DNA from: Candidatus Microgenomates bacterium
GTDB lineage: Bacteria; Patescibacteriota; Microgenomatia; UBA1406; HO2-37-13b
Direction of reading: 5' to 3'
Length of the DNA stretch: 64,000 bases
Assembly: GCA_025449735.1 (NCBI GenBank)
Contig: JANWIV010000001.1
Coordinates: 12,654-76,653 of the forward strand
Shown here: in pieces, positions 1-64,000 of the stretch
How positions within the stretch are numbered: position 1 is the first letter of the stretch
Layout: each line of letters starts with the position of its first letter
Position numbers and translations under genes: made by a program
The notes under the pieces: model-generated
Told to the model about the DNA's origin: nothing
What the model saw: the letters and a program-made list of their open reading frames with translations, nothing else
Databases searched by the model: none

Positions 1-686
1 TCTCCATCAAAAGCGATTTTGCCACCTTTAAGATAAATTACTCGGTTGCAAAATTCCTTCACCTGCATCATACTGTGTGAAATATAAATTATGGTGATAT
101 TACGCTCTTTAAATTCATTCATTTTTTGAAAACACTTCTTTTGAAAAGCGCTATCACCAACAGCAAGAATTTCATCAACCAGCAAGATATCAGGATCAGT
201 AAATATCGCAATTGAAAAAGCTAACCTCATATACATTCCGGATGAATAATGCTTAACCGGCATTTGGATAAATTTCTCCTCAAGCTCTGAGAAACTACAA
301 ATATCCTTAAATTTTTTACTAATTTGCTCCTCAGTCATACCCAATATCACTCCATTTAAATAGATATTTTCACGCCCCGTAAGCTCAGGATGAAATCCAG
401 CACCAAGCTCGATTAAAGGCGCTACTTTACCGGTTATTTTTAAGGCTCCTGATGTCGCTTTCGTCACCCCTGCCATCAATTTAAGCATTGTTGACTTTCC
501 AGCGCCATTTCTGCCGATTATTCCGACGGTAGTCCCTTTTTCGACTTCAAAACTAACATCCTGAAGCGCATAGACCTTCTCTCTTGTCTTCTGACCTTTA
601 AATATCGCCTGAACGAGCTCTTTTATTGTCCTTTGATGATGCAGAAAATAAGATTTATTTACAGCATTAAAAATTATCGGTTTCAT
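1..686 (-). CDS. ABC transporter ATP-binding protein, polysaccharide/teichoic-acid export type (TagH/Wzt-like); C-terminus runs off the window
   Basis: Own reverse translation from ATG at 686-684: MKPIIFNAVNKSYFLHHQRTIKELVQAIFKGQKTREKVYALQDVSFEVEKGTTVGIIGRNGAGKSTML... It has Walker A GRNGAGKST, signature YSSGM and Walker B ILLVDE. It is absent from the ORF track because the window edge truncates it. Confidence 0.85.
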   Translation of the reverse strand, partial: MKPIIFNAVNKSYFLHHQRTIKELVQAIFKGQKTREKVYALQDVSFEVEKGTTVGIIGRNGAGKSTMLKLMAGVTKATSGALKITGKVAPLIELGAGFHPELTGRENIYLNGVILGMTEEQISKKFKDICSFSELEEKFIQMPVKHYSSGMYMRLAFSIAIFTDPDILLVDEILAVGDSAFQKKCFQKMNEFKERNITIIYISHSMMQVKEFCNRVIYLKGGKIAFDG

Positions 687-708
687 TAGTTTATTCTAGC
701 ACAGATAG

Positions 709-1524
709 CTAACTTAGGACAGATTTTATCAGTCCATTTAGATTCCTAAATCTCTCAAACAACAGTGATGGCGAATGAAGCGTTATAAACCGCCATGAAA
801 AGTTTTTTAAAACAATCCGAATCCAATTTTTGAAATCCTGTCTTTGTTTGTAACTACCCATGGTAATACTTGTCGCCATGTGATAATGAAGACAAGTCGC
901 ATTCACTGTCGGATAATATTTGTAGCCAGCGCTATTTAGTCTGATAAACAAGTCCACATCTTCGAGATAGGAATGAAAGGAATTGTCAAACATCCCAATT
1001 TTAGTGAAAATGTCCCGTTTTATCAAAAGGCAAGTCGCTGAAAGTCCGTAAATAAATCTTTTGTTGTTAACTTTTGGAATTTTTAATTCCGCTTTTACCA
1101 CTTCAGCTCGACCTATATATGTATCAACAACATAGCCAATATTCTCAACCACTTCCTCATTAACACCATTTTTTATACCATACACCATTGGCTGGGTAGC
1201 AACAAATTGAGGGTTATTAACTAAAAAATCAATCATCAATTTAGTTGAATTTTTCTCAAGCAGGCAATCATCATTTAATATAAGCAAATAATCTCCCTGT
1301 GCCAATCTCGCTCCCTTGTTAATTGCACCGGTAAAACCTAAATTGCCTTCAGATTGCAATAGCTTTATATGCCTTGAGTCTAATTTACCAAAATCAATCG
1401 GTCTCAAGCCATTATTCACTATAATTATTTCATAAGTAAATCCAGTTAGTGAGTTGTGTAAATGATCTAGGGTTTGAATCAAGTATTCTCCCTTAAGAGT
1501 CGGGATAATAACCGATAATTTCAT
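709..1524 (-). CDS. Glycosyltransferase family 2 (GT-A fold)
   Basis: 271 aa. N-terminal LSVIIPT beta-strand start and acidic LILNDDCLL motif, a typical GT2 layout. ATG start checked. Confidence 0.8.
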   Translation of the reverse strand: MKLSVIIPTLKGEYLIQTLDHLHNSLTGFTYEIIIVNNGLRPIDFGKLDSRHIKLLQSEGNLGFTGAINKGARLAQGDYLLILNDDCLLEKNSTKLMIDFLVNNPQFVATQPMVYGIKNGVNEEVVENIGYVVDTYIGRAEVVKAELKIPKVNNKRFIYGLSATCLLIKRDIFTKIGMFDNSFHSYLEDVDLFIRLNSAGYKYYPTVNATCLHYHMATSITMGSYKQRQDFKNWIRIVLKNFSWRFITLHSPSLLFERFRNLNGLIKSVLS

Positions 1525-1530
1525 ATCTCT

Positions 1531-1536
1531 ATTTTA
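1531..1536 (-). promoter_or_regulatory. -10 box TAAAAT, 6 nt upstream of the GT2 ATG (1524)
   Basis: Minus-strand reading ggTAAAATagagatATG. No Shine-Dalgarno sequence would fit in the gap. Confidence 0.4.
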
Positions 1537-1544
1537 CCGCGATC

Positions 1545-1553
1545 TGTTAAAAT
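1545..1553 (+). promoter_or_regulatory. Extended -10 TGtTAAAAT, 8 nt upstream of ATG 1562
   Basis: ctgttaaaataatgcgatATG. Confidence 0.4.
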
Positions 1554-1561
1554 AATGCGAT

Positions 1562-2902
1562 ATGAATGTCGCTTTTGAAATAAGCCCACTAATAACTGCT
1601 TCCGGTACATTTGGTGACAAGTCAGGAGTCTACAGATACATGATAGGACTACTTAAGGCCTATATTAAACATGTGCATAAAATGGACAAACGATCAAAGG
1701 TTATCCTTTTCTCATTCAATCGTGATTTTATGAGATATCCACTGAACCCTGAAATACTTATACTACTTCAAAATCCCCATGTAGTTATGTTAAATAAAAT
1801 TCCTAAGATCCATAAGAAATCGTACATCGAGACAATTCGCGATACGATAGTTATGGATATACCTCTTCTGACAACGATTCTTCGAGCTACAAATAAAATT
1901 TTATCAATAACTAAAATTGATAAAGAACTTGAAAATCGTGCCAATTTTAAAAGATATCGAAAATTTCTAAACCGAGAATTTGAAAAAAATAACGTTAAGG
2001 TCGTTTGCCACTCAGATACTGGTTTTTATCAAATGCCTGGGTTTCTAAACATTACTGTTATCTATGATTTAACTGCCGTCACTATGACCCATATGCATCG
2101 AGAAGATACCAACGATCTTCAAAAACGCAAGCTCCGTTTTGCTCGTTTGTGGTGCAACGGAATTGTATGTATTAGTTCAAAAACCAAAAAGGACCTCATT
2201 CGTTTTTCACCTGATTTTTTACAAAAGAAAATAGTAATCTGTTATCCAGGCATAGATGATAGTTTTAAAAAAAGGATCAATAATTCCGTAGGCTCAATTA
2301 CAAGAGTCAATAAAATTGTCGCTAAGAAAAAGATTCGACTTAAGTCTAAAAAATACTTACTCTACTATGGTACTTTTGAACCTAGAAAAAATCTTTTATA
2401 TTTGGTGAGAGCATTTTGTGACTTAGTTGAAGAGGGTAGTGTGCCGAAAGATTTTAGATTAGTAATGACTGGTGGTGAGGGTTGGGGAGGTGTAAAAAAG
2501 TTAATTAAGAATTATATTACTGAAAATTATCAAATTTCAGATGAAAATAAGGTTGTCTTATTAGGTTTTATGAAAGATGATAATTTAATCGATTTTATTC
2601 AAAATGCACAAGGAATTGTATATCCCAGCTTATATGAGGGTTTTGGATTACCAGTGCTGGAATCAATGGCACTCTCAACTCCAGTGATATGTTCGAAAAC
2701 CTCATCTTTACCAGAAGTAGGTGGACAATCAGTGTTATATATCGATCCTCATGATTACTATGATTTGAAAGATAAGATGAAATTACTTATAAAGGATAAT
2801 AAGCTAGCCCAGGATCTAGGTAAAAGAGGTCATGAGCAAAGTAAAAAATTTACTTGGGAAAACTCAGCTAAAAATTTATATGACTTTGTAAAAGCCTTAT
2901 GA
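1562..2902 (+). CDS. Glycosyltransferase family 4 (GT-B fold)
   Basis: 446 aa. C-terminal YEGFGLPVLESMALSTPVICSKTSSLPEV block is typical of GT4 retaining transferases. Confidence 0.8.
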   Translation: MNVAFEISPLITASGTFGDKSGVYRYMIGLLKAYIKHVHKMDKRSKVILFSFNRDFMRYPLNPEILILLQNPHVVMLNKIPKIHKKSYIETIRDTIVMDIPLLTTILRATNKILSITKIDKELENRANFKRYRKFLNREFEKNNVKVVCHSDTGFYQMPGFLNITVIYDLTAVTMTHMHREDTNDLQKRKLRFARLWCNGIVCISSKTKKDLIRFSPDFLQKKIVICYPGIDDSFKKRINNSVGSITRVNKIVAKKKIRLKSKKYLLYYGTFEPRKNLLYLVRAFCDLVEEGSVPKDFRLVMTGGEGWGGVKKLIKNYITENYQISDENKVVLLGFMKDDNLIDFIQNAQGIVYPSLYEGFGLPVLESMALSTPVICSKTSSLPEVGGQSVLYIDPHDYYDLKDKMKLLIKDNKLAQDLGKRGHEQSKKFTWENSAKNLYDFVKAL

Positions 2903-4026
2903 AAATAGGAGTTGATTTATCAATGCTGGTATATGCGGGCAGTGGTGTTGCCACCTACACCCTTAACTTTGCTCAAGAGTTATTGAAGCGTCAGTCAAGC
3001 AATAATTATGTATTTTTTTATTCTTCTCTAAGAAAACCTAAAAACTTCACTTATTTGAATGTCTTAAGAGATTTCGGAGCGAATATTAAAGAGTTACCGC
3101 TACCAACGAGTGCCATCAGGTTCCTCTGGAATAAGCATTCGCTTCTGCCTGTTGAAGCTTTAATTGGCAAAGTCGATTTTTATCATTCCTCTGACTATTT
3201 GAGGCCACCACTATTGCCAGGGACTAAAGGAATAACTACAATTCATGACCTAACTTGGAAGCTTTTTCCACAGTATCATACCGAGGACGTTATTCGCCAT
3301 CATGAACGCAAGCTAGAAAGAACTATCAAGTATCAGGATATAATAATTGTTGATTCTCAAAATACCGAGCACGACCTGCTTAAACTTTATCCAATGATTG
3401 ATGAAAAAAAAGTTCATATCATATATCTTGGCATAGATGATCGCTTTCAGAAAGTTAGTGATACAAAAAAAATTGCCTCAGTACTTTCCAAATACTCAAT
3501 ACCAAATACTAAATACTTGCTCTACGTTGGCGCTATTGAGCCAAGGAAAAATCTACCAGTCGCCATTAATGTGTACAATGAATTATTGAAAGATAAAAAA
3601 TATTCCGACTATCATTTTGTCATTGCTGGTCGAGCCGGTTGGAAAAATGAATCAGTATATCAATTAGTCAAAGAATTGAACCTTGAAGATAGAATCCATT
3701 TTATCGGTTTTGTCGAAGATATTGACCTACCTACTTTATACTCTGGCGCCAGTGTCTTTATTTATTTGAGTTTATATGAGGGATTTGGTCTTCCACCACT
3801 GGAGGCGGCCGCTTGTGGCACACCTAGTCTAATATATAGAAACTCTTCCCTCGCTGAATCTTTTCCAAATGAATACCCTTTTGCTGAGAAAGGAAATGAA
3901 TTGAAGACTCTAATAAATTTAATTGAAAATCCAGAAAGAATCAAACTTTCTTTTGTCACAAAATATTCCTGGAAGAATTACGTAAATAATTTCCTTGCGG
4001 TTCTTAGTCAATTCCAATCTCTTTAA
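2899..4026 (+). CDS. Glycosyltransferase family 4 (GT-B fold)
   Basis: 375 aa. YEGFGLPPLEAAACGTPSLIYRNSSLAE block. ATGA overlap with the upstream GT4. Confidence 0.8.
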   Translation: MKIGVDLSMLVYAGSGVATYTLNFAQELLKRQSSNNYVFFYSSLRKPKNFTYLNVLRDFGANIKELPLPTSAIRFLWNKHSLLPVEALIGKVDFYHSSDYLRPPLLPGTKGITTIHDLTWKLFPQYHTEDVIRHHERKLERTIKYQDIIIVDSQNTEHDLLKLYPMIDEKKVHIIYLGIDDRFQKVSDTKKIASVLSKYSIPNTKYLLYVGAIEPRKNLPVAINVYNELLKDKKYSDYHFVIAGRAGWKNESVYQLVKELNLEDRIHFIGFVEDIDLPTLYSGASVFIYLSLYEGFGLPPLEAAACGTPSLIYRNSSLAESFPNEYPFAEKGNELKTLINLIENPERIKLSFVTKYSWKNYVNNFLAVLSQFQSL

Positions 4027-6217
4027 AGGCGGCACTCAATTTCCTATTGTCTAGTGAAAGACCTATTTCTACTGGGGAATATTGATTCTCAAACTCGAAT
4101 CGTAAATGATGGATAGTTTTTTTATTATATGAAGGTTGGATCTTGTGGCGATAAGTTAAAAACTCCTCCTCCAAATCATCTTCTCCTATTAAAATTTCAT
4201 CCATGTATATTTTGACGTGCTGAGGTTTTTCTAATGTCCGCGCCGTATAAGTAAGCGTAGTAGGTGACGATTTAGAAATAAGCCTAATGGTTGTCACTTT
4301 TGCATTTGCCCAACGACCCTCTGGTTCCGATACATCCCAACCCTCTAAGAGCAACATATCCTCGCAACAATTTGAATTAAAATTAATCCTAGAATAATCT
4401 GTGTTACTAGTTGTAAGGCAATTGTCGCTAATACAAACATTCCCTAAACGGTAAAAGCTGTTTTCCCAAACAATATTTTCTAAATGAATCCTAGCAGGAC
4501 TTGTTAGCATATCTTTGGATTGTAAAATCAAGCTAGTTTCTGTTGGTACATTAAAAAATATTTGATTCGAAGTATAAACTGTACGTAGCTTTGGATATAA
4601 AAAGTATTCCAACCAGATATCGCGCCAATAATTAATTTTGCCACTATAAAAACCATCTAGAAAAATTGGGCCGGATATATTTGTATTTTTGCTTAATTCT
4701 GAAATTGATATTAAATCACGACCAACGATTTTAGATTCCCTAATAAATCGTTTGTTCATTAATACACCGTTATAAATCACAAGTAATAACAGAGAAGTCA
4801 ACAGCAAGAACTTAAATTTTTTTAATTTGTTGAGTATTGAAACAAGGCCAATCGATAAAAAAATTATTAAAATTGGTAGTGAAAAAGTGATTGTCCGGTT
4901 ATAAACAAAGAAGTTTGGAGCAAATATTGTGCTCCAAAAAATAAAAATACCATAAATAATAACAATACCAAAAGTCATTACTTTCATTTTTGAGTTTTTA
5001 ATACCAAAACAAAAAATTATTAAGGTTAAAATGCTCAAAATAATTGATAAAAATAATGATAATGGGGGGTAGTTATGCATGCTATGAAACCCGAAAAATT
5101 CGAATGGGTAAGCAAAAGGAGTTTGTTCACGAAACAAAGCCCATCCAATTGGTTTACCAATATTACTCGCCTGCGCTATATCTAATTTAATCGCATGAAA
5201 AATAGCTGGAACGGAAATAATAAAAGCGGTTGATAATATTTTTAACAAGGATTCAATAAATCTAAAGTAACGTTGGTGCAAAATAAAAGTTACACAAATA
5301 TAAAAAACTAATGGAAAAATTATAAAAATACCACCTTCATGATATGATAAAAATACAGAAGCAATTATTATTCCTATTAATATTTCATTGACACTTTTAT
5401 AAGTTTTATCTGTTGATAATAATTTAAAATGAGCAATTACAAATACGTACAAATAGCTCTGCAGCAGCCAAAAAAAAACTTGACCTGTGAAATTATGGTA
5501 AAGCATATATAACAGATCAGCATTAAACGCTGTCATGAAAGCGATAATCAAAGCACCATAATGACTAGGCCGGTAGAATAAACTAAATAGGATGTACCCT
5601 AGCGGGATAGTCAGAGCAAAAATAATCACTGGGAAAATATAAGCAATTTGATAACCCTGAAGTGAGAGTAGTGATTCAAAAAAAGCAATGACAGCAGGAC
5701 TTCCCCAACGAAATCCGGAAACAATCATATTCATTATTCCAGTCGGATCATCGTTTACTTTTTCTGGTTTAATTAATAAATTATCAGCAATCGACCTCCC
5801 AACTAGATAATCTGGTACAGAAGCATATACCAAGGCATCAGTATTGCCAAGTGATACTGAAGTCAAAAAACGCGCATGTCTAAGCGGGGCAAGATTAATA
5901 AAAATACTAGTCAGAATAACAATAAACAGAAGACCATCGATTAAATAATTGATCTTCAATCTATTATTTTTGAAAAGATAGCTATAAATTGTTGTCAATG
6001 TGAGCAATACAAAAATCACTGGCGTCACATATTTTAAAGGAATACCAACCAGGCTAAGAATTGTTAAGAAAACACTTAAAAAAACAACAAGGGTCGCTGG
6101 CGAGAGCCAAAGGGAAAATTTGCTTAAATTTTTAGGTAAAATTAATGTTGTAATCCCGAATCCAAGGAAAAAAAGACTGAAGTAAAGGGCCCCAGTATAA
6201 AATATAAGTTCAACCAT
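4004..6217 (-). CDS. Polytopic membrane protein, paralog family A, with C-terminal GW..E..RW/DNR.L module (putative GT-C-like glycosyltransferase)
   Basis: 737 aa, mostly hydrophobic helices. Motifs LGNTDALVYASVPDYL and FRWGS are shared with 6220-8019 and 15184-17388. C-terminal soluble tail EGWDVSEPEGRW...DNRKLSAAF. Confidence 0.6.
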   Translation of the reverse strand: MVELIFYTGALYFSLFFLGFGITTLILPKNLSKFSLWLSPATLVVFLSVFLTILSLVGIPLKYVTPVIFVLLTLTTIYSYLFKNNRLKINYLIDGLLFIVILTSIFINLAPLRHARFLTSVSLGNTDALVYASVPDYLVGRSIADNLLIKPEKVNDDPTGIMNMIVSGFRWGSPAVIAFFESLLSLQGYQIAYIFPVIIFALTIPLGYILFSLFYRPSHYGALIIAFMTAFNADLLYMLYHNFTGQVFFWLLQSYLYVFVIAHFKLLSTDKTYKSVNEILIGIIIASVFLSYHEGGIFIIFPLVFYICVTFILHQRYFRFIESLLKILSTAFIISVPAIFHAIKLDIAQASNIGKPIGWALFREQTPFAYPFEFFGFHSMHNYPPLSLFLSIILSILTLIIFCFGIKNSKMKVMTFGIVIIYGIFIFWSTIFAPNFFVYNRTITFSLPILIIFLSIGLVSILNKLKKFKFLLLTSLLLLVIYNGVLMNKRFIRESKIVGRDLISISELSKNTNISGPIFLDGFYSGKINYWRDIWLEYFLYPKLRTVYTSNQIFFNVPTETSLILQSKDMLTSPARIHLENIVWENSFYRLGNVCISDNCLTTSNTDYSRINFNSNCCEDMLLLEGWDVSEPEGRWANAKVTTIRLISKSSPTTLTYTARTLEKPQHVKIYMDEILIGEDDLEEEFLTYRHKIQPSYNKKTIHHLRFEFENQYSPVEIGLSLDNRKLSAAFKEIGID

Positions 6218-6219
6218 TG

Positions 6220-8019
6220 TTACAATTCTGAACTTACTGGAATAGGTTCAATACGACCCAACTGATAAAATTCGTTTTCCCATATGATTTTTTTGTAGTT
6301 AATGACCTTATCGTCGTTTGAAGTCTTATTTTTGGCAGTGAGTACTGGTAATTTAACATTGTATTCTGAAATTAAAGTTACATAATTCGCCTTAGTTATA
6401 ATTTTTTTATGATTCAGAAAATAGTAAGTCCAGACTCGATTCCACAGATCATATTCAGTAAAATAAACGTCTGAGGTGACGAATGGTTTTTTAATTTTGG
6501 TATTTTTATCTAATTGTATAAGGGAAATAAGCGGCCGATCTACGGAGCGATGGTGACTGGCAAATTGAAACATTGTGCGATTAGCCGATCGCAGCGATAA
6601 AAAAATCATTATTCCAAAGACAAAAATTATAATCAATCTGTAATTGAATCTATCAAATAGGCGAGTCATGCCAATTGAGAAAACTGCAGAAAAAAGGAAA
6701 ACTGAATAAGTGATGGTCCGATGGTAAACGAAAAAATTTGGTTTAATAAATTTAAACAAAAATAAAAATCCGATGAAAAAAATCGCATAGCTTAGAATTA
6801 GCAATTTATTTTTTATCCTTAAAAATCCAAGGAAAGCGATGCCTAGGATTACAACGGTAAGTATGACATCAAATAAAATCGGAAGATCGCGATAATAATT
6901 CAGATTGTAAAATCCTAGTGCCTCGGCAGGAAAAGCATGGCGAATCGCTTCCCAACCAATATGCTCCTCAATTGTAGTAACTTTGACCATCCGAATAAAC
7001 CATCTTGCCATTGTGCCAAAAGTAAATGGATTGAAAATAATAGAAAGAATTATAATTTTTACAATTTTGAATAAATTTTCGACATTTTTAGTAATTAATT
7101 GAGTAGCGCCATAAATAAGCATCGGAAAGACTGCCAAAAAATACCCCTCGGGATAAATTGTTGTAATCGAGGATAAAATTAGGCCTAGTGTCAAATCATA
7201 ATGGTTTAAATTATGGGTTTTTAATTTGTCAGATAAATATTGACACAGCAGAACCAAAGTAAGCGCTATTAAACCTCCAAAAATTATCTGCCCAAAAAAA
7301 GCATTGTATAGAATGTAAAGCAGAGTTGAATTAATCCCATATGTCAGAAAGGTAAGAACGGCAATCTTCAGTTTATCCTTTTTATAAATTAGTACCGCCA
7401 ATACATATACCAATGGATAGGTAAGGGCAAAAAAAATACTTATCAATGTCGTAAATATTTCATATGACCTGGTGTTCAGCAGGACCGCAAAATAGCTAAA
7501 GATAATTCCACTACCCCATCGGAAGCTGTAGGTGATCAAATCACTGGCGCTAGCCACGCTAGGAACAAATGGGTCTTGAAAATCACCCCCAAAAACTGAA
7601 TTTTTAATTAAATAGTCCCCAGTCGTCGCATAAGCAACTGGATCAAGATTGCCAAGCGACATTACCGTCGGATAACCAACCCTAAAAATCATTGGCCATA
7701 TATTATAGAGCAGAATAAACGAAGTCATAATTAATACAGACAGTGACACTTTTGAAAATTTCAGCTGTGCTTTATCTCTTAATAAGCAATGTAGGAAAAG
7801 TAGGCTAGAAATTAGAAATATCGGTCTACTAGCCTGTTCCATCGTAAACCCCGCCATGCTCATATAGACGCTGGCCACAACAATTCCTATGGTTCCTAAC
7901 CACGGAGAAATGAAGAAGGTATAAGATTTGAGAGATTTGGGTAATATAATTGAAGATAGACCTAGACCAGATATATAAAGCAATAGGACAAGTTTAATTG
8001 TTAAAATAAGTGTTTCCAT
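6220..8019 (-). CDS. Polytopic membrane protein, paralog family A, tail-less member
   Basis: 599 aa. LGNLDPVAYATTGDYL and FRWGS motifs. It ends right after WENEFYQLG, where its paralogs continue into the C-terminal module. Confidence 0.6.
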   Translation of the reverse strand: METLILTIKLVLLLYISGLGLSSIILPKSLKSYTFFISPWLGTIGIVVASVYMSMAGFTMEQASRPIFLISSLLFLHCLLRDKAQLKFSKVSLSVLIMTSFILLYNIWPMIFRVGYPTVMSLGNLDPVAYATTGDYLIKNSVFGGDFQDPFVPSVASASDLITYSFRWGSGIIFSYFAVLLNTRSYEIFTTLISIFFALTYPLVYVLAVLIYKKDKLKIAVLTFLTYGINSTLLYILYNAFFGQIIFGGLIALTLVLLCQYLSDKLKTHNLNHYDLTLGLILSSITTIYPEGYFLAVFPMLIYGATQLITKNVENLFKIVKIIILSIIFNPFTFGTMARWFIRMVKVTTIEEHIGWEAIRHAFPAEALGFYNLNYYRDLPILFDVILTVVILGIAFLGFLRIKNKLLILSYAIFFIGFLFLFKFIKPNFFVYHRTITYSVFLFSAVFSIGMTRLFDRFNYRLIIIFVFGIMIFLSLRSANRTMFQFASHHRSVDRPLISLIQLDKNTKIKKPFVTSDVYFTEYDLWNRVWTYYFLNHKKIITKANYVTLISEYNVKLPVLTAKNKTSNDDKVINYKKIIWENEFYQLGRIEPIPVSSEL

Positions 8020-8024
8020 TTTTT

Positions 8025-10211
8025 TTACTTTTTAATACTCAGCTTTGAAAAAAATACGGCTAGATTTCGATTATCTTGATTATCTTTATATATGTTCGAC
8101 GGCCTAACATTTTTTTCAAAAATAAATGTAATTCTATTTACGCCTACTTTTAAATTTTGCTGTAAGCTAAAATGATATTTCTTTCTCTCTTTATCAAAAT
8201 TTAAATTATATGTGGGGAGACCATTGATATTGATCGTGGCTTGTTGATTATCAACGATGGTATTGGCTTCAAAATCGAGATTAATTCCAGCCTTGCGATT
8301 GGTCTTAAAAAAAATCGTCGCTACCTTATCAAGAGTCCATCGACCTTCGGGTTCGTAGGGTGCCCATCCGTAACCAAAATAAAACTGTCGCTGACTGCTC
8401 GATAATTCATCTAGGTAAAATTCCTGTCGTTTTATCATCCTATTGTACAGACTATAACCGTTATCATTTATTGACAACTCATATCCAAGCGAAATCAGTA
8501 TGTCGTTTATAGCTTCCGAATATGGCTCTTTTTGCTTTAGCACGATATTTTCCAATCCAAAAAATTCGATTGAATCAAGCATCTTATCTCTATCTAAAGT
8601 CAGATTCGATTGACTACTAGGATCAATCAGCTGAGCTAGATAACCAATAAAAGCGTCATTGCGATAATAGTCAAATACGGCTGGGTTCAATCTACCCGCA
8701 TAGACACTAAACTTTGGTTTTTTGTATATTAATTGTGTTCGTAGTGATGAAACAGCATTAAAATCACCAATGTATTGCAACCCGTCTCTTATGACAAAAG
8801 GGATCTCCATAACTGGTCCCGTCGGAGAACTTTCTAAACGATCGTATATTTTTTGTGGAATTGGTTGGAGCACTTGTCCAAAAGATGCCGTATAAGATTG
8901 GTCGATTAAAAAAATGAAAATTGCCAGAATACAAAGAGTGAAATATGTTAGTCTATCCTTAACTTTCTTATCTGCGAAGTCCTGGGCTAATAAGGCAGTC
9001 ACTATCGTCATAAGAAAGATCGCAGGGACAATAAACCGGGCCGGACTCCTTGCTAGCTGAACGTATGGAATACTATTTAGAATCTTAAAGGGCAATACTA
9101 TAAAAGTTTCATGACCGAAAATATGTAACTTTGGTCCCAGTGTCAGAATCCAAAAGCAGAGGATGACAAATAACATTGGATTGATTTTTCTTTTTATTTT
9201 AAGACTGATCTTTTTATTGAAGAAAATAACGTATAGTACCCCTAACAAGATTATTATTCCAGGATAAACTAAATTTTCAAAAGCCGGTCTTAAAGCCAAA
9301 ATTGATGACATATACTCAAGAAATTTGCCAAATACTAATCCCGTAGTTGCTGGAGTGAAAATTCCAATTAAGTCTGATGAAAATTGAATACTGTCTTTGG
9401 AAAAATGAAAGTCGATACCCTGACTTAACAAGAGGCTTCGGTAAACCTTAATAATCCATGGGTAAAGCAATATTAAGCCAAGAAATAGAATAATGAGTAA
9501 GTATTGGTATCGGCTCTTGATGAAACTTGTCAATACATTTTTGTTTGAGATTAAATAATAGCTTAGAAAAAAAGACACCATCAGTGCGAGCATCACTGTG
9601 AAATACAGATTCGTAAGAACTAATACTGCCACACTAATCGTTAGTCCAAAACTATTGATTACAATGAACTTTTTAGTTTTACTCCTGAGAACACTAATAA
9701 AAAAGAATGCTATCGCTGGAAATAAATACAAAGCTGTGTAGGTAGGATGTCCTAACCTGGCGACAACGAAAGGAGAGTAGCCATATACCAAACTCAAGAC
9801 ATAAGAGATGCCGCGCCTTATCTCAAATTGTCTCAACAATAGATACATAAAGGCACAACTGGCTACGATACCAAACATTACTATTATAGTAAAGGCATCA
9901 TGGACTGAAAAGAAAGGGCGCAGAAAAAGGAAATAAACTCCATTAATGGGTGCCACATCCTCAAGGGCAAAATTCCAACCAAATGGAAAAAGCAAGGGAG
10001 CTTCGTTAAACGGGTTACGAAGTGAAAGAATATTAAGTCTTACCGTTTCGGCCACATACTCGTACACTGGCCACTCTCCAAAAACCACTAATGTATTTGG
10101 TACTTTGAAAATTGAATAGTGCCAAATATTGAAATTAAAAATGTAGTTTAATAGTGTGTAACTGAGAAGTATTAAGAAAGGGATAGAAACTTTTTTTTTC
10201 AAAAAATTCAT
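8025..10211 (-). CDS. Polytopic membrane protein, paralog family B, with C-terminal GW..E..RW/DNR.L module (putative GT-C-like glycosyltransferase)
   Basis: 728 aa. NPFNEAPLLFPFGWNFALEDVAPINGVYFLFLRPF near the N-terminus, MEIPFVIRDGLQYIGD late in the protein, and tail GYGWAPYEPEGRW...DNRNLAVFF. Confidence 0.6.
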   Translation of the reverse strand: MNFLKKKVSIPFLILLSYTLLNYIFNFNIWHYSIFKVPNTLVVFGEWPVYEYVAETVRLNILSLRNPFNEAPLLFPFGWNFALEDVAPINGVYFLFLRPFFSVHDAFTIIVMFGIVASCAFMYLLLRQFEIRRGISYVLSLVYGYSPFVVARLGHPTYTALYLFPAIAFFFISVLRSKTKKFIVINSFGLTISVAVLVLTNLYFTVMLALMVSFFLSYYLISNKNVLTSFIKSRYQYLLIILFLGLILLYPWIIKVYRSLLLSQGIDFHFSKDSIQFSSDLIGIFTPATTGLVFGKFLEYMSSILALRPAFENLVYPGIIILLGVLYVIFFNKKISLKIKRKINPMLFVILCFWILTLGPKLHIFGHETFIVLPFKILNSIPYVQLARSPARFIVPAIFLMTIVTALLAQDFADKKVKDRLTYFTLCILAIFIFLIDQSYTASFGQVLQPIPQKIYDRLESSPTGPVMEIPFVIRDGLQYIGDFNAVSSLRTQLIYKKPKFSVYAGRLNPAVFDYYRNDAFIGYLAQLIDPSSQSNLTLDRDKMLDSIEFFGLENIVLKQKEPYSEAINDILISLGYELSINDNGYSLYNRMIKRQEFYLDELSSSQRQFYFGYGWAPYEPEGRWTLDKVATIFFKTNRKAGINLDFEANTIVDNQQATININGLPTYNLNFDKERKKYHFSLQQNLKVGVNRITFIFEKNVRPSNIYKDNQDNRNLAVFFSKLSIKK

Positions 10212-10214
10212 ATG

Positions 10215-10931
10215 TCAATTATAGCGCTTCATTTCAAAAAAAAGACGCAAATCACCAACAATTTTTTCACGGATTAAATCAAGGATATTATAATTCGAAG
10301 TTCCCCAAATTCTTGGATAATGAGATACTGGCACCTCAGCGAATGTAGCTCCGGATATTTGAAGTTTTTTTACGAGCTCCGGCAAAATTGATGAATCAGT
10401 ACTATCTAATTTTATTTTTGCAAGCCTCGACTTTCTAATTAGCCTGAAATCGCAATCGACATCGCGGACTGGAAGCTGAAGAATTGTTTTGCTAAATTTA
10501 GCATACAGATTACCTAAGAGAACTCGAATAAAAGCATCTCTTCTGGATTTTTTATATCCATTAACGACATCGACATTAGTCTTCTGCTGTTTTTCTACTA
10601 GGTGCTCCAAATCAGTTTCTAAATGGTACTGAGCGTCGCCATCAGTATAAAAAATCCATTTCTTATTGGCATTTGCAAAACCGTGTTTTATGACCGCATA
10701 ACCTTCCTGATTGCGAGATCTATCAACTATCTTTAGATTTGGATAAATAGACTTCATCTCTTTGATTCTTTGAGTAGTTTTATCCTGGGACCTGCCGCCG
10801 ATAATAGCAATTACCTGCAGATTATCTGTCATTCGTCGTCCGATGCTATATGCCAAGTGAATTTGTCGAGATACAGTTCCTTCATCGTTTAAAAAGGGAA
10901 AAAAAATAGATAAGCTTTCAAGTTTTTTCAT
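10215..10931 (-). CDS. Glycosyltransferase family 2, DPM1/polyprenyl-phosphate sugar synthase-like, soluble form
   Basis: 238 aa. LSIFFPFLNDEG start and YTDGDAQY DxD-type motif. No C-terminal TM helices. Confidence 0.65.
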   Translation of the reverse strand: MKKLESLSIFFPFLNDEGTVSRQIHLAYSIGRRMTDNLQVIAIIGGRSQDKTTQRIKEMKSIYPNLKIVDRSRNQEGYAVIKHGFANANKKWIFYTDGDAQYHLETDLEHLVEKQQKTNVDVVNGYKKSRRDAFIRVLLGNLYAKFSKTILQLPVRDVDCDFRLIRKSRLAKIKLDSTDSSILPELVKKLQISGATFAEVPVSHYPRIWGTSNYNILDLIREKIVGDLRLFFEMKRYN

Positions 10932-12039
10932 AGAAGTTTTTTATTTTTGAGACAATATATTGTACCTCTTTATCGGTCAAATACTCATGAAAAGGCAGGC
11001 TCAGAATATGTTTCGATAAGTATTCCGAATTGGGGAAATTTTTATTTTTTATATTACCAAAAGCCTTAACCTTATTAACTGGATATGGATAGTGGATCAT
11101 GGTCTCAATTCCATTTTTCAATAAGTATTTTTTTAATTGACTGCGTTTTCTCACCGTTAGCGTCATGAGGTGCAATATTGGTACAGACGACTCAATCGAT
11201 TCGAGTAGTCTTGCATTATTGCTCAAGTTTGAATTAAGAATTGCCTTATTATAAATGTAATACAACTGTTTTTTAACCCGCATTACCTGCTTAAAATCTT
11301 TTAGGTATAAATTCAAAATCTCTGCCTGAATTTCTGGTAGGCGACTATGACCGGCAATAAATTGACTACGATAACGAGCCTTCTCACCATATTGTCTGGC
11401 CTTTAAAATATAAGAGTAATATTTTTTATTACCAGTGATAATAGCGCCACCATCGCCAAGCGCCCCCAAATTCTTTGTCGGGTAAAAAGAAAAACAACCC
11501 ATATCTCCAAATGTCCCAAGGTGTTTGCCTTTAAACTTGCTACCGAAAGATTGAGCGCAATCTTCGATTAAAACTAGATTATATTTTTTAGCTATTTTTA
11601 GAATTGACTCAATATCTCCAGCCAAACCATATAAGTGAACCATTATAATCACTTTAGTTTTTTTAGTTATTTTCTTTTCCACCTCAAAAGGATCAAGCTG
11701 GCCATTAATATCAACGTCGACGGGGACTGGTTTTCCAGAAGACAGAAAAACTGGGAAAGCAGTTGGATAGGCGTTGGCAGGAAATATGATTTCGTCATCA
11801 CTCTTTAAATCAAGAGCATTTAGTGCCATAAGAAGTGCATCATGTCCTGAGGCGACCGCAATTGCTGAACTGGCAAACATTGTTGATAATTTTCTTTCGA
11901 GACTTATTACCTTATTGCCGTTTAAAAAAACTCCTCGATCAATTATCGAACTTACGCTGCTTAATATTTCTTTCCTATATTTTTTTGCTTTAAGTCGAGT
12001 TGAAGAAAAAGGAATCGCTGGCAGAGTTTTTTGAGTCAT
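10918..12039 (-). CDS. DegT/DnrJ/EryC1/StrS-family sugar aminotransferase
   Basis: GHDALLMALNAL and FSFYPTKNLGALGDGGAIIT (PLP-lysine region). I moved the start to ATG 12039 (MTQKTLPAIPF), which removes the 46-nt overlap of the longer track ORF. Confidence 0.8.
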   Translation of the reverse strand: MTQKTLPAIPFSSTRLKAKKYRKEILSSVSSIIDRGVFLNGNKVISLERKLSTMFASSAIAVASGHDALLMALNALDLKSDDEIIFPANAYPTAFPVFLSSGKPVPVDVDINGQLDPFEVEKKITKKTKVIIMVHLYGLAGDIESILKIAKKYNLVLIEDCAQSFGSKFKGKHLGTFGDMGCFSFYPTKNLGALGDGGAIITGNKKYYSYILKARQYGEKARYRSQFIAGHSRLPEIQAEILNLYLKDFKQVMRVKKQLYYIYNKAILNSNLSNNARLLESIESSVPILHLMTLTVRKRSQLKKYLLKNGIETMIHYPYPVNKVKAFGNIKNKNFPNSEYLSKHILSLPFHEYLTDKEVQYIVSKIKNFYEKT

Positions 12040-12044
12040 ACTAT

Positions 12045-12593
12045 TTAATCTCGTTTTGGTTTCCAAAAATCGCGACCCAAAGAATCCCAAGGAATTCTTT
12101 TTTCGTCGGCTTTTTTTAAATTAAATTGTTGATTGACAAAGACATAAAGCTCAACTGGTTTGCTCGTAAAAATTGCCGAACCATGTGCTACCCCTTTTGG
12201 AATATAAAGCATATGAGCACTGCCGCCACCAAGGACCACTCTCATCGTCTTGCCGACTGAAGGCGACTTCGTTCTTACATCCCACAAACCCGCCAATAGG
12301 TGGTCAAGCGGACTAACATACCAAATTTCATCTTGGCGATAATGAAGATGCCAAGCTTTAATAGAGCCGGGGATAAGTGTTGTTCGATTAATTTGGGCCA
12401 GTTTAAAACCCTTTATATTTTCAAGATTGCCGTTTTTTATTCGTAGTATTTCGGAGAAATCACCCTCTTCTGCAGGAATGTTTTTCAAATCGATTATTCT
12501 TACTCCTTCAATATTTTCTTGTTCACTATAATCAGCCGGGTAAATTAATTTAGAAGCATCAAGAACAATATCTTTGGCAGTAAGGTTTTTCAT
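12045..12593 (-). CDS. RmlC-like cupin (NDP-4-keto-6-deoxyhexose 3,5-epimerase family)
   Basis: 182 aa. AWHLHYRQDEIWYV, LYIPKGVAHG and RIPWDS correspond to the RmlC core motifs. Confidence 0.65.
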   Translation of the reverse strand: MKNLTAKDIVLDASKLIYPADYSEQENIEGVRIIDLKNIPAEEGDFSEILRIKNGNLENIKGFKLAQINRTTLIPGSIKAWHLHYRQDEIWYVSPLDHLLAGLWDVRTKSPSVGKTMRVVLGGGSAHMLYIPKGVAHGSAIFTSKPVELYVFVNQQFNLKKADEKRIPWDSLGRDFWKPKRD

Positions 12594-12627
12594 CAGAGCT
12601 CCATTGTATCAAATTACGCGCCATATG

Positions 12628-14415
12628 TCAGTTATTATTGTTAGCATCAACTCTTTGCCATAATGAGTAGCCATTATCCCTCATTATAAGTGTAAAGTTG
12701 AGATGTTTAAGAATGGACTCTGAATCCAAACTATACTTTTGGTAATCTCTTAAAATAGCATAGCTTATATTTTTAAATTCGAGACTTTCTTCCGCTTTGT
12801 CAAAATCAATTTCGTTTAATATTTTTGCTCGGTCCGTTGTTTTTACGTCTATTAATCTGCCAAGTGGACCAAATAAAGCATCGTTTTGAATAGTTGAGAA
12901 AGCAACCTCTGGAACTCTCCCGGCATATAAACTAAATATCGAATGTCCATGCAAGCTCATTACCCGAGTGGACCAAACGCTATTAGCAAAACCAAAATTT
13001 TTAATTCCGTCGCGAACAGTAAACGGTATTTCGAGGAGCGGTCCTTCCTGATGATGCAGTAATAAAGAGTATATTTTGGTGGGCAAAACAATTGTTTCAA
13101 CGGGAGCCGGTTTTACTGATTGATCAATAAGTACAGCAGCTAACAGCAATAAAGCTATAGTAATTTTTTTTAACCGGGTAGTTTTTTTTGTTAGATATGA
13201 TAGTACATACGCTAAAATAATTGAAAGTAGGAAAATTACCGGCGCAATAAATCTACCCGGAGCTCTTGCCATTTGAACAAATGGCAATCGGTATAAAAAT
13301 TGATATGGAAGATCAATAAACGTGGTTTTGCCAATAAATCTTAGGAATGGGCCTAATGTAAAAATGTAAAGAAATATTGAACTAGCAAAAATAGCCTTTA
13401 AAAAAAGGGGCAACTTATTTCTAATCTTAAGATACAAAATGCTTGTGCTAATTAATGCAACTCCGAGGTATGAATAAATTTCAAACCGGGGACGAAAACT
13501 CAATACATCTGACAACGGCAAGATGATGGAAGCATAAAAAGGATTGCGGACTGGCCAAAGTATACTAATCAGATCGGCTGAAAGCAAAACACTGTCAGTA
13601 ACTGGCCGAGCTTCCGCATAACCGTTAAAGTAAAGTGATTCGATAACTTTTACAACCCAAGGTAATAATAACAAGCAAGAGAACCAGACAGCCCAAACAA
13701 TATGTCTATAATTTCCTTTAACGATAGTTATAATTTTCTTTCTTTCGAAGACAAGTCCTATTGTCGTAACTAGTCCAATCATCAACCCGATCATAATCGT
13801 AAAATATAAATTTGTTAGTGGGCAAAGGGCCAGATTTACTCCAAGCAAACTCGAATACAAAAATTTTATCGACGGTCTCTTTTCTTTTGAAAGTAATATA
13901 AAAAATAAGGCCGGTAATGAAAAAAGATAAAGCGCTACATAAGTGGGATGCCCCCAGATTCGATACGAAACAAATGGAGTGAAACCGTAAACCGCTCCTG
14001 TGATAAATGACACTAATCGATCGTGATCAAGTACACGAGCCAACAAATACATACTAAAACTGGATAAAATAACACTCAGTATTACAATTAGCATAAATGC
14101 TTGATGTATTGAAAGAAACGGTCGCAATAATAAAAAGTAAAAACCATTAATCGGAGCGACATCGTCTGGGGCAAAATTCCATCCATAAGGGTTCAGTACT
14201 TCAGGTATTTCGGAGAAAGGATTTTTTAGAGAAATAATATTTTGATATACAGTCTCAGCAACAAATTCATAGACATGACTTTCCCCTTGAGCCGTTAGTA
14301 TGTCAGCTGGATCTTGATAAATAACCTGTTGCCAAATTTGACCGTAGAAAATAAAACTAATAAGTAAATATCCAAGGGTAACAATTAATATTGGGAACCA
14401 ATTAATTTTTTTCAT
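12628..14415 (-). CDS. Polytopic membrane protein, paralog family B, tail-less member
   Basis: NPFSEIPEVLNPYGWNFAPDDVAPINGFYFLLLRPF and LLEIPFTVRDGIKNFG. It ends after DNGYSLWQR, where paralogs continue into the C-terminal module. The track start at 14421 is TTG, so I prefer ATG 14415 (MKKINWFP). Confidence 0.6.
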   Translation of the reverse strand: MKKINWFPILIVTLGYLLISFIFYGQIWQQVIYQDPADILTAQGESHVYEFVAETVYQNIISLKNPFSEIPEVLNPYGWNFAPDDVAPINGFYFLLLRPFLSIHQAFMLIVILSVILSSFSMYLLARVLDHDRLVSFITGAVYGFTPFVSYRIWGHPTYVALYLFSLPALFFILLSKEKRPSIKFLYSSLLGVNLALCPLTNLYFTIMIGLMIGLVTTIGLVFERKKIITIVKGNYRHIVWAVWFSCLLLLPWVVKVIESLYFNGYAEARPVTDSVLLSADLISILWPVRNPFYASIILPLSDVLSFRPRFEIYSYLGVALISTSILYLKIRNKLPLFLKAIFASSIFLYIFTLGPFLRFIGKTTFIDLPYQFLYRLPFVQMARAPGRFIAPVIFLLSIILAYVLSYLTKKTTRLKKITIALLLLAAVLIDQSVKPAPVETIVLPTKIYSLLLHHQEGPLLEIPFTVRDGIKNFGFANSVWSTRVMSLHGHSIFSLYAGRVPEVAFSTIQNDALFGPLGRLIDVKTTDRAKILNEIDFDKAEESLEFKNISYAILRDYQKYSLDSESILKHLNFTLIMRDNGYSLWQRVDANNNN

Positions 14416-14426
14416 AGACAATAAGC

Positions 14427-14432
14427 TATAAT
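14427..14432 (+). promoter_or_regulatory. -10 box TATAAT, 9 nt upstream of ATG 14442
   Basis: gctataattgcctccatATG. The divergent gap to the family B gene start (14415) is only 26 bp. Confidence 0.4.
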
Positions 14433-14441
14433 TGCCTCCAT

Positions 14442-15176
14442 ATGAAGCAAAATGAATATTACACTATGTTTGCCGTTGAAGATAGTCATTTTTGGTATCG
14501 AGGAATGAAACAAATCACCAGCACTCTTATCAAAAGCAATTTTAAAAAAAATCAGAAATATAAAATCCTTGATGCTGGCTGTGGTACTGGCGCTGGCATG
14601 ATAGCACTTTCAAAATTTGGCGAAGTTGCAGGTGTTGACTATTCGCCTCTCGCGATTGAACTTTGCAAAAAAAGGGGACTCAAAAAAGTTTCTGTTGCCA
14701 GTATCGAAAAATTGCCTTTCAAAAACTCCTCATTCGATCTAGTCATTTCCTCTGATGTGTTGGGCCAAATGGAAGTAAATCAGGATATGACGGCAATTAA
14801 TGAATTCTATCGAGTGCTAAAACCTGAGGGAATTTTGATTTTGCGAACCGCTGCTTTCAATTGGCTATACAGCTATCATGACCGTGCGGTCCATACTAAA
14901 CATCGCTATACAGATAATGAACTCAAAGCGCTTCTTAAGAAAGGCAAATTTAAAATAATAAAAACTACCTATGCGAATATGTTTCTCTTTCCAATATCCT
15001 TTATTCTAAGAATAGCCAGTAACTTTTTGAAGATTGAACCAAAAAACTCTGATGTCAAACCCTTGAATCCCATTATCAATCAGCTTTTTTATTTTCCTTT
15101 TTTTATTGAAAACCAACTTATTAAAAGGGGCTCTCTTCCTTTTGGCTTATCGATCATCATGGTAGGTAAAAAATAA
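14442..15176 (+). CDS. Class I SAM-dependent methyltransferase
   Basis: 244 aa. Motif I ILDAGCGTGAG. Confidence 0.8.
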   Translation: MKQNEYYTMFAVEDSHFWYRGMKQITSTLIKSNFKKNQKYKILDAGCGTGAGMIALSKFGEVAGVDYSPLAIELCKKRGLKKVSVASIEKLPFKNSSFDLVISSDVLGQMEVNQDMTAINEFYRVLKPEGILILRTAAFNWLYSYHDRAVHTKHRYTDNELKALLKKGKFKIIKTTYANMFLFPISFILRIASNFLKIEPKNSDVKPLNPIINQLFYFPFFIENQLIKRGSLPFGLSIIMVGKK

Positions 15177-15183
15177 AGGTAAA

Positions 15184-17388
15184 TTATTCCAGTCTCATCT
15201 TTCTCACATTTGCTGATAAAGCTCGATTGTCAAAACCTTGCCCATACTCAGAGGGCTTGTATGATGAGGAAAATTCAAAGGTAATGCTGTGGATGCCGGG
15301 TAGTACCTTAATAGGAATCCGGAATTCCTGCCAATTTTCTGTTAATTTAATTGTCGCCATCTTTTGATTATCAACCTTCACTGTCATTGCTTGAGGGGTT
15401 TGGAAAGTTATCGCTTCGATTATAAGACTTCTTGTGATATGTTTATTTATGAGCCGAACGCTAGCCAGCTTATCAACGATCCAACGGTGATCACCCTCAT
15501 TCACACCCCAACCATCAACTAATAGAGAATCGACATATTGGCTCTCAGCAAAGTCGATTTGGGATAAATCCTCAACGTTATTAAGAAGACACTTGTCACT
15601 GATACATAGAGAACCTAATTTATAGTAATTATTCTCCCAAACTACCTTATTAAAAAGTAGGTTGCTAGGAATAATATACTTTACTACTTTTGAAATCAAA
15701 ACAAGATCATCATCCTTAATTTTATTATTACTCTGTGCATATTCGAGACTAGTGATGAAATTGACCTTATCGCCTAAGAAGTACTCCGCCCAAAGCTCTT
15801 TCCAAATTGGCAAATCGGGGTTAAATATTTGTTCTGAATAAATAATTGAGTCTTCAGTGAGTTTTGGCATGTCAGACAGAATAGTCATCCAGCGATCAAC
15901 TGCTAAATTTTCACGCCAGTAGCGCTTCATCAGCAATCCATTATTGATGAAACTTATCCAAACAATTACCACCAAAATATAAGGAATTAAATGTTTTTTT
16001 GACTGTAATAAACTTACTAAGCCAATCATAAGTAAGGTTATGAGAATTGGTGCCCCATAAGAAACCGCTCGATCATAAAACCAGAAATTGGGCCGCACCA
16101 AGCTTAGGAGCAGGATGAAAAAACCATAGGTAGCAACAAAACTACTCATAAGAATATTATTGTTAGACTTTTTGGCACCATACAATATCATTCCAATTAC
16201 TCCCAGGCTTAAAATTATGGAAATAATTATTGGTAGTGATGGCAAACTATGGATGCTATATAAGCCTGTCATCTCAAATGGACTGATAAAGGAGCTACCT
16301 GATTGACGAAACGCCTGCCAACCTACCTCCGCGTTAAAGTCACCGGTTCGATAAAATATCGCAAAACGTATTGAATGAATAATCGCTGGCCAAGCCAGTA
16401 AGAAAGTTAAAAAAAGAGATTTAGAATAGGCTACGGTCCACACTAAACTTTTTTGCTTTGAGAAAATATGAAATAAGGCAATAATCCCTATTGGGATTAA
16501 TATAAATACTGCCGCTTCATGATATGAAAAAAATATCACTGAAAGGACTACTGAAATTAAAAAGTCATGACGATTAAATATAAGGCTTACTTTTTCCTGC
16601 TTTTTAAGGATCTTCTCATAACTGATAAGCAGAATAGTAACCAGGAGTGACAACCCGAGGAAAATAATTTGTCCGATAAAGTTGTGATAAAGATAATAGA
16701 TAATATTAACATTAGTTCCTACTAAAATTGCTGTTACTATTGCGACGAAGTTATTCTTTTCTCGATTTAATAAATTAAACAGAATATAAATCAGCGGCAT
16801 CGCCGCTGCAAAAAGCACCGTCTGAATTATTGTCAGGAGTTGATAACCAGCAAGACCTAACAACTGTTGAAAAAATGCCATCAAGACTGATGGGCCAACA
16901 CGCCACCCAAAAGAAAATAAAGTATGGACTTCAAAGTTAGTTTGCTCCTCAAAGGCTTGGCGCACCGAATGAGTCAAAAGATAATCAGGGACGGCGGCAA
17001 ATGCCTTAGCATCATTTCCTCCTAGTGAAAGTGTGGTTAAGAATCGTTGCTGTAATAACATTGGCAGCAGATTAAGCAAAACTAATACTAAAGCAAGGGC
17101 GAAAATAATCTTGGTAGACAAATCGACTTTCGGCAATCCAAACTTTACAATTACGTAGATTGAGCTCAAAATCATGGTTGTTGTCAAGATGATTACAATC
17201 AACTTCGTACTTAAACCGAGACTACCTAAAATAACCATCGAAAAAATGACAGCAATAACTGTTACCCAGGGCGAGATCGGTAATGAATACGGTTGTAATT
17301 TTTTCGGTAATAAGAGTCGACTAATACCGTAACCTAAGAAATAAAATACGAAAAATAGAATCACTGGATAAATGATTGCAGATTCCAT
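15184..17388 (-). CDS. Polytopic membrane protein, paralog family A, with C-terminal module
   Basis: 734 aa. LGGNDAKAFAAVPDYL and FGWRVG motifs. Tail DGWGVNEGDHRW...DNRALSANV. Confidence 0.6.
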   Translation of the reverse strand: MESAIIYPVILFFVFYFLGYGISRLLLPKKLQPYSLPISPWVTVIAVIFSMVILGSLGLSTKLIVIILTTTMILSSIYVIVKFGLPKVDLSTKIIFALALVLVLLNLLPMLLQQRFLTTLSLGGNDAKAFAAVPDYLLTHSVRQAFEEQTNFEVHTLFSFGWRVGPSVLMAFFQQLLGLAGYQLLTIIQTVLFAAAMPLIYILFNLLNREKNNFVAIVTAILVGTNVNIIYYLYHNFIGQIIFLGLSLLVTILLISYEKILKKQEKVSLIFNRHDFLISVVLSVIFFSYHEAAVFILIPIGIIALFHIFSKQKSLVWTVAYSKSLFLTFLLAWPAIIHSIRFAIFYRTGDFNAEVGWQAFRQSGSSFISPFEMTGLYSIHSLPSLPIIISIILSLGVIGMILYGAKKSNNNILMSSFVATYGFFILLLSLVRPNFWFYDRAVSYGAPILITLLMIGLVSLLQSKKHLIPYILVVIVWISFINNGLLMKRYWRENLAVDRWMTILSDMPKLTEDSIIYSEQIFNPDLPIWKELWAEYFLGDKVNFITSLEYAQSNNKIKDDDLVLISKVVKYIIPSNLLFNKVVWENNYYKLGSLCISDKCLLNNVEDLSQIDFAESQYVDSLLVDGWGVNEGDHRWIVDKLASVRLINKHITRSLIIEAITFQTPQAMTVKVDNQKMATIKLTENWQEFRIPIKVLPGIHSITFEFSSSYKPSEYGQGFDNRALSANVRKMRLE

Positions 17389-17390
17389 GA

Positions 17391-19631
17391 TTATTTTGAA
17401 TCCAACAACTCGATAAATTCAAATTCAGCGGCAGTCAACCCATCGTCATTAACCGAATCAAAAAAGAAATGAATCTCATTGATTCCTGGATTTAGTTTGT
17501 TGTTAGTATCAATTTTATAGCTACTGTTTTTAGGCGTTAATAATAATTGACCGATATTTTTTTTATTGACATCTATTGAGACGGATTTTGGCCTTTCAAC
17601 ATGCGTTATAAAACGTAGAGTCATATCTCGCTTTTTTGTTAACTTCATCATTACTGAGGCCTTTTTTTCGGCCAATCGAAATTGCCCCTCTTTTTCCTGC
17701 CATCCCATGCCTAAATAGGTCACTAAATTAGGCGTATCAAAATCAACTTTCAAAAACTCCCGATTTTTAGGAGGCCTCATCAGCAAGGAAAATCGCCCGT
17801 CAGTCATCATTTCCTTAAAACCAAGGTCTATTAGCGTTTTGCTAACCGTGTCAGAATAAATTTCTTTGTTATCAACAATGACGTATTTAATATCAAGGAA
17901 ATCAATAACCAATAAGGCGCTCTGTTTGTCCAGAGTTGACCATTTTGATAGCTCCTTTTGATCGATAATTGGATTTTTAGAAACATTTGAGTCCATAGCT
18001 CGACCAAGATAGCCAAGAAACGGATTGCGATAATAATAGGCCCGTTTATAATCGGCGATTCTCCCGGTGTAACCACCGATTATTGGTTTACCATGATAAG
18101 ATTCGCCGACAATGCCGGATACGGCATCTTCATCACCAAAATAGGTAAAGCCATCGCGTACTGTGAAAGGAATTTCCATCACCGTTGAAAAAGAAGGGTC
18201 TTTGGCAATAGTTTCGTAGATTTTGTATGGATAGTCGACATCTGGAGGTGTTAAATTACTTACATAGCGTTGATCAAAAATAAATACTAAAAGCAGTGCA
18301 CCAAAAAACAAGCTACGAAAAAAGCTCGATCGCTTTCTGATTAAATATTCAAAAACATATGCAACGGTAATATATGCAAAGAAAATAAATGCGACGACCA
18401 GTCGACCTGGCACACGAATATTTTCGAAAAGTGGTATAAAATGAAGCAAAACATAAGGCATTGGAATAACTAATTTAATAGTGTCATCTAAATAGTAACC
18501 GCCTCTTCCAAATACATGCAGAAATGGTCCCAATGTCAGCACAAAAAAAACAATCGTAACAAAAAAGAATGGCTGAGATGGTTTCATTTTTACCCTGTGG
18601 CCTTTTTTTAAATGAAGGATTGAGTAAAGTACAAGCCCAATGAGAATAATTAATCCCGGATAAACAAAGTTTTCAAAGGCACCTTCGGCAAAATGAGCAT
18701 AAGTTTTAACTATTTTTTCATACAAATCCGGATAATAATTATTTATGTAGTGATTGTAGCCACTAGGTACAAGAAAGGAAAATAAGTCAGCCGAAAAATC
18801 AATCGCCCCACCCCAACCAGGTAAGCGCGGAATGCTCTCAAACTTTATCCCCTCATAAACTCCTTTGATCCAGGGAATAAGAAGAAGAATTATAAAAAGG
18901 ACCGTCCTTAATAAGTCGAGCCACCTTTCCTTTAATTTAATAAACAATTGCTTTTTTGCAATCGTTAAGTAATAAATAAGGAAGGCTCCAATCGATATTA
19001 CAATCATGATGAAATAGTAAAAATTAGTCCAAAGAGATAAAGCAAAAAAAACTGCCGCTCCAAGTCCACTCACAATTCTTGTTGATGCCTCCTTTGAGAT
19101 GAGTAGTGAATAGCCACACAAATAAAACCAAGGGAAAACATAGATCATGAAATAGTTCAGATGCCCTTGCCTGACTGCCAAAAAAGTCATATAGCCAAAG
19201 GCGAGTGCTATTATAAAAGACACCATTTTACTTATCTGAAATTTCCTCAGTAACAAATACATACCAATATTTGCCATCAGCTGACTGAGCGCCATGATAA
19301 TTGAGAAGCTAGTATAGGATGAGAAGAAAGGTCTCAAAGGAAGATAAAACAATCCATTACCAGCATCAGTTAAACCAATTTGCAGCCGAAAAGGATAGAG
19401 CATACCAGTATAAAAACCAAAGGGATTTTGTCCAGCAACGATTGCCTCATAAAATTTATTTGTTAACCATTCATAAACTCTAACCTCCCCCCAAATAGAC
19501 CCGTTTGTTGAGCTGTCAAAAAAAATCTGACTCCAAAAAAGGCTGCCATTAAACCAGAAGCTAAAAAAGAGAAAGCCAAACAATACAAACCAAATTGATC
19601 TTTTATCTATGTATTCGCTAATTTTTATCAT
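17391..19631 (-). CDS. Polytopic membrane protein, paralog family B, with C-terminal module
   Basis: 746 aa. NPFGFYTGMLYPFRLQIGLTDAGNGLFYLPLRPF and VMEIPFTVRDGFTYFGD. Tail GMGWQEKEGQFRL... Confidence 0.6.
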   Translation of the reverse strand: MIKISEYIDKRSIWFVLFGFLFFSFWFNGSLFWSQIFFDSSTNGSIWGEVRVYEWLTNKFYEAIVAGQNPFGFYTGMLYPFRLQIGLTDAGNGLFYLPLRPFFSSYTSFSIIMALSQLMANIGMYLLLRKFQISKMVSFIIALAFGYMTFLAVRQGHLNYFMIYVFPWFYLCGYSLLISKEASTRIVSGLGAAVFFALSLWTNFYYFIMIVISIGAFLIYYLTIAKKQLFIKLKERWLDLLRTVLFIILLLIPWIKGVYEGIKFESIPRLPGWGGAIDFSADLFSFLVPSGYNHYINNYYPDLYEKIVKTYAHFAEGAFENFVYPGLIILIGLVLYSILHLKKGHRVKMKPSQPFFFVTIVFFVLTLGPFLHVFGRGGYYLDDTIKLVIPMPYVLLHFIPLFENIRVPGRLVVAFIFFAYITVAYVFEYLIRKRSSFFRSLFFGALLLVFIFDQRYVSNLTPPDVDYPYKIYETIAKDPSFSTVMEIPFTVRDGFTYFGDEDAVSGIVGESYHGKPIIGGYTGRIADYKRAYYYRNPFLGYLGRAMDSNVSKNPIIDQKELSKWSTLDKQSALLVIDFLDIKYVIVDNKEIYSDTVSKTLIDLGFKEMMTDGRFSLLMRPPKNREFLKVDFDTPNLVTYLGMGWQEKEGQFRLAEKKASVMMKLTKKRDMTLRFITHVERPKSVSIDVNKKNIGQLLLTPKNSSYKIDTNNKLNPGINEIHFFFDSVNDDGLTAAEFEFIELLDSK

Positions 19632-19633
19632 TA

Positions 19634-21913
19634 TTATTCAAGGGTCAAACTATAGAATTGCATTGCCAAGTCTCTATTATCAAGATTATTTGTCAAAACA
19701 ATACTCGGTTTAAATGATTTTGAGTAGACAAAATCAATTCTATTTAAGCCGCTATTTAGATTACCCTTAGTCTTGATTGTATATTGCTTCCGTTTGGTTT
19801 CTACATCGATTCCATCAAGGAATACGTCATTTAGATAAATTGATATTTCTTGCGGTAAGTGAAACGAGGCGGCTTCAAAATTAATATCTTGACTACTCGC
19901 TTTATTAGTTTTAATAAATACGGTTGACGATTTGCCCAAACCCCATCTAAATCCTCTCTCTGGCGCACTAAAATTTCTCCCGGCGAAAAGCGCGCTTTCT
20001 TTGTCGCCAAACGAGATGTTTGTAAATTCAAGGTCTTTACTTCGACGAAAATAGAGACTATGAGAGCCATCCTCCATAACTGACTTAAAGCCTAACTCAA
20101 TCAATTTCTCTTGAATAATCTGAGAGTATAACTCATCATTTTTGACAATGACATAATTTATATCTAACAATTCAATCTCCTCTAAAAGCATTTCGTTTGA
20201 TGCTAAAAATTGACTAACACTCGGCGTTTTTGCTGGTTCTTTATACAAATGAAAATTTCCTTTATCAATTATTTTCCCAATGTGACCAATAAAGGGAAGG
20301 GCGCGGTAATAATCAAAAATCGCGCTGTCAATTCGCGATAAATAGCCTCCAATAATTGGGTGCTCATGGATCATCGCACCACGCATAATCTGCTGAGCGT
20401 GCACATCTCCCATATACTGCAAACCATCTCGCAACACAAATGGCACCTCCAGCACCGTGCCACCAGTTTGGTGATTATTGATATATTGATAAGTCTCAAC
20501 TGGTAATTCCGCTGGAGCACGATTAGGGACAAAATATGTCTGATCAACAATGAAAATGAGTAAAACAAGTATAAAAAATTTCAGCAATTTCTCTTTTTTC
20601 AAATGGTCGCTAATAAATTGGAAAATAAAAGCAGCAAATATTGAACCAAAAAATACCGTGCCGGTTATGAATCGAGAAGGGGCGGAGATGATATCAAAAA
20701 AGGGTATAAAATGAAGCGCTAAGAAAGGCAAAGGAAAGTAGATTGGAATTTCTTCGGGCAAAATTATATACCACTTGTTAAAAACCTTAAGTAGTGGCCC
20801 TAAAGAAAGAATGGCAAAGATGATTCCTGATACGGCAAAAACCTTCATGTATTGCTTGGTAATGCTTGGTATTTTTTTGCGAGCAAAGAAATAAATTACA
20901 AAGGAAACAAGAATTAAAATTCCAGGATAGCCAAATCGACCCCAATTGCCTTCAAAAAAAACTGACAATTTCGCGAGTAAAGAATTTTTGTTTGAGATAG
21001 TGTCAAAGATATAATTATAAAGCGGATTAAATTCACTGGGGAATAATAAATTCATCAAGTCGGAAGAGAGAGTCAACGGTCGAACAATTCCTTTGAGCTC
21101 TGGCAATCTATTTCTCATCAGATATTCATTGGCCGACAAAATCCATGGTAATAAAAATACCAAAAATGACAATATAGAGATCGGTACTAATCCCAAATTT
21201 GCGACCATAGTGCCAATGGCTCTTTTCTTAAAGTAAACAAGAGAGCAAACAAAAAGCAGTAAACTACCGATTACTGCCGTAATGAAGTAGTAAGGATTAG
21301 CATAGTAAAGACCCGCCCAGACAGCGCCCCAAAATATTGAGAATAGCACTCGTTGACGATTTGAATTATTGTTTAGAATCGAATGTCCAATCAGCATCAG
21401 CAGCGGAAAAAAATAAGTGGCTGTATAGGTCAAATGCCCTAAAACTCGATAAGAAAGATACGGCGAAAAGCCATATATTAGAGCGCCAATCATTGATGCA
21501 AAGTTTGATAATTTAAATCGTCTCAATAGCAAATACATAACTAAATTTCCTAATGCGATGTTAAAAAGTACAATTAATTGAGTCGCTTGGTGAATATCAA
21601 GTAGGGGACGAAGTACAAAAAGAAACGGTACATTGATAAAAGAAGTATCTTGAAAAGCAAAATTGGTTTCGAACGGATACAAAACTTTTGTAGTCGTAGC
21701 AAACGGGTTATTGAAATGAGACAAACTTTTATATTCAGTTTCCGTCAGAAACTCGGTCACCACTCCGTCATCAATTGGAATTGTCATCGAGTCATATAAT
21801 ATGACGTTTCGCAGAATTTGAAAATTGAAAACTATTGTAAGTAAAGAAACTAGAAGCGTAAAAGCGATTTCATATCTGAATATTAGTGCTTTTTCTTTTA
21901 TCGCTTTCAACAT
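19634..21913 (-). CDS. Polytopic membrane protein, paralog family B, with C-terminal module
   Basis: NPFATTTKVLYPFETNFAFQDTSFINVPFLFVLRPL and VLEVPFVLRDGLQYMGD. Tail APERGFRW...DNRDLAMQF. The track start 21958 is TTG, so I prefer ATG 21913 (MLKAIKEK). Confidence 0.6.
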   Translation of the reverse strand: MLKAIKEKALIFRYEIAFTLLVSLLTIVFNFQILRNVILYDSMTIPIDDGVVTEFLTETEYKSLSHFNNPFATTTKVLYPFETNFAFQDTSFINVPFLFVLRPLLDIHQATQLIVLFNIALGNLVMYLLLRRFKLSNFASMIGALIYGFSPYLSYRVLGHLTYTATYFFPLLMLIGHSILNNNSNRQRVLFSIFWGAVWAGLYYANPYYFITAVIGSLLLFVCSLVYFKKRAIGTMVANLGLVPISILSFLVFLLPWILSANEYLMRNRLPELKGIVRPLTLSSDLMNLLFPSEFNPLYNYIFDTISNKNSLLAKLSVFFEGNWGRFGYPGILILVSFVIYFFARKKIPSITKQYMKVFAVSGIIFAILSLGPLLKVFNKWYIILPEEIPIYFPLPFLALHFIPFFDIISAPSRFITGTVFFGSIFAAFIFQFISDHLKKEKLLKFFILVLLIFIVDQTYFVPNRAPAELPVETYQYINNHQTGGTVLEVPFVLRDGLQYMGDVHAQQIMRGAMIHEHPIIGGYLSRIDSAIFDYYRALPFIGHIGKIIDKGNFHLYKEPAKTPSVSQFLASNEMLLEEIELLDINYVIVKNDELYSQIIQEKLIELGFKSVMEDGSHSLYFRRSKDLEFTNISFGDKESALFAGRNFSAPERGFRWGLGKSSTVFIKTNKASSQDINFEAASFHLPQEISIYLNDVFLDGIDVETKRKQYTIKTKGNLNSGLNRIDFVYSKSFKPSIVLTNNLDNRDLAMQFYSLTLE

Positions 21914-21921
21914 AGAATGTC

Positions 21922-21935
21922 CTATTATATAATAG
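21922..21935. promoter_or_regulatory. Perfect 14-bp palindrome CTATTATATAATAG giving TATAAT on both strands (back-to-back divergent -10 boxes)
   Basis: It lies in the 31-bp gap between ATG 21913 (minus strand) and ATG 21945 (plus strand). Distances from the -10 boxes to the ATGs are 10 and 11 nt. Confidence 0.5.
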
Positions 21936-21944
21936 CCTTTGAAT

Positions 21945-22886
21945 ATGAGTGACACCAATCTAATTAAAAAATATCTTCGTCCTTTTTACCGACGAACTTC
22001 TAAAAGAATGTTTAAGTTTTTAAAATTAGATGAGCTAATGGATATGTTGCTGCAAATTAATCATCGCGCTTTTACAATTGAAGAAGAGCTGCAAAAATTG
22101 AAGAAGATTCAAGCGGCAACCAATCTCATCCTTTCGGGCCAAGATTCTTATCAAAATGAACTCTACCGAAAATACGAAATCGCCCCTTTGGAAATTTTTG
22201 ATCTTAGTACGGCGATAGCCGGTGAAAGCAAAAGTGAAATTGATATTATTAATTTCATCGACCGGACGGGTCTCGATTTTGCAAATAAAACAGTCACGAT
22301 AATTGGCGGCAATAGCGATCTATACGCTCATATTTTGCAAAAAAAAGGGGCTAAAAAAATACACCGGATAGAAAGTAATCCCCAAATTTCAAAAGACATT
22401 GAAGAGAACAATGTTAGTTTTATTTATCCCTTAAACCTAGGCAAAGCTTCTCGTGAACATTGTGACATCTTACTTATTCCAAGCGCTAGTTGGACCACGC
22501 TATTATCCTCACGTAGCTTTGCCGGGTTTGGCAGCTTTGTTAAGGAGTCGATTATACTTCAGTCTCGAGTCAATTCTCAAACTTCATATAGCTCAAGCTT
22601 AGAACCGGCTATATTTGATGACGACGGCCGACTTAGTTTGAATGATAATTATTTAAGGCGACAATTACATTTAAGCGGTTTTGTTGAAGTTGAATGCATT
22701 TATACAGAAGGAGTTTATATTGATAACTATTTTGATTTGAAGGTAACTAAATTTAATCAATTGAATGGATTTACCATAATTAAAAAAAATAGAAGACCAA
22801 CTAAGGATCAGTTACTAAAAATAAAAGACTCAACAGAGAAGATATATATTGGTCGAAAACTTCCCAGTAAAAAATACCTTTCATGA
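21945..22886 (+). CDS. Hypothetical protein (coiled-coil N-terminus, Rossmann-like middle)
   Basis: Long ORF. The track start 21939 is TTG and the first ATG is 21945. VTIIGGNSDLYAHILQKKGAKKIHRIE looks like a nucleotide-binding strand-loop, but no clear family motif is present. Confidence 0.5.
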   Translation: MSDTNLIKKYLRPFYRRTSKRMFKFLKLDELMDMLLQINHRAFTIEEELQKLKKIQAATNLILSGQDSYQNELYRKYEIAPLEIFDLSTAIAGESKSEIDIINFIDRTGLDFANKTVTIIGGNSDLYAHILQKKGAKKIHRIESNPQISKDIEENNVSFIYPLNLGKASREHCDILLIPSASWTTLLSSRSFAGFGSFVKESIILQSRVNSQTSYSSSLEPAIFDDDGRLSLNDNYLRRQLHLSGFVEVECIYTEGVYIDNYFDLKVTKFNQLNGFTIIKKNRRPTKDQLLKIKDSTEKIYIGRKLPSKKYLS

Positions 22887-23821
22887 AAACTACCTTTTTA
22901 TTTTATGGTTTTGGTGCAGAATACGTGCTTCATTCACTTTATGAAGAGTTATTGAAAAGAGGGGAGGCCTGCATTGAAATTGATGCCCTGACCACGCTTG
23001 ATTCAAGAAGGTTGATCAAAAGGTTAACAGCTAAACCTGTAGTTCTTCTTACATCAGCCCATCTTCTCCTTGATAGAAAAAGTTTTACCGACTTCTATCC
23101 AACTAAAAGCAAGTTCTACAGTGTTCTCGAAATAATTTCATTGATAAAACCACTTAAAACCTTTTTCTTTCCTCATGATTTAACAGAGCCCTTGATTGAA
23201 TATGAAGAAAAATACCTAAATCAGCTTGATTTATTTTTATCCCCCGGTGAGCCGTTTACCACTATTTTTTCACAATATGTCATGACCGAAGAAGTCGGTT
23301 GGATTAAATACAAAAAAAATAACTCGCGACCTAAAAAACCAAATAGAAGCAAACAAAAAAATGCTATCTGGTTTTTATCCGATTTTATTATATATATCAA
23401 CATGGGTAAAGTTGCGGCATATGAATTCTTATCACCCATACTTTCGCAAGGAATCAGTATGAAGCTCCCACTTTGGGAGAGTAGTGAAGAATTTGAGAAA
23501 TATTTTATAGAGAAGGGTGTAAAAATGTATCCGGCGCGCGAAAATGCGATTGAGCTAATTCAAAATCACGATATTACTATTACAAATGGTCTTTCATCGA
23601 TAATTGCCGAAAGCTATTATTTAGGCAAAACGACAGTAAATATCAAGGAACGCTCTCATTATGGCAACAAACTTTCTCATCTTGAGAATCAGTTTCCAGA
23701 TTTGATATTTTATGAAAATATAGTAGACTTCACCTTGTCAGAAGTTCCTAAAAAGATGCGGAAGCCAACTCTAAAACCATTCGACATGAAAAAAACAATT
23801 GAATTAATTACAAAATTATGA
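22883..23821 (+). CDS. Hypothetical protein
   Basis: 312 aa. ATGA-coupled to the upstream gene. No motif I can assign. Confidence 0.5.
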   Translation: MKTTFLFYGFGAEYVLHSLYEELLKRGEACIEIDALTTLDSRRLIKRLTAKPVVLLTSAHLLLDRKSFTDFYPTKSKFYSVLEIISLIKPLKTFFFPHDLTEPLIEYEEKYLNQLDLFLSPGEPFTTIFSQYVMTEEVGWIKYKKNNSRPKKPNRSKQKNAIWFLSDFIIYINMGKVAAYEFLSPILSQGISMKLPLWESSEEFEKYFIEKGVKMYPARENAIELIQNHDITITNGLSSIIAESYYLGKTTVNIKERSHYGNKLSHLENQFPDLIFYENIVDFTLSEVPKKMRKPTLKPFDMKKTIELITKL

Positions 23822-24411
23822 GGTATAATTTCGCTTTTGACCTAGATGGCACAATCACTACTAAGGAAATCTTACCGATTTTAGCTAAAGAACTAGGACT
23901 ATATAACGAGATGTCTAAGTTGACCGAAGCTTCAATGGCAGGAGAGATTCCATTTGATCAAAGTTTCCAAAAAAGAGTCTCGATGCTTAAAAAAATTCCC
24001 ATTTCTAAAGTTCAAAAAATAATTCTTGGGATTCCATTGAACAAGCATATCGTCAGTTTTATAAAGGAGAATCGAAATCGGTGTCATATCGTCACTCAAA
24101 ACTTAGATGTTTGGATTGAACCCTTACTCATGCGAATTGGTGCCCCTTATCTAGCTTCTACCGCGGACTATAAGGGGGACCACTTAATTGACATCAAGAA
24201 GATTTTACGAAAAAAGACAATTCATCATGATGTCGACTACCCAATAGTTGCCATAGGTGAAGGTTTTAATGACTTGGAAATGATGGTTGATGCCCCATTA
24301 AGCATTGCTTTTGGCGGTATTCACCAGCCAGTCCCGGCGGTACTGGACGCTTGTGATTATGCAATTTATGAGGCTCAGCATCTATGCAACTTCCTAAAAC
24401 AATTATTATAA
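23818..24411 (+). CDS. HAD-superfamily phosphatase (subfamily IB, phosphoserine-phosphatase-like)
   Basis: Motif I FAFDLDGTIT and motif III GEGFNDLEMM. Confidence 0.75.
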   Translation: MRYNFAFDLDGTITTKEILPILAKELGLYNEMSKLTEASMAGEIPFDQSFQKRVSMLKKIPISKVQKIILGIPLNKHIVSFIKENRNRCHIVTQNLDVWIEPLLMRIGAPYLASTADYKGDHLIDIKKILRKKTIHHDVDYPIVAIGEGFNDLEMMVDAPLSIAFGGIHQPVPAVLDACDYAIYEAQHLCNFLKQLL

Positions 24412-25034
24412 GCGCCGCCGGTGCTGGCTCGAGGCTTAGCTTTGCTCATACCAAAGCGCTCTTAAAAATAGCCGGTAAACCAATTATTATTCATCACCTT
24501 GAGGCACTTGACGATTTTGATGACATCCGCATTATTGTCGGCTATGATGCTGAGAATGTCATTAAAACTGTGTTAAATTATCGGCGCGACGTCACATTCG
24601 TCTTCAATCATCGTTATCAAACGACAAACACCCTACATAGTTTATACCTAGGGACACGCTTTGCACAAAAATATATTGTCTCACTGGATGGAGACTTATT
24701 AGTAAACCCTAAAGATTTGAGAAGCTTTCTAAAGGAGGATGGCGAGGTAATGGGGCTTATTCCTACCTATTCAGATGAACCGGTTTGTACTAAAATAGTG
24801 AATAAGGGTAAAGATATCATGATTACCGGATTTACCAGGAAAAGACTCGAATATGAGTGGACTGGTCTACTTCAAATAAAAAGTGAGCGTATTATCGACA
24901 CTGGCACTTATGTTTATCATTGTGTTGAAAATGCCCTGCCTTTCAAAGCCGCCTTTGTCGATTGTCGCGAAGTTGATACCCCAGATGATTATCAGCGAGC
25001 TGTCGAATGGGGGCTTAAAGTATTTAAAAAATGA
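24384..25034 (+). CDS. Sugar-/alcohol-phosphate nucleotidyltransferase (MobA-like NTP-transferase, LicC/IspD-like)
   Basis: N-terminal IIISAAGAGSRL glycine-rich loop followed by KALLKIAGKPII. Confidence 0.65.
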   Translation: MQLPKTIIISAAGAGSRLSFAHTKALLKIAGKPIIIHHLEALDDFDDIRIIVGYDAENVIKTVLNYRRDVTFVFNHRYQTTNTLHSLYLGTRFAQKYIVSLDGDLLVNPKDLRSFLKEDGEVMGLIPTYSDEPVCTKIVNKGKDIMITGFTRKRLEYEWTGLLQIKSERIIDTGTYVYHCVENALPFKAAFVDCREVDTPDDYQRAVEWGLKVFKK

Positions 25035-26113
25035 CAGAACAAAACTCAAATTCACCATTAACAGAATTCATTGGCGTTCTTCCTGAAGATAAACGCTTAT
25101 CCTTCGCTCGCTATATGACCTCGCTGTCATCTTTTGAAATTGGCAAGTCTCTACTACTTCATGGTCGAATCCGTGATCGATCGCTTACCGTTATAGATAA
25201 AGTTCGAGGGTCAAACCACCTTGGCACTGTCGAGCGATCATTTCGAAACATTACTGGTCATGAACTTACAGTAGCAGCAAGCTTAAACGCCCTGTCAAGT
25301 ATGATGGGTTTTAGTGATGAGGGAATAACAACTGCAACAATTGCCGGATATGCCCATGATGCTACCAAACCAACCCAAATAGTACTAGATAATTTTCGTA
25401 TAGTTGCTGTAAATCAGGGTGGTGAAAACGGATATTCAAAAGGCGAAGTTCAATCGTCCCGTAGGATCGCGCAAGAATGGCTTGAGTATTATAATTTGCC
25501 AGCTGGAGATTTATTGAATCGAATTGAAACCTCTGGTCCTGAAGAAAATATTCACCTTTTTGAGCAAGATGTAAACATTCCAATACTTAATTCAATTCTT
25601 AGAGAAGCTGGTGTGGATTCAAAGGAACGAGATGAACTTCTAACTTTAGCATCATGTGATACCTGGAACGGCATGCCGAACATGATTGCAATGACCGCAA
25701 GGACTGTAGGTGACAAGGGTGAGAAATTTTCACATCTTGTCAGCTATCTTCTATCGCGGAATAGACTTCCTAAGGTCTCTTTGTCAGAACAAGACCAATT
25801 AATGGCAATGATGTTGTGGTACACTGATGCCATTGCTGCTGGCGACACGCTTCGTACTGTCGATGGTCGAATTGATGAACTCGAACACAGAATAGATTAT
25901 TCTGAGCTAAATACTTGGGCGAAAGAATTTTATGGTATTGAGTCAATTACTGAAGTCAATCGAATACTTAACCATTCGATAGAAGAGGTCCTAATGGACA
26001 AACTAATTGCCGCTGGAAAAATAAAACCAGACACTCCCGCCTCAGAACTACCGATTTTGATTCTAAATCATATCCTAGAGTCGGTCAACAGTTTTGCAGA
26101 AAGCAAAAAATAG
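25031..26113 (+). CDS. Hypothetical protein, possible HD-domain phosphohydrolase
   Basis: GHELTVAASLNAL...(about 25 aa)...AGYAHDATKP resembles the H...HD signature. Weak by-eye paralogy to 52148-53479. Confidence 0.4.
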   Translation: MTEQNSNSPLTEFIGVLPEDKRLSFARYMTSLSSFEIGKSLLLHGRIRDRSLTVIDKVRGSNHLGTVERSFRNITGHELTVAASLNALSSMMGFSDEGITTATIAGYAHDATKPTQIVLDNFRIVAVNQGGENGYSKGEVQSSRRIAQEWLEYYNLPAGDLLNRIETSGPEENIHLFEQDVNIPILNSILREAGVDSKERDELLTLASCDTWNGMPNMIAMTARTVGDKGEKFSHLVSYLLSRNRLPKVSLSEQDQLMAMMLWYTDAIAAGDTLRTVDGRIDELEHRIDYSELNTWAKEFYGIESITEVNRILNHSIEEVLMDKLIAAGKIKPDTPASELPILILNHILESVNSFAESKK

Positions 26114-26145
26114 AGTTAAATTCAATCAGCCATATCGAATAAATT

Positions 26146-26790
26146 ATGAAAACTCAAATAGATCGGAAAAAAATTGATGCCTTTTGGAAAAAGCGTACTA
26201 AAGTCACCAATGTCCGGGTTTCAACTCACTTCAGAATTGATGACATGCATGAGTTTGATCTGAAGCTCATTGAAAAATATATAACAAAAAAAACCAGACT
26301 ACTTGATCTAGGGGCTGGCACTTGTTACCACGCCAACAGACTAATTGGCAAAGTGGCCTATATCAAGGCAACAGATAAATTCGGTGAATTTTTGCATCAT
26401 TGCAAAGTGGGGGATAATTTCGAGACCCAAACTGCCGACGCCCTCACCTATGACGATCATAAAAAATATGATGTCATACTGCTTTTGGGAGTGATGAATT
26501 ACTTTAGTGACAAAGAAGCCAGTCAAATTTACAAAAATTGCCATTCCATGCTTGCCGAGGGCGGCACGTTAATTATCAAGCATCAATCTGGAGTTAAAGA
26601 AGATATTGTCGTTGATAAATATTCTGAGGTAATAGGGGATTCCTACCATGCTCTGTATCGTCAAAAAGAAAAAGATGTCAAGTTGATGGAAAAATATTTC
26701 CAAGTTGAAACAATCGACATTTACCCCAAACGCCTCAACCCTTGGCCCAATACCCATTTCTATGCCTACGTCTGTAAAAATAAAAATTAA
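26146..26790 (+). CDS. Class I SAM-dependent methyltransferase
   Basis: Motif I LLDLGAGTCYH. 214 aa. Confidence 0.7.
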   Translation: MKTQIDRKKIDAFWKKRTKVTNVRVSTHFRIDDMHEFDLKLIEKYITKKTRLLDLGAGTCYHANRLIGKVAYIKATDKFGEFLHHCKVGDNFETQTADALTYDDHKKYDVILLLGVMNYFSDKEASQIYKNCHSMLAEGGTLIIKHQSGVKEDIVVDKYSEVIGDSYHALYRQKEKDVKLMEKYFQVETIDIYPKRLNPWPNTHFYAYVCKNKN

Positions 26791-26792
26791 AT

Positions 26793-28772
26793 CTAATTGT
26801 TAGATCTTTTCAATTTATATATCTCTAAGATGCCTGCTGTTTTATCAAATTGATAGAATGGTTTTGTCGCTTCAAACAGTTCATTTGCACCTTGGTATGA
26901 AGAGGGGGTCGGAAACTGCGGATAATTTTTATCGACAAATATGTATTCTGGTTTAGGATCCATATTGATTAGCGTTTTTTTAGCTTTTTCCAATTCACTT
27001 TGATAATAAAATTGCTCCATCATTGGTACTGGTAGCAGTTGGGTTTTCTCCGCCATGACAAGAATTACGGTATCAAATTGAGAAAATAAAAGAATTTTTT
27101 TTTCACCTGATGACAGTTTTTTTATTGCTGATACTGATTCGAATAATTCGTTCACCGTTCGTCCCGCATCTTCGTTGTAGGAGACCACATAAAAAGCACG
27201 ATTGCCGGGATACTTTTTTGAAATCTTTACCTGATTGTAGGCATAGGAGCGATATTCAATTCTTTTAGCTAAGTAATATGTACTAAAGCAGAATATTGCG
27301 ATAAAAGAAATAAATATCGTTATCTTAATTAGCTTTGAAAAGTTGTCCTTAAAATTTGACAGTTGGTCAAAAAAAATAATTAAAATAAGCAAAGCCGGCA
27401 AAATAACCACTGGCAAATTCGAACTGACACTACGGCTAATATAATAATTAAAAAGCATCAAACCATATCCAGCAAGACCAGCTGTGGCAGCATATATCCA
27501 GTTAAACGGTTTTTTACTAACAAATATTTGATTTAGAGAAAGAATGATAGTCAAAAAATAAATAGCCAAAATTGGCAAGTGCAAACCGAGGACTGGGGTT
27601 TTGACATTAGAAATTCCTTCTTGTGCTAAATAAACAAACTTAAAAAAGAAATTCCAGTTTGGCCAAGAACCAGAAACAGCTAATGTATAGATTGAAAAAA
27701 TTACAAAAACAAGAACTAAAGAGGTTAAGAAAAATGATGATTTTTTAAGAAAGAAAATAAGTCTCGCTTTTAGCGATAATTCATATTTTGATAAGGAGGC
27801 AAACAAAGTAAATGACATCAGCCCAATCGACAAAGCCAGACCTGTCTCTAAATTGTAAAGAACCGAGCCGGTCGTCAAAAAACAAGCAATTACAAATAGG
27901 GGAGTGGAAGATAAATTTTTATTCTTGTAAAGCAGATAAAATACCGGGATATCTAGAAAATATCTAAGCACGGTTGCTCCGGGCCAGACATAATTTTCCG
28001 ACACCGGATAAGTCGGGTAATTAAAAAGGGTAGTTACACCCATCATAATAAATAACCCGAAAAGACAAAGCAACTTATTCTGAGTCACGCGAAGCAAGAA
28101 AAAATACAAGAAAAAATAGTAAATCATCGTGACGACCATAAATACAAAATAAAGATTCATGTAAGAAAATGGGATTACAAATTGAAACAGTTTGTATAGC
28201 ACAAAAGGTAGTAGCATTCCATATTGGCTATATGTGTCAACCAACAGATGTTTGCCGGCAAACAAGTCATTGATGGTGGCGATAATAAAATTATGATGGT
28301 AATAATTAATCCAAATCCCAGTCTCAAGCAAGTAGCCAAAATTGAAAAGGACAACAAAAATCAGCAACATTGCCACTGCTAAATGATTTTTATTTAGAAA
28401 GTTTTTTATTGGTGAAATTTTCTTTTCTATCTTTAAATACTGATTACGCATACCAAAACCAAATTTCGGTAGTTTAAAAGAGAGATTTATATCTTTTTTA
28501 AAGAATCGACTTAACTTCATCGATAACAGAATCGTTACAATCGGTATGAAAATCAAAGACAGGTTATAAAATAATTTAAAATACCTCTTAGGGTTAAATT
28601 CTTCATGCCGCCATGAAACTAATTGCGTCCGATCGATACGATTCATTGACTCCTCAACGCCTAAATATTTCAAAACAATATAAATTACTCCCAAAATTAA
28701 TACTGATAATAAAAAACTGAATACAAGAACTAAAATTGATGAAGAAATTCGAATAGAATTATTTTTTTGCAT
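26793..28772 (-). CDS. Polytopic membrane protein (third type, unrelated by eye to families A/B) with C-terminal soluble domain
   Basis: 659 aa with many hydrophobic helices and a C-terminal hydrophilic domain of about 150 aa. The stop lies 3 nt from the convergent methyltransferase. Confidence 0.5.
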   Translation of the reverse strand: MQKNNSIRISSSILVLVFSFLLSVLILGVIYIVLKYLGVEESMNRIDRTQLVSWRHEEFNPKRYFKLFYNLSLIFIPIVTILLSMKLSRFFKKDINLSFKLPKFGFGMRNQYLKIEKKISPIKNFLNKNHLAVAMLLIFVVLFNFGYLLETGIWINYYHHNFIIATINDLFAGKHLLVDTYSQYGMLLPFVLYKLFQFVIPFSYMNLYFVFMVVTMIYYFFLYFFLLRVTQNKLLCLFGLFIMMGVTTLFNYPTYPVSENYVWPGATVLRYFLDIPVFYLLYKNKNLSSTPLFVIACFLTTGSVLYNLETGLALSIGLMSFTLFASLSKYELSLKARLIFFLKKSSFFLTSLVLVFVIFSIYTLAVSGSWPNWNFFFKFVYLAQEGISNVKTPVLGLHLPILAIYFLTIILSLNQIFVSKKPFNWIYAATAGLAGYGLMLFNYYISRSVSSNLPVVILPALLILIIFFDQLSNFKDNFSKLIKITIFISFIAIFCFSTYYLAKRIEYRSYAYNQVKISKKYPGNRAFYVVSYNEDAGRTVNELFESVSAIKKLSSGEKKILLFSQFDTVILVMAEKTQLLPVPMMEQFYYQSELEKAKKTLINMDPKPEYIFVDKNYPQFPTPSSYQGANELFEATKPFYQFDKTAGILEIYKLKRSNN

Positions 28773-29649
28773 AGATAACCAGATTCCCAGGATATATTTT
28801 AATTTTGAGTTGAACTAGTCGAAATGTCTCAAACACTTGAATTATAAGCTTTTTTGCCGGCGTCGGCAGTGGAAAAAGTCTCACCCAATAAGCCAGAGCA
28901 TGAATATTGAATACGCTCTCCACCGCCATGACCTTAAAATTGTGTTTCTTAAAAATTTTCTTTATTGTTTTTTTATTAAACAAATACATGTGCTCAATAT
29001 CAATAATAGGACTTCGCTCACCGAGCACTCGATTGAGTATCGCTCCTTCATCATGATTTAAAAAAAGGATGATGCCATCCTTTTTCAAGATGCGATAGCT
29101 TTCCTTCAAAAAACTGTTTGGATCGGGGATATGATCGAATGTCTGAAAACAAGTTATCACGTCAAAAAAGTCGGCTTTAAATTGACCCTCACGAAAAATG
29201 TCTATGGTGATGTTTTTTTTGATATCAGGCAATGCTTTGTCGACTGATTTTTTACCTGGCTCCACCCCGTAGACATTTTTGTACCCTTGCCTCTTGGCTT
29301 CCTTCAAAAAAAACCCATTACCACAACCAATCTCAAGCAGGTTATTTTTTTTGACATTATATTTCTCAAGTTGGGAAAGATAATAGCCATAGGTCTCATT
29401 AAGATTATCTATATGCTCATCATAGCTAACAAAGCTTTTTTGATAAAGTTTCTCAATTATTTTTTGATCAAGGATTGGGGTTGAAAAAAGCAGTTTGCAG
29501 ATTCTGCATCGAACAAATCGAAAGTGGACCTGATCTGGTAAACGTCTGGCGGAAAAAGTTTTTTCGTTTACTTTCTTCACATCAAAATTGGCTTCGTAAA
29601 TTATTTCAAAATTATTTTTTTTACAAATGGCGCAACTTTGGTCTATCAT
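28759..29649 (-). CDS. Class I SAM-dependent methyltransferase with N-terminal 4-Cys zinc ribbon
   Basis: CAIC...(about 34 aa)...CRIC, then motif I LLEIGCGNGFFL. Confidence 0.75.
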   Translation of the reverse strand: MIDQSCAICKKNNFEIIYEANFDVKKVNEKTFSARRLPDQVHFRFVRCRICKLLFSTPILDQKIIEKLYQKSFVSYDEHIDNLNETYGYYLSQLEKYNVKKNNLLEIGCGNGFFLKEAKRQGYKNVYGVEPGKKSVDKALPDIKKNITIDIFREGQFKADFFDVITCFQTFDHIPDPNSFLKESYRILKKDGIILFLNHDEGAILNRVLGERSPIIDIEHMYLFNKKTIKKIFKKHNFKVMAVESVFNIHALAYWVRLFPLPTPAKKLIIQVFETFRLVQLKIKIYPGNLVIYAKK

Positions 29650-29700
29650 ATAGGCGTTTTGTGATAATATACAGGTATTCTACAGTATATAAATGTGAAA

Positions 29701-30501
29701 ATGAAAATAGGCAATAAAAATCAAATTAGTATTCTTTTAAGAAAGCGCATTCTTGATTTTGCGGTGAAGACCGAGAAAGCCCATGTCCATATTGGTTCTT
29801 GCCTGTCAGCTATCGATATTCTAATTGAAACACTGGTATTTCAGATGGGGAGTCGTGACCGTTTTATTCTTTCCAAAGGTCATGCTTCGCTTGCGCTTTA
29901 TGTCGTCTTTAATTATTTAAAAAAAATATCCAACAAAGAGCTCGCTTCTTATTTTGAAGAGGGGACTCATTTTGGAATTCATACTCCGGGATCAATGCCG
30001 GATTTGATTCCACTGGCCACTGGTAGTCTTGGCCATGGCCTTTCTTTCGCTGCCGGAGTCGCCCTTGGCTACAAAATGCAGGATCAAAAAACAAAACGAC
30101 ACGTCTATGTGATGATCTCAGATGGCGAATGCAATGAGGGGGCGGTATGGGAAGCAGCGCAATTTGCCGTCGCCATAAGAATTGACAATCTGACGGTAAT
30201 CATCGACAAAAATAGAGTTCAAGCCCTTGGTAGAAATAAGGAGGTATTAGGCGATGGTGCCAGTGTTGCCAAATGGCGCGCCTTTGGATTCAATGTGGGG
30301 ACATGCAATGGCCACTCTTTTGCTGATTTGTCTGCCGGCTTTTCTGCTCTCAATAAACTTAAAAATAATCGGCCATCAGTCTTAATCTGCAAAACAATCA
30401 GAGGCCGAGGAATCAAATCAATTGAAAATAAAGTGGTATCGAATTACACCGCAGTCACTAAAGAAGTTTATGAGGAAGCAATTTTAAATTTGAAATCTTA
30501 G
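29701..30501 (+). CDS. Split transketolase, N-terminal (ThDP-binding) subunit, copy 1
   Basis: GHASLALY, GSLGHGL and ThDP motif SDGECNEGAVWEAAQFA...NLTVIIDKN. ATG at 29701 (the track starts at GTG 29695). Confidence 0.8.
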   Translation: MKIGNKNQISILLRKRILDFAVKTEKAHVHIGSCLSAIDILIETLVFQMGSRDRFILSKGHASLALYVVFNYLKKISNKELASYFEEGTHFGIHTPGSMPDLIPLATGSLGHGLSFAAGVALGYKMQDQKTKRHVYVMISDGECNEGAVWEAAQFAVAIRIDNLTVIIDKNRVQALGRNKEVLGDGASVAKWRAFGFNVGTCNGHSFADLSAGFSALNKLKNNRPSVLICKTIRGRGIKSIENKVVSNYTAVTKEVYEEAILNLKS

Positions 30502-30513
30502 TAATTATTAGTA

Positions 30514-30657
30514 TTTCGAATAAGATTTACGCGTGAAGTGGATGTTTGAGCAAGGGAGTGAATCGTGAGTCCAAGCATTGCTCGGCCGAGCGACGAACGA
30601 CCGGTCCCGACGGTACCGTCGGGATGCGAGTTCACTTCCAAGTAAATCTTGTTTGAA
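30514..30657. repeat. GC-rich structured element (MITE-like or structured RNA) between the two transketolase subunit genes
   Basis: Imperfect inverted arms tttcgaataagatttacgcgtgaagtg / cacttccaagtaaatcttgtttgaaa. Inner hairpins gagcaa..ttgctc and tcccgacgg-tac-ccgtcggga. An 8-bp direct repeat TTTGAAAT occurs at 30489-30496 and 30652-30659. Confidence 0.6.
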
Positions 30658-30665
30658 ATTTAACT

Positions 30666-31571
30666 ATGCGATACATTTTTGCAGAACAATTTCAAAAAAT
30701 AGCCGATAGCGACAAAAAAACTGTCTTTATGACAGGCGACCTGGGTTTTAATGCCTTTGAGCCTTTGATTCAGTCAATGGGTCCTCGTTTTATCAATGCC
30801 GGAGTCGCCGAGCATAATATGGTAACGGCGGCGGCAGGTCTGGCATATTCAGGTTTAAAACCCTGGATATATAGCATTGCTCCTTTTGTCAGCATAAAAG
30901 TGCTTGAGGAATTAAGAAACGATGTCTGCTTGCCAAATGCCAATGTCAAAATTGTCGCCCTTGGAGGTGGCTTTGATTATGCCATTGCCGGTCCCACCCA
31001 TCATGCGCTTGAAGATGTGGCACTAATGTTGACGCTGCCCAATATGAAGATTTATGTCCCTTCTTTTCCCCAAGATATCGCCCCCATCATCAAAGAAATG
31101 AGTGAGCATCAATCGCCCTCCTATCTGCGTCTTACCAAGGCGCATACTACAAACATTAATATCCCCGCCTTTAAACCGATGCGTCAAGTGATAAAGGGAG
31201 ATAAGCTTACTATCGTCGTCTTAGGCTCCCTTGCGGTTGAGGTGATTGATGCAGTCTCTAAATTTGAATACAAAATTGATCTTTGGGCAGTGTCTCAATT
31301 GCCGCTAAGAATTGATGATGCTTTTGAAGAATCAATTAAAAAAACTAAATCATTGATTATTATCGAAGAACACGTCGAGCATGGTGGGCTGGGGCAATAT
31401 TTATCCGCCTACCTGATGAAGCGCGGCCGAGTCAGTCCAAATTTTATTCACCTCGCAACCAAGGGCTATCAATCCGGGCTCTATGGCAGTCGAGATTTCT
31501 ATTTAAAAGAAAACTCACTTGACAAGAAAAGCATTGCTAGAATAGTTGAAAAATATTTAAGTCGATTATGA
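30666..31571 (+). CDS. Split transketolase, C-terminal (pyrimidine-binding) subunit, copy 1
   Basis: FINAGVAEHNMVTAAAGLA and GPTHHALEDVALM motifs. Confidence 0.8.
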   Translation: MRYIFAEQFQKIADSDKKTVFMTGDLGFNAFEPLIQSMGPRFINAGVAEHNMVTAAAGLAYSGLKPWIYSIAPFVSIKVLEELRNDVCLPNANVKIVALGGGFDYAIAGPTHHALEDVALMLTLPNMKIYVPSFPQDIAPIIKEMSEHQSPSYLRLTKAHTTNINIPAFKPMRQVIKGDKLTIVVLGSLAVEVIDAVSKFEYKIDLWAVSQLPLRIDDAFEESIKKTKSLIIIEEHVEHGGLGQYLSAYLMKRGRVSPNFIHLATKGYQSGLYGSRDFYLKENSLDKKSIARIVEKYLSRL

Positions 31572-32524
31572 ATGACCACCTCATAATAAAACTCCAAGGA
31601 CCGATTGCGATATTTGGCGCTGCTGGCTTTGTCGGCAGCCATTTAATGGCTCAAATATCCTCGGTCAGGTTGGACGTCATCGGTTTCACAAGAAATCCTA
31701 AAAGTTCTTGGCGACTTAAAAAACTTGGTATTGATAAAAAACAAATTGCGAGATGTGATTTATTAAACAAAGAATCAATAAACAAAGTGATTAAAAAATA
31801 CAGACCAAAAACGATATTTAATCTCGCCGCCTATGGTGCCTATTCCTGGCAAGAAGATATCCCGCGTATCTATGGGACAAATTTTAACTCGACATTGACT
31901 CTAGTCGAATGCCTTAAAAAATATCCAATCAAAATTTATATTCATGCTGGCTCTCAATCAGAATATGGACTTAATGCGAATCGTCCGAGCGAGGATAGCG
32001 AACTGCTACCCAACAGCCACTATGCAGTCTCGAAAGTAAACACCTATTATTTACTCAAGTACTATGCGATGAAGGAAAACTTTCCCGCTCTTCATTTGCG
32101 ACTCTACTCGGTATACGGACCACTTGAGGAAACTGGTCGCCTGATGCCGACTTTAATTGAAAAAGTTAAAGATGGTGCTTTGCCCAATTTTGTTGACCAA
32201 AATATTTCTCGCGACTTCATTTATATTGATGATGTTATTTCTGCCATGTTAACAGTCGCTACAAAAGCAACAAAAAAACATTATGGTCAAGCCTACAATG
32301 TCGCCACTGGCAAAAAAACTACTATGAAAGATCTTGCCTCAACAACAAGGAAACTTTTCAATATCAAACAAAGCCCTAAATTTGGTACGATGAAAAAGAG
32401 AGCTTGGGATTTGTCAGATTGGGTAGGAGAGCCATCAAAAATTAAGCGTGACTTTTCCTGGCAGGCAAAAACACCACTGAACGAGGGTTTAAAAAAATAC
32501 TTCGAATATGAAAAAAATAGTTGA
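31568..32524 (+). CDS. NAD-dependent epimerase/dehydratase (extended SDR)
   Basis: IFGAAGFVGSHL glycine motif and YAVSK catalytic Y-x3-K. Confidence 0.75.
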   Translation: MNDHLIIKLQGPIAIFGAAGFVGSHLMAQISSVRLDVIGFTRNPKSSWRLKKLGIDKKQIARCDLLNKESINKVIKKYRPKTIFNLAAYGAYSWQEDIPRIYGTNFNSTLTLVECLKKYPIKIYIHAGSQSEYGLNANRPSEDSELLPNSHYAVSKVNTYYLLKYYAMKENFPALHLRLYSVYGPLEETGRLMPTLIEKVKDGALPNFVDQNISRDFIYIDDVISAMLTVATKATKKHYGQAYNVATGKKTTMKDLASTTRKLFNIKQSPKFGTMKKRAWDLSDWVGEPSKIKRDFSWQAKTPLNEGLKKYFEYEKNS

Positions 32525-33212
32525 TTATTCAATAGTCTTTCCAGTGATGAATCAGAGTGATCATATTGAGAGAGTCATCCGCGCCTATCACAAACTTTTA
32601 ACAAAGCGTAAAATTTCTTTTGAGTTAGTTGCAGTTGTCAATGGGACGACAGATAACAGCTTTACAATTTGTCAAAATGTTTCAAAAACATTTGATAACG
32701 TCAAGGCATTCGAACTTAAAGAGGGTGGTTATGGTTTAGGAATATTGCATGGCTTTGCGCATTCGGAGGGCAAATATTTATGCTATCTAAATTGTGCCCG
32801 GATAAATGCTGAAGATTTGGTTCTGGCACTTCGTGAATTTGAGAAAGATAAAAATGATATTGTTCATGGTGTCCGCGCTTCTCGTGATAGTGTGCCCTGG
32901 AGAAAACTCGGCTCAAATATTTATAATACTTATTGCCAGTTATTATTTTCACTTAAAACCAACGACATCAATGGTAACCCCAATGTTTTCTCAAGAGCTA
33001 ATTTTGAAAAACTCAAGCTCACCTATACTGACAGTATGATTGATCTGCAACTTTTAGACCGTGCCCGACAACTCAAAATAAAAGTGAGAGAGATTGAAAT
33101 AGGCAATTATACCCGCGCCGGCGGCATTTCTACCTCTAATTTCAAAACAATTTTCCGATTAATTAAAGAAGTTACCATTTATTTTTTCAAAACAAGAGTA
33201 AAGAAATCGTAA
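32508..33212 (+). CDS. Glycosyltransferase family 2, DPM1-like soluble form
   Basis: YSIVFPVMNQSDHIERV start and GT2-like layout. 234 aa. Confidence 0.6.
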   Translation: MKKIVDYSIVFPVMNQSDHIERVIRAYHKLLTKRKISFELVAVVNGTTDNSFTICQNVSKTFDNVKAFELKEGGYGLGILHGFAHSEGKYLCYLNCARINAEDLVLALREFEKDKNDIVHGVRASRDSVPWRKLGSNIYNTYCQLLFSLKTNDINGNPNVFSRANFEKLKLTYTDSMIDLQLLDRARQLKIKVREIEIGNYTRAGGISTSNFKTIFRLIKEVTIYFFKTRVKKS

Positions 33213-33224
33213 ATATAGCTATCT

Positions 33225-33292
33225 TGTCATTCCCGCGAAGGCGGGAATCTATTTCGTTTTTTTATGGATCCCGTATCAAGTACGGGATGACA
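33225..33292. repeat. TGTCAT-type double-hairpin repeat (family R1)
   Basis: tgtcattcccgcgaaggcgggaatc ... ggatcccgtatcaagtacgggatgaca. Two inverted TGTCATYC-stem-loop-GRATC units. Confidence 0.8.
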
Positions 33293-33331
33293 AAAATACA
33301 ATAACCTATTGTAAATATTACAAGTACTATC

Positions 33332-33337
33332 TATAAT
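33332..33337 (+). promoter_or_regulatory. -10 box TATAAT, 7 nt upstream of ATG 33345
   Basis: tctataatcccattaATG. Confidence 0.4.
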
Positions 33338-33344
33338 CCCATTA

Positions 33345-34556
33345 ATGAAAAATTCTGACAAGTCACTTCGCGTCCCATATGGCCAGGCTGTCCATGACAA
33401 AGAAGAAACTGCCGCCGTTGTTAAAGTACTCAATGAACATCGCAGCATCATGGGACCGGAAACAAAAAAGTTTGAATCTAGTGTCGCCAAACTTTATAAC
33501 AAAAAATATGGCGTCATGGTTAATTCTGGTAGCAGCGCCAATCTCCTGGCAATTGAACTGCTCAATCTTCCCGCTGGTAGCGAAGTCATCACCCCAATTT
33601 TAACTTTTGCTACCACCGTCGGTCCCTTAGTCATGAAAGGGTTGACCCCGGTATTTGTCGATGTTGAACATGGCACCTACAATGTCAATGTCGACGCAGT
33701 TGAGCGAGCGATTACAAAGAAAACTCGTGCCCTGATGATCCCGCTACTTCTTGGCAATACTTCCGACATAAAAAGATTGTCTCAAATTGCCAAAAAGAAT
33801 AAGCTCTTTTTTATCGAAGATTCCTGCGATACCTTAGGTGCTAAATTTGATGGCAAACCTACCGGCAGTTATTCAGATATTTCTGTCACCAGTTTTTATG
33901 GCAGCCATATAATCACTGCCGGTGGGGGTGGGGGAATCCTGATGATGAATAAGACCGCTTGGTATGACCGTGCTAGAGTACTCAGAGGTTGGGGAAGAAC
34001 TAGTTCTTTATTTGGCGAATCAGAAGATATTAAAATTCGCTTCAAAGGTAAGATTGGAGTCATTCCTTATGACGCCAAATTTATTTTTGATGAAATTGGC
34101 TATAACTTTGTACCTATGGAGATAGGGAGCGCCTTTGGCAATGTGCAGCTCAAAAAACTGCCTACTTTTAGGAAAACGCGCGAAAGAAACTTTGCCAGTC
34201 TCTATAAATTTTTTGAGCAATATGAAAAGTATTTCATCCTTCCCAAGACTCATCCAAAATTAAAGACTCAGTGGCTCGCTTTTCCACTAACAATTAGAAA
34301 AACTGCTCCATTCAAACGGTTGGAACTAGCATCGTTTTTAGAAAACGCTAATATTCAAACTCGACCAATATTCACTGGTAATATCCTTTATCAGCCCGGA
34401 TTTAAAAATATCACTCATCGCAAGTTTGGGAATAGCTTCCCGGTGGCCGAGCAGGTGATGAAGCATGGCATTGTCGTCGGCGCCCATCATGGACTAAATG
34501 ACAAGCAGATTGAAAAAATAAAGAGCACCTTCTCCGAATTCCTAAGCAAATATTGA
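33345..34556 (+). CDS. RfbH/E1-like (or ColD-like) PMP/PLP-dependent NDP-4-keto-6-deoxyhexose 3-dehydrase
   Basis: VMVNSGSSANLLA, VITP, VFVDV..TYN and SFYGSHIITAGGGG, with His where aminotransferases carry the PLP lysine. There is only one Cys in the whole protein. Confidence 0.65.
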   Translation: MKNSDKSLRVPYGQAVHDKEETAAVVKVLNEHRSIMGPETKKFESSVAKLYNKKYGVMVNSGSSANLLAIELLNLPAGSEVITPILTFATTVGPLVMKGLTPVFVDVEHGTYNVNVDAVERAITKKTRALMIPLLLGNTSDIKRLSQIAKKNKLFFIEDSCDTLGAKFDGKPTGSYSDISVTSFYGSHIITAGGGGGILMMNKTAWYDRARVLRGWGRTSSLFGESEDIKIRFKGKIGVIPYDAKFIFDEIGYNFVPMEIGSAFGNVQLKKLPTFRKTRERNFASLYKFFEQYEKYFILPKTHPKLKTQWLAFPLTIRKTAPFKRLELASFLENANIQTRPIFTGNILYQPGFKNITHRKFGNSFPVAEQVMKHGIVVGAHHGLNDKQIEKIKSTFSEFLSKY

Positions 34557-34575
34557 TCTAGAAGTCTTTTTAGTC

Positions 34576-34584
34576 TGATATAAT
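34576..34584 (+). promoter_or_regulatory. Extended -10 TGaTATAAT, 7 nt upstream of ATG 34592
   Basis: tctgatataatagtccaaATG. Confidence 0.45.
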
Positions 34585-34591
34585 AGTCCAA

Positions 34592-35665
34592 ATGAAAATA
34601 GAGCAGTGGCAGATAACTCTTCAAAGTTCTACTTGGCCAAAAGTCGATTCAAGTAATAATGCAGAAGTGCTTTCGAACTTTTCGCTATCATCTCCTGAGG
34701 CATCTAGACTGATGCAACCGTTGCGATCAATTTTACTGGAAGATCAAAGTGGTTTTTATCGACTGCTATTAGAATCAAATGTTTTGAGTCTCAGATTAGG
34801 AACTGCCGATGTAGAGTTAGATTATGAAACGTATAATTTTCGTGGAGAACTAATTCAAAGGACAGCCACACTTACTTTTGACGAGATCAGTAAACATACT
34901 TATGAAGCTAATGGTTTTACTCAACCTGATGTCTCAAATCCAGAAGTGGCGCTCTTTCCAAAATATGATCTTGTTCGACAAGCTACTGAAGCCAATAGAT
35001 CAGATCAAGTAAAAGTAGTGGAGAATATCAGCGATGGCCCAATAGGCTTACTTGTCAATGGCATTGGCAAATATAACCCAATTACACTAGAGCATTTGGG
35101 TTTTGATGAAATACCGCTTACCGATCTCGAAGCCCAAACAATCGCAATCTCAAACCAAATGAGAGCATATCATGATCGTATAGGGACTATAGAGACAATT
35201 TTGTTTGTTGCTTCAAGAGATAGAGTTCATCGAACTGGTGTTGAAAATTTTTCAGATTATGGATTTTCGGCTCTACGCCCTTATCTTAATTCTGATGGCA
35301 GGCATGCGCTACATTTAAAATCTCTGTATGATTTGTCAAAGTCGATAAATATACCTTTAGATACATTTTACAGATCTGGGATAAAACACACTCGTTTTAC
35401 CTTTATGCCAACAATACCATTATTAAATGCTTGCCATGCTCTTAAAAAAGAAGTGTTGGTGCACAAAGCTCGCTATTCATCGATTAGTTATCTTAAATTA
35501 CAACCCTTTGAAGAAATGTTGCAAAGAGCTGAATCTTATCTTGAGTCAACTTCGGAAGCTATCGTTCGGGAAAAAATACTAGAGCTGGCCGGCGAGGTAA
35601 AACCGGATTTTACATCATCAGTAAGAGAAGCTAATCCATGGTTAGCAGAATACGGGATAACCTAA
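34592..35665 (+). CDS. Hypothetical protein
   Basis: 357 aa ORF with its own promoter-like TGaTATAAT 7 nt upstream. No recognisable motifs. Confidence 0.5.
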   Translation: MKIEQWQITLQSSTWPKVDSSNNAEVLSNFSLSSPEASRLMQPLRSILLEDQSGFYRLLLESNVLSLRLGTADVELDYETYNFRGELIQRTATLTFDEISKHTYEANGFTQPDVSNPEVALFPKYDLVRQATEANRSDQVKVVENISDGPIGLLVNGIGKYNPITLEHLGFDEIPLTDLEAQTIAISNQMRAYHDRIGTIETILFVASRDRVHRTGVENFSDYGFSALRPYLNSDGRHALHLKSLYDLSKSINIPLDTFYRSGIKHTRFTFMPTIPLLNACHALKKEVLVHKARYSSISYLKLQPFEEMLQRAESYLESTSEAIVREKILELAGEVKPDFTSSVREANPWLAEYGIT

Positions 35666-35669
35666 GCCT

Positions 35670-35756
35670 CTAACCCTTCGGGCTTCGGCCGTGAGCCCTC
35701 GGCGTGAGCGTAAGTCGAACGCTCAGCCGAACGGTTAATTGTTACTCGTACCCTTT
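35670..35756. repeat. REP-like repeat family R2, copy with a 50-nt GC-rich internal insertion
   Basis: CTAACCCTTCGGG (35670-35682) and GGTTAATTGTTACTCGtACCCTTT (35733-35756) match the reverse complement of the 54374 copy. The segment 35683-35732 between them is GC-rich and palindromic. Confidence 0.65.
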
Positions 35757-35888
35757 GATTTGAAATAAATTCTGTCAAATTTCCACCTCAACATTTACAA
35801 TTAAACGTTTAAATGTAAATGTTTAACTCAAAAAATGCAGAAATTAACTTAAGAGTACCCAACTCGAGGCTATTCTAAGTTAAATTTG

Positions 35889-35897
35889 TGATATAAT
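35889..35897 (+). promoter_or_regulatory. Extended -10 TGaTATAAT, 6 nt upstream of ATG 35904
   Basis: tgtgatataattggttaATG. Confidence 0.45.
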
Positions 35898-35903
35898 TGG
35901 TTA

Positions 35904-36329
35904 ATGACTGAACAATCACCCAATACTCCCATCACGGTGTCATTGCCAGATTTGATTTCAAAAGCATTAGTCAAATTTAAGGGTAAGGAAACGGTTGTTG
36001 ACGAATTTGGTAATGAAAGATTCTATAGTAGCGATCATGCGGCTGATGATGTATTAGATGAGCTTCTCGTAGATCATAGACTCGATATTAAAGATGTCCT
36101 CTTTGAAATAATTGGGCAAACAACTAAGGAAGCTCGTGATTTAGAAGGTACAAGCTTTGATGGGTTTGATAATTATGAGAATCTATTTCGGATATTAGCT
36201 TCAACTATAATTTATTATGAAATGAGAGATCAAGACGCCAGCATTATTGCTGAAGACGAGAGACGTGATGAAGCTGATTTGGTAAAATATCAAAAAGCTC
36301 AAGATAAGAAAAGCGTATTTGAATTGTAA
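35904..36329 (+). CDS. Hypothetical acidic protein
   Basis: 141 aa, D/E-rich. TGaTATAAT lies 6 nt upstream of the ATG. Confidence 0.45.
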   Translation: MTEQSPNTPITVSLPDLISKALVKFKGKETVVDEFGNERFYSSDHAADDVLDELLVDHRLDIKDVLFEIIGQTTKEARDLEGTSFDGFDNYENLFRILASTIIYYEMRDQDASIIAEDERRDEADLVKYQKAQDKKSVFEL

Positions 36330-36332
36330 GAC

Positions 36333-37271
36333 TTACTTTCTCCCATTCTGGATTTTTTCGATGATATATTTGGGGCGGGCTTTTATTTCATCAAACATTA
36401 TGCTCAAATAGTGAGCAATGATTGACAGCGACAAAATCTGAATCCCTCCCAATAATAAAGTGGTTAAGAGCAAGGTCTGAATACCTCGTGGTGTCCCTGG
36501 ATAGGTGAAATAGCGAATGGTAAATATAATTATTCCAACTCCCGTCAATCCCAAGGCACCAAAAGCAAGCCAGGAAATAAGTTCAAGTGGCGCATAGGAA
36601 AATGAAAAGATCGCAAAAATCGCCCAGCGAACATTATCAATAAATGAATTGGTGGTGAAACCACGATGGCGCTCTTGGCGCTCATAAGGGACGCCAATGC
36701 TTTTAAAACCGACCCAGGCGCGAAGTCCGCGGATATATCGATTTTTCTCTGGTAGTTTTTTGAAAATGTCGACTACCTTGCGATCCATGAGTGAGAAGTC
36801 TCCAGCGTCTACTGGAATATCAATATAAGAAAGCTTTTTGAAAATTCGATAAAAGGTTTTGTAGGTCACTCTTCGAAACATGCTGTCATTTCGTTTCACT
36901 CGTGAACCATAAACCACATCATACCCCTCTTCCCATTTTTTGATTAATTGAGGAATGATCTCTGGTGGATCCTGAATGTCCCCGTCAATAAGGACCACGG
37001 CATCGCTGTCTACAAAATCAATTCCAGCTGTATATGCACCTTGAGATTTATAGAAGTTTCGCGACAGCGTCAAGACAACGACATGTTTGTCGCGGTTAGC
37101 AAGACTGGCAAATATAATCGCTGAGTCATCAATACTACCGTTATCGATATATACAAATTCATAATCATAATTTAATTTCTTGAATACTTGACTTAGTCGT
37201 TTATACATTGACTCAATATTGCCGCTCTCATTGTAGCAGGGGATAATTACCGATATCTTTTTCTTTTTCAT
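36333..37271 (-). CDS. Polyprenyl-phosphate sugar synthase, GT2 (GtrB/ArnC/DPM-synthase type, two C-terminal TM helices)
   Basis: KISVIIPCYNESGNI, LIDGDIQDPPE and two C-terminal hydrophobic helices. The start is set to ATG 37271 because the track start 37304 is TTG. This gives 312 aa, the same length as 39357-40295. Confidence 0.75.
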   Translation of the reverse strand: MKKKKISVIIPCYNESGNIESMYKRLSQVFKKLNYDYEFVYIDNGSIDDSAIIFASLANRDKHVVVLTLSRNFYKSQGAYTAGIDFVDSDAVVLIDGDIQDPPEIIPQLIKKWEEGYDVVYGSRVKRNDSMFRRVTYKTFYRIFKKLSYIDIPVDAGDFSLMDRKVVDIFKKLPEKNRYIRGLRAWVGFKSIGVPYERQERHRGFTTNSFIDNVRWAIFAIFSFSYAPLELISWLAFGALGLTGVGIIIFTIRYFTYPGTPRGIQTLLLTTLLLGGIQILSLSIIAHYLSIMFDEIKARPKYIIEKIQNGRK

Positions 37272-37278
37272 GATTAAA

Positions 37279-38208
37279 CTATTCCTTTTTGAAAGCCTTG
37301 ACAATCTGGTCAGTTAACCCCGAAGCTGAAAGTCCAAAAGTCTCTCGCAGATAATCATGATTGCCTAGTTCTTTAATGAACCGGTCATCAGTACCAATAA
37401 TAAGTAGACGGGGAGAGCCTACTACTTGAGATAAAACCTCAGCCACGGCCGAGCCAAATCCGCCAATACGATAATGCTCCTCGACGCTAACTGCAAGAGT
37501 CTTGCCGGCTGAAATGCGCTCAATCAATTTGGCATCAATTGGTTTAACGGTATGTACATCGACAACAGTTGGCATAATACCTTGCTTCTCAAGCAAGGGA
37601 ATGGCCTTGACCACCTCCGACAAAATTGGCCCGGTAGCAAAAATCACAATATTATCCCGTTTTGACTCAGAATAAATGTTGGCCTTACCGAAGGTGAAAC
37701 TAAAAGGCTTTTCATATACCGTCGGCTCGCTTTTTTTGCCGACTCGCACATAAACCGGCCCCTGGCGATTGAGCAGTGCCTCCATCCCGAGCACCGCTTC
37801 CATCTCGTCGCTCGGACTAAAGATATTCATATGAGGTAATGGCCGCATGATAGCAAAATCCTCCAAAGCAAAGTGAGTCGCCGATAAGACTCCATAAGAA
37901 AGACCCCCGCCAAGCCCAATTATCATCACATCCAAATTGTGATAGCAAATATCATTTCTTATTTGCTCATAACACCGCATAGTAACAAACGGAACAATTG
38001 AATAAACAAAGACTTTTTTACCTGATAATGCCAAGCCCGAGGCAACACCGATCATGTTTTGCTCAGCCACCCCCATGTTGATGACGCGTGTGGGAAATTC
38101 TTTTTGCAATTCCTCAAGAACGGAAAAACCAAGGTCTCCAGTTAAGAAGTAGGAATCCTTATTTTTCTTCATGTGATTATGCACTGCTTTGATTATTCCT
38201 GGTCTCAT
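37279..38208 (-). CDS. Split transketolase, C-terminal subunit, copy 2
   Basis: VINMGVAEQNMIGVASGLA and ATHFALEDFAIM. ATGA overlap with the N-terminal subunit gene. Confidence 0.8.
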   Translation of the reverse strand: MRPGIIKAVHNHMKKNKDSYFLTGDLGFSVLEELQKEFPTRVINMGVAEQNMIGVASGLALSGKKVFVYSIVPFVTMRCYEQIRNDICYHNLDVMIIGLGGGLSYGVLSATHFALEDFAIMRPLPHMNIFSPSDEMEAVLGMEALLNRQGPVYVRVGKKSEPTVYEKPFSFTFGKANIYSESKRDNIVIFATGPILSEVVKAIPLLEKQGIMPTVVDVHTVKPIDAKLIERISAGKTLAVSVEEHYRIGGFGSAVAEVLSQVVGSPRLLIIGTDDRFIKELGNHDYLRETFGLSASGLTDQIVKAFKKE

Positions 38209-39026
38209 GATTTTTTATTAAAACTACTCAATAATTCGGCTTTTTTTTCTTCACTGATTGAATAATAGTGAGATTCAAATTTGCCTTCAAAAAAAGGAAT
38301 GCCGCGACCTTTGATGGTTTTGGCAATAATAATATTTGGTTTATCTGACTGGCTATTTTGCGCCTCTGTCATGGCTTTTTTGAGTGATTGCAAATCATGA
38401 CCATCAGCCTCCTGTACTGCCCACCCGAATGATTCCAATTTTTCCTTAATTGGCTCAACAGAAATCACCTCTTCAGTTTTACCAAAACCCTGCAAGCCAT
38501 TTTTGTCAATTATGGCAATGACATTGTTTAGTTTATGCTGGCTAGCAAATAAAAATGCCTCCCAGTTGCTGCCCTCATCTAGCTCGCCATCAGACATCAA
38601 GACAAATACTTTATTTGGTCGTTTGTCTCTCTTAGCTGATAATGCCAAACCCAAGCCAACTGGCAAACCATGCCCAAGAGATCCAGTTGATAATTCCACC
38701 CCAGAGACCACTCTTGAGGCGTGCTCGGGCAAAAGACCACCATTAGTATCATATTGCGACAATAGCTTTTTATCAAAAAAACCACGCAAGGCAAGGGTCG
38801 CATAAAGAGAAGCGCCGGCATGACCTTTGGAAAGAATAAAGTAGTCACGGTTTATGTCTTCTGGATTCTTGGGGTCAATATTCATCACCTCAAAATAAAG
38901 CGCGGTTAAAATCTCGACAATCCCCAATGAACAACCAATATGATGCGACTCTAGGGGAACAAGCATTTTGATAATTTCGTAGCGGATTTGGTGTGCGATT
39001 GCATCAAGTTTATTATCTATTGCCAT
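38205..39026 (-). CDS. Split transketolase, N-terminal subunit, copy 2
   Basis: GHAGASLY, GSLGHGLP and MSDGELDEGSNWEAFLFA...NVIAIIDKNG. Confidence 0.8.
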   Translation of the reverse strand: MAIDNKLDAIAHQIRYEIIKMLVPLESHHIGCSLGIVEILTALYFEVMNIDPKNPEDINRDYFILSKGHAGASLYATLALRGFFDKKLLSQYDTNGGLLPEHASRVVSGVELSTGSLGHGLPVGLGLALSAKRDKRPNKVFVLMSDGELDEGSNWEAFLFASQHKLNNVIAIIDKNGLQGFGKTEEVISVEPIKEKLESFGWAVQEADGHDLQSLKKAMTEAQNSQSDKPNIIIAKTIKGRGIPFFEGKFESHYYSISEEKKAELLSSFNKKS

Positions 39027-39272
39027 AGGAAGTTTTTAAATTAGAGCATCATTGTATCATTCATCTGCAATTGTACTAAACTTTTCTTGTTTTTGTTATG
39101 CCCCTTCGCTTAATAATACCTAGCGTAGCTTTGAGTTTTATTATACATTTAAGTTTCTATAGTAGACTGATACCTATCCTGAAAGCTACGGGGGCATATA
39201 CCCATTTGTTGCAAACTCAAAGCAGAGTGGTATATAATCGTGCCAGTTCAGAAACGTTGGCGATTTTGGATC

Positions 39273-39332
39273 TGTCATCCTGAGTGAAATGAAGGATCTA
39301 ATGAGATTCTTCACCTTTGGCTCAGAATGACA
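39273..39332. repeat. TGTCAT-type double-hairpin repeat (family R1)
   Basis: tgtcatcctgagtgaaatgaaggatct aatg agattcttcacctttggctcagaatgaca. Confidence 0.8.
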
Positions 39333-39356
39333 AACTGTCAGTGAAAGTAAATTCAT

Positions 39357-40295
39357 ATGAAAAACGATAAAAAACTAATCTCATTTGTCTTTCCGGTCTA
39401 TAACGAAGCTGAAAATTTGCCTGAGCTTTTAAAACAATTAAAGGCATTATTTGATAAAGAGGCAAGCTACCTTTGGGAAGCCGTATTTGTTGAGCATGGT
39501 TCAATTGATGCTTCTTTTGAAATTCTGAATAAAGTAGCGACAAAAGACAATCGAATAAAAGTGTTAAGACTATCTCGCAACTTTGGGGCTGATGGGGGAG
39601 TGGCCGCGGGGATGAAATACGCCAATGGTGAAGCCCTTATAATCATGATGGCTGATCTACAAGAACCTTTTGAGATAGTCCCCAAATTTGTAAAACGTTG
39701 GGAAGAGGGTAATGAAATTGTCTACGGTGTCGTCAAAAAAAGAACGGCCAGCAAAGCGCGCAATTTTATGTCAAAGCTCTTTTATAGAATTATGAATCTT
39801 TTGACTGGGCACATATTCCCAGAAAATGCCAGTGACTTTCGCCTGATCGATCGCAAAGTCTATGCCGCCATCAATAGCATGCCAGAGCAAAATAAATATT
39901 TGCGGGGCTTGGTGGCCTGGACTGGTTTTAAAAGCGCTGGTGTTGAGTTTGACCGCAAAGCAAGATTTGCCGGGGAATCAAAAGCCGATTTTAAAACCGT
40001 TTTCAAAGTGGCAAGTAATGGCATCTTTTCTTTTTCTTATTTTCCACTTCGCTTAGTATCGATTACCGGAATTGGCCTGACATTTGTCTCCTTCCTATTA
40101 GGACTATTTTATTTGGGTCTATTTATCGTCCATGGTAGAGTAGCACCGGGCGCGGCGACGATCATCTTGATCATGCTTTTTCTTTTTGGGGTGTTATTTT
40201 TTATTCTTGGCATTATCAGCGAATACCTAGCGCGGATGTATGAAGAGGTCAAGGGCCGACCGACTCATATTGTCAAAGAGACTGTCAACTTATGA
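39357..40295 (+). CDS. Polyprenyl-phosphate sugar synthase, GT2 (GtrB/ArnC type, two C-terminal TM helices)
   Basis: ISFVFPVYNEAENL, MMADLQEPFE and two C-terminal helices. 312 aa. Confidence 0.75.
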   Translation: MKNDKKLISFVFPVYNEAENLPELLKQLKALFDKEASYLWEAVFVEHGSIDASFEILNKVATKDNRIKVLRLSRNFGADGGVAAGMKYANGEALIIMMADLQEPFEIVPKFVKRWEEGNEIVYGVVKKRTASKARNFMSKLFYRIMNLLTGHIFPENASDFRLIDRKVYAAINSMPEQNKYLRGLVAWTGFKSAGVEFDRKARFAGESKADFKTVFKVASNGIFSFSYFPLRLVSITGIGLTFVSFLLGLFYLGLFIVHGRVAPGAATIILIMLFLFGVLFFILGIISEYLARMYEEVKGRPTHIVKETVNL

Positions 40296-41218
40296 AAAAG
40301 CCCATTCTTTTTTTTGGAATAGTTTTCTTTTTTGCAATTCGTTCTGTTTTATATGCAGAGGTAAATCAAACTTTTACTTCTGATCAAATGACTGGAACAG
40401 CTGCTGCGGGAATATCATTAACTGCAACTAGCGCTGCTCTAACTTCTACCTTTTTAAGCATAACGCCGAATGGTCCAACTTTGACTGCGCGAGCAGGCTT
40501 AACTTTAACTATGGCCGTTAACTTAACAGCAACAGAAGCAAAAAGACAGAGCAACCTAACAACATCTCCACAAGCTCCACAGCCGACGGCGACTTCAGCT
40601 CCAGGTAGCTCAAGTGGATCATCTGATCCCGCGCCAACTGCATTACCCACTGTTGAAGGAGTACCAACGATTTCTTCTGATGAAGCCACTCTTTCTGGCA
40701 GCCCGACGCCGACACCTTCTCCTTCACCAACTCCAGCAGTCTTAGGCGAGCAAACTAAGGAGCTTGATCGATTTGACGTCACGGTAGTTGTTGTTGATAA
40801 GAAAAGTCATCCTATCAACAGAGTCAAAGTGACGCTTGGTGAAGGAGGGGAGGCAAAACGCACCAATGGTGACGGGAAATTAATTTTCACCGGTCTTAAG
40901 CGCGGCAAACATACCTTCTTCGCCTATTATAACGGAGAGATGAAAATTAAAATCGTCAAAGCCCAAGGCACCACCAAGGGAATCGAGACGACAATTGAAT
41001 TTGAAAGAGGCCATCCATTGTTAAAAACAATCATCAAACTTCTGCTCACTATTGCGCTGCTCGCATTCTTGCAAAAAAGAGGCTACTTCAAAAGGATTGA
41101 AGAAAGTCCAAGACTAGCACCAATTTTTGCTAAATTAAATAAACTCCTAAACAAACTGCCTTTAACTAAAATAAAAACACTCTTTGACAACCTTCTTTCT
41201 AAATTTAGTCGAAAATAA
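40292..41218 (+). CDS. Secreted/anchored protein with Thr/Ser/Pro-rich linker, beta-sandwich-like domain and C-terminal TM helix
   Basis: Signal-peptide-like MKKPILFFGIVFFFAIRSVLYA. A T/S/P/A-rich stretch of about 130 aa (PTPTPSPSPTP). VTVVVVDKKSHPINRVKVTLGEGGEAKRTNGDGKLIFTGL resembles carboxypeptidase-regulatory/Ig-like folds. Hydrophobic LLLTIALLAFL lies near the end. Confidence 0.6.
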   Translation: MKKPILFFGIVFFFAIRSVLYAEVNQTFTSDQMTGTAAAGISLTATSAALTSTFLSITPNGPTLTARAGLTLTMAVNLTATEAKRQSNLTTSPQAPQPTATSAPGSSSGSSDPAPTALPTVEGVPTISSDEATLSGSPTPTPSPSPTPAVLGEQTKELDRFDVTVVVVDKKSHPINRVKVTLGEGGEAKRTNGDGKLIFTGLKRGKHTFFAYYNGEMKIKIVKAQGTTKGIETTIEFERGHPLLKTIIKLLLTIALLAFLQKRGYFKRIEESPRLAPIFAKLNKLLNKLPLTKIKTLFDNLLSKFSRK

Positions 41219-41237
41219 CTTTAAACAAGCCTTTTGC

Positions 41238-41388
41238 ATACTTTTAACTTTTTTATGGCGGTGGAGGCAGCGTAGAAACTGTTTCAAAATGATGCCAGGA
41301 GACGGCCATTGCCCGAGGTGTTCCTCGCATGAATTTTGAAATTCAGTTTCTAGACCCGAAACATAGACACTAAAAAAGTTAAAAGTAT
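41238..41388. repeat. Nested inverted-repeat element (MITE-like or large stem-loop)
   Basis: Perfect 18-bp arms atacttttaactttttta (41238-41255) and taaaaaagttaaaagtat (41371-41388). Inner arms tagaaactgtttcaaaat (41273-41290) and attttgaaattcagtttcta (41333-41352). The core is GC-rich with a cgagg-tgtt-cctcg hairpin. Confidence 0.7.
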
Positions 41389-41463
41389 AATTTGACTTAG
41401 GATCATGTCGACAATGTGTGGCAGATACGGCTCCTTTTTGTTATACTCATCTCACTCTTTTTC

Positions 41464-42369
41464 ATGAAAAAACCGAGCAAACAAAAAACTAAAAAGTCTA
41501 AAAAAATCCCAGTCGGCATTATAGGTACTGGCAACATTGGTACTGATCTTTTGCTTAAAATCGGCCGTTCAAAAGTCTTGGAATGCAAAATGTTTGCTGG
41601 CGTCCGCGCCGACTCTGAAGGAATAAAAAGAGCCATAGAAATGGGGATCCCGACCTCTATTGAGTCTATTGAAGTTTTCAAAAAAAATAAGGGTCTGGTT
41701 GATATTGTTTTTGATGCCACCTCGGCGAGTGCGCACAAAATCCATGCCCCGATTTTAAAAAAACTCGGCATTTTCACCATTGATTTGACTCCGGCCAAAA
41801 TAGGACGCATGTGTGTGCCGCAAATAAACCTGCAGTCTTGCATGAATATCGATAATGTCAACATGATTACCTGCGGCGGTCAAGCGACGATTCCGATCAT
41901 TGCTGAAATTCTTAAAGTACACCCCAAGACAAAATATGTCGAGGTAGTCTCAAGCATTTCATCTAAATCGGCTGGCATGGCGACGCGCGACAACATTGAC
42001 GAATACACCCAAACTACCGCTGAGTCAATTCGCGAATTTTCCGGAATAAAATCAGCCAAAGCGATAATAATATTGAATCCCGCTGAGCCGCCAATCTTAA
42101 TGAATAACACTATTTATGCGCTGATTGAGAAGCCGGACCTTAAAAAATTAAAGCAGGGGATTAATCGGGTCGTTTCTGAGATTAAAAAGTATGTCCCCGG
42201 CTATGAAATTATTTTGGGACCAATTCATGAAAATAATCGACTAGTCGTCATGATGAGAGTCCGCGGTAGAGGAGATTTCTTGCCAGAATATGCGGGTAAC
42301 CTTGATATAATCAACGCGGCGGCAATTGTGACGGCTGAAGAATATGCGAAGAAAAAATTGCGTCATTAA
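41464..42369 (+). CDS. Acetaldehyde dehydrogenase (acylating), DmpF/MhpF-like
   Basis: VGIIGTGNIGTDLLLK and catalytic-Cys region NMITCGGQATIP. The start is moved to ATG 41464 (MKKPSKQ) because the longer track ORF adds a hydrophobic leader that is probably not translated. Confidence 0.8.
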   Translation: MKKPSKQKTKKSKKIPVGIIGTGNIGTDLLLKIGRSKVLECKMFAGVRADSEGIKRAIEMGIPTSIESIEVFKKNKGLVDIVFDATSASAHKIHAPILKKLGIFTIDLTPAKIGRMCVPQINLQSCMNIDNVNMITCGGQATIPIIAEILKVHPKTKYVEVVSSISSKSAGMATRDNIDEYTQTTAESIREFSGIKSAKAIIILNPAEPPILMNNTIYALIEKPDLKKLKQGINRVVSEIKKYVPGYEIILGPIHENNRLVVMMRVRGRGDFLPEYAGNLDIINAAAIVTAEEYAKKKLRH

Positions 42370-42373
42370 ATAA

Positions 42374-43423
42374 ATGAAAAATAAAGAAATTCTAATAATC
42401 GACTCCACCCTTCGAGATGGCAGTCATGCGGTGCATCACCAACTGACTGTCAAACAAGTGGCTGACTATAGCATGGCGGCAGAGAAAACTGGAATAAAGA
42501 TCCTAGTCGTCGGTCATGGTAATGGACTCGGCGCCTCTTCCCTTCATCTTGGCCAATCGGCTGTCGGGGATACCGAAATGCTAACTACTGCCAAAAAATA
42601 TCTTAAATCAACCAAGCTTTCAGCATTTCTAATTCCTGGATTTGGTACGATTAAAGACAATCTCAAACCGGCTCTTGACGCTGGAATTACCGCCTTGATG
42701 GTCGCCAGTCATTGCACCGAGGCCAATGTCACCCGTCAACATATTGAGTTTGCCGTCAAAAATAATCTTGAGACATATGGCATCCTTATGATGAGTCATA
42801 TGATTTCAGCGAGTGAGCTACTCACTCAAGCAAAACTAATGGAAAGCTATGGCGTGAACGGAGTCATCTTAATGGACTCGGCTGGCGCTTATTTGACGAG
42901 TGATGTCCGTCGAAAAATAAGCACTCTAGTCTCTGGTCTTAAAATTGGGGTTGGCTTTCATGCCCACAACAACTTGGGCCTTGCCATTGCCAATTCTGTG
43001 ACTGCAGTCGAAAACGGTGCTACCATTCTCGACACCACCTCACGTGGCTTTGGTGCGGGCGCTGGTAATTGCCAGATGGAAGTGGTGGTGGCGGTCCTGG
43101 AAAAAATGGGCTATCAGACTAATCTTGATTTATATCGATTGATGGATATTAGCGAGGAAATCGTCTCGCATTTCATGACACATTCTCAAGAAATAAATAA
43201 AATGACGCTCAGTAGTGGATTGGCGGGAGTTTTTTCTGGTTTTGCTCCACATGCTCAAAAGGCGGCCGAAAAATATGGTGTCGATGTTCGCGATATTTTT
43301 ATGGAGCTAGGCAAAAGAAGCATTGTCGCCGGACAAGAAGATGCTATAATAGACGTTGCCATGAACCTAAAACAGAAAAAGAGTAGCAGTGAAGAAAATT
43401 TTCAAATAGAATCCTTAACATGA
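42374..43423 (+). CDS. 4-hydroxy-2-oxovalerate aldolase, DmpG/MhpE-like (DRE-TIM metallolyase)
   Basis: IIDSTLRDGSHAVHHQ, VGHGNGLGASS and FHAHNNLGLAIANS motifs. Confidence 0.8.
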   Translation: MKNKEILIIDSTLRDGSHAVHHQLTVKQVADYSMAAEKTGIKILVVGHGNGLGASSLHLGQSAVGDTEMLTTAKKYLKSTKLSAFLIPGFGTIKDNLKPALDAGITALMVASHCTEANVTRQHIEFAVKNNLETYGILMMSHMISASELLTQAKLMESYGVNGVILMDSAGAYLTSDVRRKISTLVSGLKIGVGFHAHNNLGLAIANSVTAVENGATILDTTSRGFGAGAGNCQMEVVVAVLEKMGYQTNLDLYRLMDISEEIVSHFMTHSQEINKMTLSSGLAGVFSGFAPHAQKAAEKYGVDVRDIFMELGKRSIVAGQEDAIIDVAMNLKQKKSSSEENFQIESLT

Positions 43424-45201
43424 GAGTCAGCGATTACATCATCAAATATTTGAGTGAAAAAGGCGTCAACACTGTATTCATGGTTGCCGGTGGACAAGCA
43501 ATGTTTTTAAATGACGCGGTCTACAATTCAAAACGCATCACTCCAATATTTACCCACCACGAACAAGCCGCGGGTATGGCTGCCGAAGCATATGGTCGCA
43601 TCTCAGGTCGTCTTGGCGTCGCCATGGTGACAGCCGGACCGGGAGCGATTAATGCTCTTAATGGTGTTGCTGGTGCCTGGACTGACTCCTCTCCTATGCT
43701 GGTCTTGTCTGGTCAATCAGCTCTTTCTAACGTCAACTATATGAAGAAGACCAATATTCGCCAATACGGATTGCAAGGTATATATACCGAGCCGATGGCT
43801 AAGGCGATAACTAAATATTTTGTCACGGTTGAAGACCCCGCTAGCATTGCCTATCATCTAGAAAAAGCAATTTATTTAGCGACTACCGGCCGTGCCGGAC
43901 CAGTCTGGCTTGAGATTCCACTCGATGTCCAGCGAATGGAAGTGCCAAAAGCACTACTTAAGCATTTCGAGACACCAAGAACTAAAATAAATGGTGGCAC
44001 CAAAAACCAAGTCAAAAAAACCCTGTCTTTACTATATAAAAGCAAGCGACCCCTAATCATCGCCGGTCAAGGAATTCGCGTCAGTAATGCTCAGGAAACA
44101 TTTTCAAAATTAATAAATAAAATAAAGTCTCCAGTCGCTACCAGTCGACTCGGTATTGATCTAATTGAAACAGACAGTCCGCTTTTTGTTGGCCGTCCTG
44201 GTCTTTATGGAGACAGGTTTGCCAACCTTTCGGTGCAACTCGCTGATTTCATATTGGTAATTGGAGCCAGGCTTGACCCAGGAATAATTGGTTATGATGC
44301 GGCTGACTGGGGTAGAGGAGCGCAAAAGGTAATTGTTGATATTGATGAAAAAGAACTCAATAAACCCGGCATTCAAAATGCGACGCTCTTCTTGAATGAT
44401 GCCAAGGTTTTCTTAGATGAAATGGCTAAAGAACTAGACCTAAAAAAACTACCACAAACAAAAGAGTGGGTCGCGAGATGCAATAAATTGAAAAAGGCTT
44501 ATCCGACGGTATTGACCTCTTATAAAAAAGAGCATCCAGTAAACTCTTACTACCTTACCGATAGAATCTCCGCTGCTGCCAAACCGAGTGACGTCATTGT
44601 CGTTGATACCAGCTCCCCATTTCATGTCGTCTGCCAGGCTTGGAATATCAAAAAAGGCCAGCGCTTTATCACCACTGGTGGTATTTCGACCATGGGTTAT
44701 TGGCCAGCCGCTATTGGCGCTTGTCTAGCTAACAATCGAAAACGCACTATCTGCGTCACTGGTGATGGTTGCTTACAAATGAATATACAGGAGTTGGCTA
44801 CAGTGAAGCATAATAAACTGCCGATTAAACTTTTTATTGTCAACAATAATGGCTATTTACTTATCAGACACACCCAAAAAACTCATATGGAAGGACGACT
44901 CTTGGGAGAAAGTCCTAAGACCGGTCTTTGGTGCCCAGACTCAATCAAAATCGCTCAGGCCTATGGCATCAAATCAGTCAAGATTACGAGCACGAAAGAC
45001 ATTGATAAAAAAATCCGTATGGTCCTAGACTATAATGGACCTGTCATCTGTGATGTCGACTCTCCCCAATGGCAACTGATTATCCCCAGAATTTCATCTG
45101 AGAAAAAAGCCGATGGATCGATGGTCTCCAAACCATATGAAGACATGTTCCCATTTTTAGATCGGGATGAATATGAGAATATTATAAAAGTTGAAAAGTA
45201 A
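43420..45201 (+). CDS. Thiamine-diphosphate enzyme of the acetolactate-synthase large-subunit family (YerE-like candidate)
   Basis: 593 aa with a three-domain layout. HEQAAGMAAEAYGR and ThDP motif GDGCLQMNIQELATV...LFIVNNNGY. Confidence 0.75.
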   Translation: MRVSDYIIKYLSEKGVNTVFMVAGGQAMFLNDAVYNSKRITPIFTHHEQAAGMAAEAYGRISGRLGVAMVTAGPGAINALNGVAGAWTDSSPMLVLSGQSALSNVNYMKKTNIRQYGLQGIYTEPMAKAITKYFVTVEDPASIAYHLEKAIYLATTGRAGPVWLEIPLDVQRMEVPKALLKHFETPRTKINGGTKNQVKKTLSLLYKSKRPLIIAGQGIRVSNAQETFSKLINKIKSPVATSRLGIDLIETDSPLFVGRPGLYGDRFANLSVQLADFILVIGARLDPGIIGYDAADWGRGAQKVIVDIDEKELNKPGIQNATLFLNDAKVFLDEMAKELDLKKLPQTKEWVARCNKLKKAYPTVLTSYKKEHPVNSYYLTDRISAAAKPSDVIVVDTSSPFHVVCQAWNIKKGQRFITTGGISTMGYWPAAIGACLANNRKRTICVTGDGCLQMNIQELATVKHNKLPIKLFIVNNNGYLLIRHTQKTHMEGRLLGESPKTGLWCPDSIKIAQAYGIKSVKITSTKDIDKKIRMVLDYNGPVICDVDSPQWQLIIPRISSEKKADGSMVSKPYEDMFPFLDRDEYENIIKVEK

Positions 45202-45305
45202 TTAATATTGTACGGGTGCCAAGCCCGGAGGGACAACCCAACCGGTATGTGCGACGATTAAATAATTTTCTCGTCATCCTGATCTTGTTTCAAAATGCAG
45301 TATTT

Positions 45306-45380
45306 TGTCATTGCGAACCGACGGCACTCGGTGAAGCAATCTCTTGATTCTGAGATCGCCGCGCTTTGCTCGCGATGACA
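45306..45380. repeat. TGTCAT-type double-hairpin repeat (family R1)
   Basis: tgtcattgcgaacc...gaagcaatctc ttgattct gagatcgccgcgctttgctcgcgatgaca. A partial unit (cgtcatcctgatc) lies at 45272. Confidence 0.75.
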
Positions 45381-45402
45381 AGAAAGATAAGAGTAAGTTA
45401 TC

Positions 45403-46590
45403 ATGACAAATATTAAAACAAATTCTCCAAAGCTTGCTAAAAAATTAAACTTTTTCAAATCCGCTGGTTCTTTTGCCATGCTTGTTAAAGCAACCGCCCT
45501 TGAAGCTAAAGGAAAGCGTATTATTCATCTAGAAAGTGGCCAACCAGATTTCCCAACACCCAAGCATATCGTCAGCGCCGCCGTTGACGCCATGCACGAT
45601 GGCAAAACCAAATATACCCCACCATTAGGAATCCTGCCGCTTCGCACCGCTATCGCAAACAACTTGTCAAAAAAGTTCCAAGTCAAAGTAGAGGCAAATA
45701 ATATTGCCATCACCCCTAGTGGCAAGACGGCTATTTTTGCTGCCTTAAGCGCGGTTATTGAACCGGGTGATGAGATTATTTATCCCAATCCTGGTTTCCC
45801 CGTATATGAGACCATGATTCAATACCTGGGCGGCAAACCAATGCCAGTGCCGATTACCTCAAAAAACAATTTTAGTTTCGATATGGAAATCTTTAGAAAA
45901 AAATTCTCAAGTAAAACTAAGCTTATAATTCTCAATTCTCCTAGCAACCCAACTGGCGGCATCATTCCCAAAAGCGATTTGCAGATAATAGCGCGCATGG
46001 TGCGCGACAGCAAATGTTGGGTAATGACTGATGAGATCTATGACAATATCGTCTATGACGATAACTACCAAAGTTTTTATAGTCTGGACCATGTCCGCGA
46101 TCGTACCTTTCTCGTCAATGGCTTTTCCAAAACCTATTCAATGACTGGCTGGAGAATCGGTTATCTGGCGGCTCCCAATGGCATTATGGAAAAAATGGAT
46201 TATTTACTCACTCATATTGTCGGCTGCACTGCGAGCTTTACCCAATATGCCGCCATGACCGCAATTGAGGGATCGATGAGCGAACCAAATCATATGGTCA
46301 AAGAATTTAAAAGAAGGCGCGATTATTTTGTTGGTGCCCTAAACGAAATTCCCGGTATTCACTGTTCATTACCACAAGGCGCCTTTTATGCCTGGCCTAA
46401 TATCAAAAGTTTTAAAAAAAGCTCCTCTTGGATGGCTGACTATCTCTTAAAAGAAGCCGGAGTTGCCACCTTACCGGGGTCTGATTTTGGTAAATGGGGT
46501 GAAGGCTACCTACGTCTTTCCTTTGCCACTAGCATGGAAAACCTGGAGCAAGCGATCAAACTAATCAAAAAGGCCTTAGCCAAAATATAA
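45403..46590 (+). CDS. Class I/II (aspartate-type) PLP aminotransferase
   Basis: LESGQPDFPTP, NSPSNPTG and PLP-lysine motif SKTYSMTGWRIGY. Confidence 0.8.
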   Translation: MTNIKTNSPKLAKKLNFFKSAGSFAMLVKATALEAKGKRIIHLESGQPDFPTPKHIVSAAVDAMHDGKTKYTPPLGILPLRTAIANNLSKKFQVKVEANNIAITPSGKTAIFAALSAVIEPGDEIIYPNPGFPVYETMIQYLGGKPMPVPITSKNNFSFDMEIFRKKFSSKTKLIILNSPSNPTGGIIPKSDLQIIARMVRDSKCWVMTDEIYDNIVYDDNYQSFYSLDHVRDRTFLVNGFSKTYSMTGWRIGYLAAPNGIMEKMDYLLTHIVGCTASFTQYAAMTAIEGSMSEPNHMVKEFKRRRDYFVGALNEIPGIHCSLPQGAFYAWPNIKSFKKSSSWMADYLLKEAGVATLPGSDFGKWGEGYLRLSFATSMENLEQAIKLIKKALAKI

Positions 46591-46613
46591 TACGCTACTT
46601 TCTTGCTCTTTAC

Positions 46614-46874
46614 TTACTTTTTCTTCTCGTATTGAAACTTCAGAAGAATTATTATCATCACCAAAATAAAAATTAGAATATTAGCGACTATAACTGGAAA
46701 AGAATTTGTCATGACGCCATAAGTTGTCCAAATGATATTCCCGGTTCCAAAAAGGGCAAAGGCAGAATAAGAGATATCACGCGTTTGCTTCGTTGAATAA
46801 ACTTTAATTACTTGCGGAAGGAAGGAGACAGTACTAATTATGGAGCCGATATAGCCTACAATTTCCGGATTCAT
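46614..46874 (-). CDS. SemiSWEET / PQ-loop sugar transporter (3-TM unit)
   Basis: 86 aa with three hydrophobic helices and PQ motif in SFLPQVIKVY. Confidence 0.7.
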   Translation of the reverse strand: MNPEIVGYIGSIISTVSFLPQVIKVYSTKQTRDISYSAFALFGTGNIIWTTYGVMTNSFPVIVANILIFILVMIIILLKFQYEKKK

Positions 46875-47044
46875 GGGAAGATTTTACTAAAATTAGTACC
46901 GAAACTCAAACTCAAATAATTTTAATAACAACATCGATTTAGACTGCTAGGACAGGCTATATAGCTATTTAAACCTGTTAGCAGACTTTGGTGTCGTCTG
47001 CTAATGCTTATTTCGAGGATTTAATCGTCACAAGGCTCTACAAC

Positions 47045-47932
47045 CTATAAAGCGTGGGTTAATTCTTTTTTGTCAATTAATTTTAACTGCTTTCCATACC
47101 AATCATACATTTCGCTTATCGCAACAGGCATTGGGGTAAATTGAAGATTTTTTATTTCCCCTTTCAGTCGATTGTTGTTGCCACTATATTCTTTTTTAAA
47201 TCCTGGCTTCATTATTTTAATTTTGAGATTTTTTTGAGATATTTTTACAACCTCTTCGGCAATTGTCCTCAAATCTACTGATCGGCCAGTGCAAATATTG
47301 TAATGATGGTGTTTCAATCGACGAGTCAACATTTTTTCAATGATTGGAGCTAAATCTTTGACATAGAGATAATCAAAACGTACGTTTTGCCCAATTTTTA
47401 TATCCATGTCATAGATAGCCTTACAAATCGACTGGGAAATAAATCTTACTTGCCACCGTTCGCCTGGTCCAAAGCAACCAAAAAGTCGAAGATTATAAAT
47501 ATTATCGCTTTTGCCAGCATATAGAGCGCATATATATTTCGAAAAACCATATGGGTCAACAGGTACATGGGCGTCAAAATATTTCTCGTTCATTTTTGGT
47601 TTGTAATGGTGAGCATCATATTCGGCACCTGACCCAAAATAAAACATCCGTTTGTAAAGGCCTTGACAACGGGCTAAACTGAAAAACATCATCAAGTTAT
47701 TGTGCAAAATCTGTAATTGATTAGAATCTCCATGGCGGGTTGGCACGTCAGCCGCCGCATGGATAACAATATCTGGTTTTACTTTCTTAAGATATTTCTC
47801 AGTGTCTACAGAGTCAAGAAGATTGAGTAATTTTGAATTAGGTGAGTAAACCTGATAATTTCTGTTGATTGAAAAATACTCAACCAAATTACGCCCGACA
47901 AATCCACTTCCTCCGGTAATGAGAATTTTCAT
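47045..47932 (-). CDS. NAD(P)-dependent sugar epimerase/reductase (extended SDR)
   Basis: ILITGGSGFVGRNL and YGFSK Y-x3-K. ATGA-type overlap with the upstream dehydratase. Confidence 0.7.
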   Translation of the reverse strand: MKILITGGSGFVGRNLVEYFSINRNYQVYSPNSKLLNLLDSVDTEKYLKKVKPDIVIHAAADVPTRHGDSNQLQILHNNLMMFFSLARCQGLYKRMFYFGSGAEYDAHHYKPKMNEKYFDAHVPVDPYGFSKYICALYAGKSDNIYNLRLFGCFGPGERWQVRFISQSICKAIYDMDIKIGQNVRFDYLYVKDLAPIIEKMLTRRLKHHHYNICTGRSVDLRTIAEEVVKISQKNLKIKIMKPGFKKEYSGNNNRLKGEIKNLQFTPMPVAISEMYDWYGKQLKLIDKKELTHAL

Positions 47933-48900
47933 GACATCAGTTTCATATGGTAGCCATAGTACCAGCGATTGATTTGAGACAAGGTGTCAGCTACTGAATG
48001 TTTTGGTATCCAGTTAAGTATTCTCTTGGCTTTATTAAAATCAAGGACCTGATAGGGGATTTCGTTTTTGGCAATATCCAGAATTTCAAAATCAATTTTC
48101 TTATTTAAAGATTCCTCAGCCACCTTTATCAGGTTTAATACTGACATATCATCCCGGGAACCAAAATTAAAAGCCTCACCAGAAATTTTCTTAATATTCT
48201 CAGCAAGCATTAGATAGCCCGCTACGACATCCTTGACATAGACATAATCCCTAACGAATTTACCATTACTACGAATCATTAATTTTTGCCCCGAAATCAA
48301 AGCTTCCATAATACCAGGGATAATTCGTGAGAAATTAAGATCCCCCTCGCCATATACATTGCCGAATCGAGCCGTCACTACCGGCAGGCCATAGGTACTA
48401 TGATAGGTTTTGACAATCAGATCAGTTGCTGATTTGGAAACCTCATAAGGATGGTCCCCAGATAGTCGGTCAGTTTCCAAATATTTCTTCTTCTTGGTTT
48501 TGCCATAAGCTTTGTCCGAGGAGGCGACGACGACGGCTTCAATTTTTGGATAAAGCCGAGCGGTCTCCAAGACATTGACCGTCCCCATGATATTTGATGA
48601 TAAGGTGCGTCTCGGATTATAAAAGGCGACATCGACCAAGGGTTGAGCCGCTAAGTGAAAAATGTGAGAAATATCATGCTTGGTGACAACATGCATCAAT
48701 GACTCAAAATCTTCAATATTGATGTTGGACATTATTGTCCTTTTGTCAAGTTCCTTCCCATAAAAATAGGAGTAGGGATTTTGGGTCTGATAGGTCGTTA
48801 CAACTCGAGCTCCAATACTTAACAATTTTTCCACCAGATGACTACCGATAAATCCAGTACCACCGGTAACTAATATGTTCTTAGTATTTAATTTATGCAT
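47929..48900 (-). CDS. NDP-hexose 4,6-dehydratase, CDP-glucose 4,6-dehydratase (RfbG)-like
   Basis: ILVTGGTGFIGSHL, HLAAQPLV, NIMGTVNVLET, SSDKAYG and YEVSK. These blocks resemble RfbG. Confidence 0.6.
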   Translation of the reverse strand: MHKLNTKNILVTGGTGFIGSHLVEKLLSIGARVVTTYQTQNPYSYFYGKELDKRTIMSNINIEDFESLMHVVTKHDISHIFHLAAQPLVDVAFYNPRRTLSSNIMGTVNVLETARLYPKIEAVVVASSDKAYGKTKKKKYLETDRLSGDHPYEVSKSATDLIVKTYHSTYGLPVVTARFGNVYGEGDLNFSRIIPGIMEALISGQKLMIRSNGKFVRDYVYVKDVVAGYLMLAENIKKISGEAFNFGSRDDMSVLNLIKVAEESLNKKIDFEILDIAKNEIPYQVLDFNKAKRILNWIPKHSVADTLSQINRWYYGYHMKLMS

Positions 48901-49020
48901 AATGTTATTTGTATTGATTTTAGATAGTTGGCGATAAAAGTATAAAGGGGTAAGTATAAGGAATAATGGGAGATCCTTTTAAACCCATAATACTTAATAC
49001 TTTCCCCATAATACTTATTT

Positions 49021-49800
49021 TCATTCCCATACCTTCCATGGTGCCTTCTTACTGCTCCACAATTTATTCAGTTCCTCCACTTCCTTATAAGTGTCCATTG
49101 CATACCAAAAACCGTCATGTCGATAAATTGATAGCTGATTTTCCTTGGCCAGTCTTCTTAGCGCCGGATGCTCAGTCTCACCTTCTTTTATATACTTGAA
49201 AAACCGCTTGTCAAAAACCATGTAGCCGCCATTGACATAATCGTCCAAAACCGGCTTTTCAGTAAAATCAACTACTTTGCTGTCTTTACCTACTTTCACC
49301 AGCCCAAATTTGCTTCGTGGATGGACCCCGGTAATGGTGCCTATGGTATGCTGTTTCTTGTGAAACTTTACCAAATCTCGAATATCAAGATCAGTCACTC
49401 CATCACCATAGGTGACCATAAAATATTTATCTCGTGAAGAAATATATTTTTCGCATCTTAATATTCTTTCTCCCGGGGTAGTGTCAAGACCAGTATCGAC
49501 AAAAGTAATTTTTAAATCATCAACTGTCTCTCTATCTTTCAAATAGAATTTGCGTTTATGAGTTTTGGTTTGCAAAGTGAAGTCGCTCGTGAAGGCTTTT
49601 TGATTTAGGAAAAAATCCTTGATATAGTCGGCTTTATAGCCAAGCGCCAAGATGAATTCATTGAAACCGCAATAGGCATATATTTTCATGATGTGCCAGA
49701 TTATCGGCTGGCCGCCTACATAGACCATTGGCTTTGGTTTAAATTCGGTCTCTTCTTTGAGCCTAGTACCGGTGCCGCCACAAAGGATTATTGTTTTCAT
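49021..49800 (-). CDS. rfbF: Glucose-1-phosphate cytidylyltransferase
   Basis: MKTIILCGGTGTRLKEETEFKPKPMVYVGGQPIIWHIMKIY closely matches the RfbF N-terminus. The start is set to ATG 49800 because the track ORF adds 20 unlikely residues. Confidence 0.8.
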   Translation of the reverse strand: MKTIILCGGTGTRLKEETEFKPKPMVYVGGQPIIWHIMKIYAYCGFNEFILALGYKADYIKDFFLNQKAFTSDFTLQTKTHKRKFYLKDRETVDDLKITFVDTGLDTTPGERILRCEKYISSRDKYFMVTYGDGVTDLDIRDLVKFHKKQHTIGTITGVHPRSKFGLVKVGKDSKVVDFTEKPVLDDYVNGGYMVFDKRFFKYIKEGETEHPALRRLAKENQLSIYRHDGFWYAMDTYKEVEELNKLWSSKKAPWKVWE

Positions 49801-49885
49801 GATAATTATGTAATATGTATTATGTAGAATGTAAAACAAGCTTAAACGCTTGGCACTCACACAGGCAAAATATCTTATAAACTCA

Positions 49886-49939
49886 TGTCATTCTGGCCCG
49901 CTTCGCCAAAGCTTCAGCGAGGCGAGCTTGACCAGAATC
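49886..49939. repeat. TGTCAT-type repeat, single unit (family R1)
   Basis: tgtcattctgg cccgcttcgccaaagcttcagcgaggcgagcttga ccagaatc. Confidence 0.65.
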
Positions 49940-50016
49940 TATTTCATTATTACCTATGCGAAGTTCATTGTAGTTTTTTTGCAATAAAATGCAACTGTTC
50001 AAAAGCGCACTTATAC

Positions 50017-50045
50017 TTGCTTTTTATATCACTTGGCGTTAGAAT
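50017..50045 (+). promoter_or_regulatory. TTGCTT-17-TAGAAT promoter, 9 nt upstream of ATG 50055
   Basis: -35-like TTGCTT at 50017-50022 and -10 TAGAAT at 50040-50045. Confidence 0.4.
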
Positions 50046-50054
50046 AAGCTATAT

Positions 50055-50792
50055 ATGACAACTCCAAATAAATTCGCCCTTTTTGATATCGATTACACCT
50101 TAACCCGGGGTGGGGGAACCACCTTTATTGAAGGGCACCGGGTGGCGCTACGTGAAGTTCTTGAGGTTGATTTGCCGGCAGACTTCGACCTGACTCCCCA
50201 TGAGGGCAAAACGGCCGCTGGTTTTTTTGTCGATGTGGCCGAAGAGCTTGGTGTAGAAAGAGAAAAAACTATAAAAAATCTAGGTAGCCTTGAGACTACT
50301 TTGACTAAATTTTGTCTAAAACATGCCGACGAGCTAGGAGTAGTTCCTATGCCTGGAGTTGAGAAATGTCTGGGCGCCATGCAAGAAGAGGGAGTCGGAC
50401 TAGGCATTCTTACTGGTAATTTCAAAGGTATCGCGCACTTAAAATTACGACTCGGTGGTATCGATGATTACTTCAGCTTTGGTGCCTACGGCGATGTCTC
50501 AGAAAACCGAGTTGATTTGGTCACCGCCGCAGAACGAGAAGCAAGTGAAGTCTATGGTACTTTTGTTCGTCGGGACCAATTTTTTATTGTAGGAGACAGT
50601 TGGCGTGATATGCAGTGCGCCCGCGAAGCCGGTATTGGCGCAATTGGTGTTGTCACCGGACCAAACAATGTCGAGGACCTCGATGAAGCTGGAGCTGATT
50701 TGGTAATTCCCACTTTAGAATCATATCGAGCAATTATAAATTTTACCCGAGGACCCGAAAATGCGTACTCCCGAAATGAGAGAAGAAATTGA
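50055..50792 (+). CDS. HAD-superfamily hydrolase
   Basis: Motif I ALFDIDYTLT and motif III VGDSWRDMQCA. GC is higher than in the glycan island. Confidence 0.7.
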   Translation: MTTPNKFALFDIDYTLTRGGGTTFIEGHRVALREVLEVDLPADFDLTPHEGKTAAGFFVDVAEELGVEREKTIKNLGSLETTLTKFCLKHADELGVVPMPGVEKCLGAMQEEGVGLGILTGNFKGIAHLKLRLGGIDDYFSFGAYGDVSENRVDLVTAAEREASEVYGTFVRRDQFFIVGDSWRDMQCAREAGIGAIGVVTGPNNVEDLDEAGADLVIPTLESYRAIINFTRGPENAYSRNERRN

Positions 50793-51402
50793 AACCGCTG
50801 ATTTAAATGTTGTGATTCTGCCAGATGAGGAGACTCGACAAGCATTAATTTCACTAAGTCAAGAATTATCAAAAAAGGTAGATTCGCATTTTATATTAAA
50901 CGAAGCAGAGTTTCGCCCCCACCTATCCCTTTTTCCCAATCAATTTCCAACTCGTAACCGACAGGGAATCGAAAATGCCCTGAAGGCTTTAGGTGAAAGT
51001 TCAGAATCGTTAAATATTCAATTAACAGGTTATTCGCAAATTTCCGGCTACATTTTTATTGACGCCGTAAAAACCGCAGACTTAATCAACTTGCACTCCG
51101 ATGCAGTCTCTGTCTTGAACCCACTTAGAGAAGGCCATATGCCGGCATTGGTTTCACATTTGAAAGGTCTGAATGATTCTCAAAGAGACAACGTGGAGAC
51201 TTATGGAAATCCGATTGTGCTATCTACCTGGGAACCACATGTAACACTTACTCATATTGATGACCTTGAAAGAGCCAAGCAAATTTTAGCCGAACTACCA
51301 CCAATCAACCTAAAATTTAATGCCGCCGCCATGCATCTCTCTCGCTTTGCACGCTGGGGAACCTGTCCGGAGATTCTTGAATCATTTCCACTTCGTAGTT
51401 AG
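50761..51402 (+). CDS. 2H phosphoesterase superfamily protein (LigT/2',5'-RNA-ligase-like)
   Basis: Two H-x-S/T-x motifs: RPHLSLF and EPHVTLTH. The start is uncertain (50761 or 50776). Confidence 0.6.
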   Translation: MRTPEMREEIETADLNVVILPDEETRQALISLSQELSKKVDSHFILNEAEFRPHLSLFPNQFPTRNRQGIENALKALGESSESLNIQLTGYSQISGYIFIDAVKTADLINLHSDAVSVLNPLREGHMPALVSHLKGLNDSQRDNVETYGNPIVLSTWEPHVTLTHIDDLERAKQILAELPPINLKFNAAAMHLSRFARWGTCPEILESFPLRS

Positions 51403-51422
51403 AAAAACTGCTTAGGTTTAGA

Positions 51423-52133
51423 TTATTCTTTTTCCGGCCTTTGATTCCGCCAGCCTTCAATACTAGCATCAACTTCGGGAATTCGGATTCGTCGGCCCTC
51501 GCCAACGATTCTCAGACTCGGATCAAGTGTAAGCAAATGAGCTTCGGCTTTTTCTAAATAGAATAATTCCTTCATCTGCCAATAACCTTCGGGTAGCTCA
51601 CCCTCATCATGACTCATTGCCCAGTGCAACGCGCTCAATTGGTCTCCATGTCCGACAATTCCAATCCTGCTTCCTTTGCGCAAATTAAATGCATATTGCA
51701 TCCGTCTTTGACGAGTTATAATATCGGCAATTGATTCTTGATCTTTAATATAAAAAGATTGTTCTGGTGTCTGAGGGGCAAATGAGTAAATATCGCCATT
51801 CGTTAACCTAATAAATTCTTCCTTTGAGATTCCATCCCAATTCGGAGCATAAACATCACGAAGTATTTTTTGTTCTTGAATATTAATGTTATTTTTCATA
51901 CCTCTGACTAGGGCTGTAGCAGAATCAATCGCCCTTTGGTAATCACTAGAAATAATCATATCAGGAGATATTCCTTCAATTCGTAGAGTTCGACCAAGAG
52001 ACTCCAGTTGACTTCGACCCATTTCTGTCAATTGAGCCGTATCTCCATTGTAGATAAGCTCTGGTCGGGGAGTGCCGGTCTCATCAACATAAACCACATC
52101 CCCATGCCGTATTAAAAGTAATTGTGTATTCAT
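51423..52133 (-). CDS. Histidine phosphatase (phosphoglycerate-mutase family)
   Basis: LLLIRHGD (RHG motif) and second His in GIVGHGDQL. Confidence 0.7.
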   Translation of the reverse strand: MNTQLLLIRHGDVVYVDETGTPRPELIYNGDTAQLTEMGRSQLESLGRTLRIEGISPDMIISSDYQRAIDSATALVRGMKNNINIQEQKILRDVYAPNWDGISKEEFIRLTNGDIYSFAPQTPEQSFYIKDQESIADIITRQRRMQYAFNLRKGSRIGIVGHGDQLSALHWAMSHDEGELPEGYWQMKELFYLEKAEAHLLTLDPSLRIVGEGRRIRIPEVDASIEGWRNQRPEKE

Positions 52134-52147
52134 AAAGTATGATGTTA

Positions 52148-53479
52148 TTATTCCGTAGAGACCCCGGTCTCAGAATTGTAATAAAATTTTCCAAGTATAC
52201 CATCAAAATCATTAAGCGTGCTTTCCCAACGATGATTTTCTCTGTTGTATTCAGCTGAAGATAAAAAGTACCCGCGATCTAGCGCATCTCGACAATGATT
52301 GGCTATAGATTCTCCAGCAGATTTCATTTCAACATAAAACAAATTAAATGCTGCCTCTGTCCACCAATTTCCTTTGGGGAAATCCTTATCGTAACGAATT
52401 AGCTCCGTCCAATTAACTGCCTCCTCGAACTGTCCTGTTTCCCGACGATCCTGAATAGCTGCAAAAACACTTTCACGCGCAAACTCTACATATTGTTCTC
52501 TAATATCGCGCTCCCATGCTGGCATTGGGATTGATTCTTCATTGAAATTTTCGGTGTCAATGCCAAGAGCTTCAAGGTCGGCTTCAGTATTTGCATCAGT
52601 TAACATCAGACCCAAAAACATTCGCAGTGTCAGGCGTTCGGAACCATCACTGGCTCCAAATTCTTTCGCCAAGCGAACTGCTTCTTCAATTCCCATTTTA
52701 ACTTCTTCACCACGGCGCATTGCTTTTCTCTGATCAACGACCTTTTGGATGACTTCTATCGCACCTGTCAAACTCTCTTGTGTTTGGGTACCTGACTCAA
52801 GAAAGTTTCTATTCAAAAAGTCTCCCATTCGGTTGGCAATTGTGTCATATTCCTGACCGGTGCGATGATCAGCCCACATAGCAATTCGATATTCTCCAGA
52901 GTCAAGCATTGCGTAATCAACATTGAAACGATCCAGCTCATGCCCCAGCGCCACGACGATATTAAATGCCCCTTCAGAAACTTGACCGCGAATAAGCCTC
53001 ATTCCTGTAACTTCATTTATTACTCCTTGATTTCGCTCTTCAACGTTAGCGCTTGGCGCATCATTTTTGTACCAACCCGCTTCATCCCATACCCGACGCC
53101 CCGCATGACTCACCAAACCACCATCAAGTAGCGCTTGAATGTCAATATTAGTAGCGGTTCGTTCGTTGACTTGTTGTGCAAAATGAATTGCGGCTCGAGT
53201 CATCATCCATGTATGATTTTGAATACCACTCCATTCCTTACTGTCACGCCAATCAGTTAGCCCCCAGAGCCCAGCACCTTCCTGAACCAAAGAGACTCCT
53301 TCGACTTGTCGACCGCCAGCGGCTTTATCTTCTGGGGTTTTAAAAGAGGTGACAGTTTGTGGTTCAGAGATTTTTCCTCGCAAAACGTCAAAAACTTCTG
53401 GAGAAGGGGAGAGTTCATTAATTGTAGGAATCTCTGATCGGTCTGGGGTCATGTTTGGTCTAACATTTTCTGCAGTCAT
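52148..53479 (-). CDS. Hypothetical protein, weak paralog of 25031-26113 with altered HD-like signature
   Basis: 443 aa. NHTWMMTRAAIHF...LVSHAGRR sits where the paralog has H...HD. AMWADHRTG..DTIANRMGDFL resembles LWYTDAIAAGDTLRTVDGRIDEL. Confidence 0.4.
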   Translation of the reverse strand: MTAENVRPNMTPDRSEIPTINELSPSPEVFDVLRGKISEPQTVTSFKTPEDKAAGGRQVEGVSLVQEGAGLWGLTDWRDSKEWSGIQNHTWMMTRAAIHFAQQVNERTATNIDIQALLDGGLVSHAGRRVWDEAGWYKNDAPSANVEERNQGVINEVTGMRLIRGQVSEGAFNIVVALGHELDRFNVDYAMLDSGEYRIAMWADHRTGQEYDTIANRMGDFLNRNFLESGTQTQESLTGAIEVIQKVVDQRKAMRRGEEVKMGIEEAVRLAKEFGASDGSERLTLRMFLGLMLTDANTEADLEALGIDTENFNEESIPMPAWERDIREQYVEFARESVFAAIQDRRETGQFEEAVNWTELIRYDKDFPKGNWWTEAAFNLFYVEMKSAGESIANHCRDALDRGYFLSSAEYNRENHRWESTLNDFDGILGKFYYNSETGVSTE

Positions 53480-53642
53480 AAAATTATTTAAGAATTAATA
53501 AGTAATGCGGATTATAGCAATAGTCCAAACCAAAAGTCAATATTACAAAGTAATATTTTAATTATCAAACCGTAGTATTATTACTTTTTTGTATTACCAT
53601 AACAATCTAAATGCTATAAATATATTTTTCTCCAACCCTCTT

Positions 53643-53676
53643 CCAACCCTTCGGGTTGAAGTGAGCTTGAACCCTT
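53643..53676. repeat. REP-like repeat family R2, diverged copy
   Basis: ccaacccttcgggttgaagtgagcttgaaccctt, with hairpin caaccc-ttc-gggttg. It shares AACCCTTCGGGTT and GAACCCTT blocks with the copies at 35670 and 54374. Confidence 0.6.
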
Positions 53677-53686
53677 CGTTTTTTAA

Positions 53687-54349
53687 TCAAAAAAGCAAAT
53701 CCTTTATTTCTTTAAGCCTTCGTTGGTAATCAACTTGGTCAAATACAAACTGCTTATATTTTTCAGGTTTCTTAAAATATTCCATGATATCTCTAGTTTC
53801 AATATAGTTGTATTGAAAACCACCAATATAGGTCCCAAAAGAGCTTCTTGGTTCATTAGCTAATTTTTCAATCTCGATTAAATATGAAGTAACGTGATTT
53901 AAATGTATATAACGAGATGTATGAATAAACTGTTCAACTGACTCAATCCGAACCGCCTTGAATGGATGGATAAAAAGACTTCCTTGCCGCTCATTCTTGA
54001 TATTGAAATATTTAGCAAAACTATTTTGAAAGTTTGAGATAAATTGTGAAATTCCACCTGTTTTCAGTTGTTTTAGCAAAAAATGCCAATGATTAGGCAT
54101 AAGTGAAAATGCGTGTATTTCGAGTAGTTGATCTTCAACGCTTCTTTTCCTTAGTATTTCATGCTGAACATCTTGACTTGAGTTCAGAAACGAAGATAAA
54201 CTGAAAGAGTTTGAATAACGATAATAATCCATTATTTCTATTGCTTTTTTCACGTTTCTTTTTCCATCAAAACTTATCTCCCTCCCAACCGTCTTATTAA
54301 ATACATGATAAAATTCCCCATTAGCAAATATTGTTTTTCTACCTAACAT
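53687..54349 (-). CDS. IS200/IS605-type Y1 HUH transposase homolog, REP-associated tyrosine transposase (RAYT)-like
   Basis: GEFYHVFNKTVGRE..F start, HUH motif MPNHWHFLL, GSLF..PFKAV, and catalytic Tyr region SRYIHLNHV. Palindromic repeats flank it on both sides. Confidence 0.75.
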   Translation of the reverse strand: MLGRKTIFANGEFYHVFNKTVGREISFDGKRNVKKAIEIMDYYRYSNSFSLSSFLNSSQDVQHEILRKRSVEDQLLEIHAFSLMPNHWHFLLKQLKTGGISQFISNFQNSFAKYFNIKNERQGSLFIHPFKAVRIESVEQFIHTSRYIHLNHVTSYLIEIEKLANEPRSSFGTYIGGFQYNYIETRDIMEYFKKPEKYKQFVFDQVDYQRRLKEIKDLLF

Positions 54350-54355
54350 ATGAAT

Positions 54356-54364
54356 AATATAGCA
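54356..54364 (-). promoter_or_regulatory. Extended -10 TGcTATATT, 6 nt upstream of the RAYT ATG (54349)
   Basis: Minus-strand reading ttgctatattattcatATG. It directly abuts the REP hairpin at 54374-54424. Confidence 0.4.
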
Positions 54365-54373
54365 AATAAATTA

Positions 54374-54424
54374 AAGGGTTCGAGTAACAATTAACCCGAA
54401 GGGTTAGAAGTTACTCGAACCCTT
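54374..54424. repeat. REP-like repeat family R2, full palindromic copy
   Basis: aagggttcgagtaac / aattaacccgaagggttagaa / gttactcgaaccctt. Perfect 15-bp arms, and the 21-nt loop contains a nested aaccc-gaa-gggtt hairpin. Confidence 0.75.
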
Positions 54425-54483
54425 TCTCTTTAGTTACATAACAAGTCAATAAAACTGTTCAAATTTATAATAATTTTAAAATG

Positions 54484-54492
54484 TGATAGAAT
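54484..54492 (+). promoter_or_regulatory. Extended -10 TGaTAGAAT, 9 nt upstream of ATG 54502
   Basis: tgtgatagaatttttaaataATG. Confidence 0.4.
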
Positions 54493-54501
54493 TTTTAAAT
54501 A

Positions 54502-55392
54502 ATGACATTTAGCCCTCAACAAATCGCTATCTGCATGATCACCCAATACCCCAATTGGTATTCGGGGGAGGCAAGGGGACTAAAAAACATCGACAAGGTC
54601 CGCGGTGACTTGGCACTAGAGTCAATTGCCCTGTCAGTCAAAAAAGGATATCATACGGTCATTGGCTATGATCCTGACTCCAGCGAATTTAACCAAGCCC
54701 TCGAAGCCATTGGTGATGTCATTCTTGTCAGAAGAGAAACCAAAAAAAGCTCACCTAGCAAACGTCAGATCATTGAAAAAGCTACCGAACTTCCTCAAAT
54801 AAAGGTAATTGTGTTGACTGAACCCGAAAAAGTTTCTTTTGTTAAAGATTGTATTGAAGAAACAGTAAAGCCAATTCTTGACGGCAGCGCTGACATTGTC
54901 ATTCCCAAAAGAGACGAAATTCTATTTAAAGATACCTACCCCGACTATATGTATCAGTCTGAGAAAGAGGGGATTGCGCTTTATAATGAGGAGCTCCGGG
55001 CCCATGGACTTATTGATAAAAATAGTGAAGATTTTGATATGTTTTTTGGACCACGGGTACTAGCTAATAACCAAGAAATAGTTGACTTATTCTTGAAGGA
55101 GTACTTGTTAGAAATCGAAAAAATTTCTCTTCCTAAGATTTATTTTGATGCCGATCAACTTTCTAACACTCAATTTTTCCCAGTGGTCTTGGCCTTAAAA
55201 CATAAGAACAAGGTAAAAACAATCACAGTCCCATTTCACTATCCAGAGAGTCAAAAACAAAATGAGACGATTCAACAAAAGGATTTTTTTATGGAAAAAC
55301 GACGCACTCAAAAACTAGGTCTAATTATTGAGTTAATGCATTTCGTCAGCTTTCTTGAAAAAAACCAATCGAGTCGAGTCGAACTAGTTTAA
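54502..55392 (+). CDS. Hypothetical protein, possible GT-A-fold glycosyltransferase
   Basis: 296 aa. VIVLTEPEK...DGSADIVIPKR resembles a nucleotide-sugar-binding acidic loop. The assignment is weak. Confidence 0.35.
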   Translation: MTFSPQQIAICMITQYPNWYSGEARGLKNIDKVRGDLALESIALSVKKGYHTVIGYDPDSSEFNQALEAIGDVILVRRETKKSSPSKRQIIEKATELPQIKVIVLTEPEKVSFVKDCIEETVKPILDGSADIVIPKRDEILFKDTYPDYMYQSEKEGIALYNEELRAHGLIDKNSEDFDMFFGPRVLANNQEIVDLFLKEYLLEIEKISLPKIYFDADQLSNTQFFPVVLALKHKNKVKTITVPFHYPESQKQNETIQQKDFFMEKRRTQKLGLIIELMHFVSFLEKNQSSRVELV

Positions 55393-55574
55393 TGAGAATG
55401 GGCTTCGCCTTTTTTATAAACCTCCCGACATTGACTACATCTCATACGCTCCTCAAACTCTTCCCCCTCACAAGTACAACCCTTGGTGCCACATTGCACG
55501 AGGCCGTTTTCATAATCTTCGGCGCTGACAACCGAATGACAAGTACCGGTGCAACAATATACTGTCTCATCCAT
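55389..55574 (-). CDS. Small cysteine-rich protein (putative metal-binding)
   Basis: MDETVYCCTGTCHSVV...QCGTKGCTCEGEEF...RCSQCREVY, with 9 Cys in 61 aa. The longer track version starts at TTG 55631 and overlaps the upstream gene, so I prefer ATG 55574. Confidence 0.45.
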   Translation of the reverse strand: MDETVYCCTGTCHSVVSAEDYENGLVQCGTKGCTCEGEEFEERMRCSQCREVYKKGEAHSH

Positions 55575-55602
55575 ATATATGGTTTGAAATTTATAAATAT
55601 CA

Positions 55603-55950
55603 TCAAACTCGAGACAAACAGACCACTCCAACCATTATTAATAGTACACCAAAAACTTTCATTCCCGTGATTGGTTCGCCAAAAAAATAATTTGAAGTAA
55701 ACAAAATTATTACATAAGCCAGGCTCATTGAAGGCAAAAAAATGGACAAGGGGAATTTCTGCAAAGCGAAAAGAGAGATAATTGAAGCACCGCCATAGAA
55801 AATAAAACCAAGAATAATATGCGGTGTGAAAAGAGTATGGATAATTGAAGTCAAATCAGCCTTCACTGGTGTCATGTCAACCCCTTTTTTGAGGAATAGC
55901 TGCCCAACGGCGACCATTATCACGGTACTAATCAAAAGCACATATCGCAT
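55603..55950 (-). CDS. Small EamA/SMR-like 4-TM membrane protein (ArnE/ArnF-like flippase subunit candidate)
   Basis: 115 aa, four hydrophobic helices. VAVGQLFLKKG resembles the EamA half-domain start. Confidence 0.5.
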   Translation of the reverse strand: MRYVLLISTVIMVAVGQLFLKKGVDMTPVKADLTSIIHTLFTPHIILGFIFYGGASIISLFALQKFPLSIFLPSMSLAYVIILFTSNYFFGEPITGMKVFGVLLIMVGVVCLSRV

Positions 55951-55969
55951 ATGTTTTTATTTTATCAAA

Positions 55970-56968
55970 TTATGAGTCCCAACCGTGAGGATGAGATGTA
56001 TACCATTTCACGAGCGAATTCACAGAGTCTGATAAAGACCGCTTTGGTTGCCATTTTAAAATTGACCCTGCTTTTTTAATGTCAGCAACCGCCCTTGGAT
56101 ATTCGCCAACTCGCGCTTGCGTCGTCTTTTTTTCTATAATCGCCCCAGTAATTTCTTCTACTTGTTTAATTATAGAAAGCACCGAGTTGCCCGTACCAGT
56201 GCCAAGATTAATAACCTCGCTTTCACCCCCAGCAAATAAATATAAGAGAGCCAATAAATGTGCTTCATTTAAATCAACCACATTGACATAATCCCTAATT
56301 GGCGTATGGTCAGGGGTATCAACAGTAGGGCAAGTGAGAAAAAATGGCTCAATGCCAAGGACCCCGCGCACCGCATTTTGCATTAGGTGCACTGAGGGCT
56401 TTTTGGAGTCGCCGATGTCGCCTTCATCAGTAGCACCACAAACATTGAAATAACGCAAAATGACATAAATCAGTCCGGAGTTTTTGATCTCTTCCTCAAT
56501 CTTAAGTTTCGATTCACCATAGGGATTGACCGGCAAAGTTGATGCGTCTTCTGTAATTGACATCTCCTTAGCATTGCCATAAACAGCGCAAGTGGAAGAA
56601 AAAATTATTTTATCAACCCCAGCTTGCTTAATTGCTTTTATTAAACGCTGACTGCCGATGACATTATTTTTTTCATAAAGTTCGGGGTGGAGTACTGATT
56701 CATTTACTGAGCAAAGCGCTCCATAATGGACCACCGCTTCGATATTTTGCTCCGCTTCAAAGACAGCCCCGATGTCATCTTCAGCAAGATCAATCTCATA
56801 AACTTTCAATCTATCCTCACCATATTTTTTCTTCAGAAATTCGAGTGGACTCTTAAAACCACGAGAAAAATTATCTAATGCCACAATATTGAATCCCTTT
56901 TTTAAAAATAAATCGCAAGCTACTGAACCAATATAGCCACCGGCACCAGTGATAATGATTTTACGCAT
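55970..56968 (-). CDS. galE: UDP-glucose 4-epimerase
   Basis: IIITGAGGYIGS, SSTCAVYG, YGESK and RYFNVCGA are GalE-typical blocks. Confidence 0.85.
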   Translation of the reverse strand: MRKIIITGAGGYIGSVACDLFLKKGFNIVALDNFSRGFKSPLEFLKKKYGEDRLKVYEIDLAEDDIGAVFEAEQNIEAVVHYGALCSVNESVLHPELYEKNNVIGSQRLIKAIKQAGVDKIIFSSTCAVYGNAKEMSITEDASTLPVNPYGESKLKIEEEIKNSGLIYVILRYFNVCGATDEGDIGDSKKPSVHLMQNAVRGVLGIEPFFLTCPTVDTPDHTPIRDYVNVVDLNEAHLLALLYLFAGGESEVINLGTGTGNSVLSIIKQVEEITGAIIEKKTTQARVGEYPRAVADIKKAGSILKWQPKRSLSDSVNSLVKWYTSHPHGWDS

Positions 56969-56974
56969 GACAAT

Positions 56975-56980
56975 ATTTTA
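56975..56980 (-). promoter_or_regulatory. -10 box TAAAAT, 6 nt upstream of the galE ATG (56968)
   Basis: Minus-strand reading gtgTAAAATattgtcATG. Confidence 0.4.
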
Positions 56981-57014
56981 CACGATCTTGAGTAGTGAAA
57001 ACGGTCGAATTTTA

Positions 57015-57023
57015 TGGTATAAT
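57015..57023 (+). promoter_or_regulatory. Extended -10 TGgTATAAT, 9 nt upstream of ATG 57033
   Basis: ttatggtataataccgctatcATG. Confidence 0.45.
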
Positions 57024-57032
57024 ACCGCTATC

Positions 57033-57581
57033 ATGACGCGTCCTACGATTCTTCAAAAAAACGATGATTTGCTTGCTCAGATAGCTTTTCCGGTTCGTGC
57101 TAATGCGGTAAAAATTAGTACCGTACAAACTATCATTGACTCGCTAATCGATGTCATCAACTCCCAAAAATTAACTGCCCTTTCAGCTCCCCAAATTGGC
57201 GAAAGTCAAAGAATTATCGCCATCAAACATACTGGCGCCCCAAGAATACCACTCACTATTGTCGTTAATCCCGTCGTCTTAGAGCGTTCACCCGATAAGG
57301 AACTATTTTTTGAATCTAGCCCCTCAGTTGACGAAGGCGAAACTTATGCTTTGGTCCCTCGTAGTTCCCAAATCAAGATTATCGGTTTTGATCGAGAAGG
57401 CAAAAAGGTTGATATAGAAGCCACCGGAATTCATGCCAGACTCCTGCTTCATGCAATTGACTTTTTGGAAGGCCGAAATTTTTTGAAAAAAACCAGCGGT
57501 GAGCTTTCAAAATATGTGGTTACAAAGTCAATTTGGACCAAAAAATATCAAAAAAAATGGCCTAGCCCTAAACCGGCTTAA
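57033..57581 (+). CDS. Peptide-deformylase homolog with degenerate active site
   Basis: Motif 1 is kept (ALSAPQIG). Motif 2 EGCLS reads ESSPS, and motif 3 HEhDH reads HAIDF. The start is set to ATG 57033 (MTRPTIL), 9 nt after TGgTATAAT. Confidence 0.65.
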   Translation: MTRPTILQKNDDLLAQIAFPVRANAVKISTVQTIIDSLIDVINSQKLTALSAPQIGESQRIIAIKHTGAPRIPLTIVVNPVVLERSPDKELFFESSPSVDEGETYALVPRSSQIKIIGFDREGKKVDIEATGIHARLLLHAIDFLEGRNFLKKTSGELSKYVVTKSIWTKKYQKKWPSPKPA

Positions 57582-57587
57582 ATAAAA

Positions 57588-57926
57588 ATGAAAAAACCAA
57601 CTATCACTTATGATGATTTTGATCGTCTCGATCTTCGCGCTGGTTTGGTCAAATCTGTTGAGTCGGTTGCCGACTCCAAAAAACTACTAGCACTAATGGT
57701 TGATTTTGGTTCAGAGCTTGGTGAGATTGAAATCCTGGCTGGTCTGAAGGAATATTTTAGGGAAGATAATTTCATTAATAAAACCTTTGTTTTTCTGGTC
57801 AATCTTGAACCAAAGCCAATGGGAGGAAAAATATCTAATGGAATGATTCTCGCCGCCGACATCGAAGGCAATCCTCAACTGATTCCTTTGTCTCCAATTA
57901 TTGCTCCAGGAAGCATAATCAGATAA
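57588..57926 (+). CDS. tRNA-binding domain protein (CsaA/Trbp111/EMAP-like OB fold)
   Basis: FDRLDLRAGLVKSVE...LLALMVDFG...ILAGLK...VFLVNLEPKPMGG..SNGMILAA matches the MetRS-C/CsaA domain pattern. Confidence 0.75.
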   Translation: MKKPTITYDDFDRLDLRAGLVKSVESVADSKKLLALMVDFGSELGEIEILAGLKEYFREDNFINKTFVFLVNLEPKPMGGKISNGMILAADIEGNPQLIPLSPIIAPGSIIR

Positions 57927-57939
57927 GATAAATATTGCC

Positions 57940-58917
57940 ATGACAAAAATCATTGTCATTACCGGACCTACCGCGACTGGCAAAACTGCCTTTGCGCTAA
58001 AGCTTGCCAAGCGCATTAACGGTGAGCTAATCAGCGCCGACTCTAGACAGATTTATAAAGGTCTTGATATTGTGACTGGCAAAGATATCCCCAAAAAGGC
58101 AGAATTCTATATTGATAAAAAACTTTCAATTATATCCTCAAAAAATGTCCGCAGTAGTAAAATGGTTATGGGATATTATTTGGCAAATTCTATTCCAATT
58201 TGGCTTTATGATGTCGTCTCACTACGGGAATATTTTTCCTCGTATGATTTCGCTCGTATGGCGCGAGAAGTAATTACTGATATTTTAACTCGCGACAAAA
58301 CTCCAATCGTTATCGGTGGTAGCTACCTATATATCAAACACTTAATTTATGGCCTTGATACTGATGGCATTCCTCCAAATTGGATTGAAAGAGAAAAGTT
58401 AAAAGATTCTTCAGTCACAGAACTTTTTGAAATATTAAAGTCGATTGATCTCAAAACTGCTTCTGTTCTCAATCAATCAGACAAAAACAATCCCCATCGC
58501 TTAATGAGAAAGATTGAACTGGCAGAATACCATCGTCATTCTGGTAAGCCGAAGGCGCATCCAGAATCTCAAGGGGATCCTGGACAGGCCAGGATGACCT
58601 ATCCACTAGGTCAATTTATTGGGCTTAAATTCAAAAACAAAGAAGCCCTTGACCAATTAATTAGGCATAGAGTAGAGGAGCGAATAAAAGCAGGAGCAAT
58701 TGAAGAAATTAAGCAATTACTTGAGAAAGGTTACTCCAAATCTGATCCAGGACTTTGCACTATCGGAGCGAAACAAATTATTGATTATTTATCGGGCAAA
58801 ACAACCTTTGATGAAATGGAATCTTTATGGACCACTGCTGAGACCCAATATGCCGGTCGCCAAATGACCTTTATGAAAACCGACCAGAATATAAAATGGC
58901 AGATTGTAAAAAAATAA
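57940..58917 (+). CDS. miaA: tRNA dimethylallyltransferase
   Basis: P-loop ITGPTATGKTAFAL, ISADSRQIYKGLDIVTGK, and GGSYLYIKHLIYG. A repeat-derived segment lies at 58534-58599. Confidence 0.85.
   Translation: MTKIIVITGPTATGKTAFALKLAKRINGELISADSRQIYKGLDIVTGKDIPKKAEFYIDKKLSIISSKNVRSSKMVMGYYLANSIPIWLYDVVSLREYFSSYDFARMAREVITDILTRDKTPIVIGGSYLYIKHLIYGLDTDGIPPNWIEREKLKDSSVTELFEILKSIDLKTASVLNQSDKNNPHRLMRKIELAEYHRHSGKPKAHPESQGDPGQARMTYPLGQFIGLKFKNKEALDQLIRHRVEERIKAGAIEEIKQLLEKGYSKSDPGLCTIGAKQIIDYLSGKTTFDEMESLWTTAETQYAGRQMTFMKTDQNIKWQIVKK
58534..58599. repeat. TGTCAT-type double-hairpin repeat (family R1) lying in frame inside miaA
   Basis: cgtcattctgg taagccgaaggcgca tccagaatc tcaagg ggatcctgg acagg ccaggatgac. 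It is translated as RHSGKPKAHPESQGDPGQARMT. Confidence 0.65.
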
Positions 58918-58939
58918 TTAAAAAGCGGTATTAATTATT

Positions 58940-59015
58940 AAAAAATAGGTACTACCGATGGGCAAGTCGACGCGAGTCGACTTGAGGGCAGTTGAGCCCC
59001 ATCGGTAGATTTTTG
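58940..59015. terminator. Bidirectional intrinsic terminator between convergent miaA and the GC-rich secreted-protein gene
   Basis: Stem ctaccgatggg (58952-58962) / cccatcggtag (58998-59008), with a nested aagtcgac-gcga-gtcgactt hairpin. It is flanked by an A-run (58940-58946) and a T-run (59010-59014). Confidence 0.6.
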
Positions 59016-59043
59016 CCCTGCTTCAGGAGAGACTACTTATGAC

Positions 59044-60165
59044 TCAGTAGGCGAGTTCGCTTCCCACGCTCAGTGGATTGGTCGGCACTAGGTGCTCAGT
59101 CACTCCAAAGAACGAGGCGGACCCGCCATACTCCAGGAAGATGTCCGAGACCTTAGTGAATCCGATGCCCTTCATTTGATCGACGAATTCCCAGTTTTGT
59201 GAGTTGCCCGGCGTTGATGCAGCACAGAAACTGGGATTGCCAATACACCGCCAGATCTTGTGATAGGTGGTGTAGGTTGACTCATGCCACCAGAGATCGC
59301 CATCCAGAAAGGTTTCCCAGTCTGCTGGCCAAGTGCAGGTCGGTGCTGAACTAGTCGCATTCGTGGCCATGATGATCAGCGAGTGCTGGAGCCCGGGATC
59401 CGGGCACTCCCAGCTGATATCGGTGACGACGCAGTTGTTTGCAAACACCTCAAACTCTCCGCCTGGCTGATAGACAATCCAGTTGGAGAAAGTGTTTTCC
59501 TCACTCCCGTAGAACTTCATCCAGATGTTATATTGCGGTGGAGGCATACCGGCTTCGATGATTCCGATGTAGCCGGTCGCGTTTCCTGACAACCACTGGG
59601 ATACGTCCATTCCTCGATCGTTTCCACAGTACCATTCGAAGTTACCTTGATAACCAGTATCTGCCGGTACTGTTACGAGATATTCCCAGTACGGATTGGG
59701 AATGCCCTCGTACGGTCGGTTGTTATGGCACGGTGCGTTGTCAGTGAGACACCTGTAGAGGGCCACCGAATGCATGATCGGTGTGTTGAAATCGATTTCG
59801 GTCGAGGGTTCGACCGGATCACCGAATCCCGCATCAAATGGAACAAAGACACACGATGGCGTCCCGTGAGGGGGCGCCCCATTGCCGAAAAAGAGATGAG
59901 CCATCGGGATATTGAGTCCCCCATAGGCCCACGCCCAGGAGCAATCCTCCACCGTACAGTTGGTGTTGAAGAACTCCAATGGGTTAATGTCATGCTCACA
60001 GTATGGTGGAATCGTCTGCCAGCCAACAGCCCACCAGTCGGTCCAACCGTTCTCCTCGACGAAAAACTCCACATCGGGAGCGGCGGCAACGGTTCTGGCA
60101 TTGAGCCCGAACAGGGCGGCGATGACGATGAGCAGCGTTGTGATGCGAAGGATGTTTCGCGTCAT
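59044..60165 (-). CDS. Secreted Cys/Trp-rich protein with two internally homologous halves, on a GC-rich island
   Basis: About 55% GC versus about 35% around it. ATG 60165 is preceded by AGGAGG, while the track start 60186 is GTG. Signal-like ILRITTLLIVIAALFGLNARTVAAAP. LEFFNTNCTVEDCSW resembles FEVFANNCVVTDISW. Confidence 0.65.
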   Translation of the reverse strand: MTRNILRITTLLIVIAALFGLNARTVAAAPDVEFFVEENGWTDWWAVGWQTIPPYCEHDINPLEFFNTNCTVEDCSWAWAYGGLNIPMAHLFFGNGAPPHGTPSCVFVPFDAGFGDPVEPSTEIDFNTPIMHSVALYRCLTDNAPCHNNRPYEGIPNPYWEYLVTVPADTGYQGNFEWYCGNDRGMDVSQWLSGNATGYIGIIEAGMPPPQYNIWMKFYGSEENTFSNWIVYQPGGEFEVFANNCVVTDISWECPDPGLQHSLIIMATNATSSAPTCTWPADWETFLDGDLWWHESTYTTYHKIWRCIGNPSFCAASTPGNSQNWEFVDQMKGIGFTKVSDIFLEYGGSASFFGVTEHLVPTNPLSVGSELAY

Positions 60166-60446
60166 GGTTTGAGTGCCTCCTAGCACTCGGATTTTTTGTA
60201 CATGGAGTTAGACCATTCACTCATATGAATTTCAGTTTTGTTTATAGCTCTCCTGTATTGTAAAGGCGCGTATGAATCCAAAACGGCCCCACGCGGATGC
60301 AGACCATTAGATTCAAAGATGAGTAATTATAGCATAGCAACGCTCTTTTTGATAGTAAATTGATATTATAAAAAAACTATTATGCTTTGGCAAATATCGA
60401 CATCGTGAGGTGAAAAAATTTTAGACCAAAAGGAATATTTAAGAAT

Positions 60447-61427
60447 TTATTTCGCAGACAATCTTTTCAAATCAGCCTCAACCATCATCTTGACTAACTC
60501 CTCAAATCCGATCTTTGGTTGCCAACCCAATTTTTCACGCGCTTTATCAGCTCGCGCTTTAAGATCAGGCACCTCAGCTGGACGCATAAATCGAGGATCT
60601 ATCGTGACAAATGTCTCCCAATCGGCAATATCAACCGCCTTGAAGGCCATCTCGACAAATTCTCGCACCGAATGATTTTCACCAGTACCAATGACATAAT
60701 CGTCCGCCTCTTCTTGTTGCATCATGGCATACATCGCCTCGACATAGTCGCCGGCAAAACCCCAATCACGCTTAGAATCCATGTTCCCCAATCGCAATTC
60801 CTGAGCCAACCCCAATTTGATTTTCGCCACACCATCGGTAATCTTGCGCGTCACAAACTCAATGCCACGAAGTGGCGACTCATGATTAAAAAGAATCCCA
60901 TTGCAGGCATAAAGGCTATATGACTCTCTGAAATTAACTGTCATCCAATAGGCATAAACTTTACTTACCCCATAGGGGGAACGGGGATGAAACGGTGTCT
61001 TTTCATCCTGCCAGCCATCAACATTGCCCAGCCCAAACATCTCGCTTGTTGCCGCTTGATAAAATTTGGTAGTAGGGGAGAAGTGTTTAATTGCAGTCAA
61101 TAAGTATAATACTCCAAGGCCATTGGCTTCAGTGGTAAACTTCGCTAAATCCCAGCTAGAACCAACAAACGATTGGGCTGCCAAATTATAAATCTCATCA
61201 GGCCGGATGCTTTTTACTAAATTCATTAAACTCGACTCATCAGTCATGTCCCCAGTGACATATTCGATCTTATCTTCAATATCGAGATAGCTTAAATTTT
61301 CAAAGTTAGGTTTTGAATATCGCCTGATCATGCCGTAGACTTTATAATCTTTAGAGAGGAGTAGTTTCGCTAAATATGGCCCATCTTGACCCAAAATCCC
61401 AGTGACGATGGCGGTTTTTTTCTGCAT
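60447..61427 (-). CDS. gmd: GDP-mannose 4,6-dehydratase
   Basis: AIVTGILGQDGPYLAKLLL, YNLAAQSFV, YGVSKVYAYW and GILFNHESPLRG are Gmd-typical. Confidence 0.85.
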   Translation of the reverse strand: MQKKTAIVTGILGQDGPYLAKLLLSKDYKVYGMIRRYSKPNFENLSYLDIEDKIEYVTGDMTDESSLMNLVKSIRPDEIYNLAAQSFVGSSWDLAKFTTEANGLGVLYLLTAIKHFSPTTKFYQAATSEMFGLGNVDGWQDEKTPFHPRSPYGVSKVYAYWMTVNFRESYSLYACNGILFNHESPLRGIEFVTRKITDGVAKIKLGLAQELRLGNMDSKRDWGFAGDYVEAMYAMMQQEEADDYVIGTGENHSVREFVEMAFKAVDIADWETFVTIDPRFMRPAEVPDLKARADKAREKLGWQPKIGFEELVKMMVEADLKRLSAK

Positions 61428-61434
61428 GGAGATA

Positions 61435-61443
61435 ACTATACCA
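61435..61443 (-). promoter_or_regulatory. Extended -10 TGgTATAGT, 7 nt upstream of the gmd ATG (61427)
   Basis: Minus-strand reading tatggtatagttatctcATG. Confidence 0.45.
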
Positions 61444-61496
61444 TATGACCAAATAATAAAGCAATATTTTAAATTGATAAAAAAATAATTTCCCTA

Positions 61497-61525
61497 TTGA
61501 CAGAGTGAAAAATTAGGCATAGAAT
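61497..61525 (+). promoter_or_regulatory. Consensus sigma-70-type promoter TTGACA-17 nt-TAGAAT, ending 6 nt before ATG 61532
   Basis: TTGACA at 61497-61502, TAGAAT at 61520-61525, spacer exactly 17 nt. Confidence 0.55.
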
Positions 61526-61531
61526 AAATTT

Positions 61532-61993
61532 ATGGCGCAAAACAAAAGTGTTATGTCCGCACTGAGCTCACTCGAAACTACTCTTGATCAGTATCTTGTC
61601 AAAAAAGCCCCTGCAATCCCGACAGCTTGGAAAGACGTCATTGTCAAAGTGGCGCCATGGCTCTCGCTACTTATGGTAATTGTATCAATCCCGGCAATTT
61701 TAGTGCTCTTTGGTATAACCGCATTTGTCTTACCTTTTAGTATGTTCGCCGGACCCTATGCACCAGCGGGGATTTCAATCGCCGTCATTTTAATGATCGC
61801 AACAATCGCGCTTGAAGCGCTCGCCATCCCAGGACTTTTCAAACGAAGTCGTCAGGGTTGGAACTTCGTCTTTTGGTCAGCCTTGGTCGGGGCATTATCA
61901 AATATAATTTCTCTCAACATCGGCGGCTTTATAATCGGCACATTGCTATCTCTATATATTCTTTTCCAAGTCAAAAGCTACTATAAAGCTTGA
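61532..61993 (+). CDS. Hypothetical membrane protein
   Basis: 153 aa with 3-4 hydrophobic helices. A consensus TTGACA-17-TAGAAT promoter ends 6 nt before the ATG. Confidence 0.55.
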   Translation: MAQNKSVMSALSSLETTLDQYLVKKAPAIPTAWKDVIVKVAPWLSLLMVIVSIPAILVLFGITAFVLPFSMFAGPYAPAGISIAVILMIATIALEALAIPGLFKRSRQGWNFVFWSALVGALSNIISLNIGGFIIGTLLSLYILFQVKSYYKA

Positions 61994-62006
61994 ATTTGGA
62001 ATCTAA

Positions 62007-62100
62007 AGTCATCCTGAGCATGTCTAAGGCGAAGGATCTTTGAACAATGAGATTCTCACGTCGTCATCCGCAAGTTGTCGGACTCCTCCTCAGAATGACA
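62007..62100. repeat. TGTCAT-type double-hairpin repeat (family R1), long variant
   Basis: agtcatcctgagcatgtctaaggcgaaggatct ... agattctcacg...cctcctcagaatgaca. Confidence 0.75.
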
Positions 62101-62278
62101 GGGCTTAACTGATTTTATCTGAGTCTACTGATTGCAATTGAATATAACTGGATCTACTAGTCTCGTGCTATAATAGCCTTATATTTCTGCACCTGCCTTA
62201 AGACTTCAAATAAGTCAAGGCAAGCACCTTGACACTACGGATAGCACCCAAAAAAAATCGCTAAGGAGGCGACAGCTC

Positions 62279-62497
62279 ATGGACTGGTACTGGATCTTTC
62301 AGTTTGGCCTTGCTACTGGGTCATTAATGTCAACATTGGTTTTAGCAGAACTGTATTTAACAGACTATATCGATGGCGGGCCAGGATTTTTCCTGTCCGT
62401 CTGTGCTTTTTGTTTTTTCATTTGGGTCATATTCACCGAGCAACCTGAGCGGTTGACCAAGCGCTTGCTCGGTTGGCTCTATCGCAACATGCCCTAA
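62279..62497 (+). CDS. Small membrane protein
   Basis: 72 aa, two helices. AAGGAGG Shine-Dalgarno upstream. Lies in a GC-rich segment. Confidence 0.5.
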   Translation: MDWYWIFQFGLATGSLMSTLVLAELYLTDYIDGGPGFFLSVCAFCFFIWVIFTEQPERLTKRLLGWLYRNMP

Positions 62498-62525
62498 ACC
62501 ATAACTACACGAGAAGGGGAAAACA

Positions 62526-62831
62526 ATGCTAACTAGACTTCGTGGCTTTCTCTTCGGCGTCAAAACCGGCGATCCTGAAATCGATAGTTTGGGCAAAGCG
62601 CAACGATACGTCCTTCGCACTGTAGCAAAAGGACCGGGAGATGGCTGGGAGCTAAAAGCTCGAATGCCAAAGATCGGATATTCAGCAACCATGTATGAAT
62701 CGCTCAAACAGCTTTTCGATATGGACCTGATCGGACGAGAGAATTTGTACATAAATGGCAGAATACGCATCCGCTACTTTGCCACCGAAAAAGGTAAAGA
62801 GCTGGCACAGCGAATGGAGGAGCTATTATGA
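62526..62831 (+). CDS. PadR-like winged-helix transcriptional regulator
   Basis: GWELKARM...SATMYESLKQLFDMDLIGRE...GRIRIRYFATEKGKEL fits the PadR wHTH pattern. Confidence 0.5.
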   Translation: MLTRLRGFLFGVKTGDPEIDSLGKAQRYVLRTVAKGPGDGWELKARMPKIGYSATMYESLKQLFDMDLIGRENLYINGRIRIRYFATEKGKELAQRMEELL

Positions 62832-62956
62832 GAGTTCACTTCCGCGCCTGGTTTGAGGCGCTTCCAGAATCGGCAGATTGGCCCATAATGGTAATAATTG
62901 TAATCTTGGCCTATCTCCCGTTGATCCTCTCGGCTCTTTTCTTGTTCTATCGATAG
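62828..62956 (+). CDS. Small single-TM protein (42 aa, below the ORF-track cutoff)
   Basis: Own translation: MRVHFRAWFEALPESADWPIMVIIVILAYLPLILSALFLFYR. ATGA overlap with the PadR-like gene stop. Confidence 0.4.
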   Translation: MRVHFRAWFEALPESADWPIMVIIVILAYLPLILSALFLFYR

Positions 62957-62984
62957 AGCCTACACTCACCAGGAGGAGCTTCAA

Positions 62985-63458
62985 ATGAACATAAGTGAAT
63001 ACGGATATATAGTTGGCCATACAGTTTTCTATACCTCGGCGTTTCTGTTCATCGCATTCTTGTTGTCGATGGTTCGTTTTAAGGTTGAACGCGACGCGGT
63101 AACCGCATTAGAATTCTTTGCCTTCCTTTCAGTTGGCCTAGGCCTTCTGTCTGGATGGCTGGGTTTATACTATGCCTCAGCACTCTTGATCGGGACTGGT
63201 ACAGGCATCCTCAGCCTTTACTACATCGGATGGAGGTTTATTGCTCTTTCATACATCAATGAGGAAAAAACCAAAGCTGACGCTGTAAATGTACAGATGC
63301 TTGAAGAAGAGGAGTCTGTCGACAGCCAAATCGACAACCCAGTGTTGGCTGAGGAGGAAAAAACCAAAGTTGACGCTTCAACGACTCCCGAACAAGAGAC
63401 GGAAGAGGCACCTGTCGACAACCAAGCCGCCAACCTGGCGCTAGCTGAGGAACAATGA
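62985..63458 (+). CDS. Membrane protein with acidic tandem-repeat C-terminal tail
   Basis: 157 aa with three N-terminal helices. AGGAGG lies upstream. The tail contains two copies of EEKTK(A/V)DA...VD(S/N)Q...LAEE. Confidence 0.55.
   Translation: MNISEYGYIVGHTVFYTSAFLFIAFLLSMVRFKVERDAVTALEFFAFLSVGLGLLSGWLGLYYASALLIGTGTGILSLYYIGWRFIALSYINEEKTKADAVNVQMLEEEESVDSQIDNPVLAEEEKTKVDASTTPEQETEEAPVDNQAANLALAEEQ
63261..63449 (+). repeat. Intragenic tandem duplication (two units of about 93-96 bp)
   Basis: Units start with gaggaaaaaaccaaag(c/t)tgacgct at 63261 and 63354. Both contain ctgtcgaca(g/a)ccaa and end in (t/a)(g/-)gctgag. Confidence 0.7.
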
Positions 63459-63664
63459 ACCAACCATTTCGTGATTTCTTAGGAGCGGCTGTTTTCATTG
63501 CCATTATCACCGTCGGCGCCATACCGATGACAAAAAAGCCAGAAGACCAGGACGCGCTCGCCATCTTTGTAGCGATGTTTATTGTCGGCATTCTCGTCGG
63601 CAGCGCCATCAATGGCTCACTCTTCGGTGCTATCCGTTATTTCCAGTCATATGAACCGGACTAG
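63455..63664 (+). CDS. Small membrane protein
   Basis: 69 aa, two helices. ATGA overlap with the upstream gene. Confidence 0.5.
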   Translation: MNQPFRDFLGAAVFIAIITVGAIPMTKKPEDQDALAIFVAMFIVGILVGSAINGSLFGAIRYFQSYEPD

Positions 63665-63669
63665 TCAGG

Positions 63670-63790
63670 TGCAGACTTCGCACAGGCTCGCTTCAAAAGC
63701 GAGCTGATCTTTTGTCCCGAAGCTTGGGATATTTGGTCGGCTCGCCCCCAATTCGCCTACCGGCGAAAAGGGCGAGCCTGTGCTTCTGCA
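63670..63790. repeat. GC-rich inverted-repeat structure downstream of the small-membrane-protein operon
   Basis: tgcagacttcgcacaggctcgc (63670-63691) pairs with gcgagcctgtgcttctgca (63772-63790). Internal hairpin ggctcgccc (63739-63747) / gggcgagcc (63770-63778). Confidence 0.55.
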
Positions 63791-63903
63791 TTTTAAATTC
63801 TTGCATTACTAGCCTCACTACACCTCGGGGGTGTGGACGCTCAACTATTGCAATATTTATTTTTTACTTAAAATCTAGATCAACTTTGCGTTAAACTAAG
63901 ATC

Positions 63904-64000
63904 ATGCCCAAATTCAAAAATCTCTTAAAAAATCGCACTCATCGCGATATTCTCGTCAACACCAGCGGCAATTATCTTGGCGTCATTTTTGCCTTACTAT
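63904..64000 (+). CDS. N-terminal fragment of a membrane protein, possibly a Wzx/PST-type polysaccharide flippase
   Basis: Own translation: MPKFKNLLKNRTHRDILVNTSGNYLGVIFALL... This resembles flippase N-termini, but only 32 codons are visible. Confidence 0.3.
   Translation, partial: MPKFKNLLKNRTHRDILVNTSGNYLGVIFALL

Follow-up and report, generated by a model that had tools for sequence, protein, structure and literature searches.

A probable erwiniose-type cassette for an acyl-branched sugar in a Roizmanbacteria-like CPR bacterium

The closest described system is the erwiniose pathway of Pectobacterium atrosepticum SCRI1043, which is formed by ErwJ, ErwI, ErwE and ErwF (Steitz et al. 2022, PMC9306805). 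In that pathway (R)-4-hydroxy-2-oxopentanoate is produced by ErwJ and ErwI, and ErwE, which is YerE-like, attaches it to CDP-4-keto-3,6-dideoxyglucose as a four-carbon branch that ErwF then reduces; the four genes adjoin those for CDP-4-keto-3,6-dideoxyglucose (PMC9306805). ErwE accepts 4-hydroxy-2-oxo-butanoate, -pentanoate and -hexanoate as donors and refuses pyruvate (PMC9306805; reviewed in PMC12247030). Caryophyllose (MMAR_2332/MMAR_2331, M. marinum) and gastriose (MyGE/MygI) are also built by a YerE-like enzyme and a reductase from an aldolase-made hydroxy-2-oxoacid. However, their branches are longer (C6 and C7), and the MMAR_2331 aldolase is of the HpcH/citrate-lyase type rather than a DmpG working with DmpF (PMC9306805). 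Sugar pathways that combine DmpFG with a ThDP enzyme have since been surveyed by Krug et al. 2024, as cited in PMC12247030. The first-pass annotation of the present locus did not know this combination from described sugar pathways; given the 2022 description (PMC9306805) and the later survey, the novelty of the locus was overestimated.

The window, i.e. the whole 64,000-nucleotide stretch of DNA that was analysed, contains four consecutive ORFs for a dehydrogenase, an aldolase, a ThDP enzyme and an aminotransferase (Table 1). An ORF check recovered all four at the coordinates first assigned to them, with domain and family E-values far beyond chance expectation, and together with the domain and NCBIfam matches it bore out both the gene assignments and the junctions. 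The first two genes are separated by a 4-nt gap, while the aldolase and ThDP genes overlap by 4 nt. An alternative GTG start for the first gene lies at position 41416. The flanking context was also described correctly, with a polyprenyl-phosphate GT2 gene on one side and minus-strand CDP-hexose genes (47045-49860) on the other. The spacer between the ThDP and aminotransferase genes contains its hairpin at ~45304-45383, is single copy within the window and has no counterpart in close relatives (L087, L089, L092), where the two genes abut or overlap.

Table 1. Features of the cassette and associated sugar genes, in window coordinates
Feature	Position	Strand	Evidence
E1/RfbH-like PMP/PLP-dependent 3-dehydrase	33345..34556	+	RfbH 341.6 bits, cutoff 423
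GT2 polyprenyl-phosphate glycosyltransferase (ArnC/PgfS-like)	39357..40295	+	PgfS 228, ArnC 145 bits, both below cutoff
DmpF/BphJ/ErwJ-like acylating aldehyde dehydrogenase	41464..42369	+	TIGR03215 383.8 bits, cutoff 282
DmpG/BphI/ErwI-like class II pyruvate aldolase with DmpG communication domain	42374..43423	+	TIGR03217 399.5, cutoff 286
YerE/ErwE-like ThDP-dependent carboligase, 593 aa	43420..45201	+	three ThDP domains, JanthE closest structure
Spacer, 201 nt, with long imperfect hairpin	45202..45402	+	fold z-score -2.2
Class I (AspAT-like) PLP aminotransferase	45403..46590	+	Aminotran_1_2 7e-69
SDR, 295 aa, candidate ErwF/YerF-type reductase	47045..47932	-	Epimerase and RmlD_sub_bind
CDP-glucose 4,6-dehydratase-like SDR	47929..48900	-	TIGR02622 213.9 bits, cutoff 278
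Glucose-1-phosphate cytidylyltransferase-like	49021..49860	-	TIGR02623 272.7 bits, cutoff 300

The DmpF-like protein contains an AcetDehyd-dimer domain (2.8e-50) and exceeds the NCBIfam equivalog cutoff for acetaldehyde dehydrogenase (acetylating). The catalytic Cys is retained in ITCGGQATIP, the NAD motif GTGNIG is present, and the top PDB matches are 7z3s and 1nvm_B; the enzyme would convert acetyl-CoA to acetaldehyde. The DmpG-like protein, with HMGL-like and DmpG_comm domains, is likewise above its NCBIfam equivalog cutoff and keeps Arg14, Asp15, His18 and the H-x-H metal ligands. In fold, catalytic residues, communication domain and the catalytic Cys of the partner dehydrogenase, the pair resembles the catabolic DmpFG, BphIJ and HsaFG enzymes (1nvm, 8ih7, 4lrs, 4jn6), whose family cutoffs it exceeds. 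It differs from them in its predicted synthetic direction and in two aldolase residues, as the positions of BphI Leu87 and Tyr290 are both occupied by Phe. All four solved catabolic aldolases carry Leu and Tyr at these positions. The relatives from sugar loci have Phe, Tyr or His at the first and Phe at the second, with Tyr at the second in 0 of 52 homologues. The stereo-determinants are replaced in all 52, in the same direction as the BphI changes that give (4R) products; the engineered L87W/Y290F variant of BphI is (4R)-specific (PMC3962088). The Phe/Phe pair thus predicts a (4R) rather than a (4S) product, and the Ile or Leu retained at the BphI Leu89 position of the sugar-locus aldolases predicts a short aldehyde. 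Judged by these residues, the window aldolase would condense pyruvate and acetaldehyde to (4R)-4-hydroxy-2-oxopentanoate.

The ThDP enzyme contains Glu48 and the G448-D449-G450...N475-N476 motif. It scores below every acetolactate-synthase and AHAS equivalog cutoff in NCBIfam (best TIGR00118, 366 versus 538) and is only ~30% identical to true IlvB proteins. The closest solved structure is 8rph (400 bits over nearly the full length), which is JanthE (PMC12188165). PpYerE (5ahk) is only distantly similar at 238 bits, a score that barely exceeds that of plant AHAS (229 bits). JanthE (8rph, 8rpi, 8rpj) is a carboligase of the YerE-like kind that accepts ketones and can use longer donors, but it has a CDG motif where the window enzyme has GDG, and its physiological substrates are not known (PMC12188165). 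In a neighbour-joining tree without support values, JanthE also falls outside the DmpFG-linked clade, whereas the window enzyme is nested within it and lies outside the anabolic acetolactate synthases. The tree, the JanthE match and the AHAS scores agree with the initial description of the enzyme as YerE-like. Orthology with ErwE is suggested by context and by the comparison with JanthE and PpYerE only, and the likeness to ErwE, ErwI, ErwJ and ErwF is one of gene set and published roles, not of sequence alignment. By analogy, the enzyme would decarboxylate a 4-hydroxy-2-oxoacid and attach the remaining acyl unit at C4 of a CDP-4-keto-deoxyhexose.

The association of these genes is conserved well beyond the window, and the same arrangement recurs in dozens of unrelated genomes. 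Among species-representative loci (one genome per species), the ThDP gene has DmpF and DmpG genes beside it in 31 of 32 loci at ThDP identities of at least 45%, and in 0 of 26 below 45% (Fisher p = 1.2e-15). The contiguous order dehydrogenase, aldolase, ThDP enzyme is found in 35/44 cases in a wider set of 86 loci that includes some duplicate contigs. In the 24 well-flanked loci of the DmpFG clade, homologues of the cytidylyltransferase (21), the 4,6-dehydratase (20), E1-like enzymes (20-21) and the ArnC-like GT2 (16) are common. The GT2 gene lies directly upstream of the DmpF gene in L088 and L089, and one small ORF separates the two in L087 and L092. The dmpFG-like genes are thus tied almost absolutely to the ThDP orthologues, and CDP-sugar genes are present in most of the well-flanked loci.

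These observations bear on two other interpretations. In the first, the genes would be ordinary metabolism inside a glycan locus, namely a catabolic meta-cleavage DmpFG, an anabolic acetolactate synthase and a housekeeping AspAT. The catabolic-family cutoffs exceeded by DmpF and DmpG, and the label of aspartate aminotransferase given by some sources to relatives of the fourth protein, are in keeping with it. However, neither ilvN/ilvC nor meta-cleavage genes were found among the window ORFs scanned, the ThDP enzyme has the AHAS scores and IlvB identity given above, and the aldolase lacks the Leu/Tyr pair of all solved catabolic enzymes. In addition, the cassette accompanies CDP-sugar genes in many phyla, and the aminotransferase orthologues always adjoin YerE-like genes. 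The four genes are not an unrelated catabolic operon, and this interpretation is extremely unlikely. In the second, a classical YerE would use pyruvate to add a C2 acetyl branch, with DmpG and DmpF acting later or separately, for example in aldol extension of the branch. Both YerE and PpYerE do prefer pyruvate (PMC12247030). In contrast, for ErwE, an enzyme that refuses pyruvate, such an order was tested and discarded (PMC9306805), and the enolate of DmpG-type aldolases derives from pyruvate, not from a sugar-bound acetyl group. The definition of the ThDP clade by DmpFG linkage (31/32 versus 0/26 loci) argues for a co-adapted donor specificity, and a pyruvate-derived branch appears very unlikely.

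The acceptor sugar is suggested by the remaining genes. The dehydratase-like and cytidylyltransferase-like proteins have TIGR02622 and TIGR02623 as their best NCBIfam matches, yet remain below both cutoffs. The 3-dehydrase matches E1 (3bcx, 3bb8) first and ColD next in the PDB, and with 225 bits for the CDP-specific E1 against 175 bits for ColD it is overall closer to the former. It has a His at the E1 His220 position, as ColD has His in place of the Schiff-base Lys, while Ser, Leu and Ile stand in place of E1 Cys251, Cys253 and Cys261. The lack of these conserved cysteines is shared with ColD and makes the enzyme look ColD-like; none of the window ORFs scanned is E3-like. By analogy, it may make a CDP-4-keto-3,6-dideoxyhexose acceptor without E3. 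However, the gene is ~7 kb distant, within a sub-operon that also holds a split transketolase, and may serve another sugar; the 4-ketosugar acceptor could then be of the 6-deoxy instead of the 3,6-dideoxy type. The SDR encoded at 47045-47932 is a candidate ErwF/YerF-type reductase of the branch ketone; homologues with 32-42% identity occur immediately 3' of the ThDP gene in nine loci (including L001, L005, L007 and L032). Alternatively it may be a C4 ketoreductase. Its best PDB match is the GDP-6-deoxy-D-lyxo-4-hexulose reductase 2pk3. The resemblance to C4 ketoreductases, and a position that does not adjoin the ThDP gene in the window, speak against the ErwF-type role. The GT2 would place the finished sugar on a lipid carrier.

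The aminotransferase is below every named equivalog cutoff in NCBIfam, but keeps the PLP Lys (SKT), the NPTG Asn and the C-terminal carboxylate-binding Arg (compared with 1dju and 1gd9). All named relatives of this protein, and of the MiaA encoded in the window, are Patescibacteria, in support of the host assignment. Every orthologue with at least 57% identity and readable flanks adjoins a YerE-like ThDP gene, and non-orthologous class I aminotransferases hold the same position in L088, L014, L015 and L026. The enzyme thus genuinely accompanies YerE-like enzymes in CPR genomes as an accessory of the module, and its residues mark it as an intact amino-acid transaminase, acting on an amino acid/2-oxoacid pair. 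In Roizmanbacteria loci the genes around it encode aspartate kinase, Asd and homoserine dehydrogenase, neighbours that suggest supply of a 2-oxoacid donor from an amino acid. We hold this role tentatively. One candidate reaction is homoserine to 4-hydroxy-2-oxobutanoate, a second donor that ErwE takes in vitro (PMC9306805, Table 1). The other would feed the aldolase with pyruvate made from alanine. The window contains no homoserine genes and so gives the former no local support. A donor-supplying aminotransferase also looks redundant alongside DmpFG.

Two further roles would link the aminotransferase to the sugar itself or to its 3-dehydrase. Conversion of the branch ketone of the ThDP product to an amine would give an amino-branched sugar, and transaminases are known to start from acyl branches (PMC9306805). 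In the CPR loci L003, L015 and L026 the ThDP gene is followed by a small ORF of ~215-224 aa and then by an aminotransferase; this ORF is a GNAT in L003, a layout that would suit amination followed by N-acetylation. However, the AspAT-like enzyme still has the Arg that binds the alpha-carboxylate and a complete amino-acid transaminase signature, which makes action on a 2-oxoacid more likely than amination of a sugar, and the aminotransferases of nucleotide sugars are normally of the DegT family. The window also encodes a ketoreductase candidate, and in AT-ThDP loci the orthologues lie upstream of the ThDP gene beside homoserine-pathway genes, which suits donor supply. Amination of the branch is accordingly unlikely. 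Of the branched or acylated, possibly aminated sugar proposed in the first-pass annotation, the branched deoxysugar is supported, whereas the amination is the less likely part. Regeneration of glutamate (aspartate and 2-oxoglutarate to oxaloacetate and glutamate) for a ColD-like 3-dehydrase is the other role. As known for ColD, such a dehydrase would use one glutamate per turnover, the E1-like protein lacks the E1-conserved cysteines, which makes a ColD-style glutamate-dependent cycle plausible, and the aminotransferase is AspAT-like. In contrast, cysteine-less E1 and the aminotransferase are uncorrelated, the former occurring without the latter in L005/L006 and L020, and AT-ThDP loci of other phyla have a canonical, Cys-containing E1. 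We regard this role as unlikely.

For this host we infer a pathway whose steps each follow a homologue of demonstrated function. CDP-4-keto-6-deoxyglucose would come from the cytidylyltransferase and 4,6-dehydratase, and from it the E1/ColD-like dehydrase would remove the 3-OH, without an E3 partner, to give CDP-4-keto-3,6-dideoxyhexose. The DmpF-like enzyme would reduce acetyl-CoA and hand the acetaldehyde to the DmpG-like aldolase, which would join it to pyruvate. The YerE/ErwE-like enzyme would then decarboxylate the resulting (4R)-4-hydroxy-2-oxopentanoate and attack the C4 ketone of the sugar, leaving a 3-hydroxybutanoyl branch and a tertiary alcohol. Reduction of the branch ketone by the SDR (47045-47932) would yield an erwiniose-like CDP-sugar, which the ArnC-like GT2 may move to polyprenyl phosphate; outside the membrane, the GT-C-like proteins of the locus would then use it. 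The original proposal of a YerE-like enzyme fed by DmpFG-derived 2-oxoacids such as 4-hydroxy-2-oxovalerate, leading to a branched deoxysugar, is supported by the near-absolute co-occurrence, the tree, the active-site residues and the CDP-sugar context.

Compared with yersiniose A synthesis by YerE/YerF of Yersinia pseudotuberculosis, and with PpYerE, the locus shares an ALS-superfamily ThDP enzyme that would link the C4 ketone of CDP-4-keto-3,6-dideoxyglucose to a decarboxylated 2-oxoacid, with the branch then reduced by an SDR. YerE differs in its pyruvate donor, its C2 branch and its lack of an aldolase/dehydrogenase partner. The erwiniose cluster shares the BphJ-like dehydrogenase, BphI-like aldolase, YerE-like carboligase, SDR and CDP-deoxyhexose genes, and a C4 branch from 4-hydroxy-2-oxopentanoate is predicted for the window as well. 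The (4R) product predicted from the aldolase residues agrees with the (R)-donor of ErwE. Unlike that cluster, the window comes from a CPR bacterium and its operon carries an additional class I aminotransferase gene; the 3-dehydrase is without the E1-conserved cysteines, no E3 was found among the window ORFs scanned, and the sugar is probably delivered to polyprenyl phosphate by the ArnC-like GT2 instead of entering an O-antigen. CPR bacteria are not known to have LPS. By analogy with the described pathway, the locus of this Roizmanbacteria-like CPR bacterium is, with good confidence, a cassette of the erwiniose type for an acyl-branched sugar, and would represent a new example of known chemistry together with an extra aminotransferase.

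The window carries a compact cassette of four genes encoding a DmpF-like dehydrogenase, a DmpG-like aldolase, a ThDP enzyme and a class I aminotransferase. All four were recovered by an ORF check and by Pfam and NCBIfam scores at the positions and in the families assigned to them by a first-pass annotation. The DmpF and DmpG genes lie directly 5' of the ThDP gene and are translationally coupled, with a gap of 4 nt between DmpF and DmpG and an overlap of 4 nt between DmpG and the ThDP gene, while 201 nt separate the ThDP and aminotransferase genes. In the alignment the dehydrogenase keeps its catalytic Cys, within ITCGGQA, and an NAD-binding GTGNIG motif. The aldolase includes the PF07836 communication domain (95 bits), and its catalytic Arg/Asp/His residues and His-x-His metal site are likewise kept. 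The fold of the spacer between the ThDP and aminotransferase genes is only slightly better than in shuffled controls (z = -2.2), and an Rfam search gave no match; its single copy in the window rules out a repeated element. The gap 5' of DmpF contains a perfect inverted repeat of 18 nt (41238-41255 / 41371-41388, with 115 nt between the arms); the best promoter-like sequence there, TAGACA-16-TATAAT (41364-41391), overlaps with the right arm.

Features of the cassette and of the surrounding glycan region
Feature	Coordinates	Strand	Remarks
Split-gene transketolase pair, first	29695-31571	+	~34% identical to second pair
E1/RfbH-like DegT-family 3-dehydrase	33345-34556		RfbH 342 bits vs cutoff 423
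Split-gene transketolase pair, second	37279-39026	-	~34% identical to first pair
GT2, ArnC/PgfS-like	39357-40295	+	upstream of DmpF
DmpF-like acylating acetaldehyde dehydrogenase	41464-42369	+	TIGR03215 383.8 bits vs cutoff 282
DmpG-like 4-hydroxy-2-oxovalerate aldolase with communication domain	42374-43423	+	TIGR03217 399.5 bits vs cutoff 286
ThDP enzyme, three domains	43420-45201	+	PF02776, PF00205, PF02775
Spacer, 201 nt	45202-45402		ThDP-aminotransferase gap; missing in close relatives; imperfect long hairpin ~45304-45383
Class I/II aminotransferase	45403-46590	+	below all named equivalog cutoffs
SDR	47045-47932	-	convergent on cassette
CDP-glucose 4,6-dehydratase-like	47929-48900	-	convergent; best NCBIfam match, below equivalog cutoff
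Glucose-1-phosphate cytidylyltransferase-like	49021-49860	-	convergent; best NCBIfam match, below equivalog cutoff
Eight ORFs, 597-774 aa	4004-10211, 12628-14421, 15184-21958, 26793-28772	-	no Pfam match

The ThDP enzyme contains the GDG...NN motif, and its catalytic Glu48, D449-G450 and N475-N476 are invariant in the family alignment. The closest solved structure is that of JanthE (8rph, PMC12188165; 400 bits), a YerE-like enzyme whose sequence shows a CDG motif. PpYerE (5ahk), also YerE-like, scores 238 bits, marginally above the best acetohydroxyacid synthase (AHAS), a plant enzyme (229 bits). An anabolic acetolactate synthase is the other reading of this gene, and its best equivalog match is TIGR00118. 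This score (366 vs 538 bits) is under the cutoff, as are those of all other acetolactate-synthase equivalogs; true IlvB proteins were the sole matches in a tblastn search of the plasmid collection, at ~30% identity, and neither ilvN nor ilvC was found among the window ORFs examined. In a neighbour-joining tree, built without bootstrap and with its root imposed by using Arabidopsis AHAS as the outgroup, the window enzyme groups with JanthE and PpYerE against the AHAS. It falls inside a nearly exclusive DmpFG-linked clade; neighbouring clades hold JanthE and aminotransferase-linked enzymes, and PpYerE is deeper. Judged from these scores and the tree, the enzyme appears to stand nearer to YerE-like enzymes of known activity than to the AHAS group, in agreement with the YerE-like function proposed by the first-pass annotation.

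YerE-like lyases are treated as a subclass in a 2025 review (PMC12247030), which cites a 2024 survey in which over 200 such lyases were found via cluster similarity. The nearest described system is the erwiniose pathway of Pectobacterium atrosepticum, where (R)-4-hydroxy-2-oxopentanoate is produced by the BphJ-like ErwJ and the BphI-like ErwI (Steitz et al. 2022, PMC9306805). ErwE (reference protein WP_011093010) accepts 4-hydroxy-2-oxo-butanoate, -pentanoate and -hexanoate as donors, is selective for the (R)-enantiomer and rejects pyruvate. It ligates the decarboxylated donor to a ketone analogue of CDP-4-keto-3,6-dideoxyglucose, and the branch is afterwards reduced by ErwF (PMC9306805). The window shares with this set a BphJ/BphI-like pair, a YerE-like ThDP enzyme and CDP-sugar genes. 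This likeness in gene set and context supports a reading of the cassette as a probable erwiniose-type acyl-branched-sugar pathway. Beyond the erwiniose type, the window lineage has an appended aminotransferase, a dehydrase devoid of the E1-conserved cysteines and a putative polyprenyl-phosphate route.

Relatives of the ThDP enzyme number more than 100 at 59-84% identity, and those with a named source span very different phyla. A module recurs around them, consisting of a cytidylyltransferase, a 4,6-dehydratase, the DmpF-like, DmpG-like and ThDP genes and a short SDR; a GT2 and an E1/RfbH-like dehydrase are found close by. Co-occurrence was counted in 80 listed loci from species-representative genomes, annotated against the window proteins, wherever at least 2.5 kb was available on both sides. 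Of the 32 loci whose ThDP enzyme is at least 45% identical to that of the window, 31 have DmpF and DmpG, against none of the 26 below this level (Fisher p = 1.2e-15). The contiguous order DmpF-DmpG-ThDP was found in 35/44 loci of a wider set (86 loci, some of them duplicate contigs). Cytidylyltransferase, dehydratase and E1-like genes were each counted in 20-21 of the 24 loci with good flanks. Many other phyla are represented among the related loci, including an archaeal case, a Methanoregulaceae MAG with the full cassette; in the genome contig scan, none of the 80 listed loci belonged to Pectobacterium or Mycobacterium. The first-pass annotation had proposed a branched-sugar cassette and had called the combination with DmpFG unfamiliar. 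The Erw precedent, the co-occurrence, the tree and the residues bear out the mechanism, but the novelty falls away, since a DmpFG and YerE-like sugar module was published in 2022 and the combination is the described one. Literature searches on DmpFG with O-antigen or CDP-glucose returned nothing relevant.

The aldolase carries a further indication of its role. In BphI, a catabolic DmpG-type aldolase, Tyr290 and Leu87 enforce (4S) specificity; stereocontrol is lost in the Y290F variant, and the L87W/Y290F and L87N/Y290F variants are (4R)-specific (PMC3962088). All four solved catabolic aldolases have the Leu and Tyr pair. The window aldolase has Phe at both positions. All 52 sugar-locus homologues have Phe, Tyr or His at the Leu87 position; at the Tyr290 position, 51 have Phe and one has Leu. 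With this pair replaced, the natural sugar-pathway aldolases look like the engineered (4R) enzyme, and the window aldolase is predicted to be a DmpG/BphI family member with inverted or relaxed stereochemistry. As a rule for natural aldolases, an aromatic residue or His at the Leu87 position combined with Phe at the Tyr290 position would predict (4R) specificity. The chain-length position (BphI Leu89) is Ile or Leu in the sugar-locus aldolases, so that acetaldehyde or propanal is the predicted aldehyde. No description of the Leu87/Tyr290 signature of sugar-pathway aldolases was found in the literature examined.

The identity of the acceptor depends in part on the E1-like protein, for which RfbH is the best NCBIfam match and Yersinia E1 (the RfbH/DdhC 3-dehydrase) the best PDB match. 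The position of E1 His220, which replaces the PLP Lys, is His in the window protein and in 65/65 homologues. Cys251, Cys253 and Cys261 of E1 are kept in 58 of these 65, and are Ser, Leu and Ile in the window protein. Seven relatives (loci L005, L006, L020, L042, L087, L089 and L093) also lack these cysteines, with Ser, Leu/Lys and Ile/Leu in their place, and the variant is scattered across unrelated phyla, an Acidobacteria MAG being one case. Together with Cys193, the three cysteines make up the [2Fe-2S] motif of E1. The scan of window ORFs revealed no E3-like gene. The replaced cysteines, this lack of E3 and the RfbH score below cutoff point to an E1/ColD-like variant, not a canonical E1. The window 3-dehydrase would then be E3-independent and similar to ColD, a related dehydrase that also lacks these cysteines. 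The acceptor is probably a CDP-4-keto-3,6-dideoxyhexose; as the E1-like gene lies ~7 kb off in another sub-operon, a 6-deoxy acceptor is a second possibility. Right after the CDP-sugar genes (50055-52133) are genes for a HAD hydrolase, a 2H/LigT-like phosphoesterase (DUF1045) and a histidine phosphatase. Locus L090 likewise has a HAD gene 3' of the aminotransferase, and the transketolase sub-operon of locus L089 includes a His_Phos_1 protein.

The aminotransferase retains the PLP Lys, the NPTG Asn, the Asp/Tyr residues and the alpha-carboxylate Arg (alignment to 1dju and 1gd9), and should therefore act on amino acid/2-oxoacid pairs, not on a sugar ketone. An orthologue is adjacent in 0/32 DmpFG-clade species genomes, which sets the aminotransferase apart from the widespread module. 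In loci of near relatives of the window (L087, L089, L092, L093 and L094), an orthologue of 66-80% identity lies directly 3' of, or overlaps, the ThDP gene. The same slot holds a non-orthologous class I aminotransferase (24% identical) in L088, and a third type (28-30% identical) in L014, L015 and L026. In the Roizmanbacteria-type loci L090/L102, L091, L095 and L100, orthologues of 57-63% identity adjoin YerE-like ThDP genes without DmpFG. Genes for aspartate kinase, aspartate-semialdehyde dehydrogenase and homoserine dehydrogenase are found alongside in L090/L102, L091 and L100, though not in the short contig L095. CDP-sugar genes adjoin these aminotransferase, ThDP and homoserine genes (L090 1-17170, L091 8001-13911, L100 and L102). 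In loci of other phyla (L056, L063, L074, L082 and L086) the order is cytidylyltransferase, dehydratase, E1-like, aminotransferase, ThDP. The window has no homoserine genes.

Regeneration of glutamate for the Cys-less dehydrase was considered as the main role of the aminotransferase and rejected, the two features not co-varying. A stray housekeeping aspartate aminotransferase was rejected as well, because every orthologue of at least 57% identity with available flanks adjoins a YerE-like gene, and because non-orthologous aminotransferases also fill the same slot. Most simply, the aminotransferase would be the source of the 2-oxoacid donor in the Roizmanbacteria-type and other-phyla loci. Where the homoserine module adjoins it, the predicted donor is 4-hydroxy-2-oxobutanoate, a compound taken by ErwE in vitro. 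In the window its product may be a second donor or pyruvate, or its role may be a different one. A broader reading, which we put forward tentatively and hold to be rather unlikely, is that YerE-like enzymes in Patescibacteria have a class I aminotransferase as a dedicated partner, which gives a second, transamination-based route to branch donors. Under it, the Roizmanbacteria loci are predicted to lead from aspartate through homoserine and 4-hydroxy-2-oxobutanoate to a sugar with a C3 (3-hydroxypropanoyl) branch. The window lineage may then join the aminotransferase to the aldolase route, with one ThDP enzyme using two donors to make two branched sugars. If this is true, the CPR cell, with more than 50 kb given over to surface glycans, would export both sugars on polyprenyl phosphate. 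Nothing linking homoserine with YerE-like branching was found in the literature examined.

All named relatives of the window MiaA and aminotransferase are from Roizmanbacteria, Microgenomates or other Patescibacteria, and cells of this type are not known to have LPS. The window up to ~56 kb is one large glycan region with several GT2 genes, at least two of them clearly ArnC/PgfS-like. The eight ORFs without a Pfam match are mutual paralogues (22-39% identity); in each, the first ~480 residues include 8-14 predicted TM segments, and the C-terminal remainder is soluble. They look like a family of GT-C-type glycosyltransferases missed by current models. The branched sugar would be loaded on polyprenyl phosphate and then used outside the membrane by these GT-C-like transferases. 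G+C content is ~0.32-0.37 in the first 30 kb (0.41 in one 2-kb interval, 24-26 kb) vs ~0.36-0.46 thereafter, and this low-G+C part holds most of the GT-C-like genes. The step at ~30 kb suggests that the glycan region may be a composite of differently sourced parts. A protein with an IS200-like Y1 transposase domain (53687-54349) is encoded near the 3' edge of the region, just before the housekeeping genes def and miaA.

The glycan region contains other candidates for sugar branching. Each of the two split transketolase pairs adjoins a GT2 gene (ArnC/PgfS-like for the second pair), and the first pair also adjoins an SDR. Homologous pairs are found in relatives' loci L012, L014, L018, L020, L038, L055, L087 and L089. 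For split transketolases, a role in attaching hydroxyacetyl branches to ketosugars has been suggested, to date in Streptomyces antibiotic clusters only (PMC12247030, section 2.3), and those of the window may represent additional modules for sugar branching, outside actinomycetes. Two different YerE-like ThDP genes occur in each of the loci L088 (13995-15824), L010, L086, L053 and L090, in some cases with an HpcH/HpaI aldolase between or beside them, and such loci may each make more than one branched sugar.

For annotation, two rules are offered, namely membership of the DmpFG-linked ThDP clade and the aldolase residue signature predicting (4R) donors, and two variants are flagged, the 3-dehydrase without the E1-conserved cysteines and the recurring aminotransferase partner. 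YerE-like enzymes are wanted for chiral tertiary alcohols, and the DmpFG-linked clade provides many new candidates predicted from their sequences. Clostridium gasigenes DSM 12272 (L023, NZ_FNJM01000008.1) has a compact cassette consisting of cytidylyltransferase, dehydratase, DmpF, DmpG, ThDP, SDR and E1-like genes, and is a cultured source practical for glycan chemistry and genetics. 'Aromatic-degradation' genes within a glycan locus can be read as a recognised route to long-branched deoxysugars, the range of which is widened here from Pectobacterium and mycobacteria to CPR bacteria.

Follow-up and report, generated by a model that had tools for sequence, protein, structure and literature searches.

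The RAYT-like gene of the window (the entire 64-kb stretch of DNA analyzed here) represents a system of a known kind, within a large CPR branch that is as yet undescribed. Among described systems, the TIRYT/TIRtron (Di Nocera et al. 2013, PMC3733652), also named TnpAY1 subclass 2.1 (Quentin et al. 2018, PMC6006769) or Group 1 RAYT (Bertels et al. 2017, PMC5581495), comes closest. On both sides of the gene lie inverted copies of a single module, in which a hairpin of 5-6 bp is joined by a spacer to a 'box' echoing the hairpin arm. Upstream of the gene, the module is doubled into a perfect 51-nt palindrome. In the window and in homologous loci the repeats are few and do not form a swarm of classic REPs. 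The sequence features listed in a preliminary description of this DNA are all present in the window (Table 1).

Table 1 Features of the RAYT-like locus and of the related solo unit in the window
Feature	Position	Strand	Basis or remark
Y1 HUH endonuclease/transposase-like gene (RAYT-like, TnpAY1 class 2, subclass-2.1-like)	53687-54349	-	220 aa
Short 5' region	54350-54373	-	Extended -10-like TGcTATATT, read by eye
Upstream full palindromic unit	54374-54424	-	Fold, shuffles, covariance model
Downstream half unit, inverted orientation	53640-53676	-	Inverted alignment, covariance model
Solo half unit (hairpin 5' arm and loop, spacer and box GTTACTCGTACCCTT)	35670-35756	+	Hairpin split by insertion
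GC-rich palindromic insertion inside the solo hairpin	35683-35734	+	52 nt (2-3 nt ambiguity), 67% GC

The RAYT-like protein and its family

Judged from its sequence and predicted structure, the protein combines a Y1 HUH fold with the full set of catalytic residues. The HUH motif contains His87 and His89 in NHWH (NHWHFLL), and the catalytic Tyr147 is located in SRYIHLNH (SRYIHLNHV), as the preliminary description had stated. The three residues are invariant in an alignment of 33 homologs. The Pfam family Y1_Tnp (PF01797) matches the protein with 29.6 bits, above the cutoff of 23, and is the only Pfam match at E <= 1. A search of the PDB by sequence returned ISDra2 TnpA alone (E = 0.02), and therefore a fold search was needed. 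The top Foldseek match of the AlphaFold model (AF2, pLDDT 91.5) is E. coli TnpA-REP with a REP hairpin (4ER8, E = 4e-7), followed by the TnpA proteins of IS608 and ISDra2 (2VJV, 2XM3), with E-values ranging from 4e-7 to 5e-5.

The C-terminal ~70 residues form a helical extension. In the published classification, a C-terminal HTH-like domain (similar to Bac_DnaA_C, HTH_23, or HTH_28) is a trait of subclass 2.1, in which subgroup 2.1.2 is heterogeneous (PMC6006769). The extension of the window protein differs in that the Pfam scan detected no DnaA_C or HTH similarity. A separate model of the C-terminal 72 residues (pLDDT 81) gave no match in a fold search of the PDB, and the idea of an HTH or DnaA-box binder is therefore unsupported.

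The family consensus (NHYH, G.LFQN.FK, and YIHLNP; length 220-225 aa) matches the signature of subclass 2.1 in Table 1 of PMC6006769, which reads NH[YF]H (or NHVH), FQ (or W[EQ]), and Y[IV]HLNP (or YIELNP). The length agrees with this subclass, for which a median of 238 aa was described, and exceeds that of IS200 TnpA. The window protein departs from the signature with NHWH, FI, and YIHLNH. The change from P to H in the last motif is shared with its closest relatives, and Q occurs in none. The family has the tyrosine motif Y---NP of TnpAY1 class 2, as opposed to Y---Q of IS200, and, as in class 2, a low copy number, low identity between copies, and no tnpB. All 33 aligned homologs match the NCBIfam model REP_Tyr_transpos, whereas the IS200 model is matched by only one of them (E = 0.0078). 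The RAYT equivalog NF047646 scores the window protein at 38.8 bits against a cutoff of 80, and the best of the 33 homologs (E = 7e-16) is yet under the cutoff. In hhalign comparisons, the family profile is far nearer to a 2.1-type plasmid protein (NHVH, WE, YIELNP; E = 1.3e-14) than to E. coli RayT (E = 3.9e-4). The family groups with TnpAY1 subclass 2.1 in its motifs and in profile comparison, which set it apart from IS200 and from canonical GTAG-REP RAYTs.

The family comprises ~900 clusters at 50% identity, mostly from Microgenomates-group CPR genomes, and at least 568 loci in GTDB species representatives. Such a system is not rare in CPR bacteria. A protein identical to that of the window is not on record, and the closest GTDB relative is 50% identical. 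The presumed CPR host is supported by the neighboring gene, the closest named relatives of which are Roizmanbacteria and Levybacteria. Single MAGs carry one to four family copies. The paralogs within one genome are old, with 40-52% identity and a hairpin of their own each; for subclass 2.1, ~2 divergent copies per genome with 49% identity were published. The gene stands alone, as described before, and downstream of family genes there is neither tnpB nor a conserved partner, only unrelated housekeeping genes. Searches of plasmids and phages gave four weak, core-only plasmid matches and no phage match. The host differs from those of the described systems, since the literature ties non-IS tnpAY1 genes to large genomes, whereas the CPR/Microgenomates genomes are ~1 Mb in size.

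The gene is kept at one locus in an ortholog of 70% identity and is missing from that neighborhood in other relatives. The ortholog (locus L005) has the same neighbors on both sides, and its RAYT-like protein is more similar to that of the window than the neighbor is (54%). At locus L091, the two neighbors lie next to each other, 48 nt apart, and the RAYT gene is absent; at locus L089, a solo unit is found at the same spot. The empty-site relatives have 40-53% protein identity and are too diverged for alignment at the DNA level. The contigs of two more loci (L088 and L094) end or differ before the junction.

Hairpin-box repeats in the window

Read in the sense of the gene, the upstream unit is composed of an outer arm AAGGGTTCGAGTAAC (54424-54410), TTCT, the hairpin AACCC-TTC-GGGTT (54405-54393), AATT, and the gene-proximal box arm GTTACTCGAACCCTT (54388-54374). 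The palindrome has perfect 15-bp arms around the nested hairpin (AACCC-GAA-GGGTT on the forward strand), in agreement with the preliminary description. Folded as single-stranded DNA, it reaches -21 kcal/mol (z = -7.0), and none of 200 shuffled sequences folded equally well. A covariance model of the module matches it twice, at 54372-54408 and 54390-54426.

The downstream half unit is formed, in the sense of the gene, by the box' AAGGGTTCAAG (53676-53666), a spacer, and the hairpin AACCC-GAA-GGGTT (53657-53645). The unit is complementary to positions 54374-54410 at 28 of 37 positions (76%), and the inverted alignment of the two flanks has a z-score of 5.7 against shuffles, which bears out the diverged inverted copy noted earlier. 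By itself the half unit folds weakly. The covariance model, the training set of which included this copy, matches it at 53642-53678 with 21.3 bits (E = 2.7e-4). Chance as the origin of the repeats is rejected by the shuffle tests. A further partial copy of the motif, CCAACCCT, is located at 53632-53639.

The solo unit lies in a 238-nt intergenic region between open reading frames 34592-35665 and 35904-36329. It is composed of CTAACCCTTCGGG (35670-35682) and GGTTAATTGTTACTCGTACCCTTT (35733-35756), the latter being 93% complementary to 54368-54396. The chance expectation of the 19-mer CTAACCCTTCGGGTTAATT is 0.01. The third repeat copy proposed earlier is thus real; it is not a full palindrome, and corresponds to a half unit with a hairpin and an arm of the gene-proximal type. 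The insertion that splits its hairpin is slightly longer than the 50 nt first given and has no match in Rfam. A tblastn search around the solo unit detected no pseudogene. Mismatch searches and the covariance model with filters off revealed no further copy in the window, and a metagenome scan with AATTGTTACTCGWACCCTT gave a chance match only, in an unrelated NhaA contig. No Rfam family reaches the gathering threshold in the window, the matches at E <= 10 around both loci are noise, and the window contains no tRNAs.

The extended -10-like element ends 6 nt 5' of the ATG, so that the mRNA would be leaderless or nearly so. In the window copy, the -35 element is poor, and a sigma-70 consensus scan called no promoter upstream of the gene. 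Our description of the promoter is based on family statistics and on the extended -10 recognized by eye. In the family, the upstream box reads TTGACACC and contains TTGA in 23 of 51 cases; in 20 of 51, the distance from the end of the box to the ATG is 26-27 nt. TAAAnT occupies the -10 position.

The hairpin-box module across homologs

The flanks of 83 homologous genes were analyzed, and 71% of the genes have inverted flank similarity with z > 4 (median z 6.7); inverted flanks were undetected in ~29%. Terminal inverted repeats at a near-constant distance from the coding sequence, some of them self-complementary, are a trait shared with the TIRYT/subclass 2.1 systems. The hairpin-spacer-box architecture was listed for 111 flanks. 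In most members, the module consists of a 5-9 bp stem, usually with a 3-nt loop, a spacer of 7-12 nt, and a box that repeats the 5' arm of the hairpin and part of the loop. The box'-spacer-hairpin-spacer-box layout of the upstream unit is also found in homologs. Quentin et al. described no REP-like structures around 2.1 genes (PMC6006769), whereas the hairpin with an echo box is the rule in the CPR family.

Hairpin sequences differ between genes, with concerted changes in the two arms and the box. Paired cells make up 88% of the stem alignment compared with 71% in shuffles, and 7 of 7 stem pairs have double-sided changes. The detection of hairpins required at least five paired bases, and independent evidence is therefore limited to the outer pairs and to the types of compensatory pairs. 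The loop-closing pair is C-G in 30 units and U-A in 28. The nucleotides after the box copy the loop, with identities of 0.47, 0.38, and 0.73 compared with 0.27, 0.24, and 0.46 in shuffles. In the 70%-identical ortholog, the change of AACCC to AACAC is seen in the two hairpin arms, in the box, and in the outer arm. The box and the hairpin downstream of the gene at the same locus are of different types, and the coupling of box and hairpin is imperfect.

The 58 aligned units have no conserved position 5' of the stem. The hairpin foot in the window is TTCT or AATT, without GT[AG]G. The module also differs from the TIR motif of TIRYTs, GGGGWSAS, which most of the described TIRs carry and which is matched neither by the window (AAGGGTTCGAG) nor by the GGGGTGTC or AGGTGTCAA of the family. 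The complement of the family box is typically (A/G)GGTGTCAA, and the GGGGTGTC of locus L001 is one position off GGGGWSAS.

Solo units are rare. A search of 1.26 Mb of homologous loci identified 18 cognate sites, full palindromic units among them, compared with none in shuffles. Overall, ~14-18 solos in 1.26-1.34 Mb stand against at least 61 gene-flanking units. The density is one solo in the 64-kb window and ~1 per 70-100 kb in related loci. No BIME-like clusters were seen in the window and homologous loci. Low-copy repeat families are likewise found in Group 1, with ~12 occurrences per replicon. With so few solos, the repeats are at most weakly mobile or were mobile long ago, and some of the solos may have been left behind by lost genes.

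Proposed role and alternative explanations

We consider it probable that the locus is a 'TIRtron/REPtron-like' module, in which the gene of a RAYT-type single-strand DNA endonuclease is accompanied by its own cognate recognition repeats. The enzyme would bind the hairpin where DNA is single-stranded, as at replication forks, and Tyr147 would cut and rejoin the strand beside the hairpin, with the box serving as a cleavage or selection site. The full box'-hairpin-box palindrome, 51 nt long here, might be the minimal unit that is occasionally excised, copied, or inserted, while the gene itself would hardly move and would pass on vertically, being gained or lost now and then. Since the upstream box and the presumed promoter of the gene overlap, binding at this box probably autoregulates expression.

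An unlikely alternative is that the palindromes around a domesticated nuclease gene are purely regulatory, the upstream one acting as an operator/promoter and the downstream one as an RNA or termination hairpin, and that the solos are scars of deleted paralogs, with no mobility involved. Such a role is consistent with the position of the upstream box, which coincides with a -35-like TTGACA whose distance from the ATG is fixed, and with the rarity of solos. The solo at locus L089 lies exactly at the position of the downstream unit of the window gene, as a deletion scar would, and the third copy in the window matches for ~6 nt past the box, toward the would-be gene side. However, the downstream unit retains the inverted hairpin and box without TTGACA or a T-tract. 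Some of the solos are complete palindromic units in intergenic regions without a gene remnant, the search near the solo of the window found no pseudogene, and cleavage of hairpins of this sort is established for the related TnpA-REP (PMC3479197, PMC8266576).

An autonomous IS200-like insertion sequence, consisting of tnpA alone and subterminal hairpins, with gene and ends moving together, is disfavored and improbable. The Y1_Tnp domain, the hairpins at both ends, the several copies in some MAGs (up to four within 35 kb in JACPDA01), and the presence or absence of the gene inside a conserved neighborhood would fit it. Members of the IS200/IS605 family such as IS608 and ISDra2 share the HUH/Tyr chemistry and fold, and have small hairpins with cleavage sites ~10-20 nt away; the box'-spacer-hairpin-spacer-box unit resembles the left and right ends of IS608 sharing one hairpin. 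However, the ends are inverted here and direct in IS200/IS605, the tyrosine motif is YxxxN[PH] and not YxxxQ, and the protein has 220 residues compared with ~150. Near-identical copies are absent within genomes, tnpB is missing, the IS200 model touches a single homolog, and the gene is stable at its locus, where it is better conserved than its neighbor. Membership in IS200/IS605 (subclass 1.1) is rejected on motif, length, copy identity, end orientation, and tnpB.

A canonical REP/RAYT of Groups 2/3 (subclasses 2.2 and 2.5), with an abundance of REP/REPIN copies across the genome that 64 kb would not reveal, is very improbable: the inverted flanking repeats, the dispersed copy, and the structural match to 4ER8 fit the REPtron picture, but the GT[AG]G foot is absent, the RAYT equivalog and E. 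coli RayT profiles match weakly, and the solo density in the window and in 1.3 Mb of related loci is low, whereas Groups 2/3 have tens to hundreds of repeats per genome (PMC5581495). From the REP/RAYT arrangement of the preliminary description, the inverted hairpin flanks and the dispersed related copy stand, and the attribute 'classic' does not. The likeness to the E. coli REPtron (4ER8; PMC3479197, PMC8266576) extends to the single gene between inverted hairpin repeats and, by analogy, to an enzyme expected to bind a single-stranded DNA hairpin and cut beside it. The window system differs in having no GTAG guide tetranucleotide, no bulged long stem, and no abundant repeats in the loci searched, and its protein is 55 residues longer.

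Group 1 or subclass 2.1 is the largest and least understood RAYT-like branch, with no substrate defined, and earlier surveys found no hairpins next to its genes. To our knowledge, published work offers neither biochemical nor transposition evidence for a protein of this branch. The CPR branch supplies a clear candidate substrate, a short hairpin with an echo box, which covaries naturally over hundreds of genes, so that the specificity of binding and cleavage is directly testable with oligonucleotides. The window gene is otherwise an ordinary member of this widespread family. CPR genomes, though ultra-small, have kept several ancient paralogs of a 'selfish-looking' nuclease, each accompanied by a cognate repeat. 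This runs counter to the reported association with large genomes and bears on the question of whether such enzymes are domesticated.

We speculate, with considerable doubt, that the CPR family has a distinct mode of Y1 substrate recognition, in which a box echoing the hairpin arm replaces the guide tetranucleotide, and that box'-hairpin-box is by itself a minimal mobile element, complete in one unit. In the same speculation, the gene may be kept in reduced genomes for a host function in single-stranded DNA processing, as several old paralogs per ~1-Mb genome each co-evolve with their own hairpin. Cutting directed by the hairpin might also account for the nested palindrome insertions in hairpin loops, such as the 52-nt GC-rich element of the solo unit, the termini of which (CTTCGGCCGTGAG...CTCAGCCGAAC) recur in other Microgenomates loci (L080, L021, L039, and L072).

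Hairpin and box modules beside the RAYT-like genes

The RAYT-like gene of the window is bordered on the right by a palindrome (predicted fold of -21 kcal/mol, z = -7 versus shuffles) and on the left by its diverged inverted partner (flank-to-flank score z = 5.7), in keeping with the preliminary description.

Coordinates of the RAYT-like gene, its neighbours and the associated repeats (window positions unless a homologous locus is named)
Feature	Position	Strand	Description
RAYT-like Y1 HUH ORF	53687..54349	minus	220 aa; NHWHFLL and SRYIHLNHV
Full palindromic unit	54374-54424		51 nt; perfect 15-bp arms around nested AACCC/GGGTT hairpin
Left element	53640-53676		diverged inverted partner of the 54374-54424 palindrome; 28/37 complementary
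443-aa neighbour	52148-53479	minus	no Pfam domain
296-aa neighbour	54502-55392	plus	no Pfam domain
Solo half unit	35670-35756		intergenic; starts 5 nt past the stop of ORF 34592-35665
52-nt GC-rich palindrome	35683-35734		termini CTTCGGCCGTGAG...CTCAGCCGAAY; apical hairpin variable
52-nt-type copy	L080 ~8470-8555	minus	
52-nt-type copy	L021 ~4361-4390	plus	
52-nt-type copy	L039 ~4342	minus	
52-nt-type copy	L072 ~15431		
Solo box'-spacer-hairpin	L089 3752-3791		GGGGGTTGcaaggggaatCAACCCcgaGGGTTG; just upstream of homolog of 443-aa gene; no RAYT gene
Second Y1 paralog	L001 3179-3916		215 aa, 37% identical; Levyibacteriota JACPLG010000008.1

Flanks of 140 nt per side were compared for 83 non-redundant homologous genes. 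Inverted similarity between the upstream and downstream flanks is significant in 71% of the genes (z > 4; median z = 6.7); 48% also show direct-orientation similarity, since complete palindromes are common among the flanks. The recurrent module is composed of a hairpin with a 5-9 bp stem and a loop that measures 3 nt in 62 of the 89 units, a spacer of 7-12 nt, and a box echoing the hairpin's 5' arm. The box always faces the gene, in the order hairpin-spacer-box, gene, box'-spacer-hairpin, where box' is the box complement, and the nucleotides following the box copy the loop sequence. A full unit reads box'-spacer-hairpin-spacer-box, which is exactly the organization of the 51-nt palindrome. The cores of the hairpin arms vary by locus; CACCT and CACCC are the commonest of the 27 kinds, and the window type AACCC is present in six. 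The hairpin covaries, with 88% of cells paired versus 71% in shuffles and double-sided changes at all seven pairs, the five inner of which are imposed by hairpin detection, so that the two outer pairs and the pair types (loop-closing C-G in 30, U-A in 28) are the independent evidence. Pairing drops to 34-49% when the partner is shifted by one column or more.

The box reads TTGACACC upstream only: TTGA is present in 23 of the 51 upstream units but in none of the 38 downstream ones. In 20 of these 51 upstream units, the ATG follows the end of the box by 26-27 nt, and TAAAnT occupies the -10 position. The upstream unit therefore overlaps the gene promoter, implying an mRNA with almost no leader. 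For the gene in the window, an extended -10 element (TGcTATATT) ends 6 nt 5' of the ATG and the -35 is poor; a consensus promoter scan made no call for this element. Purely regulatory flanks, with the units away from family genes (solos) representing deletion scars, are a conceivable but rather doubtful explanation. We favour, with moderate confidence, a TIRtron/REPtron-like module of Group 1/subclass 2.1 type, in which a RAYT-type ssDNA endonuclease would be paired with cognate, co-evolving and weakly proliferative hairpin repeats. Judging from the anatomy of the module and the biochemistry of TnpA-REP and IS608 (PMC3479197, PMC8266576), the endonuclease would bind the hairpin on ssDNA, Tyr147 would cut at or near the box, box'-hairpin-box units might be mobilized occasionally, and the upstream unit could mediate autoregulation.

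One family member, from Curtissbacteria (L039, JACPEV010000001.1), is flanked by tandem iterons and not by the hairpin (~9850-9990 and ~10655-10740): on the upstream side a ~23-nt repeat that includes GACACCTTCAA occurs about three times, and on the downstream side GGTGGATGAAC recurs about four times in inverted sense. From these iterons, the short motif itself may be recognized, besides the hairpin.

Affiliation and hosts of the protein family

The HUH and tyrosine motifs recognized in the preliminary description are present in a single coding sequence. Its product scores 29.6 bits against Pfam Y1_Tnp (cutoff 23), and H87, H89, and Y147 show no variation across 33 aligned family members. The closest PDB match of its AlphaFold model (pLDDT 91.5) is 4ER8, the E. 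coli TnpA-REP with REP hairpin (E = 4e-7), with the TnpA proteins of IS608 and ISDra2 ranking behind. All 33 members match the NCBIfam RAYT model below its cutoff, and only one of them touches the IS200 model. The ORFs that follow the family genes are unrelated and of housekeeping type, with no conserved partner gene downstream. We regard an IS200-like nature of the family as improbable.

The consensus motifs of the 33-member alignment, NHYH, LFQN.FK, and YIHLNP, are the signature of TnpAY1 subclass 2.1 of Quentin et al., the counterpart of Group 1 of Bertels (PMC6006769, Table 1). The profile comparisons agree with this signature, giving E = 1.3e-14 against a subclass-2.1-type plasmid protein and 3.9e-4 against E. 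coli RayT. The names TIRYT and TIRtron were introduced by Di Nocera et al. (2013, PMC3733652) for RAYT-like genes that have small repeat families and are flanked by inverted repeats, in part self-complementary, lying at a fixed distance. Most TIRYT were equated with subclass 2.1, where no REP-like structures were reported (Quentin et al. 2018, PMC6006769), and the flanking 16-mers of Group 1 occur about 12 times (Bertels et al. 2017, PMC5581495). The family studied here is consistent with these statistics, but differs in its CPR hosts, its regular module of hairpin and echo box, the absence of the GGGGWSAS motif, and a C-terminal domain without detectable HTH similarity. A literature search found no paper tying RAYTs to CPR bacteria.

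Searched against 5.8 billion proteins, the 220-aa protein yielded 1598 relatives. The best 120 of these are ~215-240 aa long and 45-70% identical; the few named among them are called 'transposase' and come from Levybacteria, Paceibacterota, and Patescibacteria. A profile search of 1.84 billion 50%-identity representatives gave 901 matches at E <= 1e-30 and 25,659 at E <= 1e-3. At least 568 loci encode the family among GTDB species representatives, where the named hosts are nearly all Microgenomates-group CPR (Levy-, Davies-, Curtiss-, Woese-, Roizman-, Blackburn-, Gottesman-, and Shapirobacteria). The window lineage likewise belongs to this group; the closest named relative of the 296-aa neighbour is from Roizmanbacteria (62% identity). 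The window gene is one ordinary member of a widespread family, and the family-level pattern is the more interesting. Many family-bearing MAG records (L006, L009, L013, and others) are titled 'uncultured Gammaproteobacteria bacterium isolate binchicken_... / SRP...', which is probably placeholder taxonomy and not evidence of the family in Proteobacteria.

Locus history and solo units

Among 5.8 billion sequences, the relatives of the 443-aa neighbour number only 21, none of them named, and those of the 296-aa neighbour 421, mostly unnamed; sugar-nucleotide and polysaccharide genes are abundant in the surrounding window. In locus L005 the RAYT-like gene lies between the same two neighbours; its product is 70% identical and thus better conserved than the neighbouring gene (54%). 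The upstream unit of L005 is orthologous to that of the window, with AACAC replacing AACCC in a coordinated manner across the hairpin (both arms), the box, and the outer arm. Among more remote relatives of the neighbour genes, the two are directly adjacent in L091, separated by a 48-nt spacer, L089 contains an unrelated gene and a solo exactly in place of the downstream unit, and other genes occupy the RAYT site in L092 and L094. The synteny of L005 and the varied site in these four loci indicate that the module was inserted or deleted long ago within a conserved neighbourhood and has been inherited vertically thereafter. Near the L089 solo, at ~4901-4935, lies a perfect 14-bp-arm GC-rich palindrome, ACAGCTTTCGCGCG-GTC-CGCGCGAAAGCTGT. 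In L094 (~205-275), the homolog of the 296-aa gene (68% identical) is preceded not by a RAYT but by a small divergent gene and a distinct long palindrome that includes a tandem repeat (ATATACAGTTAAATGGTTAACTGTTAAATGGTTAACTGTATAT).

Copies within a genome are 40-52% identical, no closer than copies between genomes (median 45%), and each has its own hairpin, as with GATTACACC, TCAACCC, and CCGATC on one Daviesbacteria contig. The second paralog in L001 (3179-3916 and 1460-1484, repeats included) has direct-orientation TACCTTCCCACATGnnAAGTGGGAA hairpins on either side, which also occur within its coding sequence (3397-3421) and in the ornithine carbamoyltransferase gene; they resemble the intragenic REPs of TnpAY1 subclass 2.4.

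Solo units are rare, with 18 cognate sites in 1.26 Mb versus none with shuffled queries, and some are intergenic full palindromes. A sequence-independent structural scan of 1.34 Mb identified 61 units adjoining family genes and, elsewhere, 41 matches including ~14 family-type solos, versus 12 matches in shuffled DNA. A classic high-copy REP system is unlikely.

The nested insertion and other window repeats

The third repeat copy of the preliminary description is genuine and split by a palindromic GC-rich insertion, but it is only a half unit, and the insertion, in its hairpin, measures 52 nt (67% GC versus 38% in the window). Mismatch searches and a covariance model run without filters found no other unit-like sequence in the 64-kb window. 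No Rfam family matches the insertion, and its termini recur in four other Microgenomates loci, from different genomes. In L080 the element follows CCGACCCCTGGGG, which places it, as in the window, just past the loop of a further hairpin/box-like sequence, and in L021 the loop of a different palindrome encloses it. These elements look like a second family, one of small palindromes that insert in nested fashion into hairpin loops.

Directly 3' of the solo, in the same intergenic region, is an AT-rich imperfect palindrome with 49-nt overlapping arms, 71% complementary (35763-35850). A 49-nt inverted match (29854-29902 and 38801-38849, 78%) and a 110-nt direct match (9877-9986 and 14081-14190, 73%) are probably conserved parts of paralogous coding genes (transketolase-like; large neighbouring ORFs), not mobile repeats.

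Follow-up and report, generated by a model that had tools for sequence, protein, structure and literature searches.

The miaA gene of this Candidatus Microgenomates bacterium raises the question of how a palindromic repeat can lie inside a housekeeping gene and still be read as protein, and whether the residues it encodes are added to the enzyme or stand in for its own. The window referred to below is the whole stretch of 64,000 nt that was analysed, which has a low G+C content (0.32–0.47).

A palindromic repeat in the miaA reading frame

The gene encodes an intact tRNA dimethylallyltransferase (Table 1). A Pfam IPPT match runs from residue 37 to 314 (E 4.2e-47) and covers both flanks of the element, and the protein conforms to all 46 invariant columns of a 34-sequence alignment. 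In a search of 5.8 billion proteins, the closest homologues are MiaAs of Roizmanbacteria/Microgenomates with about 50% identity; the best reaches 51%, and no MiaA exceeds this value. In an AlphaFold model based on this alignment, the mean pLDDT is 89.9; the model matches E. coli MiaA-tRNA (2zm5) with a TM of 0.72–0.76.

The element reads CGTCATTCTGG-taagccgaaggcgcat-CCAGAATC-tcaaggg-GATCCTGG-acagg-CCAGGATGAC-c. Since it runs from the start of codon 199 to the end of codon 220, it takes up exactly 22 codons, and these contain zero stops and zero frameshifts. The initial annotation had reported a complete two-unit repeat in frame in miaA at this place, and its coordinates, sequence and peptide are right. 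Both units have seven perfect stem pairs in the miaA copy. The left loop, of 16 nt, contains an inner GCC/GGC mini-stem. The right tag, GGTC when read from the opposite strand, has a degenerate first base. The outer arms form inverted repeats, with 9–10 of the 12 terminal bases being complementary. Folding of the element gives −28.9 kcal/mol as RNA (z = −3.9 versus shuffles) and −14.1 kcal/mol as DNA (z = −3.6), and its two hairpins are able to fold as a single long hairpin. With a G+C content of 0.58 versus 0.37 in the rest of miaA, the composition of the element is foreign to the gene.

Table 1. Positions of miaA, its repeat and related features in the window.
Feature	Position	Strand	Basis
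miaA (tRNA dimethylallyltransferase, 325 aa, intact)	57940..58917	+	ORF list, Pfam IPPT, homologues, AlphaFold model
Putative CGTC-type REP HH dimer (tags outward), 66 nt, codons 199-220, encoding RHSGKPKAHPESQGDPGQARMT	58534..58599	+	sequence, nhmmer, fold, G+C
Left REP unit: tag CGTC 58534-58537; arms ATTCTGG 58538-58544 and CCAGAAT 58561-58567; tail C 58568	58534..58568	+	sequence, DNA fold, loop subfamily
Spacer TCAAGGG joining the two units	58569..58575	+	sequence
Right REP unit, inverted: G 58576; arms ATCCTGG 58577-58583 and CCAGGAT 58589-58595; loop ACAGG; tag GACC 58596-58599	58576..58599	+	sequence, foreign copies, orthologue L001
Intergenic dimer copy, between divergent genes	39272..39333	-	nhmmer E 7.5e-11, ORF context
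Intergenic long-loop dimer, downstream of ORF 61532-61993	62008..62101	-	nhmmer E 1.3e-7, ORF context
Intergenic variant dimer (GTCATTGCGA...TCGCGATGAC) and adjoining half unit, upstream of aminotransferase gene	45271..45379	.	nhmmer E 0.022
Intergenic single unit (TGTCATTCTGG...CCAGAATC)	49886..49944	+	nhmmer E 0.034, ORF context
RAYT-like Y1 transposase gene, 4 kb upstream of the element	53687-54349		Pfam Y1_Tnp E 8e-7

The repeat is not restricted to miaA. The motif GTCATYCTG occurs eight times in the window versus 0.67 expected, a count reached in none of 100 shuffles, and all eight occurrences fall in five repeat loci. As the other four loci are intergenic, the miaA copy is the sole in-gene one in these 64 kb. 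The tags lie outside in the miaA copy and in the copies at 39272, 62008 and 45305. Three of six frames are open in the miaA copy, one of six in the 39272 copy and none in the 62008 copy, which has stops in all six. An open copy within a gene and stops in intergenic ones are expected if only open, whole-codon copies survive in genes.

A profile HMM trained solely on 129 copies from other genomes, among the matches listed, finds the miaA copy over its full length with E = 9.9e-10, a score to be read with the collecting pattern in mind, which fixed 25 of the ~66 bases; only the 39272 copy scores higher in the window. Among family members, spacers vary both in sequence and in length. A generic repeat finder run on the whole window did not report the family, because its loops and spacers vary in length. 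Rfam gave no family at the gathering threshold in the window and no match at E ≤ 1 for 58450-58700, so the element is not a described RNA family. Five repeat-encoded peptides searched against Pfam and NCBIfam had no match even at E ≤ 10.

Relation to CGTC-type REPs and other known repeats

Genomes were scanned, one per species, with the pattern GTCATTCTG-N6-36-CAGAATC-N8-38-CAGGATGAC, which itself demanded the HH (tags-outside) arrangement. In these species representatives, which come from many phyla, at least 120 loci match this dimer pattern. They share the architecture GTCATTCTG-hairpin-CAGAATC-spacer-GATCCTG-hairpin-CAGGATGAC, preceded by Y and followed by R. In the 127 distinct foreign dimers among the matches listed, GTCAT is preceded by C in 60 cases and by T in 56. 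The first stem pair beyond the fixed core is Watson-Crick in 117 of these 127 copies (AT 56, CG 31, GC 29) versus 45 expected from base frequencies, and the second in 94, with G-U (G-T) pairs in another 14. The family stem consists of six fixed and two covarying pairs, i.e. 8 bp, and since these pairs covary, the structure is maintained beyond the sequence alone. The commonest interval in foreign copies, among the matches listed, is 9 nt, or a 5-nt loop once the two extra pairs are taken off; the right unit in miaA has such a 5-nt loop. Long structured loops of 15–26 nt are frequent in the family, the left unit in miaA being among them. The C after the stem (CAGAAT-C) is fixed by the search pattern and the bases that follow it vary.

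The miaA copy also resembles particular copies elsewhere. Over its full length it is 84% identical to the copy L112 of a Levyibacteriota MAG, and its left loop belongs to a GGTAAG...GCATCC subfamily which is also found in L112, L020, L002 and L126. Its right unit GATCCTGGACAGGCCAGGATGAC, not forced by the pattern, is one base off GATCCTGGACAAGCCAGGATGAC, present in 11 foreign copies among the matches listed.

Other genes carry the repeat as well. Long open frames hold 24 of 131 foreign copies among the matches listed, with RHSG... as the most frequent reading frame of the in-gene copies listed. Ten host proteins were checked with Pfam and in each the domain match spans the element: a LepA-type GTPase (Kazan), PheT (Saccharibacteria), MurB, CysS (Gottesmanbacteria), the CCA-adding enzyme (Levyibacteriota), FemAB, MutS, Ddl, YchF and Tgt. 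The genomes with in-frame copies in such Pfam-confirmed domains are mostly CPR. Phage carriage of the repeat was rejected, with zero matches to the dimer pattern in 2.9 million viral contigs.

According to the parts of Di Nocera, De Gregorio & Rocco (2013; BMC Genomics 14:522; PMC3733652) that describe them, prokaryotic REPs comprise GTAG- and CGTC-tagged superfamilies. CGTC units end in an unpaired CGTC (TGTC or CCTC being allowed) and have a stem of 8–9 bp with complementary A/T at the first two positions, loops of 4–5 nt (longer ones are exceptional) and a short unpaired tail of 3 nt with the consensus CCA. In the same description they mostly form HH dimers with the tags outside and a variable spacer, are known from five phyla, mainly in intergenic DNA, and 'apparently lack a dedicated transposase'. 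Since the miaA element agrees with this description in tag, stem, dimer arrangement and distribution, and in part in loop length and tail, it was filed as a putative CGTC-type REP HH dimer, its assignment within families 1–4 being by description alone.

The likeness is closest to the CGTC-1 REPs. Both have an unpaired (C/T)GTC tag, an AT-initial stem (ATTC...GAAT) of about 8 bp, a loop most commonly of about 5 nt and the HH dimer arrangement. Both are mostly intergenic, with a minority in frame as 20–30 amino acids and no linked transposase, and their frames yield the same kinds of peptide (RHSG..., VI(L/P)..., ...MT and ...DD/ND). Some intragenic CGTC dimers encoding 20–30 amino acids are indeed described in PMC3733652, where the peptides shown in Additional file 3 include RHSGGGRNL, RHAGGGRHLG...IPASAGMT, VIPAKAGI...IPASAGMT and RHAGGGRHLGREEIRSRQEPPEIPASAGMT. 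There are also differences. The stem interior is ATTCTGR here, whereas that of the CGTC-1 REPs is of the ATTCCCGC type, as implied by the VIPAKAGI/SFPRKRES peptides; many copies here, including the left unit in miaA, have structured loops of 15–26 nt; and the repeat described here is hosted by CPR bacteria and by further phyla that lay outside the 2013 survey.

The initial annotation had likened the element to the Rickettsia palindromic elements (RPEs), a comparison supported by the CGTC REP anatomy and by the classification given in PMC3733652, in which R. conorii RPE-6 and Neisseria dRS3 are CGTC-1 and RPE-4 is CGTC-4. As summarised in PMC10969869 from Ogata et al. (2000), RPEs are palindromes of ~150 bp found in frame in unrelated housekeeping genes, including those of tRNA-modification enzymes, and the extra segment is judged there to be fold-compatible. 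The miaA element shares the in-frame position in a housekeeping gene and is linked to RPEs by that classification and by similar peptides. However, its two REP units measure 66 bp, and it replaces most of the native loop (net +7–10 aa) where an RPE adds a segment. In-frame read-through of a CGTC REP/RPE-like palindrome in a housekeeping gene had thus been described in 2000 and 2013. The literature that was searched contains no paper on this repeat in CPR bacteria and no report of such read-through in them or in miaA, and searching it by the literal repeat strings returned primers only. The novelty is the host group, i.e. a known kind of event, now in CPR bacteria.

REPINs, built from GTAG REPs and associated with RAYTs (Bertels & Rainey 2011; PMC3116915), are likewise two inverted hairpins with a short spacer, dispersed in multiple copies, but their tag is GTAG and not CGTC. 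The RAYT-like gene of the window scores 38.8 bits against NCBIfam REP_Tyr_transpos, below the 80-bit cut-off, and is flanked by AACCCTTCGGGTT-type inverted hairpins distinct from the CGTC family. In three other CPR genomes, the homologues of this gene have lineage-specific hairpins of their own at the flanks, CGTC dimers being absent within 20 kb, and 860 kb of CGTC-repeat-bearing loci contain no homologue of it. With other hairpins at its flanks and no co-occurrence, this gene was rejected on present evidence as the mobiliser of the CGTC repeat. A MITE would have terminal inverted repeats, a target-site duplication and a related full-length IS; no parent IS was identified for the repeat, and no target-site duplication is visible at the miaA copies or at the 127 foreign copies among the matches listed.

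The linker site in MiaA and its orthologues

In the 34-orthologue alignment, MiaA varies most between RKIEIA and FIGLRF, and the linker is its most length-variable region across 120 orthologues. Element-free linkers typically have 21–25 residues. In the window protein, the linker has 32 residues, of which 22 are repeat-encoded and about 10 native, and it is about six residues longer than that of B. halodurans MiaA (2qgn); the P0010 linker has 30 residues, about eight of them native. The net gain is therefore about 7–10 residues and not 22, and the element largely stands in for the native linker rather than purely adding to it. This agrees with a caveat of the initial annotation, that native codons might have been replaced.

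In the AlphaFold model, a helix (residues 185–201) ends within the first three repeat codons and a strand (223–230) follows a coil of residues 202–222. The mean pLDDT is 54 for residues 201–210 and 65 for 211–220, falling below 50 at 206–211; elsewhere the model is confident. Residues 199–220 thus map to a low-confidence connecting loop, and the repeat peptide is modelled as a floppy, hypervariable surface loop, predicted to be disordered, between helix and strand.

The same annotation had placed the segment at a conserved (T/S)GKP of MiaA proteins. This part does not hold, and SGKP as a retained ancestral motif was rejected. The codons TCT GGT AAG for SGK belong to the GGTAAG...GCATCC repeat subfamily and are found outside miaA in L112 and L020, and RHSGKP is likewise encoded by the repeat copy inside the Gottesmanbacteria CysS; SGKP therefore comes from the repeat.

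Several orthologues, Roizmanbacteria-like MiaAs of roughly 50% identity, are occupied at the same site, namely P0001, P0010, P0013/P0020 and P0033, and P0057 has a remnant there. The loci L001 (P0010) and L002 (P0013) hold full dimers, which run from CGT CAT TCT GG in the same frame and start three or four codons past IEI, so that the position agrees within one codon. L126 (P0033) is a single unit of the GGTAAG...GCATCC subfamily, L127 (P0057) is a collapsed remnant, CGTCATCCTGAATCGCATGACG, and L003 (P0016) is a dimer in a different frame, with a CGTCATTCA vestige lying a few codons upstream of it. The element is absent from P0002 and P0004, the two closest orthologues, and about 110 of the 120 orthologues have unrelated linkers without palindromes. 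Outside the repeat, the window miaA and L001 are 56% identical in nucleotides and 38% at third codon positions, whereas the right repeat unit is identical at 22 of 23 positions (96%). This difference does not fit neutral vertical descent. Judging by these sequences, it suggests either that copies reached a permissive or favoured site independently and rather recently, or that the repeat DNA itself is subject to selection or conversion; there may be some targeting of the miaA site, or selection on a DNA/RNA hairpin there.

The recurrence could also go back, without repeated insertions at a hot spot, to one old insertion in the miaA of a Roizmanbacteria ancestor, which was passed on vertically and has since mostly been lost or decayed. 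The identical frame and near-identical position would follow from it, as would the left loop common to the window copy, L002 and L126, the placement of P0013/P0020 and P0033 in one clade of a rough neighbour-joining tree drawn without support values, and the remnant-like P0057. However, that same rough, unsupported tree spreads the carriers over four or more places, third positions are near saturation while the REP units remain near consensus, the left unit of L001 differs from that of the window copy and the L003 copy lies in another frame. One ancient event is therefore unlikely.

Explanations for the repeat in miaA and their meaning

The explanation which we regard as highly probable is that a head-to-head CGTC REP dimer is read through in the miaA linker, where it displaces native residues and is carried as a tolerated passenger. 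The repeat would be a short non-coding multi-copy element that spreads, or formerly spread, in bacterial chromosomes, and one copy would have come to sit in the stretch of miaA coding for the loop between the two secondary structure elements named above. Read-through would be permitted by the exact 22 codons, by the absence of a stop in the frame used and by the hypervariable, disordered surface linker, and 22 repeat-encoded residues would then take the place of most of the native linker in this MiaA. The copy probably arrived by insertion, after which the native loop would have been trimmed, and it may be selectively neutral. The encoded peptide, which we assume to be expressed, is most likely such a passenger rather than a functional module.

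An exapted element, i.e. a repeat or its RNA/DNA hairpins having a function in miaA and being kept by selection, is quite unlikely. Candidate roles are a flexible linker supplying SGKP, which lies two to four residues downstream of the (S/T)GK position in other MiaAs, a translational pause or a binding site. Such a function could explain why the site is occupied repeatedly, why the repeat nucleotides agree at 22 of 23 positions where the gene agrees at 56%, and why stems with G-U pairs and a strong fold are kept. However, most orthologues do with unrelated, palindrome-free linkers, and the same repeat, RHSGKP included, occurs in unrelated proteins and, as DNA, between genes. The loop is moreover predicted to be disordered, and the monomer and the collapsed form show decay.

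That native coding sequence is palindromic by chance is extremely improbable: the peptide does start near the (S/T)GK of other MiaAs and the overall protein length is ordinary, but the HMM match (E about 1e-9), the identity with L112, the outlying G+C content and the fold z-score of −3.9 all speak against it. Palindrome-free orthologues have unrelated peptides at this place and lack that of the window, and orthologues with a similar peptide also have palindromes, by which coincidence is effectively refuted; the refuting outcome named in the initial annotation, the same peptide in palindrome-free orthologues, was not found. CPR bacteria are known for insertions in their rRNA genes, which could speak, though not directly, for an intron- or intein-like removal of the element leaving a mature protein without it; such removal is scarcely credible, as there is no Rfam match even at the relaxed threshold and no intein motif in the 22 residues, and as an exact open span of 3n is what read-through, not splicing, requires, with intergenic copies often carrying stops.

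A bolder reading, in which CGTC dimers are still active in CPR bacteria and repeatedly enter, or through selection on the DNA/RNA hairpin are held in, the same loop sites of essential genes (miaA, cysS, pheT, murB, ddl, mutS and others), is improbable. As the repeat is near-uniform across phyla, has no viral copies and is 96% conserved in saturated genes, it would imply an unrecognised, widely conserved mobilising or maintaining machinery. If true, CGTC dimers would be a general source of loop replacements in the proteins of reduced CPR genomes.

For the tolerated read-through of a REP dimer, the meaning lies first in annotation. In CPR proteins and small 'hypothetical' ORFs, peptides like RHSG...ARMT, VIL...QDD and CHSE...LRMT result from read-through of the repeat and do not represent conserved motifs, and such REP-derived peptides should therefore be masked in alignments and domain models. 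Protein-coding palindromes, first noted in Rickettsia, extend to another small-genome bacterial lineage. A single MiaA loop which carries a dimer, a monomer, a remnant or nothing, depending on the lineage, constitutes a natural experiment. A near-consensus repeat inside a saturated host gene makes it a sharper question how CGTC REPs, for which no transposase is known, move or persist. The recurrence at one site, together with the fact that the repeat stays conserved where the gene around it is saturated, is what is worth following.

Repeat-like sequence in the variable loops of MiaA

The orthologue alignment (A1) shows repeat-like peptides in the first variable loop of some MiaA proteins (after GKDIP, columns ~70-165), namely VIASAAKNLS in P0024 and SRAKRSGVEGS in P0030. 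In P0003 this loop holds a tandem peptide repeat. Therefore, MiaA may have a second loop that accepts repeat elements, besides the hypervariable linker which holds the miaA repeat. The closest element-free orthologue is P0002. Its miaA linker (locus L124) contains CGACGGGAATCCCGACGTTACGTCGGGAG, a small palindrome adjoining the string GGGAATCC, similar to the 3' arm of CGTC-1-type REPs. Together, palindrome and string may be a decayed remnant.

A RAYT-like transposase and other features of the window

The window encodes a RAYT-like transposase with a copy of a ~37-nt hairpin repeat (core AACCCTTCGGGTT) on either side, the two in inverted orientation; a third copy lies 18 kb away, at 35672-35761. 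More than 1,500 homologues were found, each of ~221 aa, and the few with a named source belong to the CPR (Levybacteria, Paceibacterota and Patescibacteria). All three homologues examined are flanked by lineage-specific hairpins, different for each. The gene and its AACCCTTCGGGTT hairpins are a second REP-like system, without a link to the miaA repeat.

Convergent with miaA, and separated from it by a long hairpin (about 58950-59010), lies a 380-aa ORF, which has no Pfam match. The protein is Trp-rich with a signal-peptide-like N-terminus, and the gene was possibly acquired horizontally. A glycosyltransferase cluster contains, at 4004-21958, seven or eight ORFs that encode 600-770 aa. Most of them have hydrophobic, membrane-like N-termini, and none of the four tested gave a Pfam match. 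Within this cluster, 9877-9986 and 14081-14190 have a 110-nt stretch in common, with 73% identity.

Coordinates of the transposase, its flanks and selected ORFs in the window
Feature	Position	Strand	Remarks
RAYT-like Y1 (HUH) transposase gene	53687-54349	-	220 aa; motifs HWHFLL, RYIHLNHV
Flank with hairpin-repeat copy	53630-53680		
Flank with hairpin-repeat copy	54373-54425		
ORF convergent with miaA	59044-60186	-	380 aa; G+C 0.54 vs ~0.37 background
Small ORFs (56-73 aa) read through intergenic REP copies	39186-39356	-	
	45258-45479	-	
	49885-50058	+	

REP dimers across phyla and in reading frames

Dimers of the form GTCATTCTGAACTTGTTTCAGAATC...GATCCTGAAATAAATTCAGGATGAC are almost identical at L014, L021, L023, L028, L034, L038, L091 and other loci, from MAGs labelled as Gastranaerophilales, Gammaproteobacteria, Bacteroidota and CPR. 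This cross-phylum uniformity could stem from horizontal spread, from strong constraint, or from MAGs that were binned or labelled wrongly.

A very large ORF (>2,200 codons) of a Gottesmanbacteria genome (L063, JACPZF010000001.1) carries two in-frame REP dimers, VILASEERARPGSVSDSGPASSRGEQARMT and VILGTPSLSRGTPESKTDSGQARMT, with about 70 residues between them. In the window, the three small ORFs exist only because reading passes through intergenic REP copies, which yields the REP-derived peptides CHSEPKVKNLIRSFISLRMT, CHREQSAAISESRDCFTECRRFAMT and MSFWPASPKLQRGELDQN. Gene callers are likely to label these ORFs as hypothetical proteins.
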